Source of the DNA: Glaucostegus cemiculus
Taxonomy: Eukaryota
Direction of reading: 5' to 3'
Assembly: GCA_976551045.1 (NCBI GenBank)
Contig: CDPCPM010000060.1
Span: forward strand, 3,224,001 to 3,288,000
DNA: 64,000 bases
Positions 1 through 64,000 of the stretch are shown here, piece after piece. The translations under genes were made by a program, and so were the position numbers. Each line of letters starts with the position of its first letter. The first letter of the stretch is position 1. The notes beneath the pieces were generated by a model, which ran no database searches, was not told the DNA's origin, and saw only the letters and a list, made by a program, of their open reading frames with translations.

Positions 1-490
1 TTTGAAGTCCCCATAAGACACAAGTCAGGAGTTGACTGGAATACTCTCCACTTGTTTGGAAGTGTGTAATTCCAACATCTCCTAACAGGACCAATCTGCC
101 ATCTTGATTTGCACCACATACATCACTCTGAGCATTCACTCTTTCTGCAACCAATCCACCATTATTATTTATTGAGTATACCATCTACAACATGCACAAC
201 AGGTACTTGCTTAGGCTACAGTGAGAGCTCTATCATAAATCCACAAAAGACCAGAAACATTACAGCCAGGAGGTTCCCACTGAAATGGCACATCATCATT
301 AATTGGAAGCATATCACTGCTGCTTTGTTATTACTGGGAATAAATTCTAGAACCCCCTTCAAAATTACTTTGAGAATCTTCACCAAAAGGTCTTCCCTGG
401 TTCAAGAAGTTTGCACACCATGACCTTTTCAAAGTCAATTAGGGTATGATGATAAATGTTGGCTTTGGATCCACATCCTGTAAAAAGAAA
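1..490 (+). mobile_element. Old degraded LINE (CR1-clade) 3' end
   Basis: Similar to the tail of 23350-24420 (agtcagga..tg..ggaata..cctggatgagt) and ends in an A-rich run; no intact ORF. Confidence 0.45.
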
Positions 491-679
491 AGTAATTATA
501 TCAGGCTTTGTAATGGTAATCAAATGAGACTAAGTGATGATAAATAAAATGTGGGAAATGAAACTCTTTCTCAATGTTGGGTTGGATTGATTTGATCTGT
601 GCTGCTTTCCTCTAGAATTGAGTTGTGTTGGTAGTATAACATAGCTGGGCTTCTCAAACCAAGATGTGCATTAACAGCA

Positions 680-1350
680 ACAACTTGTATTTTACTGTTT
701 TGTGTGGTAGAGCACCACTACATGCATCACAGGAAACTTATCTGACAAATGTGATGTAAACGCACTAAAGGATATATTGGGCAGAATACCAGAAACTAAC
801 AAGTATCTGAAAAGGAAGGAAAGTGGAGGAGCTTAGGAGGGAAGGACTTGATCTCATGAACTTGGCTGCTGAAGGCACATTGCTAATGCCTCGGCAACTG
901 CATTCAGAGATCCTCACAGGCAGAATTAGAGGAGCACAAACACCTTGAGGAACAATAAGTCGTGGAGAAGGTTAAAAGTAAGGGGATTTGAAAATATCAG
1001 CTGAGAATTTTACATTCTAGTAGGAGTTGCTTGTTGGGAAGTAAGAAAATACAGTGAGCCCAGAAGTAATAGGTGAATAGAACAGGCAGCAGAGTTTTGG
1101 ATGACCTCAAGTTTACATCAGAAGACTGGCAGGAGCCTGATGTACCAGTCAAGGTGTAAGGAATAAAGATATAGATTGCAGTTTCAGCAACAGGTGACTG
1201 AGCTAGAGGTAGAGTTAGACTGTCATAGAGGTGGAATCAGGTGGTCTTGGTGCAGATGTGTGGATTGAACCTCGTCTTGAGGTCAGATCTGACTTCAAAT
1301 TTACAACAACTTGGTTGATTTTCAGCTTGTTGCCAGGAAGTCGGTGGTTC
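680..1350 (-). mobile_element. Degraded L2-type LINE 3' fragment
   Basis: caacttgtattt...cacagg tail shared with 59660-59900 and with the DeuSINE tail. Confidence 0.4.
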
Positions 1351-1454
1351 TTTGGTATCATCATTTTTAGTTCTTAACCACCAACTCCAGGAATGTATTT
1401 TTAAATATATAATTTTGCAGCAGCATGTTAATTGATTGTTTTCTTTCCTTTTAG

Positions 1455-1604
1455 TGGAAACGTGAGCAAGAGTTTGATATGCAGTTATTAGAAAAAGCAG
1501 TGAAGGGAGAGCATAATAGTGTTCAGGATGGATTAACAAAGTCAGTGCCACTGATGGAAGCTGATGTGGAGCCTCTAGACTACAATTTGGATCTCAGCAA
1601 AGAG
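1455..1604 (+). CDS. PLEKHA7: PLEKHA7 internal coding exon (WKREQEFDMQLLEKAVKGE...EPLDYNLDLSKE); upstream exons lie outside the window
   Basis: Acceptor ttctttccttttag at 1454 and donor GAG|gtaata at 1604; 150 nt, phase 0/0. The peptide resembles the recalled PLEKHA7 C-terminal region (WKREQDFDLQLLE...LEPQDYDLDISRE). Confidence 0.9.
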
Positions 1605-2784
1605 GTAATAACGCTGCATTATAGCACCTGCAAAACTTCCAAGCACCAAAAATCAGTGGAGATCTTGGTTATTTACATAGCATTTTTCATAAGCTCAGGT
1701 CTCCAAGCCCTCAATGAAGTTTTTTTTTCCTCGTGTAGACACTTTTTTGTACAAATGTAGTAGCATATTTGCACATACCCTTTCTTCCAAGGGGAGTAAG
1801 AGATAAATGACTAGATATTCTGACTGAAGATTAAATGTTGCCATATAAGGAGTTCCTTCCAATGACTTGTCTTCAGTGGCAACAGCATTGTATTTCAAAT
1901 GCCTATGTAACTACCCATATTTGTGTTCTTCTGAACTCTTTCAAAGGATGTAGTGCTAACAGCAGATACAGTGGATTAAATGTACGGAAATCTGGAACCT
2001 CTGTTTAAACTATAAAATATGTTCTGATACCCTTCCTTTCCTGTGTTCTGTGTTTCACACTACTTTAGGATGATCCACAGTCCAACAGTCTGTTTTGTTT
2101 TCTTGGCATCCTATCTTTGGAGTACTAGCCATGAATACTTTTAATTTCCTTTTGCAAAATCCCACCTCCAAAAAAAACCTTTATTAGCAAAAGATTTAAA
2201 CATTAAACTAAATCAAATCACAATTTCTGTCTGAGGTTGTGGCCTTAGAACTCACAGGACTGGAATGTTTTAATCAATTTGTAATTTGTTGTGCACACAT
2301 GCCTCTGTGATTTTATTTTCTCTGGTAGAGTTTTCAGGTTAGTGGTTTGAATTAATGCAGTAGTTACACAGTATACATCTACTTGTTCTCAACATTTACT
2401 TCACTTTTATATGAAGTACATGGTTTACAAAATGAGCAATTTCTTTAAGGGAAATGGAAAATTTACACAATTTGGTCACTCATTGTCTGCATCAAGTCAT
2501 TCAAGCCAAGTCATTTGCAGAACCTAACTTGGCATAACCAATGTGCCTCAACTTTAGAACAGCCACTTTCACACCAGGGATAATTTCCACACGTCTTTCT
2601 TGCTCAGATGGAATAATATTTCACTTGTCCAAATTACTTTCACCCTGAATCCTTTATAAATGGTAGAAGATGGAGATGTTTACTTAAGTCAAATGTGCTA
2701 AATTTAAATCTGAGTTCCAAAATGCTTTTGTCTATTTGGTCTATCCTTCCATACTATTGTTAATTTGATCCTTTGTCTTTTTAG

Positions 2785-2918
2785 TTATCCAAGCCAGACA
2801 TGGTTCTAATTCCAGAACGCTACATCGAAATGGAGCCTGAGGAACCACTCACCTATGAAGAATGCGAGGCAAGGAGACGCAAGGTGCAAAAAATCAAAAA
2901 TATTCTTGCCAAATCAAG
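2785..2918 (+). CDS. PLEKHA7: PLEKHA7 coding exon (LSKPDMVLIPERYIEMEPEEPLTYEECEARRRKVQKIKNILAKS)
   Basis: Acceptor ttgtctttttag and donor AG|gtactg; 134 nt, phase 0/2. Open and in frame with the previous exon, and contains the IPERY motif of the PLEKHA5/6/7 C-terminus. Absent from the ORF track because it has no in-frame start. Confidence 0.92.
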
Positions 2919-3299
2919 GTACTGGTAAATAAATGCATGATTTTCACTGTCTTTATTCGGGTACTCAAAGAATGCATATCTGTTAAAGAAAGCTCTTGAA
3001 CTTTAGTGCTGGGCCTACTGAACAATGTTTGATCTGTTGAGTAGAATCCAAAAACACTTAACTACATCAAAATACACCACACGTGCTCTTATTTATCATC
3101 TTCTCATCTTCATCTTTATCATCATCTCCTGATGGGAAAGCAACGCTGGATTACTTAGAACCCCTGTTTTTAGATTATCTAGTACCTCTGTTTGGGACAC
3201 AGCAGTTGGTATATAAAATCATGAAATGTAGAAGAAATATTTTAATTAAATCGGTGATAAATATGTGGAACATTATTCATATAAAGGTATGAGAACAAG

Positions 3300-4320
3300 A
3301 TTAAATAACAACGAGGGATTGAATGGGCTGGGAATGTTTTTCTTGGCGTGGCGGTGGCTAAGGGGGTAACTTGAGAAATTTATAAAATTATGAGGTGTAA
3401 TCAGAATCAGTTTTATTGTCACAACCATATACATACATAGTATGCATAGGAGCGAGATACCGTCCTCCTCAGGTGCTCGTCCCATAAAATAATATAACAA
3501 CCAACAGAGACACACATACACACTTGACAGAATAAACATTACAAAACATTAGACATTAAAAGCTACGGAAGTTAAAATTAAATTAGTACGCAGATTAAAT
3601 TAAAAATGGCCGGTAAATAAATAAATAGTTCTTAAAGTGAACGGGCTGGTGTCGGGCATTTAAAGTGCTGGTGCATTTCTGTGCACCTAGCATCTCTTAG
3701 TGTTAACAAAGGAAGATGGAGGGATGGGAGGGTTTGCAGGTCTGATGGCTTGCGGAAAGAAGCTATTGTTCAGCCTGGACGTTCTTGCCCTGATACATTT
3801 AAGCCTCCTCCCTGATGGCAAAATTTTGAAGAGGTGGTGGGAGGGGTGAGAAGGGTCGGCCATTATGCTTTTGGTCTTCCTCACACAACGGTCTTTTTAT
3901 ATGTCTGCGAGGGATGGAAGCGAGACACCTATGATCCACTCCGCAGCTCTAACTATCTTCTGGAGGGACTTCCGCCCAGCAGCTGAGCAGCTTCCAAACC
4001 AAACAGTGATACATTGACACCAAACAGTGTAGATAGTCAACCTAAAACTGGAAGGCCTAGGTTTAAGGCTAGAGGGGAACGATTTAAAAGGGAGCTGAGA
4101 GGCAAATTTTTCACACACAGAGTAGTGGGTACATGGAACCAGCTACCTGAGGGGGTGGTGGAGGTAGATACAATTATAACATTTAAAAGACATTTAGGCT
4201 GGTAGATCAATGGGAAATGTTTAGAGGGATATGGGCTAAAAGCAGCAAATGGGATTAGTGTAGGTAGGCATGGACAAGTTGGGCCAAAGGGCCTGTTCCT
4301 GTGCTGTATATCTCTGTGAA
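3300..4320 (+). mobile_element. CR1 LINE 3' fragment interrupted by a Rex1/Babar insertion
   Basis: Encodes ..LGMFFLAWRWLRGNL.. before 3400 and RFKARGERFKRELRGKFFTHRVVGTWNQLPE after 4027, followed by a CR1 tail (ggccaaagggcctgttcctgtgctgta). Confidence 0.85.
3400..4028 (-). mobile_element. Rex1/Babar-type LINE, 5'-truncated copy 1
   Basis: DPSHPSHHLF.ILPSGRR...RTSRLNNSFFPQAIR C-terminus; (ATTCTG)n tail; near-identical to 4594-5404. Confidence 0.88.
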
Positions 4321-4593
4321 TCGATCAAAATATAAGAAACAGTAATGGGTTTCTGTAAAGAATTACATTTTGAGAAAAAAATAGAATTGTGAATGTATAA
4401 GTAAATACAATTTTAGGAAGTGTACAAGTAGGATTTTGTGTTGTTGTTACTCAAGTTAGAGTCTATAGAACTTTGAATCAAAATATTCTGGAACCTAAAG
4501 AATCTAATGGGATTCCAGTGTCACTGATCTTTTCCTAATTAAGTTGTACTTGTGCAAGCTCAGTATCTATTGAAGATATACCTCAGTGTCCAT

Positions 4594-5404
4594 ATCAGAA
4601 TCAGTTTTATTGTCACAACCATATACATACATAGTATGCATAGGAGAGGACCTGGCTGTGTCCTCCTCAGGTGCTCGTCCCATTAAATAACAACCAACAG
4701 AGACACACAGACACACTTAACAGAATAAACATTAAAAACCATTGAACATTAAAAACTATGGAAGTTAAAATTAAATTAATACGCAGATTAAATTAAAAAT
4801 GGCCGGTAAATAAGTAAATAGTTATTAAAGTGAACGGGCTGGTGGCGGGCATTTAAAGTGCTGGTGCATTTCTGTGCACCTAGCATCTCTTAGTGTTAAC
4901 AAGGAAGATGGAGGGATGAGAGAGTTTGCAGGTCTGATGGCTTGCGGAAAGAAGCTATTGTTCAGCCTGGTCGTTCTTGCCCTGATACATTTAAGCCTCC
5001 TCCCTGATGGCAAAATTGTAAAGAGGTGATGGGAGGGGTGAGAAGGGTCGGCCATTATGCTTTTGGTCTTCCTCACACAACGGTCTTTTTATATGTCTGC
5101 GAGGGATGGAAGCGAGACACCTATGGTCCTCTCCGCAGCCCTAACTATCCTCTGGAGGGACTTCCGCCCAGCAGCTGAGCAGCTTCCAAACCAAACAGTG
5201 ATACATTGGGTTAGGATGCTCTCAATGGTCCCTCTATAGAAGGTTTTCATGACGGAGGGATGGGAGTTCGCTTTCCTCAGTCTCCGCAGGAAGTAGAGGC
5301 GTTTCTGAGCTTTCTTCTTGAGGGCCGTAATGTTAGTGGACCAGGTCAGGTCATCAGTGATGTGCACCCCCAGGAACTTGGTGCTGCGTACTTGTTCCAC
5401 AGCA
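4594..5404 (-). mobile_element. Rex1/Babar-type LINE, 5'-truncated copy 2
   Basis: KFLGVHITDDLTWS..KKAQKRLYFLRRL..FYRGTIESILT (RT C-terminal region) plus the same 3'UTR and tail. Confidence 0.9.
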
Positions 5405-6365
5405 GGTAACACAAGTGGATTTTGTCAGTTTTTGAACTAGTTTAGATTAGTATCAGTAGATTAATGTGAGACAATGAAAGGGCCACACACCTACCTCTCC
5501 CTCCCATACCCCTACCACTTATTTTCAAGATGGAATTCATGAAAGTAAGACTGTGAAAGAGCAGATGGAAATCTCACTGTCCAAGCTGGTTCTGCAAGGT
5601 CTGGCCCATTGAGATGCTTTGTATTTTAGTGAATAGACCTTGGGGTCAGAAGGGATGTCTGGGGTTGCAGTTGGTTCACACTCAGCATGGATGCTCTTGT
5701 CTGGATGGAGCATCCATGGCTAATATTTTGGAACCTGGAGGAGACGCCATTTGTCCACTGTCCCACAGAAATAGGACAAGTTGCTGTGGGGTTTCTGTTC
5801 AATGGAAACAACACAATCCTCTGGGTTTAGAGAATTTCAAACATTTACAACCCTTACTATAATGGAAATACTGAGCTCAGGCTGAGCCCTCATCCTAACA
5901 TTATGCACTTTCGTTCTTGGTTCTGCAGCCAAAGGACATTTTCCCTACCAAACAAAACCAAAGGGGAGTTTGGGGAGAGCAATTGTTGGTGGTGGCATAA
6001 GGCAAAGGCACTTTGTCTGCTTACTGTCCTTGAATGTTTCAATGCAGTACTTTTGTTGGTGCCCCACAAAAGTCAATTGCTCTCTGTCTGCAGACCCACA
6101 TCTGCCACTTTATCAATTCCAACTGTCCTACACAGCCAGGTCCTCTGCATATCCACCCGAATCACTATCACTCGTTGGCCCTTGAACTTGTCATTTTCCT
6201 CTCATGAGATGATGTGCCCTTGCCAGAGAAACATCCCACTCCCTGATCCCCAGTGGCTGAGTTGGTGGCAGGAAGTGAATGTGATATGTAACAGCTGTGA
6301 TAAGAATTGTGTTGTATTCTGAGAGGTCACATTCAGAATTGTTCTTTTTTTTTCCTATGCATCAG

Positions 6366-6505
6366 TTTTCAGAATATGCAGACAGGAGTTAACAGCAGAG
6401 AGAGCACAGCTGATCTAGATTCACATCTGCAGGAACAGGAACGTATTATCACCATGTCATATGCATTAGCATCTGAAGCTTCCCAGCGCAGTAAACTGGT
6501 AGCAG
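6366..6505 (+). CDS. PLEKHA7: PLEKHA7 coding exon (SFQNMQTG...DLDSHLQEQERIITMSYALASEASQRSKLVA)
   Basis: T-rich tract plus atcag acceptor, donor CAG|gtaaat; phase 2/1 fits the neighbouring exons. QEQERII..SYALASEASQRSK is characteristic of PLEKHA7. Confidence 0.92.
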
Positions 6506-7010
6506 GTAAATGCCACCTTTCTGATATTAACACATTATACCTAGAAATAAAATTGCTTTTTTTTTAATGTATCAACAATTAAGAAAGAAGATTTAGAAAA
6601 GCTTTCTGATGCCTTAATGGTGGTGCAAATGGAGGTTAAGCAATTCTTGAATGCTTTTTGCATATTAGTTGTTGGTCAGTAACAGAGTGGAATAGAGAAA
6701 ATCAGATAAGCAAGCTACTTGTCAGCTGGGGAACAATAATATATTAAAATTGATTCATTTATTTTCTTTCATGATTGCACTAAACAATGATAGAATTGGC
6801 TTTGAAATAGAAATTCAAAACTTCAAACTCAAACTATGTACAGTATATAAAGTGTTCGCAGGAGTTAATTATTTTCTAAGTGAGGTCTGAAAGGAATTGC
6901 TTCTGACAGTAGTCTCATCTGTCCACTTAGATAGATGTGAGCTGATGGAATAAGAGCCGTTTATTTTATTTCTCAGTCAGTCACGTGGTAGTAATTGACC
7001 ATGAGAATCT

Positions 7011-7616
7011 TACAGAGTTATAGAGCAATACACCATGGATACAGGCCCTTTGGCCCAATGAGTCTATGCTAACCATGGTGCCAACTCAGCTAGTCCCAAT
7101 TTTCTGTGTTCAGCCCATATCCCTCTAAGCTCCACCCCTCAATATTCCAGTCCAAGTGCTTCTTAAATGAAACTATTGTACCTGCCTCAACCACTTCCTC
7201 TGGCAGCTCATTCCATTTACTTAACGCCATCTGCGTGAAAAAGTTGCACCTCAGGTCCCTTTTAAATCTTTCTCCTCTCGCCCTAAATCTATGCCTCTTA
7301 GTTTTGGGCTGCCCTACTCTGGGGTAAAGACTATTACCATCCACCTTATCTATCCCTTTCATAATTTTAAACAATTCTATAAAGTCACCTGTCATCCTCT
7401 CATGTTTCAAGAAATAAAGACCTAGCATGGCCAATCTCTCCCTTTGACTCAGGCCCTTCTAGTCCTGGCTGCATCCTTGTAAATTTTTTCTGCACACTTT
7501 CCAGTTTAACCACATCTTTTCTATAAAGGGGTGACCAAAACTATACACAGTGCTCCAAGTGTGGCCTCACCAACACTTATACAACTGCAGCATAATTTCC
7601 CAACTCCTATACTCAA
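7011..7616 (-). mobile_element. CR1 LINE 3' fragment
   Basis: ORF 7090-7434 (RFKRDLRCNFFTQ..WNELPEEVVEAGT) and a CR1 3' tail. Confidence 0.88.
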
Positions 7617-9616
7617 AGGAAGATGCAGGGCTTTGGTTGACTCTTTCTCTCATTCTAGCCTGAGCAGCGCCAAAGTCAATTACATCAGTCATATTGATCA
7701 AATCCAGCTGCTAGAACTAATGGTATATTTACCATTAAAACCACCTGTGGAATGATTGGGAGTTTTTTTATTTTATAAATATCTCCAGTAACCTATGAAG
7801 AATTAACCATATGAAAGATAAACTGATTCTTTTTATCACTAAACACTAAGGAATGCACTTATGTTAACTTAAAACTATCATGTTATACTTATGTTATACT
7901 TAAAACTATCAATCAATTACTTATTTAGACTAGAAAGGCCATAAGATTTAAAAAAGTGGAAATATAAAACTGAAGCAATTGGTGTTGATTGGTATATATT
8001 TAAGTTGATCAGTTTTGATGGAATAAAGCAGTAGGTTTATCCCATTGAAGGCTTTTCTTCTGTTTTGTCAATTTCACTGCCTTCAACATTGTACTTACCA
8101 AATGCATGATTTCTCATTAAATGATTATTGAATTCTGTTGTTGTGTTTCTTTACATTGTAAAATCTTACCAGTAACCTCTCTCAGCTTGCTTTGGACCTT
8201 AGAATTATAAACTGTCCTTTGAAATCGTTTGTAAATCCACACACTGCTCTCTCAAGGTTTGTGCTCTTGAAGTACAATTTTGTGATAAAACATTTCTCAT
8301 CACTTTAAGAATCTGCACTTATTTCCTACTACTTCCCCTTTTCTAACCCAATGCAATCCACTTTGCTATTCACACCCTGATTTCAATGCCCTTAAAACTT
8401 CCGCAAAGCTTTCCCATACATTAAAGGCTTTACTGTAATGCTATGCATCACCACCTCAACTGATTCCTTTAGGATTGTGACACAATACTCCTTTCTGAGA
8501 TTTTGCAGACTAAGGTACATTTTTTCTGCATCCTGGTATTTATGAATTAAATCTACACTTAATGATTTCAAAAATTTTCTTTGCAATTTTAGTCCCTAAT
8601 ACCTTACTGAACACTTTGGCAAATAAGTTTTAATTTTAATGGGACAGTTGAAAGTTGCAGTTAAATTTTTCCATTTACTTTCTTTCAAACCTCTACATTT
8701 TATCTATGTAAACAATATTTACATGTTAATTTTGGTCACTTGTACAATTGGTTACAAAATTATCCTGACCAAGAGAGATTAGCCTTCAATTGAAATATGT
8801 CACAACCCTTGTGTTAACTGCTTGCACAGATAATTTATTTTCTCACATGTCCCACATTAACTCTTCCTGTCAAGTTCCTTCTCTCCATACTGTTCCCTTC
8901 CACAATTACTGTTACTTTACAAAGGCATACTCATTTGGGTGCTTGTAAGGACATGGAAGGTTGCTACGGACCATGCCAATTTACAGTCTGCAGGCGGTGA
9001 GAAGCATTTGGTAAAGGAGCAGAATTTTATGGCTCCCATATCTTCAGCAGGAGTAGGGAGCTCAGGATTTGAGTGGTAGATTGAGATGAGTAGTAGTGAA
9101 AATTCTGGTAACAAAAGTTGTTCCCTATTCCAAGCTGCCAACTTAGGGCTCTGATGTACTGCAATATAATATATCCAATTAGAGTTTGTTTAGATTTTTA
9201 CATTTTAAAGGAGTTCAGTTTTTAATACTCCAAATATCAGTAGATATTGGATGAGAATGAAATTGTGATCGGATGCAGTTACTGACTTCCTCTGAATTAT
9301 GCCCGCATGAGCATATTACTAGTAGTTACTGGTGCTTGTGTAACTTCCACCAATGTGAATCAGTAGATTATTTTATACTGTGAGAGTTTTAATGATATGA
9401 ACATTTTAACTTTTATGGTTTATATAGTGCTGTACATAAATAGTGATTACAGTTGAGTGAGGGTTGCATGTGGACATTTATTAAAATAACTAATTTGTTT
9501 CCAAACATAACCAGAAATGATAGTATTGAAACTGTAAATTGGCTGTCATTGTCTTGTTGCTAACTTTAGTCTTTAACAGTTTTTGTCCTTGTCTCTCTGT
9601 GTATGATCCCTTTCAG

Positions 9617-9699
9617 CGCAACAGCAGGTCCATCCATCTTCAGCACCTTCCCCTCCACACTCCCCTCTAAGCAATGGATTCCACTACACATTTGTCTAA
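9617..9699 (+). CDS. PLEKHA7: PLEKHA7 C-terminal exon A (AQQQVHPSSAPSPPHSPLSNGFHYTFV*)
   Basis: Acceptor ccctttcag at 9616; phase 1 joins exon 6366-6505; stop TAA at 9697-9699. The ending matches the recalled PLEKHA-family ...NG.HYTFV terminus. Confidence 0.85.
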
Positions 9700-10605
9700 G
9701 CAAAGTAAGAACTAACAACTTTTAACATAATTTCCTCAGCTTTAATTGATAGTATGTCTTGATTGCAAAGTTAATTTTATACATTGTACTAAGTATGCCT
9801 TCAATAATGTAATTGGATGTTGAAGGTTAACCAACAAGACTGATACTGAGCAGAATATTGCATCATGGTGATTGACTAATTGCTTTCTATTCAAGTAGTC
9901 CTGATAAGTTAACACTGGTCAGATTTTTTAAGTGAACTGTATGTAAAATGGGTGTGTGCCTGATCCTGCTTTTTAGCTTTGAAAGATTCTGTAAAGTCAT
10001 GGCAATGATTTGGCATGCAGTACTTAACTGAGATATGCTACATTTTTACTTAAGTTTTGGAGCTCTGTCAGGGCAAGTAGAAGTTGTGCAGAGAAATAGT
10101 GATCTTAGGTATTAGTAAAATGGAGATCTTGCATTATGTAAGGGAGAGAAGGTGGGGAGGGAGAGAGAGAGAGAGGATTGTGTGGGGGCAGGAGAGCTGA
10201 GTATTGAAATGGAGCCATAGGTAGAAGTGAGAAAAATTGCTTGTTAGACCATGATTTTTATTTTGGCGCTATTCAATATGTTATGTGAACTAGGTATGAG
10301 AATAGTAAGTAAATCTTGGGTGAAGTTGTAGACTCATTGACATTTCTGTTGGAGAATTCCACTTATTTAAATCCAATCTTCTGAAAGCCATAAAAATGTT
10401 CAGTAGTGTAATGGTTATCTTGTATTTTAGGTTGCTGTCCAGTGACAATATCTGAATGCTAATTTGGAAAATGTGTGCAGTGCATAAATTTAGTTTCAGC
10501 TGCTTAAAACTTGTCTTGTTCTGCAAGGTTGAAACTTGTGGTTCTGCCCTGCAGCTTTCACCAGTTTGTGAATGAGTTAGTTAATTTCAACCCAAGTGAA
10601 TCAGT

Positions 10606-11085
10606 GAAAAACACGATGACTCTGGAGGAACTCCGTAGGCCAGGCAGCATCCGTGGAGAAAAGCAGGCAGTCAACTTTTTGGGTCAGGAGCCTTCTTCGG
10701 GACCGAAGATAGGAAAAGGAGAAGCCCAATATACAGGAGGGAAAAGCAGAATAGAACCATAGAACAATACAGCACAAAACAGGCCCTTTGGCCAACCAAG
10801 TTGTGCCGTCCTTCAAATGTCACATGATCTAACTCTTTCCTCCCACATATCCCTCTATTCCACATTCCTCCATGTGCCTAATCTAACAATCTCTTGAACC
10901 TGTCCAATGTATCTGCCTCTACCACCACCCCAGGCAGCGCATTCCATGCATGCAATAGTGATAGGTGGACAAAAGTGGGGAGGTGGGGTGGGCACAAAGA
11001 GGTGATAGGTAAATGCAGGTAAGAGGTAGTGATAGGCAGGTGCGGGGAGGAGGGGAGAGCAGATCTACCAGGGAGTGGGTCACTG
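10606..11085 (-). mobile_element. Penelope-derived pLTR fragment with a nested CR1 3' tail (about 10751-10950)
   Basis: ctggaggaactc..ggcagcatc.gtggag head shared with 38581 and 43983, interrupted by an atagaaccatagaacaatacagcac CR1 tail. Confidence 0.65.
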
Positions 11086-12575
11086 GGGGATAGTAAATTG
11101 ATGTTGTGGCAACGTCTCTTGTGCCTGCTTAATTTTAATTGAAGACTATTCTAAATGGTAAATAATTCCTCCTTAATATACAAGCTATGAGTTTTCTCTT
11201 TCTGTATGTCACCCAACACTAAGTCTAATGCTGCACCTCTGTCTAGTGTCTGCTTTGCCAGACTGTTCTGTGCCACTTCTCTCTGTGTTGTTCCTCTTCT
11301 CTCCCCTCCATTTCCCTCTCCATTCCACTGTGGATGTCCTGAGCCACAGATGAGAAAAAGCAGCATTGATACGCCAGCCTTAGCAAAGAATTTTATAGCT
11401 GAGACTTCCTATTGTTTTAAAAATAATGGAGTGTTAGCAAGTCCACTGAAAGGAGTAGAGAGCTGGCCAGAGTCAGCAAAGGAGATGGATCATCTTTTAG
11501 AAGTAATCTGTTTTGCATGCCATTTCTTTTCCGTTTCATTCTCTCTGCATTTCACACCAGAAAAGGTCGAGCAAGGAGCCAACCTGTTTCTAAAGATCTA
11601 CCAGGGTTTTGTGACAGATCACATCAACATAACACAGGAGGGTGGCCTGTTCCAAGTAATCCTTCTGACAGAGTGCTTTTAAAGTTGTAATTTAGCCCCA
11701 TTTTTTTAGGGAGAGAACAAGATTTTTTTTGAATATGAGCATCATATTGTGGGATCACTCATGCTCAAAGTTAGCGACACAATCATCTAAAAACATCATA
11801 AAATGTAAAATACTGATAAAGTTGTAATCTACTTTCAGGCAAATAATGGAGAAAAGTTAATTACCCCTAAGGTATATTCCACCTGTGCTTTTATTTCATC
11901 ATTAGTAATGTGTATAATACTTCCTCTTATTGTTTGATTTGTAATTTTCTTGGGCAACTTTAAAGTAACTGGGTTTACCTTATAGTATTTAATATTGTAT
12001 GAACTTCTGTGTGCTGATTTAATTACTGCCTTTGTGCCTATTGGATTTCTCAATCTGCTCTTCCCTGCATCCTTTTTAACACTGGTATAGCTTTCTTCAT
12101 GTGGTATATGAACAAAAACTACGTAAGCGTCATCTTAACATTAAGTATTATTTTTGAAATTAATAGAAGTAATTCTGTATCAACAAATTTGCAAGGCAAA
12201 GTTACGACAAAAATGTTTGACGATCTTTTTTGATCTTGAGTTGGAGATGAAGGAGCCACGTGCCTCGTACATACTGATGCATATAGCACTGCCACAATGA
12301 TGGATTTTGATTCTGCCTCCATCATTATTCTGTATGTTTGATAAAGTAAATATTTACTCGATAATTTAGTTATAATCGTGAAGGTGGTGACCCTAAGTCA
12401 AAAGGCACATTGAATTCTTCAGATCCTCTAATTGTCTGATCATTGCAGTGGAATGAGGAATTTAAACTACCCGCAATATTTCTCTTTATTTGAAGCATGA
12501 GGAAATGGTGAGAATTTGAAGCCGTTTGTACATTCGATGGTTGTGTTTTATTGTTTCATGTCAGGTTATGTTGTG

Positions 12576-12589
12576 GTGCCATCTGGTGG
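12576..12589 (-). promoter_or_regulatory. CTCF core motif
   Basis: The - strand reads CCACCAGATGGCAC, matching the CCASYAGRKGGCRS consensus. Confidence 0.6.
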
Positions 12590-13119
12590 TGGTAGAGCAA
12601 AGTAAATGAAACCTCTGTGGGAAATTAATTATATCATTGGAACGACAAATTCTAAGTTTTAAAATGTGTTCGAGAGTTACGCTATGAAATCCAGATGATA
12701 TGACTATCTTGTGATAGATTGAAAAAGATTTGTTTTTCTGTGCATAGCATTATGAACTCATAACCCGAGATTGCTTTCGGTTAAATAATGTTCCTTCATC
12801 GGTCATGATAATCACAGCAGGTTTATATTAATAAAAATCATTACATGGTTCATTATAAGCAGTCAAAAGGGAATAATAAGATATTTGTGCAATTTTAAAA
12901 TTTAATTTTAATGCTCTAATACTCTTGTTAATATCAAATTCAGAAGCCATGATTGTATAGACCTTGCATATTGTTGTTCAGAAATGGAAAGTTGAAACTA
13001 GAAACACACCCTGGTTATTTGTTTATCTCTGCAGTGTCAACTTGTCAAAGCCTGAAGAGATTTGACAGTTTTGCAAGAACTGGGACAGTGGGACAGAAGG
13101 TGCAGCAACCTTAAAACTC

Positions 13120-13520
13120 GTAGAATAGTTATGGCAGGGAAGGAGGCCATTCTGTCCACTGAGTCTATGGGAACTCTTTGTAAGGCAAAGCTCTCAGTCC
13201 CTTTCCACTGCATTTCCCCCATAACCCTGCAAATTATTACCTTTCAAGTGCTTATCCAATTCACTTTTGAATCTGTTTCCACCACCCCTACAGACTGGTC
13301 CTAACTACTATGTTTATATATTTTTAAAAAAACTCATATTCACCTTGTCTTCTTTGACCAAAATTTCAGATCTGTATCTATCTGTCCTTAAGCCATTCAG
13401 TTACTGGAACAACTTCCCTCCATTTATCTAATCTAAAACAGCCATGATCTTCTCATATACATTGACAAGATCTTCTCTCTGTTCCAAAGTGAACAACACC
13501 AGCTTTTCCAGTCCTTGTAG
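13120..13520 (-). mobile_element. Degraded CR1 3' end
   Basis: ggaggccattc tail and ctgttccaa..gaacaac..cagc CR1 segments. Confidence 0.5.
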
Positions 13521-13831
13521 CCAAAGAGTATGAGAATTGCTAACTGTTGGTCCTTTAAAGCATTCTGACCAAGGGAAATATAGGAGTGAATGGATAATTT
13601 TCAGTTTTGCCTGATGATTATTCTTAGGGAATTACCTTTGAGGACAGGAAGTTACTTATGCAGATTGGGAGGTTGTGTTATGGGGTGAAACATCACATGA
13701 TCTATGAAAGTAGGATGAGGTTGTTTGATCATCATTTACTCTGGTCCCTGTGATATTTTTTTAAATGAAGTTTAAACATCGTTTTAAGTGAATAAAGAAG
13801 TGACACTTAATTCTTTCTCTTCCTAAATTAG

Positions 13832-13854
13832 CCAAAGCACTGGCTGAACACTAA
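13832..13854 (+). CDS. PLEKHA7: PLEKHA7 alternative terminal exon B (AKALAEH*), followed by 3'UTR
   Basis: Pyrimidine tract ttctttctcttcctaaattag; phase-1 join gives A-K-A-L-A-E-H then TAA TAA. Followed by about 0.9 kb of repeat-free AU-rich sequence with AATAAA at 13971 and 14735. Confidence 0.65.
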
Positions 13855-14734
13855 TAACAAGAGAGGAAGAAAGTATTGAGCAAGGAAGAAAGTGGGACAA
13901 ACCTGCAAAGCTGCTTTGATGAAGCGCAACATGGTATTTCAGTCAACCTGCACTAACCAGCCAGAAATTGAATAAATTTTGTCAACTAGGTTTTTGTATG
14001 GAACTAAAACAAAGACAATTTTTCATTAGGGGGCATTGAAACTGGAATTGTATTGACACTGAATTATAGATTGGTTATTTCATTGGGAGGCTATTTTTTT
14101 AAAAACATATGGAAAATATCTTGGAAGACACCATGACGGTGAAAGTTTGTTGATTCACACTGGAAACTAAAGTTTTACTTAGCACAACGAGGGTGTGTGC
14201 GGTAGGATTAATTTTTTTTAAGCATATATATTGTATTGCACTTTTTAAAATGTATATGAAATGCACATACACGTACCACGAAAAGCTGATTTGCTACATT
14301 TTAGAGTCAGAATGTGTTGAAGCAGATTTATATGAAACATGCATTTATTCAGAACAGTTTTGCAGTGTTTGTGAAATGTGTTTAATTTTATTTGCCTTTG
14401 TTCAGCTGCAATATTTTACGGTGACAACAAATTCTGTAAGAGAAAGGGCCAATTCCCTGGTCCCCTCGTGATCTACATTCAAGTGCTCATCTATTTTTGA
14501 ATCTAAAATTAAACTGCGATATTCCTACCATTTTTGGATCAATTTTAAAATGAATTTATTTTGTCTGAATCAAGCACTGCCAGAATGAACTTCTATTGCC
14601 AAAACCAAATGGATTCTATTGTAATTTCCATAGACACTTACAAAATGAAAAGCACAGCAGAAAAATTATTTTGAAAAATGGAGTATAGAAACAATTTTGA
14701 AATCTGTGGAAAAGTATTGCATAATGTAAATATT

Positions 14735-14740
14735 AATAAA
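14735..14740 (+). terminator. Likely polyadenylation signal of PLEKHA7
   Basis: AATAAA followed about 20 nt later by a GT-rich element (gtgtttcatgtg). Confidence 0.5.
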
Positions 14741-15789
14741 AAGATTCAACTAACAGTACTGTGTTTCATGTGATAAGATCAGATGATTATATGATTTGGT
14801 GGTGGTGCAGAATCTGTTTAATAAGAATAGTCAACTTGCAACAAACTAGTGTAGTGGTGAGCCACGTAAGGTTGAAGATCCAGGTGAGTAATAAGTTCCT
14901 TGATGTTATTAGAGCTGGTATCTCAGCATTACAAATTGCCTTTGGTGCTTTCCAGTCATGAAACTTAGAACAGTTTTATGCATCCAAATTGCTATCAAGT
15001 AGCAATGTGTGAAAATGTCTCTGCATGGACACGAGTGAATAGTCTCCACCAATTAGTGTTGAAAGTGTATGTAAAGAATGGTCACTTGAAGTATCAGAGT
15101 GGTGCTATACCCCAACTTGAGCTGCTGCTTTCAGAAAAGGTGAGTAAATAATGGCGATGGGTTGCTGATTGTTTAGAAGTACATATAAGGGGAAAGCTTC
15201 TGAGAATAATAGATACAGTAGTTAGTAAAGGAAATCTCTACAGAATAACACTCTCCGCAGCTATGGGGCTGTGTACTGTTTTATTTTCAGATGTTGACAG
15301 GGCAGATGCCTGAAGGTGATGCCTTGAAATATCAGACACCATTCACATCCCTCATTCAATATTTGGCAAGATTTCCCCAGGAGTACTGGAGAACCCGAAC
15401 GATGAACCTGCTCTGAATTGCTTCCACTTAAAGAGGAAAGGAAATAGCAGGATGTTGTGCAGTTCTTTCATAACTTTTGTGAGAGGTTGAAGAGGGTGAC
15501 TGCTCTTCATCTGAGTTATACCGTCAGCTAAAATATTTGTTACCCTAATAGTAATCTTGTTGTACAAACCCATCTAGGTCACGGAAATCTCCCAGTCTGA
15601 CCTATGTGACTCCAAACCCATCAAATGTGGATGATGCTTAATCACCATTGAACTCAGTAGGTAGAGATCTTCAATAAATACTGATGTTCCCAGTGGTGTC
15701 CCATGAATGACTGAATTAAAATTGATCAGAGTGTGAAGTTTGGAAAATTAATGTAAACACAAATTGTGAGGTACAATTATAGAATTCTC

Positions 15790-15920
15790 GCCCCCCCATT
15801 ACTCTCTCTCCCCCCACTCCCTTCCCCTGTTCTATCTCTCCTCCCCTTCTCTCTCCCTCCACCCTTACCCTTCCCTCTCTCCATCCCTCTCTCCATCCTC
15901 TCTGTCTGTCTCTCTCTGTG
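15790..15920. repeat. CT-rich low-complexity tract
   Basis: About 130 nt that is almost purely pyrimidine. Confidence 0.9.
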
Positions 15921-16607
15921 TTCCCAGCAGATAAATGTTGGTATTGAGTAGGCAGTTAAGTCTCAGTGCTAACTAGTCTTTTGTTAAAAGGTGCACATTT
16001 AACTGTAGTGGGCTGCTGCCTTTGCCAACTTGTGCCTCCTAATGAGGGATTCCTCTTGGTGGATCACTCTAACTCAAGGTAAGTTTCCATTTACCTTTCC
16101 TGTCAGTGGGGATTTGACAGCAAAACCCTGGCCATTGAGTCTTTCCTGGTCTTGGACCTGACCTTTCTAGGCCAGTGCCCACAGTGTGGAAATCATTAGG
16201 GGAATTGGGCATCCTTAACTTCTATCTAATTTGTGAGGTGAACTTCAGAAAAAACATTGCACCTGACATGCACACACATGGCAGATAAAACTGTTAATCT
16301 GTTAGTTATGGTCATTTGCAAAAGTCCACTGTAGGAATGGGTGCTCAGACTGGGAAAAGGGCAGCAAGCACAGGGAGATGCCGAAAGAAAGACTGGAGAC
16401 CCTGAGGAATGCCAGTAACTCTCTGAAACACAAGACTCAGCAGATAAGCAAACCAGTCCATAGCAGTGGACGGCTAATATTGTGGGATCTGCAAGATCAC
16501 AGTTTGGGTTGGGTACTAGGCATCTTATTACAGTCAAGTTCCTTTCAACATACAGGGTGTCTTCTTCCATATGGAACTGTTGGCAGTCTGTGTGTTGCTA
16601 CGGATCC

Positions 16608-16621
16608 CCTCTAGATGGCAC
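16608..16621 (+). promoter_or_regulatory. CTCF core motif
   Basis: CCTCTAGATGGCAC; one mismatch to the consensus. Confidence 0.5.
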
Positions 16622-17273
16622 CAGATTGAAAATGACCTTGGATTGAGAGAATTTAACTGTCTGGAGTCTGGAGGATCTTTGTGTCTTCTCTCTTTGTGGT
16701 CAACCATTTGGTACTGAACACAAAATAATGGCCTTTAAATTAGTGACTTTTAAAACTGCTTCTGAAAAGCATTTTGTAACCCAGACCTTGAAAAGTAATT
16801 ATCTTTAGTTGAATGTTTTAATTTATTTATTTTACATCTGTGCAATGGGACAGAGAGTCAATGTATCAGAATGATTTCAAGCAAGTGTTTACCATGCTAA
16901 AGAGAAATAGGCAGAATATCCAGGCGCTATGAAAAGCTATCTTCAAAATCAGAATTACGAGGCAGGCTTGTAAAACCTTGGGCCTGAGACACTGTAAATG
17001 TGCTTCTCCATCTCGTCACACTGTGCCACCAATTCTGCTTTTGCTGATTGTTTATTGATGCTGGTATCTGGCAGTTTGCTCTTCTGGTGCAGGAACTGCA
17101 GGGGCCAGGTATGGCTTGGACTCAAAACATCAACAGTTTTTTTTTTGTTGTTTCACAGTATTCAGATGCTCCTGACAATGTCGTCATTTATTACTCATTC
17201 TCAACTTGCTGAGGAGCCCTAGGATGTGTCACACCATTACGATTAGCCCTCTGCACGTGAAACAGGTATGTAT

Positions 17274-17289
17274 GGGGGGGGGGGGGGGG
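17274..17289 (+). repeat. Poly-G run
   Basis: G homopolymer of about 16 nt. Confidence 0.9.
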
Positions 17290-19363
17290 AGACCACAGGT
17301 TGAGATTCCAGGCAGGTAGACCAGGCCAGCACAATCTGGGTCAGTGTATTTGAAAGGTATACGTAAAAACCATTGAAAAACACTTAAAAAGGTGGAAGTG
17401 AAATGGTCTCAGTTTGTGGTATTTTTGAGTGTTTTGCTGTGGAAGGCTTTTGTTATAATTTATATGGAAATATTACCCATGTCATTTTTATTTCATATGG
17501 AGCTAACTGATTAAGAATTGTGGGATAACTGTCAATTCAGAATGAAAAAATGGAATGCCTACTAGTTTTCTGGAAATTGAATGAAGGTAAAATTAATCTT
17601 TGCTGGCAGTACCAAAGCCTGAAAGCTAATTGGTCTTCCATTTTACACTCTACCTGTTCTTTCTTTTCTATTGGTTGAATTGGCCAATTCTTGGTTGAAT
17701 TCACCACTATTGCTAAAATTCTTTCTGTCTGAATGCTGTTTGTTTTCATGCCTTCTCCTCTCATACTCACCAGCTTAGCAATTGAAGTTAATACATTTGT
17801 GTGACTCTTGGAATTTATGTATTGAATTATCCTGATCTTCAGCCTTTATTCTAATCACATTAAAAAGTCTAACTGAAGACATGTAGTTTGGATGAGAGCT
17901 AAAGAAACTTAGTTTGTGCTGGTTGTAGGTGCAATGCAAACATTTCAGAAACTGAGGAATTCCTCCTTGAGCTGGGTAAGATGTTCTCAGTTGACATGGT
18001 TCCAAAGGATTACTGGATGAACCACATGTATGTTGTGGTACCAAGCTATGTAGACTAAAATTTCAATTCTCCTTCAGTGGTGTAACAACAGTTCACGCTT
18101 ACAGTTGAAATGAGTACATATTTTGTTCAAAGGAAAGATCAGCCAGCCCTCCCAGATTTCTTAGTGACTTCTTTAAAAAAGTAAATTATGCATGTATTCT
18201 TATTATAATTGTATAGATTGAATGAATATAAGGCATAACAACTAGCCGATGTAGAAAGATGGGATTATTACCAGACCCCATGAAATCGTAGACCACTTGC
18301 AGGAGAGAAAAAGTACAATGTTTATGCTGTGATTGTCATGAACGAGATGCATATGGAACTTCACTTTGCATTTTCTGCTCTATTTTGGGACAGATGTACT
18401 CTTGATATATTGAATGCCACCTAATTATCAATATGGATGCACATTTAAAACATAATCTAAACATACACTACAATCCCCTTTTTATATGTTTTAAGTACAA
18501 ACATTTTAATAAATGTAATCTGAACACTGATGAAGAATTACATACAATTAATCTTCTCACTGCTGAATTATCTATATTTCCAGCATTTTCTATTCAATCT
18601 CCCAATTACTCTTTGTGTCAATTATTTGTTGATATTTACAGATTTGGGTGTGGAATTGCATGCTATTTGTCCTTTTGAACCTAAATCAAAATTAAGAAGC
18701 CCTCAGGGAACCAAACTGCACCCTCCCAAATCTAGAGAATGTACAATACTACTTCTGAGTAACATTTGAATGATGACCAGCTGGCTGTTGAGGCACTGAA
18801 AAGGGCAATAACTTGCACAGTATTTTAGGCAAAAGGAAATTTTTCTTCTTGGAACCCTTGTACAAAGAAAAAGACAAAATGTACATACATCACAGTCCCT
18901 GCAATTCTGTTTGAACAGTTGTATTGATCATCTTGGAGCCAACTGATGTGTAGTTTCTATTAAAATTTCTTAAGATGTTATTCTGAGTTCAAAGCTTCTG
19001 ATTTTTAAAGGGCATTTTTAATTTGGGGCCACATGGTATATTATGCTGGAAAAGATGGTGTTAACAAAGCCATAATGTATAGATGCATGGGTACGTTTCG
19101 AGGGACCCTGAGAACTGGCTATGCTGTGTACAAGCTGTTTTTGTTTTAGTTATGTGCCCTGCCAAACAGTAGAAATGCTAAACTGAAGCAATTGGGGAAA
19201 GGGTATAAACCTTCAAAGAATCACCACCTGCTTCCTCTTTCACATTTTATTCTGGAGCTCAGCCAGCTACATTATTTTGAACTGATTCTGCGTCTATAGC
19301 CTGCTAGAAGCTGGGTTTGCTGCCAAATTCAGAAATAACTTCAATGCACTGTATTTGACTGGC

Positions 19364-19411
19364 AGCCTGTTCACTTTCAAGCCTGTTCACTTTCAAGCCT
19401 CTTCACTTCCA
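19364..19411 (+). repeat. 16-bp tandem repeat x3
   Basis: agcctgttcactttca / agcctgttcactttca / agcctcttcacttcca. Confidence 0.9.
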
Positions 19412-20437
19412 CCTTTTTTGATTCTATCATGGCTGTTAATGGCAGAAAAACTGAAAGGTCTGCATGGCAGAGGTAACAAATGGACCATGATCAAAAGCAA
19501 ATCTGTTTGTACTTTTTTACGACCTTTAAAGGTTTCTGTAGAGTTCAGTGCATGGCATGGTTTGTCCTGCTTAATTTCTCCCTCTGCCACCCTTTCTAAG
19601 GTCAAGGAATGCCCCACTTGATCAAGGCAGAAAGAAAATGGATGCTGAGCCAAAAAAAGGCATGAGGAAAGGTGGAAGATTAAAGTTTATTTGAGAAAGA
19701 CCACAAACTACAAATACTGGAGGAGATAAAGTAGAGACGGAGAAGGTTAGGAAGGGAATTTTGTTTCATGGTGCTTATGTAGCCAAAAACATGTCTGTAG
19801 TGATTATAAGGGGTCTTATTGCAGATGAGAGATCCTAATATAGTTGAATGGGTTGTGGTGAAGGAACAAAGAGATTTTGGCAAACTTGTTGGCTCTGTAG
19901 GAATCATTCTTGAGCTTCTGCATCATTGTGCTATAACTGTGCTTGTCATGAATTTTTTGGCAGCCTTTTCGGCTAGATTCCTTGGGGCCTGTTGTTAAAC
20001 ATACAGTTCTTGTTAGAATGAAGGCAGACAGCTTCATCATATTTAAAATACCAACCCACTTCTGATAAGTGGATTAGCTACCAACCCTTGTCTCACTTGC
20101 ATAAAATGTGAAACAAGTAGGTTTGATCTGGTTTTCTTTAGTGTCTCAGGTTTTCCTGTTGTTGAACCTTAACCTCACACCTTTTGGTTGTTAAAGTCCA
20201 GTTTTTTGGTGTGATAACAGATTTGTTCTATTAGTGCAGATAAGTTTGAATGTCTTGACTGCAAGGTCATCACTTTTTGGTCAACAATTAAACATGATAA
20301 AAATCTGATTTGGTATTATCTCATGTAAAGTTCAATAACAATAATCAGATTCAAAGAGGGAGGTCAATCAAGGTGTGCTGGGCAGGTTATAAAAGCAATG
20401 CATAATTGAACTTATCAATAAAATTGTATTACTTGGA

Positions 20438-20456
20438 CCCCCCCCCCCCCCCCCCC
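20438..20456 (+). repeat. Poly-C run
   Basis: C homopolymer of about 19 nt. Confidence 0.9.
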
Positions 20457-21639
20457 AACCTCTCCTCTCACGAAGCCAACCCAAATGGTGATCTACAGAA
20501 GTTAAAAGATGGAGAGAAGGGATGAGGTGAGATCTCATGTCTAACTCTTGGTCAGCACTGGAATTAATGGGGCACATCCTCTGGAAAATGATGGTGAAAT
20601 TGCTGTGTAAATGCTTCTTTCTTGATTCTATTTTATTAAATTCTTATTTTTTTCATTTCTTCATTCTGCAATCTTCAGTGATATTTAAAGATCTTGACAG
20701 CTTTGGTCTTGCGCTCCTGAAGCCACGTTGGTCTAGTTTCTTGATTCTTCAAATTAAATCGCTTATGAACTTGTGCATCAGATTTTTATGATTGTTTACT
20801 TTGTGGCATTTTGTATATGGAAAAGATAGCAGTAATCAAATCTCATGAAATCTTTACCTAAACTAATTTAAGTTTTGGTAAATAACTTGCAAGTTCCAAT
20901 GCAGAATGTTCATCATGAAAAATAGAACCCCTTTCTTATTTTGTTACCAGCATTAATAGCAAAAAGAGTCTGCTCCTACTCTATAACTACTTCAGAAAGT
21001 AGAAAGGCATAAAAATGAGATAAAGTGGTTTTCCTTAGATTAAAGAGGGTTGGAATTGCTATTTTTTAAAGGCTAATGCTGACTGGAAAAGAGAATTTGA
21101 CAGGGTTTGCAAGAAAAAATCTTGAATGCAGCTGGAGTCAAAGGCAGGACTTTTAAGATGTGTTGGGATGACCTAACAGAATGAGTAGATATGCAACAGA
21201 TGCAGTTTTAATGTGGATAAATATGAAGTAAAACTAAAAAGGAGCATAGAATGAGATTGAATGGTATGGATAAATGTTAACCTGTGATTCAAACATGTAA
21301 TTTCATGAAAATATCAGACTGACAAAACCTTCAAAAGGTTCTCAGAAGCATTTTGGGTTTCTAGTTAGTGCCATTAAAGCATTGAGTTTGCTCTAAATCT
21401 TGGTTAGACTGATTAGACTACTGTTTTGTTTTGGGTGTCTTACTGTAGAAAGGTCATTAAAACCATGCAATGTTACCAAAATAAATTCATTTAGATATAG
21501 TCTTGTCCTTGCTACCATCTTTATGACAGGCATTATATTTAAATGGCTTCCAGTGAACAGAAGCAAAAGATTAGAGCATTTTAAAGCTATGAAGTTTCAG
21601 CCTATTCTGCCTCCAAGATCTGTCTCCCTTGTCCAGTCA

Positions 21640-22030
21640 CTTCCCACTTACAACCATGATGCCTGAGGCCCTCTGCTGTTTTGGTGGTTTCCTGGTCCAA
21701 ACTAACTAATTTTCTGAGAGCACGTGCTAGCCCTCTGTGTCTCCATACCACCAGGCAGGATGATCTGAGAGCCCTTTGCAGTGTCCTTGAACAAAGGCCC
21801 AACCACACTTTCCTTCCACCACATTCCTTTACCAAGCTAAACAGCTTCTCATTCAACTCTGCTCACTTTCTCCAAATCAAATAGCTACAGGAACTTAAAG
21901 GCTGTGACACCCTATACCCATCTCTTTGCTGGCTGCATGGAACAGCCCTTCTGTCAGTTCCATTCAGGTCTCCTGCCTCCATCAACTCTTCGTTAAATTG
22001 GTACTGCTTCCTGCACTGTTCTCCATAATG
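21640..22030 (+). mobile_element. Penelope-like element reverse-transcriptase remnant
   Basis: ALCSVLEQRPN...LNSFSFNSAHFLQIK followed by a frameshifted ..Y..LFAGCMEQ, resembling the PLE RT segment NNFSFN..HFLQ.KG.AMG..PSYA.LF.G..EQ. Confidence 0.65.
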
Positions 22031-22343
22031 AAATAACCCTTCCAACTGAACATCACAAATATTTGAGCTACCCTCATTTAAAAGGATTGTGTGGTGTTAA
22101 AATTGGCTTTGAAGCCAAATTGCTGCTTCCAAATAACAGACGATCAGCACTGGCACTTCTATCTGAAGCCTGTTCTGACTTTTCAATTTCACCATCAGCA
22201 TTTAAAGAAATTATTTTTTCCAAGAAGTCTGAACAGATTCAGCTTTGAAATTAAAAACAATGCATATATTGGCAATTCAAATTTCTAGCTCAATTTTGAA
22301 ACTTCTAATAACAAAATAGTCATTTGTTGTAAAGACCTCAACT

Positions 22344-22349
22344 TTTATT
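22344..22349 (-). terminator. Candidate polyadenylation signal of C11orf58
   Basis: AATAAA on the - strand about 415 nt after the stop codon. Confidence 0.45.
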
Positions 22350-22763
22350 TTATATGTACAGTATATGAACAGCTAAAAATATTTCTCTTAGCCTTCATTG
22401 AAACTTGAATGTTTTTGCCCCCTCTTGGACAGTTCTGTCAAAAAAAACTGGACAAATGATATGCATCTATAAATTACACAAAGTAATATTTTGTCTCACT
22501 TTAGACATATGGAACTCATTTAAAATGCAAGGGGCAAATTTTGCAAACATATAGGCACAAAAAAGTGAGAAAACTCAAGATCATTTTCACAAAATAGAGA
22601 TTTAAAAACAAAACTAAAGGTAGGAAACATTAGGGACATTGTTGGCAAGAGCAAGTCACATACTAAATCAGAAAATAAATCCAATGGCATTCTTTCCTCA
22701 GTAAAATGTACTGTAATTATACAAGTCATAACATTGAACAGGAGATCATATTAAAGGATAGTG

Positions 22764-22982
22764 CTAATTTGTAGATGACTTTACAAACATCATTTTATAA
22801 TTGCTTTTCAGGTCTTGCTTTTTGGTGTCTGCATCTTCTGACTGATGTTCTTCACGACTGGATTTCATGTTATCTGAAGAATAATCCTTTGACTGACCTT
22901 TATTTTCAGAATCATTCAAGCTATTGGTTGCCAAGTCTCCACCGGTACTGACCTGTTGCAACTCCGGTTCTGCTGCCTCAGG
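22764..22982 (-). CDS. C11orf58: C11orf58 exon 5 (terminal), PEAAEPEL...DLKSNYKMMFVKSSTN*
   Basis: Acceptor cctgtgttgcag; conserved C-terminal KSNYKMMFVKSS. The five exons total 540 nt, i.e. 179 aa plus stop. Confidence 0.93.
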   Translation of the reverse strand, partial: PEAAEPELQQVSTGGDLATNSLNDSENKGQSKDYSSDNMKSSREEHQSEDADTKKQDLKSNYKMMFVKSSTN

Positions 22983-23349
22983 CTGCAACACAGGTGAAAA
23001 TTAAATTTTCTAGTAGGACTGTCAATTAATTGCCTTTAATGCATGCACTTAACATCACAAATTAACACTAAAGTGCTAATGGTGTGTATACCACCAAAGT
23101 ATTATTTTAAAAATGTTATACACTGGCTTCTGTGGACCACATACTGAAAGTCTGCTTCAGAGCTTCTATTGCCATGCAACACTCACAATCCCTAATGTCA
23201 GCTGGTTCTCACACATTCTGTCTATTGTACAATTTTTTTTCCAGTCATGCCAAAGAAGTTAGTAAAACAAAAAATATTTTGAATTAATAACTGATGAACA
23301 TTGAACAGAATCATACACCCACAGGCCAAGCTGTGCCACGGATACTATG

Positions 23350-24420
23350 TTCAAACTGGCTTTTGTTAATTGGGTTTGTATCCTCAGCAATGGCAAGGCC
23401 CAGCATGTGAATGCTAGTGACAGTGCTGAATCATTCACAACCAAGTTCAGCCGAAGGGGGTGAAAAGATGATCTATCCTGGCTTCCTCCTGAGATTCTCA
23501 CCATCACAGAAACCAGTCTCCAGTCAATTCTCTCCATGTGAGATTGTGAAGCAGCCAAGAGCACTGGATACAGCAAAGGCCATGGAAACAGTCAACATCC
23601 CAGCTGTACTATTTGAAAAACTGCATTCTAAAACTAGCTGCACTTCTAGTCAAGCTGTTCCAGTATTGTTACAACACTTAGCACCTACTGGAATGTTATC
23701 CATGTAAAAGTTGATTGCAAAAAGCTATCAGCACCTGATTAGTCTTCTCAGTGATGGAAATGGCTATCACATGGAACTTACTAACAACCTGCTCACCACT
23801 GCCCAGTTTGGAGTTTGCCAGGACTACCTGGCTCCAAACATGGGCCAAAATGCTGAATTTCAGAAGCAAGGCAAGTGTGACTGATTGGTATTAAGGAGGC
23901 CAGGTAAAACTACAGTTAATAGAAGGGGGAAGTCTTCAATGCTGCTGTTGTACCTTGTACAAATAATGATGGAGGTCAATAATCAGCCTCAGGCTATCAA
24001 TGAGCTTCCATCTAAATGACTGAGGTGAGGATGTTCATTGAAAACATTTATTTGCATTGGCAACTCCTCACAAATGAAGTAACCCATACTTGCATTCAGC
24101 AAGATCTTGAAAAGCAGGCATGGGTGACAAGTTGCATGCAATGATCATTAAGAGTTTACCCACCTACTCTTGATATTACCATCACTAAGTATACTGGGAG
24201 TCACCATAGACAAGAAATTCAATGGGACAGCTCAAATATCCTGAAGCCTTTCCACTAGTCAGGATTGTAATGAAATAGCCTGGATGAGTACAGATCAAAC
24301 TTGACCCCCATTGAGGACAAAGTAGCCTGCTTGATTGATCCTCAAATCACCCTAAACATTCATTGCCATCCATCACTGACATATATTAACAAAATGCTGT
24401 GCAGTTACTCAAATATGCTA
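23350..24420 (+). mobile_element. Old degraded CR1-clade LINE (RT region)
   Basis: ALDTAKAM...NIPAVL (the K..GPD.IP motif preceding the RT) and an AQFG-type segment; many indels. Confidence 0.55.
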
Positions 24421-24444
24421 CTTCTACACTAATTAATCTGTAAA

Positions 24445-24532
24445 TTTTTAAATTTTATTTACAGCATGGTAACAGGCTCTTTTGGCCCAACAAGTCCGCA
24501 CCACCCAATTAACCAACCCGTCCGTCTTTTTA
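24445..24532 (-). mobile_element. SINE 3' fragment with a CR1-like tail
   Basis: tttatttacagcatggtaacaggc..ggcccaac tail. Confidence 0.45.
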
Positions 24533-24539
24533 AGAACAC

Positions 24540-25335
24540 TGATGTCAAACAAGGCTGCATCATCGTGCCCCACATGCAGCAAAATTCTTCTGGGAATGGA
24601 ACTAATCTTAACTATTGGAACTTCAATCTATAGTTGCTATAATCCCAAACCAAGGTGAGCCAAGCCAATGCAGACAATGCTAGCATTTGTGTAGCTCAAG
24701 ACGCACAAGAGGATGGACCTAACATCCACAAAGACCAGAAGTCCTGCACCACTGTCCTCTCTCAGAACTGGCACAAAACTCATGGTCTGAGCATCAGTGA
24801 TTCCTGCCCACTATGCCAAGACTTGATCTACCTGCAGTCTCAAGATACTAGAAAAATACACCAACGTCTCCACAAAAATCCTCCAAACTCAGTGAAAAGA
24901 TAAATAACCATACTCACCAAGGCCTTGGTTATTGTCAGCTGTACTGGGTAGGCCTGATGTCAGATACCCTAAAAGATTATTCTGAGCTCTGTCATGGAAG
25001 GAGGTTACCAGGCAAACAAAGACCAGATGCAAGAATACATCCAAATCTTCAAGTGCCATATCCCATAAAAGGGTCATGAGTCATAGTAGAGAAGGAGCAT
25101 TTGGAATGGGTATTAAAACCTCGAGGCAATGGATCAGGAGACAAAAAGCTCCAAGTGGTGGGAGGAGTACACTATCTCAAAAGTATCCACTCGCCCACTA
25201 CGTCAGACACCATGTATTCCATCTGCAGAAAAGACAGTTTTCACACTGGCCTCAATTACAACATAAGAGCCCACAAAACCACAGTGGAAGCAAGTCAACC
25301 TCAATCCCAAGGAATCGCCCAAGACTATGACTGTT
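24540..25335 (+). mobile_element. Degraded RTE-clade LINE 3' part
   Basis: caaggctgcatcatc (QGC motif), ELC.G.R..G.Q..R segment and a C-terminal C..C..GL..H remnant. Confidence 0.55.
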
Positions 25336-26874
25336 CCACAGGTAAATCAAGCGAAGTGGGAATAAGTGCAAGGTAAAACAGCAAGATGTCAGTATCTTAT
25401 TTGAAAAACTAATCAAAAGTAGTAAGTATAGTCAGGCTGTTGCCATATATCATGGTCAAAGATGGAGACCAAAGGGGTCATTCATTAAATCTGGAGGGAT
25501 AGAAACAAGATGCTAACTTCAAAGTTGACAGATAGCCCACTTGGCCTCCAAACAAAGAATGGTGGGAAAGATGGAGCAATAATCTTATACTGGTGTCATT
25601 AGTGAATGGGTCACTAACTCAAGAAGAGGGAAAGTTGGAAAAAGAACAAAATGCTGTCCATATGATTCAAGCCTGTGTTAGGAATATCTACCTAGCCAGC
25701 ATTTCCCCAAGACAATCTCACTTGAAGTGCTGAAGCTACAAGGAATGCTTGTGGTCAAAATGACTAATTTTAAAAGAGCTGGAAGAAGACCCCGCAATAA
25801 TCAGTCCCTCTCCAGTAGAGCAAAGAGAGATGAAAATTGCACTAAAAGACCTAGGTATTCTTAAATCTAATAGTACTAATAGATTTTGGAAATTAATTAG
25901 AAGACATCCATGCCCTGGCTTGGGCAAAGTACCTCAACACTGGGGCATAGCCAGGCACTATCCGAGCCAGGATATGATCCGCTCTCACCAGGAAATGCTC
26001 AAAAATATTTAAAGTTATGATTTAAACCACATTGGGAAAGAGTAACTGGGGAGCAATACTCGTGAGCCAAAAGTTTAGGAGAAATCAAAGCCAAGGTGAA
26101 TATACACTTGTAATGAATTCTCTGGAGTAGCCAACCCAGAACAATCCAGTTTCCTTAAGATGCCAAAGAAGAGACTTGGGAACTTAAGGTTGGGACAAGC
26201 AAGAACATCAAATGCTGGAAACAGTTAACACTTCAAGTCAAAGGGTCTTCAGTCCTGAATGTCAATTCTGTCTCTTTCCACAGATGCTGTGTCTGGCCTG
26301 CTAAGTGTTTTCAACAATTGTTTTTGATTTTCATTAGAAGGCCCTAGATCTCAGGATTTTAACAACTATGTAACATACAACATGCCAATTATACATTTAA
26401 AGCAGCAAAATACCCTCCATACTCAGTGGTTGTATCAAACTAGAAACATTCACCATTTAACATAGTTCTATGTTGACAATCCTCCAACTGCATCCAAAAC
26501 AGAAAGGAGTCACTGTGGAAAACCAGCCTGCATCGTACAAGCACCAAAGGCTGGATTTAAAAATTAGCCCTTGGGTAAAACTTACTGGACCATAAGAGGT
26601 CTGCTATTTGGTACAAGCGTCAGCGGTTTGCTTTTGGCAAGATCCAAGAATGGGAAAGGAAAAAGTCTTTGACTTTAAGTTTATAGTGGGTGGACTGCCT
26701 AGAGCCTAAATGAATGCAGAGCAATATATTGCCACCCAAGCCTGACAGTATTGTGATTAATCAAGCCTATCTGCAAGACAGATGTAACAGCATTAAAAGA
26801 TGATATAAAAGCTTCTAATAATAGACCATAAAGGTCAAGAGAGATGAATATTTGTGTACAGTTCCAACAAAGGG

Positions 26875-27030
26875 TTTAAAAAAAAAGCTGCTGGTGGAAC
26901 TCTGGGTTAGGCAGCATCTGTAGAAGATAGCCAATATTTTGGGTGCCTCCACAGATGCTGCCTGACAAACCAAGTTCCTCCAGCAGTTTGTCTTTTTGTT
27001 CCAGATACCAGCATCTACAGTTTGTGTCTC
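26875..27030. mobile_element. Short Penelope-derived hairpin (inverted-repeat) element
   Basis: gctgctggtggaactc..ggcagcatctgt arm and acagatgctgcctg..gttcctccagcag arm. Confidence 0.65.
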
Positions 27031-27184
27031 CAGAACAAAGGGCTATCTCCCGAGAAGCAGCAACAGCACCAATTGAAGTCAAATAGGTTTGGTCTAACCT
27101 GACCCATCTGTATAAGCACCTGCATTGAAAAAACAGTATGGTCAAGGAAAAAAATTGCAGCTGCTGTCCTGAGCCATTGTCAAA

Positions 27185-27452
27185 ACAGGCCTTTCCCATG
27201 TTACAAACACCTAATTTATGGACACCCAAACTGACTCACAAATTTGACATTATGAATGCCTTCTCTCTCACACTCCCCCACCTCTGAGCCACAACAATTA
27301 GGAGTAGGATTGAGTTGAGAGCACTGAGCAGACTTATTCACTCAGTCACCAAGGCCAGCTGGTGGCTGCTCTTCCACACAGTTTTTGTTTAGTTCCGGGT
27401 TACGAATAGTTCTCAGGAAAGGAACCCTTTTGTAAACTGAGTACTACTTGTA
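27185..27452. mobile_element. Tc1/mariner (Tigger-like) MITE remnant
   Basis: Degenerate inverted ends acaggc..cc..gttac and gtaa..gagtactacttgta. Confidence 0.4.
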
Positions 27453-29431
27453 CTACTGCTGCAAAACAAGGGTAGAGCATGTAGCATGATGCAATACCAT
27501 ATCTTCAATATCCAATATAACGCCGAGGTCCCAAGGCACCAGGTCTCTTCCCAGCCTGGTACTTATTTACGCAAGTCAGGAGTTTATAGTAATCTAGCCC
27601 ATAACAGAGTACAGAAAGCAAAATTCTTGAGACTATCACAAGGACACGTAGATGTCTTGGAAGCTACAAATTTTGATCTGAGAGTTGAGGGAAAGACTGA
27701 TATATCAGGTAAGAGATCAAGGATACACAGTCCAAGGTCCTGGTGGTATCTAGAGCAAACAAACAAGCTGCTGGAGGAAATTAGCAGGTCAAGCAACATC
27801 TGTGGAAGTAAAGATAGTTGATGTTTTGGGTCAAAACCCTGCATTAGGATAGAACAGGCTTCCTCTATAGAGCACTGATGTAGCATCACATCTTCTGTTC
27901 GCAATTAACTACTAACTGATCAGACTCCAGGAGAGATGGGGCCCTTGCTGGTTAAACTACAGTTGAGCATTGTGTTGAGAGGAGCCAATACCTCACAGAA
28001 GCTGCATTACAAAGGTCCTAGCCACCAAGATTTATTGACCAAGCCATGAAGAAAAGAATGACACTGGTACTAAATGAATGTACTAGTAACCAGGCCAAAA
28101 TGGCAAGAATGCAGTGCAACTGATGGGTAGTGGGAAGGATGCCTACTGCAGGCTTAGCCCAGATCATGAGAACCCCCGCAAGGCTCCATGGAAAATGCAT
28201 CCAAAATTCATTGGACTTGGAAAATCCCTCCTGGGTCAGAACAAGACTTAAGGGAAACAGTTACAACTGTTCATTGCTGACACTTACCTGCAAGATGAGC
28301 AGTGATTGTGGTTTCAATTGAATATCCATGTTATACACATTAGCAGCATTATACTAAAACAAATGCTGATCTGTGGACATTGAGGAATGAACAAGGATAA
28401 TGAAGTTCAGAGATAGCAACTGCATGAATTTTTTTTGCCAAAAGACAATTTCATTGAGACTGAATTACACAGCTGGGCCATCAAATTTCTCAGAATCATG
28501 GAGTGTTGCAGACTATCACACCAACTAAGGCATCAAGAAATTCCTTGACTTTTCTCTAGGTATTCATTCATGCAAAATGCCAACACACAATGCAACAGAA
28601 TCAATTTGATAACAATTCTCAGATACTCATCAGATTTCAATTAGTCACAGGTGATCCTTGTCCTGAAGATAAAAGCTTTACAATTAGGCCAAACGTTCAA
28701 TTACAAAAGAGTTAAAATCTTAAAATACTAATGGAAGGAACTTTCCAGGATATTGTGCAAGAAGGGTTCCAAAAGTTGACATCTACACAAATTATAAAGC
28801 AACAGAACTTTGTGATTTCTTAATTCTATGAATTCAGTTATGTTCCCGTGGTGCTCATTGATAGTTTTGTTTTGCGAGAACTTTATCTTTGAATTTCTGT
28901 ACAGTCACAGACAAATACCATAGTGAGACAGTGGGCATGAAAGTAGAAATAAAAGTAGTTCTTATCATTTGGCTTCAATGCCTTGTGGAGAGAGGGTAAT
29001 TTTCCTTGAGTGAACCTACCCTTCTGGTTAGCTCAAAAGCCAAAAATCATACCAAGCACTAGTATTGCCTCAACATCATCCAAACTCAGACCAGCACAAT
29101 TTTCTAGATTTCTATTATAGACAGTATATATTACAAGTCAATATAATTTTCTGCACAAAACAATCAAGTAAAAATTTATAGTCTTTGGCCAACACCTTGC
29201 ATGCTGCAATTTCAAAAGCCTCCACTTAGATTACTAGTGTGTGTCAAAGCTGGGCAACAGTCTCACTATATCACGTAATGCAATTAAAAAGGACAACAGA
29301 ATATTGGACCGACCGACCAACCAACAAAATGAACAGAAACAGTTCAAGTTTTAGAACTGAAAGTGCATCTGGTCAAAAGGATCACTTATGAATTTCTTGG
29401 CTTCACTTCAGAATGACTAACTGCTTACCTG

Positions 29432-32400
29432 ATAGAACATGAAAACCTACAGTACAATTCAGGCCCTTTGGCCCACAAACCTGTGCTGAACATGTTCCTA
29501 CTTTAGAAATTAGAGGCTTACCCATAGCCCTCTATTTTTCTCAGTTCCATGTACCAATCTAAAAGTCTCTTAAAAGACCCTATCGTATCCACCTCCACCA
29601 CTGTTGCCGGCAGCCCATTCCACGCACTTACTACTCTGAGTAAAAAACTTACCCCTGACATCTCCTCTGTACCTACTCCCCAGCACCTTAAACCTATGTC
29701 CTCTTGTGGCAACCATTTCAGCCCTGGGGAAAAGCCTCTGACTATCTACCCGATCAATGCCTCTCATCATTTTATATACCTCTGTCAGGTTCCCCCTCAT
29801 CCTCCGTCGCTCCAAGGAGAAAAGGCCGAGTTCCCTCAACCTGCTTTCATAAGGCTTGCTCCGCATTCAAGGCAGCATCCTTGTAAATCTCCTCTGCACC
29901 CTTTCTATGGCTTCCACATCCTTCCTGTAGGGAGGAGACCAGAACTGAGCACAGTACTCCAAGTGGGGTCTGACCAGGGTCCTATATCGCTGTAACAATA
30001 CCTCTTAGCTCCTAAATTCAATTCTACAATTGATGAAGGACAATACACCATATGCCTTCTTAACCAGAGCCAACCTGCGCAGCTGCTTTGAGCATCCTAT
30101 GGACTATGACCCCAAGATCCCTCTGATCCTCCACACTGCCAAGAGTCCTACCATTAATACTACATTCTACCATCATATTTGACCTGCCAAAATGAACCAC
30201 TTCACATTTATCTGGGTTGAACTGCATCTGCCACTTCTCAGCCCAACTTTGCATCCTATCTATGTCCTGCTGTAACCTATGACAGCCCTCTATACTATCC
30301 ACAACACCTCCAACCTTTGCGTCATCTGCAAACTTACTAACCCATCCCTCCACTTCCTCATCCAGGTTGTTTATAAAAATCACACAGAGTAAGGGTCCCA
30401 GAACAGATCCCTGAGGTACACCACTGGTTGCCAACCTCCATGCAGAATATGACCCTTCAACAACCACTCTGCCTTCTGCGGGCCAGCCAGTTCTGGATCC
30501 ACACTGCAATGTCCCCTTGGATCCCATGCCTCCTTACTTTCTCAATAAGCCTTGCATGGGGTACCTTATCAAATGCCTCGCTGAAATCCATATACACTAC
30601 ATCTACTGCTCTTCCTTCATCAATGTGTTGAGTCACATCCTCAAAAAATTCAATCAGGCTTGTAATGCAAGACCTGCCCTTGACAAAGCCATACTGACTA
30701 TTCCTAATCATATTATACCTCTCCAAATGTTCATAAATCCTGCCACTTAGGATTTTCTCCATCAGCTTACCAACCACTAAGGTAAGACTCACTGGTCTAT
30801 AATTTCCTGGGCTATCTCTACTCCCTTTCTCGAATAAGGGAACAACTTCTGGAACCTCTCCCATCTCCATTGATGATGCAAAGATCATCACCAGATGGTC
30901 CGCAATCTCCTCCTTTGTCTCCCACAGCTGCCTAGGTACATCTCATCCGGTCCTGGTGACTCAAACAACTTGATACTTTCCAAAAGTTTCAGCACCTCCT
31001 CTTTCCTAATATCTACATGGGCAAGCTTTTCAGCCTGCTGCAAGTTTTCACTGCAATCACCCAGATCACTTTACGTAATGAATACTTTACATTAGTATTC
31101 ATTAAGTACTTCTGCTATTTCTTCCGAATCCATACACACTTTCCCACTGCTGCACTTGATAGGCCCTATTCTTCTGCATCTTATCCTCTTGCTCTTCACA
31201 TACATGTAGAATGTCTTGGGGTTTTCCTTAATCCTGCCCACCAAGGCTTCTCATGTCCCCTTCGGACTCTCCTAATTTCCTTCTTAAGCTCCTTCCTGTT
31301 AGTCTTATACTCTTCCAGATCTCTAACATTACCTAGCTCTCTGTACCTTTTGTAGGCTTTTCTTTTTCTTTTGACTAGATTTATTATAGCCTTTGTACAC
31401 CAGGGTTCCTGTATCCTCTTGTGACTCCCGTCTCATTGGGACATGCCTATGCAGAACTCCACACAAATATCCCCTGAATATTTGCCGCATTTCTTCCGTA
31501 CTTCTCCCTGAGAACAATTGTTCCCAATTTAAGCTTTAATTTCCTGCTTGAGAGCCTCATAATTCCCTTTACTCCAAGTAAACGCCTTTCTAGTCTTTCT
31601 GTTCCTATCTCTCTCCAATGCTATTGTAAAGAAGATAGAATTATGATCACTATCTCCAAAATGTTCTCCCACTGAGAGATCTGACACCTGACCAGGTTCA
31701 TTTCCCAATACCAAATCAAGCAGTTTCTCCTCTTGTAGGCTTATCTACGTATTGTGTCAAGAGTCCTTCACGAACACACTTAAACTCCACCCCATCTAAA
31801 CCCCTCACTGTATGGGATCCCAATCGATGTTTTGGAAATTAAAATCTCCCATCACAACAACTGTTATCATCACACCTTTCTAGGATCTGCTTCCCTACCT
31901 GCTCCTTTATATCCGTTACTATTGGGCAGCCTATAAAAAATACACAAAGTTATTGATCGACCCCTTCCTGTTCCTAACCTCCACCCACAAAGACTTCGTA
32001 CACAGTCCCTCCATGACGTCCACCTTTTCTGCAGCTGTGACACTTTCTCTGATCAGCAGTGCCACCCCCACATCTTTTGCATCCCTCCCTGTCCTTTCTG
32101 AAACATCTAAAACCCGGCACTTGAAGTAACCATTCCAGTCCCTGAGCCATACAAGTCTCACCGCATTGTAGCTCCAAGTATTTATCCAAGCTCTAAGCTC
32201 ATCTGCCTTGTTCACAATACTCCTTGCATTAAAATAGACACATCTCAAACCGTCTGAGCATGTCCCTTCTCTATAACCTACCTATCCTCCGTCTCGTATC
32301 TACTACAAACTTTCTCTATTTGAGAGCCAAACACCTCTTCCCCAGTCTCTCTAGTTTAGATCCCACCCCCCAACAATTCTAGTTTAAACTCATCCCAGTA

Positions 32401-32445
32401 GCCTTAGCAAACCTCCCCACCAGGATATTGTTCCCCTTGTTGCAC
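29432..32445 (-). mobile_element. CR1 LINE, about 3 kb: end of ORF1 plus disrupted ORF2 (APE endonuclease and RT)
   Basis: CVYFNARSIVNK (EN), GDSDHNSI, PGNYRPVSLT, YMDFSEAFDKVPH, SGVPQGSVLGP, KFADD; frameshifts; CR1 tail at 29432. Confidence 0.95.
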
Positions 32446-32813
32446 TTGAATCCCAGGGGGACCAATATCCTGATTTTTAATTGCTTTCTGCAACCCTACC
32501 CACATGAGCACTTATCACTGTCATTCAGTTGTCCCATCCTTCCAATTTAATGCAGTGCTTTAGACCATAATTCTCTCTGGAGTACAAATAGCATGGTGGT
32601 TAGATTACTGGTCTAAGGTCCAAAGGTCTGGACCACTGATCCAGAGACATCTCCATTCCTGGGAGGGCTAAACTTTTTTTTTGATTCATTCACTTATCTC
32701 AAAGCAAAAGCTTAGAGAATATCACTAAAATCAAACTATTTCAAAATTAGGCAATTCAGCCCCTGGGCCTATGATGATCTGTCCTACCACTTTGTATCCT
32801 CTCATATGTATTA

Positions 32814-32981
<168 letters not shown>

Positions 32982-33069
32982 TTAAAAAAAAGTTACCTTC
33001 ATTACATATCTTATCGGCAATTCTTTGAATAAGTTTAAGATCATTTATCAAAACTGGGTTAGTAGATAG

Positions 33070-35528
33070 AATTACGTTATTGTAGCCATTACGGAAAGTT
33101 GGTTCAGAGAAGTGCAGAACTGGCAGCTCAACATTCCAGGGTACAGATGTTTCAGACGTGACAGTTGGGGGTGTAAAAGGAGTGGGGGAATTGCATTACA
33201 GATTAGGGAGACTGTCAGTGCGCACCAAGAGAAGATATCTTGGAGGGCTCATCCAGCAAGGCTCTATCTCAGGAATAAGATAATCACTATAATGGGATTA
33301 TATTGTGGGCGTCCTAATAGCCAATGGGAGCTAGAATAACAAATATACAGGCAAATCATGAAAAGATGCAATAACAACCAGGTGTTGGTGATATTGACTG
33401 GGACTCTTAATGCTGGGGCTTAAATGGGGCAGAATTTGTTAGAGGCATCCAGGATGGTTTCTTCAAACAGTATGTAGATAGTCCATCTAGGGATGGGGCC
33501 GTATGAGACCTTGTATGAGCCTAGTCAGGTGATCAAAGTTAAGTGGGGAGCATTCTGAGAACGCTAACCATAATTCTGTAACACTTGAGATAGGATAAGA
33601 TTGGTCCTGAGGTGAAAGTTATAAATTGGGGGAAAGCAAATTAAAACAGTATTATGTAAGAACTGTAGAAAGTAGACCAGGAGTAGCTGTTCTAGGGTAA
33701 ATCCACATCTGACATATGTGGGAGTCTTTTAAAGGCCAGTTGATTATAGAGTTCAGGACCAGCATGTTCCTGTGAGGATGAAATAGGAGGATGGAAAAGT
33801 TTGGGAACCTTGGATGACAAGAGATACTGTAAGAGAGTAGCTAGGGACAGGGTAGGTCCACTCAAGGACATAGAAAGAAATTTATGCGTGGAGCCATAGG
33901 AAATGGGCAAGGTTCTTAATGAGTACTTCACATCAAGTAGAAGGACATGGATAATGGTGAGATTAAGGAGTATGTTTAAATTCTAGGTCCTGTTAGGAGT
34001 CTTAAAAAACGTTAAGATGGCAAGTCTCCACGGCCTGATGAAACATATCCCATGATACTGATGGAAGCAAGGAAGGAGAACTCTGGTGTCTTGACAGAGA
34101 TCTATGTATCCTCTTCAGCCACAGGCAAGGTCCAGAAGATTAGCGGTGGCCAATATTGTTTCTTTGTTCAAGGCCAACGGGGACAAGCAAGGAAATTATA
34201 GGCCAGTAAGCATTACATCAGTGATAGAGAAATTACTGGAGAAGATTCTTTAGGACAGGGTTTATTCATACTTGGAAAAACACAGGTTTATTAGGTATAG
34301 TTAGCATGAATTTGTGTGGGAGAGGTCCTCCTGTCTCACAAATTTGATTGAGTATTTTGAGGAAGCGATGAACATGACTGAAGAGGGTAGGGCAGTGGAT
34401 GTTGTCTATATGAACTTCAGTAAAGCATTTGACAAGATCCCTATGGTAGGCTGATCCAGAAGATAAAGCCATGTGGGATCCATGGCAAATTGGATTGAAA
34501 ATTGACTTGATCATAGCAGAGGGTAGTGGTAGGGGAGTATTTTTCTGATCAGAGGTCTGTGACCTGTGATGTTCCACAAGCATCAGTACTGGAACCTCTT
34601 GTCTACAATATATTAATGATTTGAATTAAAATGTAGGAGTTCTGATTAGCAAGTTTGTAGATGACATGAAAGTTGGAGGAGTTGTGGATAGTTATAAGAT
34701 AGCCAACAACATAGCAAAGATACAGCTCTGTTGGAAATCTGGGCAGAGAAATGGCAGATGGAGTTCAATCTAGAAGTGTGAGATTTTACATACTGGGAGG
34801 TCAAAAGGGGAAAGTTTACAGTAAATAGTAGGACCCTTAGGAGCATTAAGATACAGAGGAATCTTGCGGTGCAAGTCCAAATCTCCCTAAAAGCAGCAAT
34901 ACCAATGTAGTAAAGAAAAAAAGGCATATGGCCTGCTTGCCTTCATTGGTTGGGGTGTTGAGTATAGAAGTCAGGAAGTCACGTTTTAGCTTTATGAAGC
35001 TTTAGTAAGGCCACATTTAGAATATTGTGTTAAGTTTTGATCACCACACTATGGGAAGGATGTGGAAGCTTTGGAGAGGATTCAGGAGAGATTCACCAGG
35101 ACGTTGCCTGGATTGGGGAAATTGGACAAACTTAGATTGTTTTCTCTGGAGTGTCAGAGGCTGAGGGACAATTTGATGGAAATACATAAAATTACGAGAG
35201 GCAAAGATCATGTAGATGGTCAGAGTCTTTTCCCAGGGTGGAAATATCAAATACTAGGAGGGGCATAGGTTTAAGGTTGGAGTGGGAAAGTTTAAAGGAG
35301 ATTTGTGAGGGAAGATTTTATTTCTGTTTTATACACAGCGTGTTAGGTGCCTGGAATGTGCTGCCAGGGGAGCTGGTAATAAGCAGATTTGATAGCAATG
35401 TTTAAGACACATTTTGACACATGAACAGGCAGGAAATAGAGGGATATGGACCATGCAGGCAGATGGGATTAGCTAATTTGGCTTCATGGTCAGCCAAAGG
35501 GCCTATTCCTGTGCTGCTATGTTCCATA
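33070..35528 (+). mobile_element. CR1 LINE, degenerate ORF2
   Basis: WQLNIPGYRCFRRD (EN), aattataggccagtaagc (NYRPVS), FSKAFDK, ALERIQERFTRTLPGL; CR1 tail. Confidence 0.92.
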
Positions 35529-36051
35529 ACTGTTACAAAAAAGTTCAATCAATAAAATACACAACCATTGTCTTTATCTTGACTTTTCTTTCATTGCCAT
35601 TAGATGATTTTAAAGCTAATATTTAAGAAGCATTCAAGCCAGGGATATGCATTGGCACACTTTCTTTAAAAAAAATTATTTTCAAAATACCTTGTACAAT
35701 TTCTGAACTGTCATATCCATGATACAAGTCTCATTGGTAACCACATTAATATTTTTAAATTATGGCAAGTATGTTAATATCTGGAATATTTGTGAACTCA
35801 TCTAAGTAAAAGCACATGCACCCGACATCATAAACAAAGGCAAATTCAGAGCATTTACAGTAGCCAGAAGACTGAGTACTTTTTCCCTGACACCATCATG
35901 AAATTGCACTCCAGGTATCATCCTTGTAAAGCCTCACTAGACCATGCTAATGCCTCCATTTCCCTTTTACAACATGGCAACCAGAACATTATAAACTGAT
36001 AGAGGTTGAGCATTACTACTTTATTTTGCATTGGAATATTCTACAAGTAAA

Positions 36052-37685
36052 AGACCATAAGACATGGGAGCAGAATTAGGCCATTCAGCTCACTGAGTTG
36101 GCTCTGCCATTTGATTATGACTGATTTATTTTTCCCTCTCAACCTCATTCTCCTGCCTTCTCCCTGTAACCTTTGACACCCTTACTAATCAAGAACCTAT
36201 CAACCTCTGCTTTAAATATACCCAATGACTTGGCCTCCACAGCCGTCTGTGGCAATGAATTTCACAGATTTACCGCCTTCTGGCTAAAGAAATTCCTCAT
36301 CTCTGTTCTAAAGGAAATCCTATTCTGAGGCTGTGCCCTCTGGTCCCAGACTCTCCCACTATTGGAAACATCCTCTTCATATCTACTCTATCCAGGCCTT
36401 TCAATATTCAGTAGGTTTCAATGAGATTCCCCCTCATCCTCCTAAACTCCAGTTGAGTACAGGCTCAGAGCCATCAAATATACATTAACCCTTTCATTTT
36501 CAGGATCATTCTTGTAAACCTCCTCTGGACCCTCTCTAATGCTAGCACATCAACCTTATATATGGGTCCAAAACTGCTCACAATCCTCGAAATGTGGTCT
36601 GACCAATGCCTTACAAAGCCTGAGCATTACATCCTTGCTTTTATATTGTAGTCTTCTTGAAATGAATGCTAACATTGCATTTGCCTTCCTTACTACTGAC
36701 TCAACCCGCAAGTTAACCTTTAGGGAATCCTGCACTAGGACTCCCAAGTCCCTTTGCACCTCCAATTTCTGAATTCACTCCCCATTTAGAAAACACTGTA
36801 TGCCTTTATTCCTTCTACCAAAGTGCATGACCATACATTTCCCTACACTTCTTTGCTCATTCTCCCAACCTGTCCAAGTCCTTTTACAGGCTCCCTGCTT
36901 CCTCAACACTACCTGCCCCTCACCTATCTTTGTATCAGCTGCATACTTGGCCACAAAGCCATCAATTCCGTCATCAAGATCATTAACATATAACGTGAAA
37001 AGTAACAGACTTTGTGTAACAGACTTCGACCCTGTGGAACATCACTAGTCACTGGCAGCCAACCAGAAAAGGCACCCTTTATTTCCATTCTTTGCCTTCT
37101 GCCAGTCAGCCAATCTTCTATCCATGCAAGTACCTTTCCTGTAATACCATGGAATCCTATCTTGTTTAGCAGCCTCATGTGTGGCATCTTATCAAAGGCC
37201 TTCTGAAAATTCAAGTAAACAACATCCACTGACTCTCCTTTGTCTATCCTGCCTATTACTTCCTCAAAGAATTCCAACAGGTTTGTCAGGCAAGATCTCC
37301 CCTTAAGGAAACCATGCTGACTTCAGCCTATTGTATCAAGTGCTTCCAAGTACCCAGAAACTTCATCTTTAATAATGGACTCTAACATCTTACCAACCAT
37401 TGAAGTCAGGCTAACTGGCCTATAATTTCCTGTTTTTTGCCTCCCTCCCTTCTTATAGAGTGGAATGACATTTGCAGTTTTCAAGTCCTCCAGAACTACT
37501 CCTGAGTCTAGTGATTCTTGAAAGATCACTACTAGTGCCTCCAGATTGTGTTCAGCTACCTCTTTCAGAACCCTGGGATGTCCCAGTGACTTATCTACCT
37601 TTAGACCTTTCAGCTTCCCAAACACCTTCTTCTTAGTAATAGATACTACAATCACTTCTGCCCACTGACTCATTCGAATTTCTGG
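36052..37685 (-). mobile_element. CR1 LINE, 5'-truncated (RT region and tail)
   Basis: GNYRPVSLTS, VDVVYLNFQKAFDKMPH, LVRPHFEDCEQFW. Confidence 0.92.
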
Positions 37686-38194
37686 CAAAAAGAGGAGGGG
37701 GGAAAAGAGAGAGCAAGAGAAGAGATAAAATCTTGCTGCTAGAATTTCCCCCCCACTAAATGAAAATGGAAATTTCTTGTGTTTTATATTATCCAATTCA
37801 AATAAAACTTGGTAGGATTGGTGTCCTCAATCTCTAATAACTTAGATATGGGATGCATTATTAAAAGGATTTTTGAAAAATGTGCAATATGTTTCAATTC
37901 ACTCTCAAATGTGTCCTTTGTTAGTTAAGTCCATTGTCACAAATACAATTGCATAACTTGATTATGCATCAATGATGGGATGCTTTGCAAGATACTTTTG
38001 TATAACAATTGATAAATTCAAATACACAACCAAGCATTCAAAATAACTGGGAACACCAGGGGGAGGCGAAGTTAAATTGCTCAGTGTCATTAACAACTCT
38101 GCACACCAGTTCCATTACAGACACTGTAACCCCCAATTCTAACCCCATACTTCAGTGTCTGCAGCAGTAATTCAAAAGGTAGCTTTTTGCTCAC

Positions 38195-38255
38195 CCGTTC
38201 TGAAGAGCGAGGTTGACTTGTGGTCACCTGGATGTGCACGTCCACTGTGATCTTT
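38195..38255 (-). CDS. C11orf58: C11orf58 exon 3, KDHSGRAHPGDHKSTSLFRT
   Basis: Acceptor ttcttttctctag and donor G|gtgagc; 61 nt, phase 0/1. Resembles [20 protein letters not shown]. Confidence 0.92.
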
Positions 38256-38580
38256 CTAGAGAAAAGAATTGTTCTGTCAAAATTTGGGGAGAATATCAAA
38301 CAGAGCTTTCACAGTGCAGGAACAAACTTAGAATTCATTATTGCATTTCTTACTGTATACAGTAAATATACATTTCACAAAGCAATTAAAAACTACCATC
38401 AAATTACAGTACTCAATTAGCCTCATGGAAAAGTTACTGACTATTGCAGTGTGTCTTTAAGGCAATGTTTTCTTAAAAATCAAACAGACATTTGCTGTAT
38501 GCAAGTTGCGACAGACACTGACCACCTGGTTCCATCAGCAGCTTCTGAAACTCAATTAAAGCAGATACCAATAGTCAGAT

Positions 38581-39480
38581 GGAGACACAAAGAGACTGCA
38601 GATGCTGAAATCTAGAGCAAAAAACAAACTGCTGGAGAAACTCAGCAATTCAGGCAGCAGCTGTAGAGGGATACAGACATTCAATGTTTTGGGTCAAGAC
38701 CCTTCATCTGGATTGAAAAGAGTAGAGGGAAGATGGCCAGTATAAAGTGAGGGGAAATGGTGGGGCAAGAGTTGGCAAGTGATGTGCATTTGGGTGAGGA
38801 GGGGTGGTTTGCAACTGGAGGAGGGAAAGGTGGAAATAGCAACAGATCAAACGCAGCCTAGGCCACTGCTTTGCTGAGCACCTACACTCCGTCCACTATG
38901 GCCATCTGGAGCTACAAGTTGCAATCCATTTTAATTCCCCTCCCCATTCCCGCACCAACTGGACTGTCTTCTGCCTCCTCCACTGCCAGAGTGAGTCCAA
39001 ATACAAATTAGAGGACAGCACTTAATTTTCCACCTGGGTGGTCTACAAGTCAACTTCAGGAATACTGAATTCTCCAATTTCAGGTAACCTGCTACCCCTC
39101 TGTCCATTTCTCTCTCCTGATCTACTCAGGTCCTCCTACGCACCTCCAACGATCTTTCCCCTCCCCAACTTATTCTACTATCTGCCCATCATTTGCACAC
39201 TCCTCCCATTGGGTCCCTGTCTCCCTTATTTGGTACCATGTTTCATCTTCCTTTCTTTATCAGATTGCATCTGCAGCCCTTTGTTGACTCTATCACCACT
39301 CTTCCATCTCCCCATATGCCAGTCACCCCTTCTCAGTTGGATCTACCCATCACTTGCCAGCTCTTGCCCCACCCCTCACCTCTTTATCAGTCCAGATGAA
39401 GGATCTCAACTCAAAACGTTCCCTCTACAGACACTGCCTGACAGATGCTGTGTTCCTCCAAGGATTTGTTTTTTTTTCTA
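38581..39480 (+). mobile_element. Penelope-like element remnant: GIY-YIG endonuclease fragment between inverted pLTRs
   Basis: KRSLGHCFAEHL..HFNSP..LLHCQSESKYKLE..HLIFHLG (38848-39040); termini 38581-38712 and 39390-39478 are inverted copies. Confidence 0.75.
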
Positions 39481-42272
39481 CAATAATCAGATGCAAGTTC
39501 ACAACCAAGACTTCAGAGTCCAAACCAATGTTGGAATTATAACTCAAGCCAAACATTGATAATTCCTTGTACGAATTATGAAAATTGATTTTTAAATTAG
39601 ATTATTAATGCCAAGTGGCATATGAAGCCTAGGGCAAGTAATATGTTTATTTGTTACAAATTAACCTTCTTAAACTTTTACAACACATGGAACCTTTTTT
39701 AGAGTAGTTTTTAAAAGAACCACTTCAGGCCCCTAAGCATCTTCAACATTTATACATGAGATCAAGTATTTTTCTCAGTTAATGTCCAGTTCATTTCCCT
39801 TTTTCCTTTCCAGGCATTGCTTGTGTAACTCATTTGGTACTGCAGTCAATCGGATAATGTGTAGACAAAAGATGATCACAATCATCAAAGATTTAAAACC
39901 TCCATAAATTAATGTTTTGTAGGAAAGTCAATATTAGACAAGGATTTTCTCCACATCTAATTTTAAGAAATTGAGAGTAACAAGTTCCCACAATAATAGC
40001 TGCATGGTATACATCTAACATTTTCAATCTGAAACACATTCCCTCACATATCTTTAACATTAAAAATAAATGCCTTAATATATTAAAAAGATTAAATGGC
40101 TTAATCTATTCAATTCAAAATTCAATACATAATCCTTCAACCCAAGCACTGATTGCAATTTGATTCTTGAACATCTCTGAGGAGCCAGTGATCAAAAAGT
40201 GTTTGCTTGACTTCAACTAACAATGAATCAGAAAGGCCCCATTCATGAGAAACATGTTTGCTGCTGATTCCAGAGCCTCCTCTTTGGTCCTCAAAGCAAC
40301 TGGAACAGCCCCATTTTCCTGACTGATGACGAAAGTCTGAAGAGAACTAAAGTCATCTGGCTACCATGATTCAGATTTGTGAACAAGAGAGATAGTAACA
40401 GTAAACAAGGCAGAACTAAAAGAGAAACCAGGTTTGATTCCCAAATTGCTATTCTCAATCAATATCTGTATAAATCTGCTCTACAAGTTGAGGCTACCAT
40501 TTGTTTACTGGTATACCATACCAACAAGAACTTTAGCTTACTCCCCTCAAAGTATCCAGATTACAATAGCCCCACTGACTTTTCCCACAGTATGACTATT
40601 CTTGGAAAATAGCTTTCAATGTCTATCTAGTTTTGGATTAATCACAAATTTGCAAGTACCAAAGATTACTCCAATGTGAACAACTACCAGTGACTATGTT
40701 CATCAATTACAAAGCAATTAGTGGTCTTACACTGGAGTACAAAATGCCCGATCACCACATCATGCTTAGCTACAAAAGAACCTGCTCATGGATCCCTGGA
40801 TTTGTTCAGAACTTCTATTCCCCAGAATGATAATTTTTGATGTTAAAAAAAATTCAAATGCCTGCTTCCATTCCATCCTCTTTCCCCCACCACACTTGCA
40901 AACCCATTTTATAAAGTACCGAGCTGGCTCACATCTTTGCTTTAAGTAGACAACACCTAATGTCAAATTAAACTAAATGGTTTGGCTTTCTGGAGGGCGA
41001 CATTTAGACAGCCAGATCAGTGCTGGACCAAGTTCCCATCACACTGATGTGCAAATTTAGTTAATGATACAAGTGCAGCTTAACCAAACACCAAGATAAC
41101 TGAGATACCATACAAGACTTTAAATGAGTTCAGGTAACTTTTTAATGCATCGACTTGTTCAGGCAGGAATCATGCACACAAACAGAGGCAGCTTTAGCCC
41201 TACAAAAATGGAACATCTGGCCTGCGTAAAATGCAAGATCACGCATGACAATCTTTCCCTAATGCAATCCTTATCCAGCTACAAAAGATTGCCAAGGAAT
41301 TGCTTCCAAGCAGAAGGCAGCAAAAATCATTGGCACCAGTGTGGATAGTAAGTAGCATATGCAAAGGTGGCCTCAGGTGATCACACCAATGATCACTGGG
41401 GACAATTCATACAGCCAATACATTTTCCAACTATCCTCAATATCCATTTTTGGATTTTTGAGTGGATTACCCAAGGCAAAGAATACAGCTTTAAAATGTG
41501 ATTTTACTTTTAAAACTTTCCCCAGGTCTCCATCCAAAATTGTTTTCTTTCCTTTTGCTGGAAGATGAACTGAGATCTGATGACAACTGAAGAAGGGCCA
41601 GGTAAATGCCCATGCCTGCACTGTAATCAATGGTTGCAGATACGCAAGAATGTTTCAAATTGCTTTTGCCTTCAAGATTTCTTCTCAAAAATTGTTATAT
41701 TGGTTTAGCCAACAATAAAACTCAAAAGTTGTAGAAAGCTACCTTCACCAAGAGAAATACAGTACTCAAAACTGTACATTTGCTGACACTTATTAGCTAC
41801 TGGCCACAATCCCTCAAACAAATATTTTCACCTGTTAACTCTCCAAGTGCTCATTTATTAACCTTTTCCACAACTGCAAGCTTCTGAAATATACTGCTTC
41901 AATTATTTTTTGTGCATCCTCTATTTCTCTGACTTGGCATTGGCAGCTGGCCTGGGTCCTATGCTCAGAATCACTCCTTAAAAGTTATTTGCTTTTCCTT
42001 CCACTCATTACCATCTTCCTGTCTCTTAATCATCCTCCCTAATCTTCTGGTTTGTCATCGAATTTTTGTCAATGACATGCTCTGGGATATTTTTTAGTTA
42101 AAATGACTATCAAATGCAAGTTGCTGCTGTTGATAACAAATAATAAAACAATCACACTCTTAAAAATGGATGTTCATCCCGTAAAGATGGAGGTGGAAAG
42201 CTTTGTGATTTTTGCATCCTTTAAACAGCAACATGCTCTCCCAGGTCACAGGTTAGGGTAAAGAATGGACAA

Positions 42273-42703
42273 ACTTACAGTTCTGTAGTACCTCATCACA
42301 TCCTCAGGATGTTCCAAAGCACTTTATAGTCAATTAATTACTTCTGAAGTGCATTCACTTTTATGATGCAGACAAACATGGCAGCCAGTGTGCACACAGC
42401 AAGGTCACACAATTAATTAAGCTGTTTTTGGTGGTATTGTTTAATGGAAGAATGCTGTCCAGGACACCAGGAGAACTAAGCTCCTCTTCTTCAAGTTGTT
42501 CCATGGAATCTTTACCATTCACCTGAAAAAGCAGAATGTGCCTTATTTTAAACATCTCATCTAGAGGGCTGCACCTCTGACAATACAGCACTTCTTCAGT
42601 ACTGTACTGGACTATCAGCTCAGATAATGCCCACAAGTCCTGGAATGAGCTTTAAACCCACAATCTACTGACCCAGAGCAAGTAAGCGACATTGACTCAA
42701 AGC
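42273..42703 (-). mobile_element. DeuSINE (SacSINE1/AmnSINE1-like) full-length copy
   Basis: The - strand has a degenerate tRNA-like head, a Deu-domain-like ..cagtactga..agtgctg..ttgtcagaggtgc..gatgagatg..aaagattccatgg..cctggtgtcctgg segment and an L2-like tail. Confidence 0.7.
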
Positions 42704-42796
42704 ATCAATTTATTATCACTCTTAGGGATTCCTTCATGTATTTTGACAAATTCAGAGCAGCAGGACTCTCATTCCCATGTAAAGTCCAGATAGCTA

Positions 42797-43087
<291 letters not shown>

Positions 43088-43599
43088 CTATGAGAAAAGA
43101 ATAATAAAAACTTTAGAATAAGCTAACAAATTTCACACTGATTTAACGTTATTACGGTAATTTTACAATAATGACAACTCTGATACCCATTCAAACAGGT
43201 AAAATTTTGTACCTAACTATGCATTTTAAGGTCCCATGGTTAAGAGCAAAGCAAATTACCTCGAGTCCATTTGCAAAATATTTATTACAACCTGCAGTAT
43301 TAATTTCAGTTTACTACCTCTCTGTATTAGTTGATAAAACCTTATTGATAATAACTTTTTGTTTTACATTAACATCTTTCAACACCAAAAATTGTGTTTG
43401 CATTATTGTGTCCACTTTCTATGCAACACTAAATACATGGTTTTGGTATTTAGCATAAATATGTTAATTTCATTACAGAAATCTAGCATTCTGAAATAGT
43501 ATTATTTTAGTTGCAGCCTTAAAGTTACATAGCTGGACCTTAATAGCAGCATAAGGATGAAGAAATCATTAATCCTTATCAAATCTAGTGATATACAAG

Positions 43600-43791
43600 A
43601 TACGAATCATGGGAACAGCTTCTTCCCCTCTGCCATCAGATTTCTGAATGATCCACGACCACCACCTCCTTATTCCTCTTTTGCACTGTTTATTTTTGTA
43701 ATTTATAGTCATTTTTATGTCTTGCACTGTAATGCTGCCACAGAACAACAAATGTCACGACATATGTCAGTGATAATAAATTTGGTTCTGA
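43600..43791 (+). mobile_element. Rex/Babar-type 3' end fragment
   Basis: NSFFPSAIRFLN followed by a 3'UTR ending gataataaa..gttctga. Confidence 0.7.
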
Positions 43792-43982
43792 CATCAAACA
43801 AATGGAGAGGGATAAGTAAATGATGCCTGCCCCCAATGTGATCAAAAACGGAGGAGTGTTTGCATCCGAGAGATTAAAACGCCTCAGAACAAGCACCAAG
43901 TGCTAGCGAACATCAAATGGAGGGCGAATAATATCCAAACCCTACCACTGATACACACAGGGCGGGCAGGTCACATCTCCGA

Positions 43983-44085
43983 CAACACACAAGATGCAAG
44001 AGGAACTCAGCGGGTCGGGCAGTGCCTATGGAGGAAAAATTGTCAGTCGACGTTTCGAGTCGTAAACCCTTCACCTGGATCCTGA
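43983..44085 (-). mobile_element. Penelope-derived pLTR fragment with a degenerate hammerhead core
   Basis: The - strand reads CAGGTGA A GGGT ttacg ACTC GAAAC GTC GAC. Confidence 0.6.
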
Positions 44086-44537
44086 CCCAGAAAATCTGCC
44101 TCCCCCCGTCAGGTCACAGCTCCACATATTGAACTGGCATACACACGGCCCAAGCATGTGGTGCAAAGATAAGAGCATCGAACTACCATTGCCCCTCCGC
44201 CTGGGCAGCCCGCACTGGGGCCGGGCCCCACCGCCAGCCCTCCTTTCAGGCGGAAAGTTGGCTTTGGGCGAGTTTACCATGAGTGGGGGCTACCGGTTGT
44301 TGTGGGACCCCCCCAGACCTCCTCCTCCTCCTCGAGTAGATTTAGGACAAAACAAAAAGCGGGCGGAGAAACCCCCAGGGGCCGGGGTGGAGGACGCAAC
44401 CGCAGCCAGGACCGAAGCCCCCGGCAGCCGACACAACAGGCCGCTGCCGGCGGCACCCCTCCCCGTCAGGATTTTCACCCCACACTCCGGGCCGAGGCCA
44501 AGGCCTGGTGTCCCCGAGCTCGGCTGCTCTAACCCTC

Positions 44538-44556
44538 CACACACACACACACACAC
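44538..44556. repeat. (CA)n microsatellite
   Basis: About 9 CA units, 20 nt into C11orf58 intron 1. Confidence 0.9.
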
Positions 44557-44576
44557 GAGGAATTAGGATGATTTAC

Positions 44577-44636
44577 AGTGGGTGAGGCCGGCCTCTTGGC
44601 GCTGTGCTCCCTCCGGCTCCCGTCCGCAGAACTCAT
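44577..44636 (-). CDS. C11orf58: C11orf58/SMAP (small acidic protein) exon 1, MSSADGSRREHSAKRPASPT
   Basis: ATG (aagATG) inside the CpG island, donor ACT|gtaaat; 60 nt. Resembles the recalled human start MSAARESHPHGVKRSASP. Confidence 0.88.
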
Positions 44637-44757
44637 CTTGTTTTTCCCTCTCCCCCCTCCTCCTGCTCCCGGCTCAGCAGCGCCACTTGCCCAGCCTGCC
44701 CGCCTCGCTTTAAGCCGGCCTCGCCTTCTCGGCAACCCTCGGCATGTCGGCCGCATC

Positions 44758-44776
44758 GCATCCTGGGACCTGTAGT
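44758..44776 (-). promoter_or_regulatory. ZNF143/THAP11 (ACTACAnnTCCCA, SBS-type) motif
   Basis: The - strand reads ACTACAGGTCCCAGGATGC, matching ACTACAnnTCCCAnnATGC. Confidence 0.75.
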
Positions 44777-44819
44777 TCACCCGCTCCCGCAACTCCCGCC
44801 GGACCGTGGCTGCGAATGC

Positions 44820-44832
44820 ACTACAACTCCCA
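44820..44832 (+). promoter_or_regulatory. Second ZNF143/THAP11 motif, opposite orientation
   Basis: ACTACAACTCCCA on the + strand. Confidence 0.75.
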
Positions 44833-45182
44833 TCGTCCAGCGCGCTGCCGAGCAGAACCAGGCTGCCCGTGTTGTCTGTGGAGCGGCACAGCGGGCAGAG
44901 AGCATTGTGCTGGAGAGTGACCCACTTTGCCCATTTCAGATAAAGCAGATGCTGGATTGCACGTTGTCAGCAGCGGAAAGACAACTGCACGTGTCCCTCA
45001 AAATAGAGGCACCACTCAATTACAGATCTATGAAATCTAATCAAACCATAATCATCTCACAACATAAATAAACAGAAAATGCTATAAGCTGACAAGGGTC
45101 TCTGGACCGAAATGTTTACTGTTTCTATTTTGACCTGCTGAATATTCCCAGGGTTTTCCGTTTTTGATTATCAGTTTAGAGC

Positions 45183-45975
45183 AAGAACATAGAACAGTAC
45201 AGCACAGGAACAGGCCCTTTGTCCCACTATGTCCTTGTTAACCGTGATGCCAATTTAAACTGCACATCTACCTGCATGTGATCTATATCCCTCAGTTCCC
45301 TGCCTGTTTACATACCTCTCTAAACGCCTCTTTAACATTGCTATTGTATCTGCTTCCACCTCCTCTCCTGACCTACCACACTCTCAGTAAAAAAAAATTG
45401 CCACCTAAATTTCTTTTAAACATTTCCCCTCTCACCTTAAAGCTATGCCCTCCAGTATTTGACATTTCTATCCTGGGAAAAATACTCTTACTATCTACCC
45501 TACTTATGCCTCTCATCATTTTATAAACTTCTATCAGGTCTGCCCTCACCCTTCAATACGCCAGAGAAAACAATCTAAGTTTGTCTAACCTCCTCTTATA
45601 AGTAATATTCTGACACTACTCATAATTGCACACTTCAAATGTGGCCTGCCCAAAATTTTATACAGCTGCAACTTGACTTCTCATCTTTTATACTCAGGAC
45701 CCTGACTGATGAAGGTAAATATGCCATATGCCTTTTTATCATCCTATCTACTTGCATTGCCACTTTCAGGGAGCTATGGACTTGCATACCAAGATCCCAA
45801 TGCTCCTAAGGGTCCTACCATTTACTGTATACTTTCCTCTTTTGAGTGCAACACCTTATACTTGTCCATTGTGATTAAACTCCATTTGCCATTCTCTGCC
45901 TACATTTCCAGTTGGTCTATATCATGCCAAATCCTTTGACAACTTTCCTCACTATCCACAACTCCACCAACTTAT
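45183..45975 (-). mobile_element. CR1 3' fragment
   Basis: aagaacatagaacagtacagcacaggaacaggccc tail plus RT remnants. Confidence 0.85.
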
Positions 45976-46399
45976 TCTTCCAAATCATTTAACTGCATTT
46001 TTTTACAATTTTTCTACATTTCTTTTTATTTTTAATGTAAACCACAACTTTATTTTCAGTGTCAATAAGTATCAAGTCTGACAGCGTCTCATGACCTAGT
46101 CTCATACCAGCCATGGTAGGCCCCAATATAAATTAATGCTCTGAAACATTAATGCAAGTTGATATTTCGCAACCAGGTTGCAAAGCCCTCTCTGCAATCA
46201 AGTTCATGATCAAGCTCTCTATATGTTGTCAAAACTAATATGAAATAGATTTAAAGCAAATCTTAGTTTTGAAAGAAAAAGTAATTTGATGGCTTCAATC
46301 TGAGGCAGTGAATCAAGATGAAATGTTAACATATTTTTAATTTGTTCTGCTGTGACTGCACCATTGTTTGAGGCTTATGGTCCTTCTTAGATTGTCATG

Positions 46400-48760
46400 C
46401 AGGATCACAGATGACTTACATTCTGGTTTTGTGGGTTCTGAGGTGGACAATGAGGATCTGTGGAGTCTTCCACAAATTGGGCAGGAGATGCCTTGGAGTG
46501 TGGGCAGGTGCAGAGTTTGTTTTTAACTGCTTACACTTGGTCTTTGTGGACTCTTTAAGCATATCCTCAGGGTTCTCAATACCATTCTGAATTTACTTCT
46601 CTACCTTGAGCAGACATGTGCCAGACAGTCCCAGGAGTGAGTAAGGGTACTGCATTTCCTCAAGGAGGCTTTGAGTACATCCTCTTTCTGTCTGATAATC
46701 TCTTCCCATGTCAGAGCTGACTGAAAAGAGTCTGTTTTGGGAGTTTTGGATCTTGCTCGCAAATGATGTGGCCTATTCAACATAGTCAGCAGAGTGTAAC
46801 TGGGATGTTGACCTGAGCGAGGACACTGATATTGTTTTGCTCATCCTTCCAATGAGTTTGGTGTACTCTGTAAACAGTATTGGTGGTAGCTTTCAATGTC
46901 ACTGCTGTAGGTTGTCCAGCACTCAAGCATAAGTGGGGGCTTCATTTAAAGCTTAGAGCACAGCCTTTGAGTGTGCACATGCATGCATGCTCTGCAAACT
47001 GAAGCTTGACCACTGAGGTTCAAGTATCCTTGATTCTGGAACTTGCCACAGGTTGAACAGTTTCATATTCGTTTTGAAGATTAGCTCCATTCCCACTGGA
47101 AGTTAGTTGGAATTGAGAGGCAATAGCAAGAAAGATGGAGAAACGTGTTCTGGCAACACCACATTCTTGTCTTAACATTGATCCTCACTGACAATGGAAG
47201 CAGTTTTGTAGCATACCTGTTAGTAAATATCACACTTTTCATGCTATCACAGAGCAAGCGTAAAACAGGGATGAATTTCTGTAGACAGTCAAATTTGACA
47301 GTCTCTCACAATTGATGAAGGCTTGGTGACGTCTAGGCAGGCCACGTATAATAGCTGGTGCTGCTCCCTGTATTTTTCTTAAAGAAAGGTGCAAATTATT
47401 TTCATCTCTGGATGAACAGAATCCACAATGTGATTTGAGATCAGCACTTCGGCCACAGAAAGGTGGTTGAGCAGGACAGCAGATGAATCCCTATGTACTT
47501 GCTGCAGTTGGATGTACCTCCTTTCTCCCTTGAAATACCCTCCTTTTCCCAGATGTGGGTGATGAGGCTGTAGATTTGTTAGAAACTCTTCACTGTCAAG
47601 TTTTAGAATTTTGTGGACCAAAGGGCCTGTTGCTGTGCTGTACTTTTCTATGTGCAATGTTCTGTTTCAATAAGGATATCATCTACTCCCATGGCCTTGT
47701 TATTTTTTAAAATTCTGATATGGCCTTCCTGACTTCTTGCAGGTTAGCAATGATGGCCTGGAAAGATTGCTGTGAAATGGAATGATGTACACCCAGGTCC
47801 AGGACTGATGCAGTTGAGGAGGTCTTTTAAGTGTTCCTTCCAACAGGTGACTCCCTCTCTGTCCCCAGTGAGTTCACCCTGTTCCTGGCCCTCAGAAGGG
47901 TGGTGCTTTTAGAGCACCGAGGAACCCACACATTATAACTGTTGGGGTGTTGGTGAGCCTCCTGCATTTCATCCATCCATCATCTGTTCTTTAGTTCTTG
48001 CATTTTCTGCTGAACCTCTGCCTTTAGGTATCTGTAATGTTCTTTCTTTTCTCTTAGCTAAAGGCAGAGGTTCCAATCTAGGAACACCTTACTTATGTAA
48101 TTAATTATCTCTTTGATCTACTTCTTATTCTCATCAAACCAGTCCTGTCTCCTCTCATCAGAGACAAGTGTCTCTTCACAGGTGACTTCAGGTCAGTCCA
48201 TAAGCTGTGGAAAGTTTGCAGCTCCTGTAGTTTGGGAGTTGATAGACAACCTGTCAAATCCCAGACAACCTGAGAGATCAGGTCAAAGAAAAGCATGCTT
48301 TGTTGGTTTTTGAAAGCATCAACATTGATCTTGTGGCAATGCTTCTGTTGATGCTGATGCTCTGGGGCAAGTTAATGGAGACAGTGGAGTGAATGAAATT
48401 GCCTGGCAGTCATTGTGCCCATCATAGCTCAGGTAATGCAGACATCTTTGCACTCCTTTGCTTGGATGATGATATACTCTAGCAGGTGTCAGTGCTTGCA
48501 ACTGGGTTATTGTCATAACATCTTATGCTCATCTCTCTGATGAAACAAGATGTTCATTATCACAAGGCATTCTCCAGGCATGCTATCAAGAAAAGGTCCC
48601 TGATGGAGTTAGCCTTCCCTCATCCACTCTTGCTGATCACACCTGGCCAGAGGGTTACATTCCTTCCTACCCTGGTGCTGAAGTCACCCAGAAGATCAGT
48701 TCTCCCTTTGGGATGTGGACCTGGATTTTTTCAAGGTCAGAGGTGAAGTTCTCCTTGACG
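46400..48760 (-). mobile_element. Highly degraded RTE-clade LINE
   Basis: The reverse strand resembles 24540-25335 (KDVLKASLRKC...WDCLA) with scattered RT/EN remnants. Confidence 0.5.
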
Positions 48761-49544
48761 TTGTCTGAAGCTTCTTGAGTTGGGGTATATGCACTGTTGG
48801 CTGTGGTATGTTAAATCCATGTTGGTATGAGCCAAAGAGTCATAAGGCATTCACTAATTCTGTAGGGCGAGTCACTGATAAGACAGACCAGCTCCTTATC
48901 CAGTTTGCACCTCCAGAAAACATGTACCCGTTATCTTGTACCCATTATCTTCCTCAACTAACTTACTTCTTAAGGTACATATTTCCAGGTACTATCAGAA
49001 TAAAACTAATAAATGCAAATTTCCCATTATAAATCATATGCAAATGTTTTTTCAACAGATAAACTTTTCTGTGTATAAATTATATTTGCTTTATTCTTAG
49101 CTGTAACAACAAGCTTCCCCCCCCCCAAAAGGACAATTGTCTTTCAGAAAATTCTAATGAACTTGCAATTGGTAGAACTTCTATAAATATTCAAGAATGG
49201 GAAAAGTATTTCAGTTCATCTAATCTCATTCAGGATTAACAGATCCCACATTGCCACTTACAATTGTTTTTGAATAACCAACAACAAAACAGACATTTGT
49301 TAGATCAATTAAATTATTTGTGGGATATTCCAACAGTATTTTGTTTTGGAAATGGTATATTGAAATGGATAAGCAGCCAACAGGTAGCTGGAGAAGTAAC
49401 AGTTTTTTACAATTGTAAAATTGTACAGAAAGAATACCTTGTGTAAGTAGATTATTCCATCAATAAAAGAGCAAAATTAAACTACATATTTGTAGCAATT
49501 AATTCCACTCAGGAGGGTAATTGATTATAAAAAGTAGTGTTTAA

Positions 49545-49768
49545 AAGCAAAACACAGTGGATGCTGGAAATCTGAAATAAAAACAGAAAATGCTAGAAAT
49601 GACCAGCAGGTTAGGCAGTATCTATGGTGAGAGAAACAATTAATGTTTCAGGTGAATGACCTTTCATCAGAACTGTTGAGGTCATTCACCTGAATGTTAA
49701 CTCTGTTTCTTTCTCCACAGATGCTGCCAGATTTGTTGGTTATCTCCAGCATTTTCTGTTTTTTTATT
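49545..49768. mobile_element. Palindromic Penelope-derived non-autonomous element
   Basis: Inverted arms aataaaaacagaaaatgct...tcaggtgaatgacct and aggtcattcacctga...agcattttctgttttt. Confidence 0.75.
49637..49675 (-). ncRNA. Minimal type I hammerhead ribozyme motif (Penelope-type), near-intact
   Basis: CAGUU-CUGAUGA-A-AGGU(cauuc)ACCU-GAAAC-AUU-AAUUG: conserved core, 4-bp stem II, 5-bp stem I. The stem III palindrome ACGU is changed to ACAU. Confidence 0.6.
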
Positions 49769-49779
49769 ATTTTAAACTA

Positions 49780-50295
49780 ATCAGAATCAGTTTTATTGTC
49801 ACAACCACATACAGACATTGTATGCATAGGAGCAAGATACCGTCCTCCTCAGGTGCACGTCCCATTAAATAACAAACAGAAGAGACACACTGAACAAAAG
49901 AACCCATTAAAACTGCGGAAGTTTAAATTAAATATGGCAGGTTAAGTAAATAGTTTTAAAGTGAACGAGCTGGTGTCGGGCATTTAAAGTGCTGGTGCAT
50001 TTCTGTGCGCCTAGCATCCCTTAGTGTTAACAAAGTAGCTGGAGGAATGAGAGAGTTCACAGTTCTGATGGCTTGCGGAAAGAAGCTATTGCTCAGCCTG
50101 GTCGTTCTCGCCCTGATACATTTGAGCCTCCTTCCAGATGGCAAAATTGTAAAGAGATGATGGGAGGGGTGAGAAGGATCTGCCATTATATTGTTGGTCT
50201 TCCTAAAACAACAGTCCTTGTATATGTCTGCAATGGATGGAAGAGAGACACCTACGGTCCTCTCCACAGCCCTAACTATCCTCTGGAGGGACTCT
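49780..50295 (-). mobile_element. Rex1/Babar-type LINE copy 3
   Basis: Same C-terminus, 3'UTR and ATCAGA tail as copies 1 and 2, slightly more diverged. Confidence 0.9.
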
Positions 50296-50479
50296 TCCGT
50301 TCCGTTAAAAAGCATTTTAGCGGTATAAAAAGCATAAAAAGTGCCACAGGGCTTAAAAATAAGTGAAGTTGTAAAAGAGGTGAAAAGGGTATTTAAGCTC
50401 AATAAATATAAAAATAAAACACTTGACTTAAATCAAAACATAATAATCAATTGTCCATAATCATATTTGCTTTGATCAC

Positions 50480-51720
50480 TGAATAGCTACAGTAAGGATG
50501 GGGGGCCATTTGGCCTGTCAAGTTCACAATGACTATATGAGCGATCTAATTAGTCCCATTTCCCCATTCTCTCCCCAATTTATTTTCACTTACTTATATA
50601 ATTCCCTTTTGAATGCTTATTGAATCCTCTTCCATTACCAGCCCTGGATGTGCAATCCACACCCAACCAATTACTGTGCAAAAAAACCCAATTCTTCATG
50701 TCACTTTTGGATATCTTGCCAACCACTTTTATTCTCTGTTCCCTAGTTATTATCTCTTTGTCAATGGTAACAGTTCTTCTCTGTCTACCCCATCTGTACT
50801 CTTCATGACTTTAAATACCTGTCTGATCCCCTCACAGCCTCCTCTGCTCCAAGAACAGCAACTACAGTTTCTCCAGTCTATCCTGTAGTGAATCTCTTCT
50901 GAACTGTCCCTATAGCTTTTATATCTTCTGCAAGTGTAGCATCCAGAATGCATTACAATGCTATTGATGTTGCTAAAGCAGATCAGAATCAGAATCAGTT
51001 TTATTGTCACAACCATATACATACATGGTACGCATAGGAGCGAGATACCGTCCTCCACAGGAACACGTCTCATAGAAAAGAATAACATAACAACCAACAG
51101 AGAGACACATACACACTTGGCAGAATACACAGTACAAAACATTACTCATTAGTTCTTACATAAATAGATCTTAAAGTGAACGGGCTGGTTCACTTTGTCA
51201 TGACTTCCTGGCTCGTGTACCATGTGATTCTTTTTATAAGTCAGTATGCTTTTTAATCAACTCCTCTATCTGGCCTACTGCATTCAACAAACTATGCACG
51301 TGTACCATCCAAGCTCTCTGTTTTCAAGCCCTTTTAGAATTGTACCTTCTAGTTTATTTATTTTTTCATTCTTTTTGTAGCACTCATATTTCTCAGCACT
51401 AAATTTCCTCTGCCACTTAGCCACCCATATGCCTTCAAATTTGGGTCATATATAAATTTGGAAATTATGCTTTGCATAACCAAGTCCAAGTCATTAATAT
51501 AAATTAAGAAAAGCACTGGTCCTGGTTCTAAACCCAGGAGACTCCAGTGTACATTGCCCTCCAATCCGAAAAACTTTTACTAACTGTTTCGTGTACTTAG
51601 CCAGTTTTTATATCCATGCAGCTATATTCTCTTTCGTTGCATGGCCCTTCAGTGATGAGCCTATGATGTGGTGGCACCTGTTAACCACCTTTTGGAAATC
51701 CATGTATAAAACACCATTTC
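50480..51720 (-). mobile_element. Degraded CR1 fragment containing Rex copy 4
   Basis: GPVLFLIYINDLD RT motif and QVFKVMK..DGVDREELLPL. Confidence 0.75.
50982..51189 (-). mobile_element. Rex1/Babar-type LINE copy 4 (3'UTR only)
   Basis: atcagaatcagaatcagttttattgtcacaacc start identical to copies 1-3. Confidence 0.88.
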
Positions 51721-53049
51721 CCTCATTGGTCTAATTTTCACCTTCCTTCTCCCAATTTTTTCTTCCTAATCCCTGTTACCATATAGAATTGTAATTCTGG
51801 TGCATGTTTAAAAAAACTTTCCCAAGCCTCCTCCCTTTCTCTTGCTTCTCTTTTCACTCTAATTTCTCTTCTCCCCTTCTCCCGATCCTTGCCTCTTCAC
51901 TCCATTCCTTTTCTCATCTTTACCTGCCCTCAAGTTCTAATTTGCAACACCACAGGAAATTTAAAGCACCTTTCTTCTTGATAAAAAGCTAATCAAACAG
52001 TCCCTTTTCTTCCAGGTGGATGCACAACTCAAATGATGTTGTAGATTAAAATTGGTAGCACATCACAGAAAATAAGATTTTTTTTAGGATAAGGCCTTTC
52101 CTTTCCCCCTCCTTCCTGAAAATGCATTGATAATTGGGAACTCTGTGGACTATTTCAGAAGTCATTATTCTATCTCTTAAGCACAGTACCAATATATTCT
52201 GATTTTCTTTATCATTTCCAAATGGCTCCTTAAGCATTCAGCTAGCCATCTGCAACGTAGCTATTTGAACAGGGGTATTTTCCTTGCTACCTACTGTAAA
52301 TCTTAAGTTTACAGTAGATAGCAATCCATCAGCATCAGAATGCAAATGATAATGAATAAGAGTTTAGATTTTACAATGATTCTGCCACTGGTTTAAATCT
52401 TTCTTCATCATATTGGAAGTTAAAGTTGCATTTAGGAACATTTTCAAACTGGGACATCATCCAGCCTTAGGCATGGCTATGGCATTCGTACAATTGTGCT
52501 CTCATCTGATCTGAAGGTCTCTCTGTCAAACTCAAACTTCAGTCGTGTATCATTGCTTATTCTTCTGCTTGGTCTACTGAGACCTGCAGTTTCGCATGGA
52601 TTTTCATTTCATTGGTGACAAAACCCCAGCTCTTGTGGTGCAAGGTCAGTGTGTCTCCAACATCAAAAGGCAATATGGACACCTGACAGTGCTGCAGCAA
52701 GGCTGGAACCAGTGACTGGACTACTGATGTTTTTGGTTTGCTTCAGATTAGATACTGATAACTGGGGTAGCAATTCTTATTTTTAAAATAAAATCTCTAC
52801 AGAGCTCTGCTTGTGTTTAGGAAAAGTAAAGTTAATATACAGACAACCAGGCAGAGTAAGGGAGGCAGGCAGATAATCAGGAAACCTCAGAAAGCATTTT
52901 CATTCAAAGCAGTTGTTCTGTGTTAGAAAATGGTGGAGGTGAATGCAGTTCTGCTGAGTCTGCAAAGTGGGTGGCTCAGCTGCACAGCAGGGGGTGGTGG
53001 AGGCCAAAGTCCGAGGGTAACAGTAATAGGATACTCAATAGTAAGTGGA

Positions 53050-53790
53050 AAAGACAGGAGCTTCTGTGGCCATTGACACGCATACAGGATAGTACTAAGA
53101 TCAAGGATGTCACAGAATAATTGCAGGGCATTATAACAGGAAATGATAAACAGCCAGAAGTTGTGGTTCACTTTCGTGCTAATGACATAGGTAAGAGATG
53201 AGGTCCTGTAACAAGAAATTAGGGAATAGGATGGCTGATTAAAAAGCGGGGCCTGCTAAACCTGGAATCTCTGGATTAATTTCTGGTGCCAAATACTAAC
53301 AAGTACTAGCAAGTAACAAACAGTACCAGCAAGGATAGATCAGATGAGTGTGTGGGTAAAGAGATGGTGCAGAAGGGAGAGCTTAGATTCCTGGATAACT
53401 AGACCATTTCTGGGGAAAGTGTGAGCTGTACAAACTGGACAGGTCACCCCTGAATCTGAACAACTTTGGGGGGAGTTTTGCGAATGCTGTTTGGGAGGGT
53501 TTAAACTAATTGGCAGGTTAATGGGCCACATAATAGATGTACAGTTGGAGGGAATTGCAGTCAAATATAAAAGGAAAAAAAGTATACATAAATATTATAA
53601 GGCACATGGGAGGAATACAAGGCTCCATGGCATAGATTTTAATGCAAGGGGTCAGACCAGTAAGATAGGTGAACTGAAAGCATCGATTATGACATTATTA
53701 CTATCACAGAGAAATGGTTGAAAGAAGGGCAGGACTGGCAACTCAACAGCCCAGGCTATGGAATGTCCTAGCATCATGGGGTGGTGACAA
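53050..53790 (+). mobile_element. CR1 5' region remnant: ORF1 SGNH-esterase part and start of ORF2
   Basis: QPEVVVHFRANDIGK (VVVH.GTND motif), W.KRWCRRE; FNARG and ITE.W endonuclease remnants. Confidence 0.65.
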
Positions 53791-54079
53791 CTTGCCCTTT
53801 CCTGTTGGTATTAGAATTCTCCAGTTCTGCTTTCAGGTTATCCATTTCTAATATTAACTCAGTTTCTTTCCACATGGCATTTTAAGCATTCTCTTTTTGA
53901 TTTTAGTTTTCAGCAACAGCTCTATCCTGCATTTTCAAAGTCTTTTTCCCTCTCTCCAAATGTCTTCATTAATCTCCTAACCAGAAGGCTCTGTAAAATG
54001 GGAAATCCTTTTGTCACCTTCTTCAGTGGTTTTCCTATTCACCCAGTCCTCCACTAAATCGTTTTATCTCTATCCCATT

Positions 54080-54205
54080 TCCGATGAAGGGTCTTCGGTC
54101 TGAGAGATTAACTCTGCTTCCAATTCAATATACTAACCTGCTGAGATTTTCTAGCATTTTCCATTTTTATTTCAGATTTCTAACATCTGCAGTTTTTGAT
54201 TTCTA
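54080..54205 (+). mobile_element. Penelope-derived pLTR fragment
   Basis: ccgatgaagggtcttcggtctgaga (decayed hammerhead core) followed by cctgctgag..agcattt..ttcagatttc..catctgcag. Confidence 0.6.
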
Positions 54206-55054
54206 ACAAAGAGAAGCCTATATTTGATTTGAAGGAATGAAGTACAGACCTAGCACAAAAGCTGGGAAATCAAACAAAATATTTTTGCTTGGATTCTGAA
54301 GCGTTAGTGAGGTTATGTCAAGTAATGCATCAGCAAAGACATTGATGCACAAAATGCAGACAATTGGAAAATAAAGAACAAGAGAAATTAGATGAAAAAC
54401 ATGTTGTCTACTAGCTCCCACAACTTCAAGTTTGAGAACTTTTTCTGCCATTCTCCACCTTCACAAACAGATCAAATTGGGAAATTGTTTTGTATACATA
54501 GTTAGTGAGCTCTGCTTGTGGTGGTCAACAAGATTGATTCCATGGACCACTGTGGTTTTTTGTTTTACCAGTTTTGCCTTTTCAGGAATGCCAGTATGTT
54601 GGATCTGCTTGGCAACTTTCTTGAACTGGTGTTGAGAATATGCATTTTCAAGCAGCAATCTATAGAGCAAAACAAACTGACTGGAGACACTGAGTGGAAG
54701 CTCGTGTGGGAATACCTAAAAACAATTTAAAGAGGAATACTATCAAAGAAAAACATAGATAAAATTGATTGACAGTCAGAAAGGTTTTCTGTATCTTAAA
54801 TGATATGCTCTGAAATATTGACCAAGCTACTATTTTGAAAACTATTCCTGAGTGTAGGATAGAAGTCCGTGGGTGAAACCTGGAAGCCAATGAAATTGGC
54901 TATGATCATCGCTGATTGAAGCACTTTGAAGATGCACAGCAGGCTTGGTGCAATCTCAACTGTATTTAAATGCACAAAATGAAAACGAGAGGTATTTACA
55001 ATTATTGGATCAAATAGCAAGGCTAGAAACAGATTCAATGCTGCATCAGTCATT

Positions 55055-55822
55055 GACTTCAGAAAGTGGGTGGAGTACATGTCCGTCTGTATCAATGATG
55101 CTAAGGTGGAGATGGTTGAGAGCTTCAAGTTCCTAGGGGTAAATATCTCCAAAAACTTGTCCTGGTCCAGCCACTTTGATACTATGGCCAAGAAAGCACA
55201 CCAGCACCTCTATGTCCTCAGAAGCTTAAGGAAATTCAGCATGTCCGCAGTGATCCTCACCAATTTTTACAGATGCACCATAGAAAGCATCCTATCCAGA
55301 TGAATCACAGATTGGTACGGCAACTGCTCTGCTCAAGACTGCAAGAAATTGCAAAGAGTTGTGAATGCAGCCCAGTCTATCATGAAAACCAGTCTCCCCT
55401 CCACTGACTGTCCGTACTTCCTGCTGCCTTGGGAAAGCAGCAAAACATAATCAAAGACTCCCTCCCACCCCGGTCATTCCTCTTCTCCCTCCTTCCGTCA
55501 GGTAGAAGATACAAAAGCTTGAGAACACATACCATCAGGCTCAAGGACAGCTTCTATCCTGCTATTGTAAGACTCTTGAATGGACTTCTTATATGATAAA
55601 GATGAACTCTTGATCTCTCAATCTACATCATGGCCCTTGCACGTTATTTGTCTACCTGTACACACTCTCTCTGCAACTGTAACACTATATTCTGCATTCT
55701 GTTATTGTTTTCCCTTTGTACTACCTCAATGTGCTTATGTATGGAATGATCTGTCTGGATGGCATGCAGACAAAGGCTTTCCACCATCTCAGAACATGTG
55801 ACAATAATAAACCAATTACCAC
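55055..55822 (+). mobile_element. Rex1/Babar-type LINE, older subfamily, 5'-truncated
   Basis: VESFKFLGVNIS..KKAHQHLYVLRSL..FYRCTIESIL, LPSGRRY..RLKDSFYPA; tail gacaataataaaccaatt. Confidence 0.88.
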
Positions 55823-57199
55823 TGGAATTGCTGCTGGATCCGGTCAGAAATAAGGATATGTGAGAAGATACTTTGGCTCTCACCAAGAAGCTGAGGATCA
55901 AGCAGTAGAAACTTTGTGACGTGCAAGAATAGAAGTGGTTAACATATCTAGGCAAAGAAAAGTTGAGAACATTTATTTATTCACTAGTGTCTTGTGACTA
56001 AGTCCACCACTTGAACTGTGTCTTGCTGGCCTTCTCCATCAGATCATTCTTCACATCCATTCAATTTAAGCAGGGCTCTGTCAATTTCAATGCAATTAAT
56101 CACTGCCCTATCTATTCATTTCCCATTGATATCTGCCCAAGATAATACATCTCTCTCACACTCACCATTATCATTATTCTTAGCAGGATATGGAGATAGC
56201 GTTGCTTTCATATCACTTTTAATGGAATTATAAATATCATTATCACGCACACGATGACTATTTACCATCCACTCAATTAGGAGATGATTATGGTGACTAT
56301 AAAACTTGAGATCGCCACAACTAATGTATATTGTTGTTTCTTTGCTTTCTGGAGCCTTTATTCAGAGAAGGTGGTGCAGGACATACATAAGAGTGACTCC
56401 TCAGTGGATTTCATTCTAACTGAGAGTGAACATAGCCCTGCATAAGCAAGGATGCCCTCACATGGAGTGGATCCAATTAATGATTTAGGTTTTCACCTGA
56501 TGATTTATGATGCATAAATGAACATGAGCGAACATTAATGCAATGTTCAGGTGTGGAGAGATAATGGTGGAACTGCACTCATCTCTAAACTCTGTTTAGC
56601 TAGATACAGATTCTTAATCTCAGAGGTTAACATTAAGAAAAATACTGCTAGAGGTGACTGGTACTGGTACTAGCACTGGCAGACTTACCATGCAACATCT
56701 CCACAATAGTGGAAAGGATGGAGTAAATTTCTGGTGGTTTGGTGGCACAGGGAATTTTGAGGATGTCTATGATGGAGAGTGGCCAAATGCAGCAACTCAA
56801 ATGTTTAAGATGGCCATGACCTGCTGCTTTTAATAGAGTAACAGAAGCTTCATCCATGACCACAGAACACTACATTGACTTTCTCCAAGCAGTGGCTCAC
56901 TTACATCCAGTGATGAAACTCACTGTGCCTTGCTAGCATTTGCCATCAGATCACTCCTCACATCCATTCAATTTAATGCAGCACCCAACTGAGAATTAAC
57001 TCCTTGTGAAGGGGACCCATTGTGCAGATAGATGGTTTGTGGGCTGAGTGGTTCAAGAATTGCTTAGTGCAGAAAAAAAGGGAGGAGGGTCTGTGGTGGT
57101 CAAAACAGTAAATGGAGGATTTTATTTCTTATGTTTTTCTGTGTGGGGAAATAGTTGGTAAATATGCAACATTAGGGAGGCCAAGCATCCAGGGCAACA

Positions 57200-57705
57200 A
57201 TCTTCTCTTCTCATCCTCTTCTGCTCCTTCTTCTCTATGTTTTTCCAATTCAAAGATGAGGAATGCACCTTTTCATCCTCCTGTATGTCATTTTCCCCAA
57301 CTTGGAATATTGCCCAAATAGCAGCATGCCACCATTATTCTGGTCATCACTGCTGGTGAATACTGAAGGGAGCCATCAGGCCTCTCCATTCATCTTCAGC
57401 ACTCCCACAGTTTTAATCCATGGTAGATCTGATGGTCAGGTGGCTCACATTGTAATGTTCCAGTACACTACAGAAGGGGTGCCACACAGGTTTCCACAGG
57501 CAATTTTAAAGAGGGTATTATTTGCTTCTCATGACCCAGCCCATGTCAAGTTCCTGGAACAAAGAGACCTGGAATGTTGGGAAGCTTCAGTGTAAATGCT
57601 TTCTGACTCTTCCCAAGGCACCTGCTGCAGAGTTCCTGCCCACAGGCTTGCCAAATGAAATAAACAGATCCCTCCTGTTGCAAACACCTGACTGTTCTTC
57701 ATGAA
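57200..57705 (-). mobile_element. PIF/Harbinger (HARBI1-like) DDE transposase fossil
   Basis: Frameshifted - strand pieces GWVMRSK*YPL, HYNVSHLTIRST, TVGVLKM and GSLQYSPAVMTRIMVACCYLGNI, followed by an acidic tail. Confidence 0.7.
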
Positions 57706-58030
57706 TCAAATGTAGTTTTACTTTTGACTCCTATATAGTTGCAGAGTTTTGAAATTTGTATGTGTAATATGTTGCGTAGCTGTGCACTAAGTAAACTGCA
57801 GTATGTCCTCCTACGTATGTGCTCTGAAGCACATCAGTTGACCAATCCCCTTTGTTCTTCCATAAATTCCAGCTTGAAACTGCCATAATATTCAGATAGC
57901 TGGAATTAGTGCTTAGTAAGTTGTGGACAACGAACTGTAAGGTGTTCTTGCAGTTGATTATTGGGCAAACAGATAGATAAATATTCTTCACAGTTTGCAA
58001 ATATTACTCTTGCTATGGAGGTACCCTATT

Positions 58031-58842
58031 TAGAGCATAGAACATAGATACCTACAGCAAAATTCAGGCCCTTCGGCCCACAAAGCTGTGCCGAACATGT
58101 CCCCACACTATTAGGCTTACCCATAGCCTTCTATCTTATTTACCTCCGTGTACCTATCCAACAGTCTCTTGAAAGACCCTAACGTTTCCGCCTCCACCAC
58201 CATCTCTGGCAGCCCATTCCACGCACTCACCACTGAGTAAAAAACTTAACCCTAACATCTCCCCTATATCTTTCCCCCAGCACCTTAAACCTACGTCCTC
58301 TGTGGCCACCATTTCAACCCTGGGGAAAAGCCTCCGACTATCTATCCTATCCATACCTCTCAACATCTTATACACCTCAATCAGGTCCCCCCTCATCCTC
58401 CTTCTCTCCAAGGAGAAAAGGCCGAGTTCCCGCAACCTGCTCTCATAAGGCATGCTCCTCATTCCAGGCAGCATCCTCTTAAACCTCCTCTGCACCCTCT
58501 CTATAGCTTCCACATCCTTCCTGTAGTGAGGCGACCAGAACTGAACACAATACTCCAGGTGGGGTCTGACCAGGGACCTATACAACTGAAGCATTACCTC
58601 CCTACTCCTAAATTCAATCGCTCAACCGATGAAGGACAATACACCATACGCCTTCCTAACCACGGAGTCAATCTGCGCAGCCGCCTTGAGCGTCCTATGG
58701 ACTTGGACCCCAAGATCCCTCTGATCCTCCACATTGCCAAGAGTCTTACCGTTAATTCTATATTCCGCCAGCCTATTTGACCTACCAAAATGAACCACTT
58801 CACATTTATCTGGGTTGACCAAAACGAACCACTTCACATTTA
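58031..58842 (-). mobile_element. CR1 LINE, 5'-truncated, same subfamily as 29432-32445
   Basis: LYRSLVRPHLEYCVQFWSPHYRKD; tail nearly identical to that at 29432. Confidence 0.93.
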
Positions 58843-59659
58843 CCACAGGTGTGCAGTTGATGGTTCCCTGTTCCAGCTGAAATCAGCAGAGAGGCTATTC
58901 TGAAGGTCCTTTCAGATAGACAAACATATGTTTAAATGTCCACAGGAACTGCAGCTCAATCTCACCTTGTTACAGTGGTCATAATTTAGAATTAACTTTT
59001 CCCAGTTTAAGTAAAATTTTAAAAATCTCATCTCACTAATGTTTCCAAAGGATATTAATTGCAGCAACAACTATTCACCCAGTTCACTAATTTACATTCC
59101 AACTTAATTTAATAGTTTTCTCTAAATGTCTCCATTAAACTTTGTTGCTGGTATGTTGGAGCTTGATTTGCGGTTGCAATCCAAAAGACCAATTACGTGA
59201 ACTATCTATCCAAATCCAACCCATCCATTTATTGGTGCTAAAAATCTTTTAATTAGCCCTCTCTCTCTCTACATATGCTGCTTGGTCTGCTGAATGTTTC
59301 CAACAATTTCTACTTTATTCTACCTTTAAAAATGAGAACAATGAGGTGATTACATCTCAAAAAGAAATCAAAATAACTCTGGTCAATGTTGCTATTGTAA
59401 GCAAACTTATGTGCCAATTTATAACATTCCCAGAGCTTCAGTGGCTTAGGATGGTGAATGAACTGTGAACTATGCAGCAGGCAAAAGTAGTTTTTGATCA
59501 TTTGTTAGTACGGAGTTCAGCCAGAGAAGCAGTAGAGCCTGTAATGTCTGGACTGTGGAAAAAAATGACTCCTGATCAATCTCCAGTAACTCTTGCCTGT
59601 GTGATTGCAGATGTTGGGAGAAGACTGATGCTGGTTTTGCTGTGATTCATCTTGTGATC

Positions 59660-59900
59660 ATACACAACAACAGCATATTTATATTGCAAATTTGACACAG
59701 TGAATTGTACCAAGATGCTTCACAGGAGTATTATCAATAAAAAAAAGTCACATAAGGAAATATCAAGCCAGGTCACTGACAAAAGTGGATAAGGATATAG
59801 GTTTATGAAATATCTTCAAGCAAGGAGAGAGATTATACAGATGGTTTTGGGAAAGAATTCTAGAGCTTTGAATCAAGTCCAATGGTGAAGAAATTAAAAA
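59660..59900 (-). mobile_element. Degraded L2-type 3' fragment
   Basis: caacaacagcatatttata...gcttcacaggag tail. Confidence 0.4.
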
Positions 59901-61484
59901 TGAAAATTAAAAATGTAGGGTACTTGGATATTATGGGCTAACTCGGTTTCAGGCTATAATTTATTGAACAACGATGGGGGTTAGTTGGCTGCTGTGTCTT
60001 ATAACAGGTAGAGATAAGACGGACATACTGTGGTTTACATAGTGCACAATCATGCAACATATTACACACTGACTGTCTTTATTACAAATTTAATAACTCT
60101 GCAACCAAGCAGGAATTCAACAGTGAAAAATTAAAATAAGCAGCCAAAATGTTGGAAGACATATCTTGAAAGGTTGTAGGACTGGAGAAGGTGATTGAGA
60201 TGGGGACAGAAGGGGTGATGGAGGGATATAAAAAAGATAAATTTTCATTGCCACTGGGAGCAAATGTGGATTACTAAGCACAAAGGTGATGAGTGAATGG
60301 AATTGGGTGTGCAATACTTTGTGGGAAAATGCATGAATATTGCCCTGATGTGGTCAATGTCACTTTATTCACATCATTCTTTGTCATATTCAGAGAAGGA
60401 GATGGAAAAAACTGCAGAAGGCAAAGGTAACAAGGCCTGAAGGAACATAGGTACTATCTTTCCCAGGGTGTCAGACCATTTAATGGATGATAGTGGAGAA
60501 GCTTATTATTTATTCTTCTGATTACCACCCATTCCCTCTGACATTTATCAGAAAAGGTAGTTGGATGCAGAAGGCAGTGCAGCTAACTGTAGCATATTTG
60601 CAAATTGATTTCTATGCTCCAAGGCAAATGAACATTAATAGCATGAAGCGAGTATCACCAGAATTTACGACTGTAAAATTGAACGTCAAGTATGTTAAGG
60701 TTTAAGCTTTTTTCAATTAGCTAACAGATATTTCCCATAAAATTTTAACCAAATGTAAAAGGTTTTCATAATGACCAATTAAGGATGACTATGCCAGAAT
60801 ATTTCAGTGATTACAACTAAACTTATTAGCTAAATACTTTGTCAGAACTTGCAAACAGATTTGCAGGTCCCATGCTACCATTCATAATGTACTTTAACCT
60901 CATTATAACAAATTGCAGCAGTAATTATCGTGGCATTCACAGGAAGTGTGGAACGTGCCATGAAAACTTCCCAGCCCTGGTATTCTGAAGTTAAGGAATA
61001 AAATCAAGAAAGAAGCTCAAACTTAAGAAAGAAAAAGTACTTATCTGAGGTCCCTGAATACGATACAAACATCTGAACCTAGTACTTTTTCTTGGTAGGA
61101 CAATCTGTGCATTTCCAGTTAATTGTCTGTGTCTCCTGTAATTGCAGTTCAGTTTTTATTGAGGGGAAACCCTGTTTACATTGCTTTGATAGAACTTGAA
61201 TTCCATTGTCTGGGAGGGAGTTCTATGTTCAAATGTTAGCATTTATTTGCAAAAGTCTCATCCAGTTAAAATTTTAGGAGCTGATTTTTGCCAAATACTT
61301 TGGGCATTAAAGAATTTCCAAGGTAACTAAAATGAGATCTCAAACTGAAAAATGCTGGTTTAGCCAGTTGAGCACAAGTCAAATCTTGGTAAAGGAAGTG
61401 AAGTTTCCAGGCGACCAAGAGGCTTTTTAAATTCACTGATGCATTCAGGAACTCATTAAGAAGGCTGGATTTTATTCTGGAGAC

Positions 61485-61750
61485 ACACAAGAAAATAGGA
61501 GCAGAATAGTCCACGTCAAGTCTGCCTTCTCATTCAATATGTTCATGGCTGATCTGCCCCAGACTTCATCTCTTCTGTATCACCTCCCCATAGCCCTCAA
61601 TTCCCTGATCTTTCAGGAAGCTATCTACTTCCTCTTTAGATCCTCCTAGTGATTTAGCTTCCACAACCCTCTTGAGATTCACTACCCTCTCTGAGAAGTT
61701 GGTCTTGAGCACCTCAGTTTTAAATGATTGCTCCTAATCTTGTAACTAAA
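61485..61750 (-). mobile_element. CR1 3' tail fragment
   Basis: aagaaaataggagcagaa..ttcaat..catggctgatctg tail. Confidence 0.7.
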
Positions 61751-62769
61751 TTCAAAACAGTCTACAGAATAAACCTGGGGCCTACCAATTGCACTGGATC
61801 ATTTCCACAGTTGGCTATGTACTTTCAAACTGAATAGGTAATGGAACATTTTTTATGAAGCATGTAAAAATGATTCAAATTCTAGAACTGTATTAGTTCT
61901 CCCAAGGTAACGGCAGGGTTACATTCCAGGAAATGTTCGTAACTTGAACATTTTATGTCAGAAATGCAGCTGCAAACTGAGTTCCCACGGAGCAGAAGAT
62001 GCCTGCAGCACCACAGCAACCAGCAAATTCATATTGCTAGACTCCCAAACACTCGTATGTATGGGCTATACACAAGTCGAGCATCCATTAGCTGGGGAGG
62101 ACCTGCATGCTGAATTTTTAACCCTGCCTTTTTTTTAAAAAAATACTCTAATAGCATCACTGATATTTAAATGTCAAACCATTTTAAAAACTATCCCAGC
62201 AGAGACAGAAGCTGACTAGCCTGTTGAGAGAACTCAGTGGTGCACAATACACAGACCTATTCTCACCTGCATTTCAACAAACTAGCCATGGAGACAGTAA
62301 TCCAAAATAAGGCATTTCCTCTGATACAGGTGGGCAATGGAGAGAAAAATCAGAGGGGTTATGCAATGAACTATGCATGTTCAATATATTGTTGAAGATT
62401 CCAATATTAAGTCAAGATGCTGTGCTTCTCCAACTCTATCAACAGGAAACACCACTTTAAAGCTGCAAGGTTATTTCCAGCATGTTAACTATAAGAACAA
62501 AAATACCTTTGCTCATTGAAATGGGGATTTGGAATTTATTTATGATCATTTTATTTATGATAACATTCACCTTAAATGAAAACTATGCATGCAAGGGCAA
62601 GTATTCCTTTGAGAGCCCAAATAATTGTCCATAGATATTTACACAGTATTTCCTTCACCCAATTACACTACTATCCTGGGTAACAGCAGGTGGCTGGACA
62701 CAAACACCCACATCTGTTCATTAAGCCACAGAGAATAGAATCTACTGGCTTTTGTTTTTATATTCACAG

Positions 62770-63130
62770 AATACAGGCAAGTCCAACAGTTATTGGCCAT
62801 TTCTAATTGCCCTGGATGGGATCTTGGAGCTGGTAGTATGTTCCTGAGCCCGCTGCCCTTCTCCTCAGTTGAACAGATGGTGGGTTTGGAGATGCTGCCA
62901 AGGAAACCTTGACAAGTTGTTCAGTGTGTTTTATAGACTATACCTCCTGTAGCCGCAGTGTGGTAGAGAGAGTGAATGTTTTAAGTGCTGGGCAGGGTGC
63001 CAGTAGAACAGGCTGCTTTCCCCTGGATGGTGTCAATGTGGCTGGAACTGCACTCATCTATCAGCATTATATCAACACCATATACCATTGGTTGCTTGAC
63101 TGGTTACATCAAGACACTTGAAGTCCCAAC
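62770..63130 (-). mobile_element. Old CR1-clade LINE 3' end, inverted relative to 1-490
   Basis: aggcaagtcc..ttattggccatttctaattgccc tail. Confidence 0.45.
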
Positions 63131-64000
63131 TTAATAGCAGTTCAGGATGCAGAACCATCACCACCTACTCACAGGAAAACAGAGATGGGCACTAAACATT
63201 AGGCTAGCCTACATGCTGTGAATATTTATAAAAGTCAGATTTTATTCTCAGTGATTTCATAATTAGTTGTAGGATTTTCTGTCCTTTAGAAATTGCTGCC
63301 ATTTTGCTATGTGCAAGAGCCAGGCACTTGCTGTTACCTGGGATTGCAACGTATTTGCATGAAGAAAAAATTCTGTGCAGCTATTTGTTTTGCAAAAGTA
63401 AACCCTACCTTTGGATATCTATTTTATCAATTCAGAAAAAGTGTAGAGAAATACCATGAAGAAAATAACAACAAATAAACTCAATCCTCCCTCAATAGGC
63501 AAAAGGAAGAATATTTCTCTCTGGTTAATATGATGGAAATGAACCTGAATAAGTATATAGCTTTAAACTAGATGCCTTCTGAAAATATGATTTTGTTAGA
63601 AAACTTAATTATAAAGAACATTAAGCAAGTCTCCCATTTTTCAATAAAAATAAATTTCACCCACTAAGTCATTTTTAATGGCCTAAAAAAATATCTACAC
63701 AATAGTAACATATTGAATATGATTGACCTAATCACACAATCGTAAGTGAGCTGAGAACTGAATGACTCTTAAATACCAATCTGATTCTTCAAACAAATGT
63801 TTTATTTCAACTATGAAGGTGCTGCACAATAATATTTTGCATTTTTGTAATTCTTTTGACATTTCTTTTAATGTGTGGATTTAGTCCAGAGACAGAGCTG
63901 CAATAAATATGAGTGGAGTAATTCAAATTGAATTGCTAAACTGCTGTTATATACCAGATCCAATCTCTGCTGAGAAATAGCAGGGTCACCAGAAAATTGT

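Follow-up and report, generated by a model that had tools for sequence, protein, structure and literature searches.

The element described here lies at 49542..49769 of the window, the whole 64,000-nucleotide stretch of DNA that was analysed, and consists of two head-to-head arms that correspond to the end of a Penelope-like element (PLE). One arm carries, on the minus strand, a minimal type I hammerhead ribozyme motif (min-HHR). The features of the locus are the following.

49542..49675, minus strand: arm A, a PLE end (pseudo-LTR) running from the start of helix I to the tail
49542..49578, minus strand: PLE tail (one-sided, 30-40 bp), carried by arm A and missing from arm B
49673..49769, plus strand: arm B, an inverted untailed copy with a broken hammerhead core
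49647..49694, unstranded: palindrome centre, a perfect 16-bp inverted repeat (49647-49662/49679-49694)
49675-49671, minus strand: stem I, 5' strand
49670-49664, minus strand: CUGAUGA box
49663, minus strand: extra A, unpaired between positions 9 and 10.1
49662-49659/49653-49650, minus strand: stem II, 4 bp
49649-49646, minus strand: GAAA box
49645-49642, minus strand: C-A-U-U
49641-49637, minus strand: stem I, 3' strand, with one G-U pair
between 49642 and 49641, minus strand: would-be cleavage site
49637-49675, minus strand: hammerhead as a whole, with an A10.1-U11.1 pair and C15.2-A16.2 from CpG decay
49778..50293: unrelated dispersed repeat adjoining arm B, with other copies at 3398-4016, 4594-5208 and 50987-51189

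The minus strand of 49637-49675 is a minimal type I hammerhead in which the CUGANGA and GAAA boxes are intact and U16.1-H17 is present; an earlier sequence-only reading had described this motif, and its boxes and stems stand as it gave them. A strict min-HHR descriptor (both boxes, the extra nucleotide, 4-bp stems I and II, and U-H) matched once in the 64-kb window, at this site, and twice in 1.11 Mb of sampled genome. It gave no match in the reversed sample or in 5 Mb of order-2 Markov DNA, which argues that the motif is not a product of chance. The earlier reading had suggested motif searches as a check, and these gave a divided answer: the strict descriptor recovers the site, and an Rfam scan of 45000-55000 returned no hammerhead family at E<=10. 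Minimal hammerhead variants can score below the Rfam models. In isolation, the 39-nt motif folds no better than shuffled sequences (z -0.05). The boxes, the extra nucleotide and the PLE-end arm all fit the proposed identity as a PLE-type minimal type I hammerhead, and the derivation of ACAU from ACGU by CpG decay agrees with a family in which this site splits among CG, TG and CA. The claim that the copy is a single transition from the canonical form did not hold, as about three changes separate it from its own subfamily. Relative to that subfamily, its stem II lacks a fifth pair (G to C), and its stem I 3' strand is altered, by a C to U change if the short variant is the reference and by the loss of 2 nt if the long one is. 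The palindromic 15.2-16.2 for a dimeric helix III, present in the family ancestor, is broken (ACAU). The G10.1-C11.1 pair of PLE min-HHRs is replaced by A-U, which is a subfamily trait. Judged by these features, the hammerhead would be a decayed descendant of a PLE min-HHR and not a working member of that class.

Min-HHRs from the pseudo-LTRs of metazoan PLEs (Cervera and de la Pena, 2014; PMC4209133) are described as sharing much of this architecture, including type I topology, both boxes, the extra nucleotide between 9 and 10.1, a helix I of 4-5 bp and a missing helix III loop, with 15.2-16.2 palindromic as in our family. They also occur as dispersed single copies tied to truncated PLEs, with opposite-strand pairs. 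In contrast to our copy, which has A-U, they keep G-C at 10.1-11.1, and our copy further differs in its broken palindrome and its short helix II (4 bp; 5 in the family). The portions of that paper available to us do not name cartilaginous fish.

Minimal hammerheads are reported to require a dimer, to have low activity even then, and to keep G10.1-C11.1 and the palindromic 15.2-16.2 (PMC4209133; review PMC6765202), and the anole hammerhead is reported to cleave only with its protein (PMC11167929). At our locus, the ACAU self-duplex is predicted at +3.4 kcal/mol (natural ACGU copies: -1.7), and a hammerhead-compatible fold of the full element is predicted to lie 23.5 kcal/mol above the ensemble; these energies leave aside tertiary contacts and protein help, and constrained folds of four control copies were left out, as they forced some non-standard pairs. 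In a minus-strand transcript the antisense strand supplied by arm B would precede the ribozyme, which would thus be sequestered by pairing as soon as it is made, and the fold-back hairpin is predicted to trap it. On the basis of the broken palindrome, the lost fifth stem II pair, the altered stem I, the A10.1-U11.1 pair and the cost of opening the hairpin, this copy is likely inactive. Against this stands its unusual intactness, which places it among the best-preserved copies.

Arm A agrees with the subfamily-A majority at 85 of 97 compared positions. The core of arm B is damaged, with the first box broken, GAAA one A short and the CpG decayed to UG, and the two arms overlap by 3 nt at their junction. 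The outer arms (49579-49638/49704-49763) are 80% complementary, and the 226-nt element RNA has a predicted fold of -95.5 kcal/mol (z -11.3). Together with the perfect 16-bp inner repeat, these values support the fold-back structure first proposed; the accompanying remark that the element has no ORF is also sound, the longest stop-to-stop frame overlapping it being 70 aa. The 27-nt junction has a single match in the 2.85-Gb genome when up to 2 mismatches are allowed, and an element search of the same genome gave 2833 candidates, of which 40 were scored. The fold-back at 49542..49769 is a one-off and not a copied unit, since its junction is unique, the junctions of sampled fold-backs are scattered, and 27 of 35 of these carry a one-sided PLE tail. 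The best candidates for a target-site duplication are 6-11 nt long in AT-rich DNA and none adjoins both ends; any duplication is obscured by the dispersed repeat that adjoins arm B.

Contigs from a related organism (organism L; runs X23 and X24, one sample) align with the left flank over about 630 bp (28 differences, 16 gaps), and one contig of 108 nt crosses the palindrome centre, differing from it at 5 positions. Because these contigs cover both the flank and the palindrome centre, the insertion likely predates the split from organism L. Contigs from X1 and X3 cover only the repeat and so carry no information on the locus. Organism L contigs give thin coverage of the repeat at 49778-50293, which may be a younger insertion. 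A two-base stem II variant (49654-49655/49686-49687) is common to both arms and occurs in 0 of 179 among the family matches listed. At 49686-49687, one organism L contig has C at 49686 and three have G at 49687, the ancestral state. These observations hint at a later correction of arm B to match arm A. A general homogenising of palindrome centres was absent from the 24 of 35 fold-backs long enough to compare (inner 293/384 vs outer 710/969, p=0.27).

The parentage of the arms can be read from longer copies. A sister copy is ordered RT, then GIY-YIG (EN), then arm, and the arm is in place at 21 of 30 subfamily-A (U2.1-A1.1) loci found with 398 bp of upstream body. At least 6 of these 30 loci combine the arm with colinear upstream coding remnants (best tblastx E 4e-27), which at one subfamily-A locus (L222) run from RT to EN. 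A 407-aa sister frame aligns with an intact 740-aa RVT_1 + GIY-YIG ORF at 28% (E 7e-33), and a Pfam scan of four coding remnants gave no matches. The arm is therefore, as the longer copies display it, the end of an EN+ PLE coding for RT and GIY-YIG. Sister copies have a C-x4-C-x2-C linker preceding the GIY-YIG domain, and a CX2-5CxxC linker between RT and EN has been assigned to Neptune/Nematis PLEs (PMC8557442); the family may belong to this type. No intact ORF was found for the subfamily of the hammerhead at 49637-49675.

Young PLEs with intact 740-aa ORFs were considered as the parent and rejected, as the arm model matched only 1 of their 23 loci and their hammerheads differ. These elements (L116, L119 and L120, at G000:C361, C13 and C744) form a separate family that occurs in tandem arrays and encodes intact 740-aa RT + GIY-YIG ORFs. 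It has hammerheads of its own, some with a longer helix III region, and a long upstream frame, up to 855 aa from stop to stop, without a Pfam match, the C-terminus of which we take to be SGNH-hydrolase-like. Elsewhere in the window, 38843-39482 (plus strand) holds an EN (GIY-YIG) remnant with its arm, next to an inverted tailed arm at 38826-38584 (minus strand), so that 38584-39482 is a longer PLE fold-back. At 26874-27030 lies a second fold-back from this family, a small one whose junction is downstream of the ribozyme.

The family is very abundant. Our genome sample comprised 111 stretches of 10 kb (1.11 Mb) taken from arbitrary places on large contigs, and a general model of the ~135-bp arm found 241 copies in it and none in a reversed control, which extrapolates to about 6x10^5 arms genome-wide, assuming that the sample is typical. 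A downstream-only model, built from 30 loci picked by pattern and covering the part 3' of the ribozyme, detected 76 copies among the first 51 stretches; when the 70 usable ones were extended upstream, their majority recovered both boxes and the palindromic site. A family consensus had been named at the outset as a test of the hammerhead, and it came out in its favour, with CUGANGA and GAAA kept as the majority and covariation present in stem I. Both boxes are kept in 15 of 99 ribozyme-spanning arms and in only 1 of 27 subfamily-A arms, and the CpG site in the 99 arms reads CG in 18, TG in 32 and CA in 28. Exact pattern matches numbered 341 for ACAU-type and 79 for ACGU-type copies, the two patterns being near-equal and the ACGU pattern one base stricter. 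The ACAU state seen at our locus is thus common in the family.

The pair 2.1-1.1 of stem I is U-A in 30 arms, C-G in 36, U-G in 6 and C-A in 17 (p=1.7e-6). This covariation corresponds to compensation between subfamilies that may have happened only once, and so reflects subfamily history rather than independent events; it implies that the fold was maintained in the source elements. The unpaired nucleotide between 9 and 10.1 is present in 85 of 99 arms. A10.1-U11.1 occurs in 9 of 38 U2.1-type and 2 of 53 C2.1-type arms (p=0.007), and G-C is the commonest 10.1-11.1 pair in the C2.1 group. In the arms that could be assigned to a subfamily (27 in A, 49 in B), core and flank identities are 226/269 and 862/1036 in subfamily A (84.0% vs 83.2%, p=0.78) and 434/490 and 1605/1847 in subfamily B (88.6% vs 86.9%, p=0.36). 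By extrapolation, about 5x10^3 equally intact hammerhead sites are expected genome-wide. The hammerhead at 49637-49675 is one among thousands of comparably intact relics and carries little weight singly; the family as a whole is a very large natural record of PLE insertions. Subfamily C arms (for example L069:1171-1303) have CUGAAGA as the first box. A9 to C is shared by some B-type copies (19 of 99 arms), and this core change may be older than the spread of those copies. Published supplements, including those of PMC4209133 and a 2026 preprint, may already list these families.

Close pairs among the 241 arms (within 60 bp) are head-to-head in 35 cases, in direct orientation in 3 and never tail-to-tail, and about 9x10^4 fold-backs are extrapolated genome-wide. 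Exactly one arm is tailed in 27 of the 35 fold-backs against 17.5 expected (p=9e-4), junction positions are scattered across the set, and 30 of 31 fold-backs found with models that include the upstream body pair arms of the same subfamily. An inverted 5'-truncated partner with a one-sided 30-40 bp tail has been described for EN+ PLEs (PMC3846280; PMC8557442), and the same layout is found here. Complex insertions of EN+ PLEs (PMC3846280; PMC8557442; PMC11167929) share with our fold-back the head-to-head arms, the short junction overlap, the 30-40 bp tail on one arm and the AT-rich site; our fold-back differs in being stump-sized, both of its arms lacking a coding body.

We infer that each fold-back was made at insertion. 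In vitro work on the anole PLE protein (Frangieh et al., PMC11167929) has shown nicking and extension of both strands in AT-rich DNA, with an RNA template that is not cleaved and on which synthesis begins at two internal positions flanking the tail. By this route, the PLE protein would nick AT-rich DNA at the target, and reverse transcription would begin at two internal sites near the pseudo-LTR of the RNA, yielding one tailed and one untailed arm. The two cDNAs would then join at the 3-nt microhomology, and neutral CpG decay would later break the ACGU palindrome required for a dimeric stem III. Of the 22 fold-backs with unequal 3' ends among the 31 found with models that include the upstream body, 7 have arms of which neither is contained in the other, 8 are nested and 7 are unclear; the first 7 favour two priming events. 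Our locus is of the nested kind, with arm B inside arm A, so that snap-back copying as proposed for the inverted layout (self-priming; PMC3846280) fits it equally as well as two priming events. Taken together, we hold it highly probable that the locus is a decayed, 5'-truncated PLE end whose head-to-head pair was likely built in one insertion, the hammerhead being carried along as a relic that is predicted to be incapable of cleavage.

The sequence-only reading had suggested a non-autonomous, retrozyme-like family, that is, a fixed ribozyme-bearing element that spreads as a 220-bp fold-back RNA by means of PLE proteins. Our element resembles non-LTR retrozymes as described (PMC7229834; bioRxiv 10.64898/2026.07.22.740005) in being non-coding, in its type I hammerhead, in its relation to PLEs and in falling within the 150-450 bp range, and the 2026 preprint derives animal retrozymes from PLE ends and reports them in its one cartilaginous fish. 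The missing ORF, the very high copy number, the many fold-backs extrapolated and the single preferred start position of many body-less copies also speak for such a unit. However, non-LTR retrozymes are described in the same sources as tandem direct repeats with complete working ribozymes and circular RNA, whereas our element consists of one inverted pair, has a variable junction and lacks a second intact ribozyme. We found neither tandem direct repeats (3 close direct pairs among 241 arms, against 35 inverted) nor a fixed whole unit. The junction is unique in the genome, tails are one-sided, the core of arm B is broken, the ribozyme is predicted to be trapped in the hairpin, and the arms are ends of PLEs that code for RT and GIY-YIG. 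The retrozyme reading of the fold-back is largely refuted and we regard it as very unlikely; a short single-arm template may be the unit that spreads.

It has also to be asked whether host selection has preserved this copy, either for ribozyme activity (working or regulated) or for its RNA structure. Only two sites in 1.11 Mb pass the descriptor and the locus, including its palindrome centre, is found in contigs of a related organism, but thousands of equally intact sites are expected genome-wide and there are 341 exact ACAU-type copies. The family core is kept no better than its flank, both arms show CpG decay and stem III is predicted to be unable to pair, and selection of this sort is highly improbable. 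The silence of Rfam and the unremarkable folding of the 39-mer would agree with a fortuitous resemblance to the hammerhead consensus in a repeat of other origin, but chance produced no match in simulated or reversed DNA. The majority sequence of 70 copies that were located through their downstream part alone again contains the core, and stem I covaries at 2.1-1.1 (p=1.7e-6, through subfamily history). We consider the probability of a chance match to be negligible. The decayed, 5'-truncated PLE end with its hitch-hiking hammerhead remains the preferred reading.

The 5' ends of the arms bear on the RNA that was copied. Models that include the upstream body gave 231 arms, of which 205 remained after filtering for length and score. 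Numbered from the cleavage site, the starts of 56 of these fall at the helix I edge (-36 to -28) and those of 11 at the cleavage site itself (-4 to +4), where no pile-up of 5' ends was present among the 205 arms. Starts further upstream number 15 between -139 and -46 and 44 from -140 outwards; alignment may account for part of the scarcity of starts in the pyrimidine-rich body. Among body-less copies the first base of helix I is the preferred start, and the 5' start of arm A is at this edge, which microhomology blurs by a few bases. At 90 loci anchored by patterns beginning at C3, the number matching the family before C3 falls from 26 at -4 to 13 at -5 in the 42 without body (p=0.008), and is 42 at -4 and 39 at -5 in the 48 with body. 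The sampled set (n=76) has 46 matches at -4 and 22 at -5, partly by selection.

The helix I edge resembles, as we take it, an initiator and, with its pyrimidine tract closing in AG, a splice acceptor as well. In Penelope of D. virilis, an intron is described as ending at helix I and the promoter as internal. If the 5' edge were a splice junction of the element, a shared upstream exon would be expected in solo copies, and BLAST found no such match among 25. Splicing from varied host exons may be a source of the edge; a transcription start at helix I is our preferred, though unproven, candidate. A tentative and rather doubtful extension is that the stumps record PLE copying in vivo, in which uncleaved RNA beginning at the first base of helix I is copied from two internal starts and from both sides of the DNA cut, and each arm would therefore be a run-off cDNA and the fold-back twin-primed. 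The openly available main texts and the search listings covered here describe neither twin priming in PLEs nor a 5' edge at helix I. If the helix I edge and the missing cleavage-site peak hold genome-wide, they bear both on whether PLE hammerheads cut the RNA that is reverse transcribed and on the origin of the inverted-plus-tail layout.

The window holds other features. At 23262-23591 (minus strand), a 110-aa frame has a 7TM receptor-like Pfam match (PF10328, E 1e-5) and is possibly a host exon. Decayed LINE-type RT remnants with RVT_1 matches lie at 29432-30942, 34190-35527 and 36927-37432.
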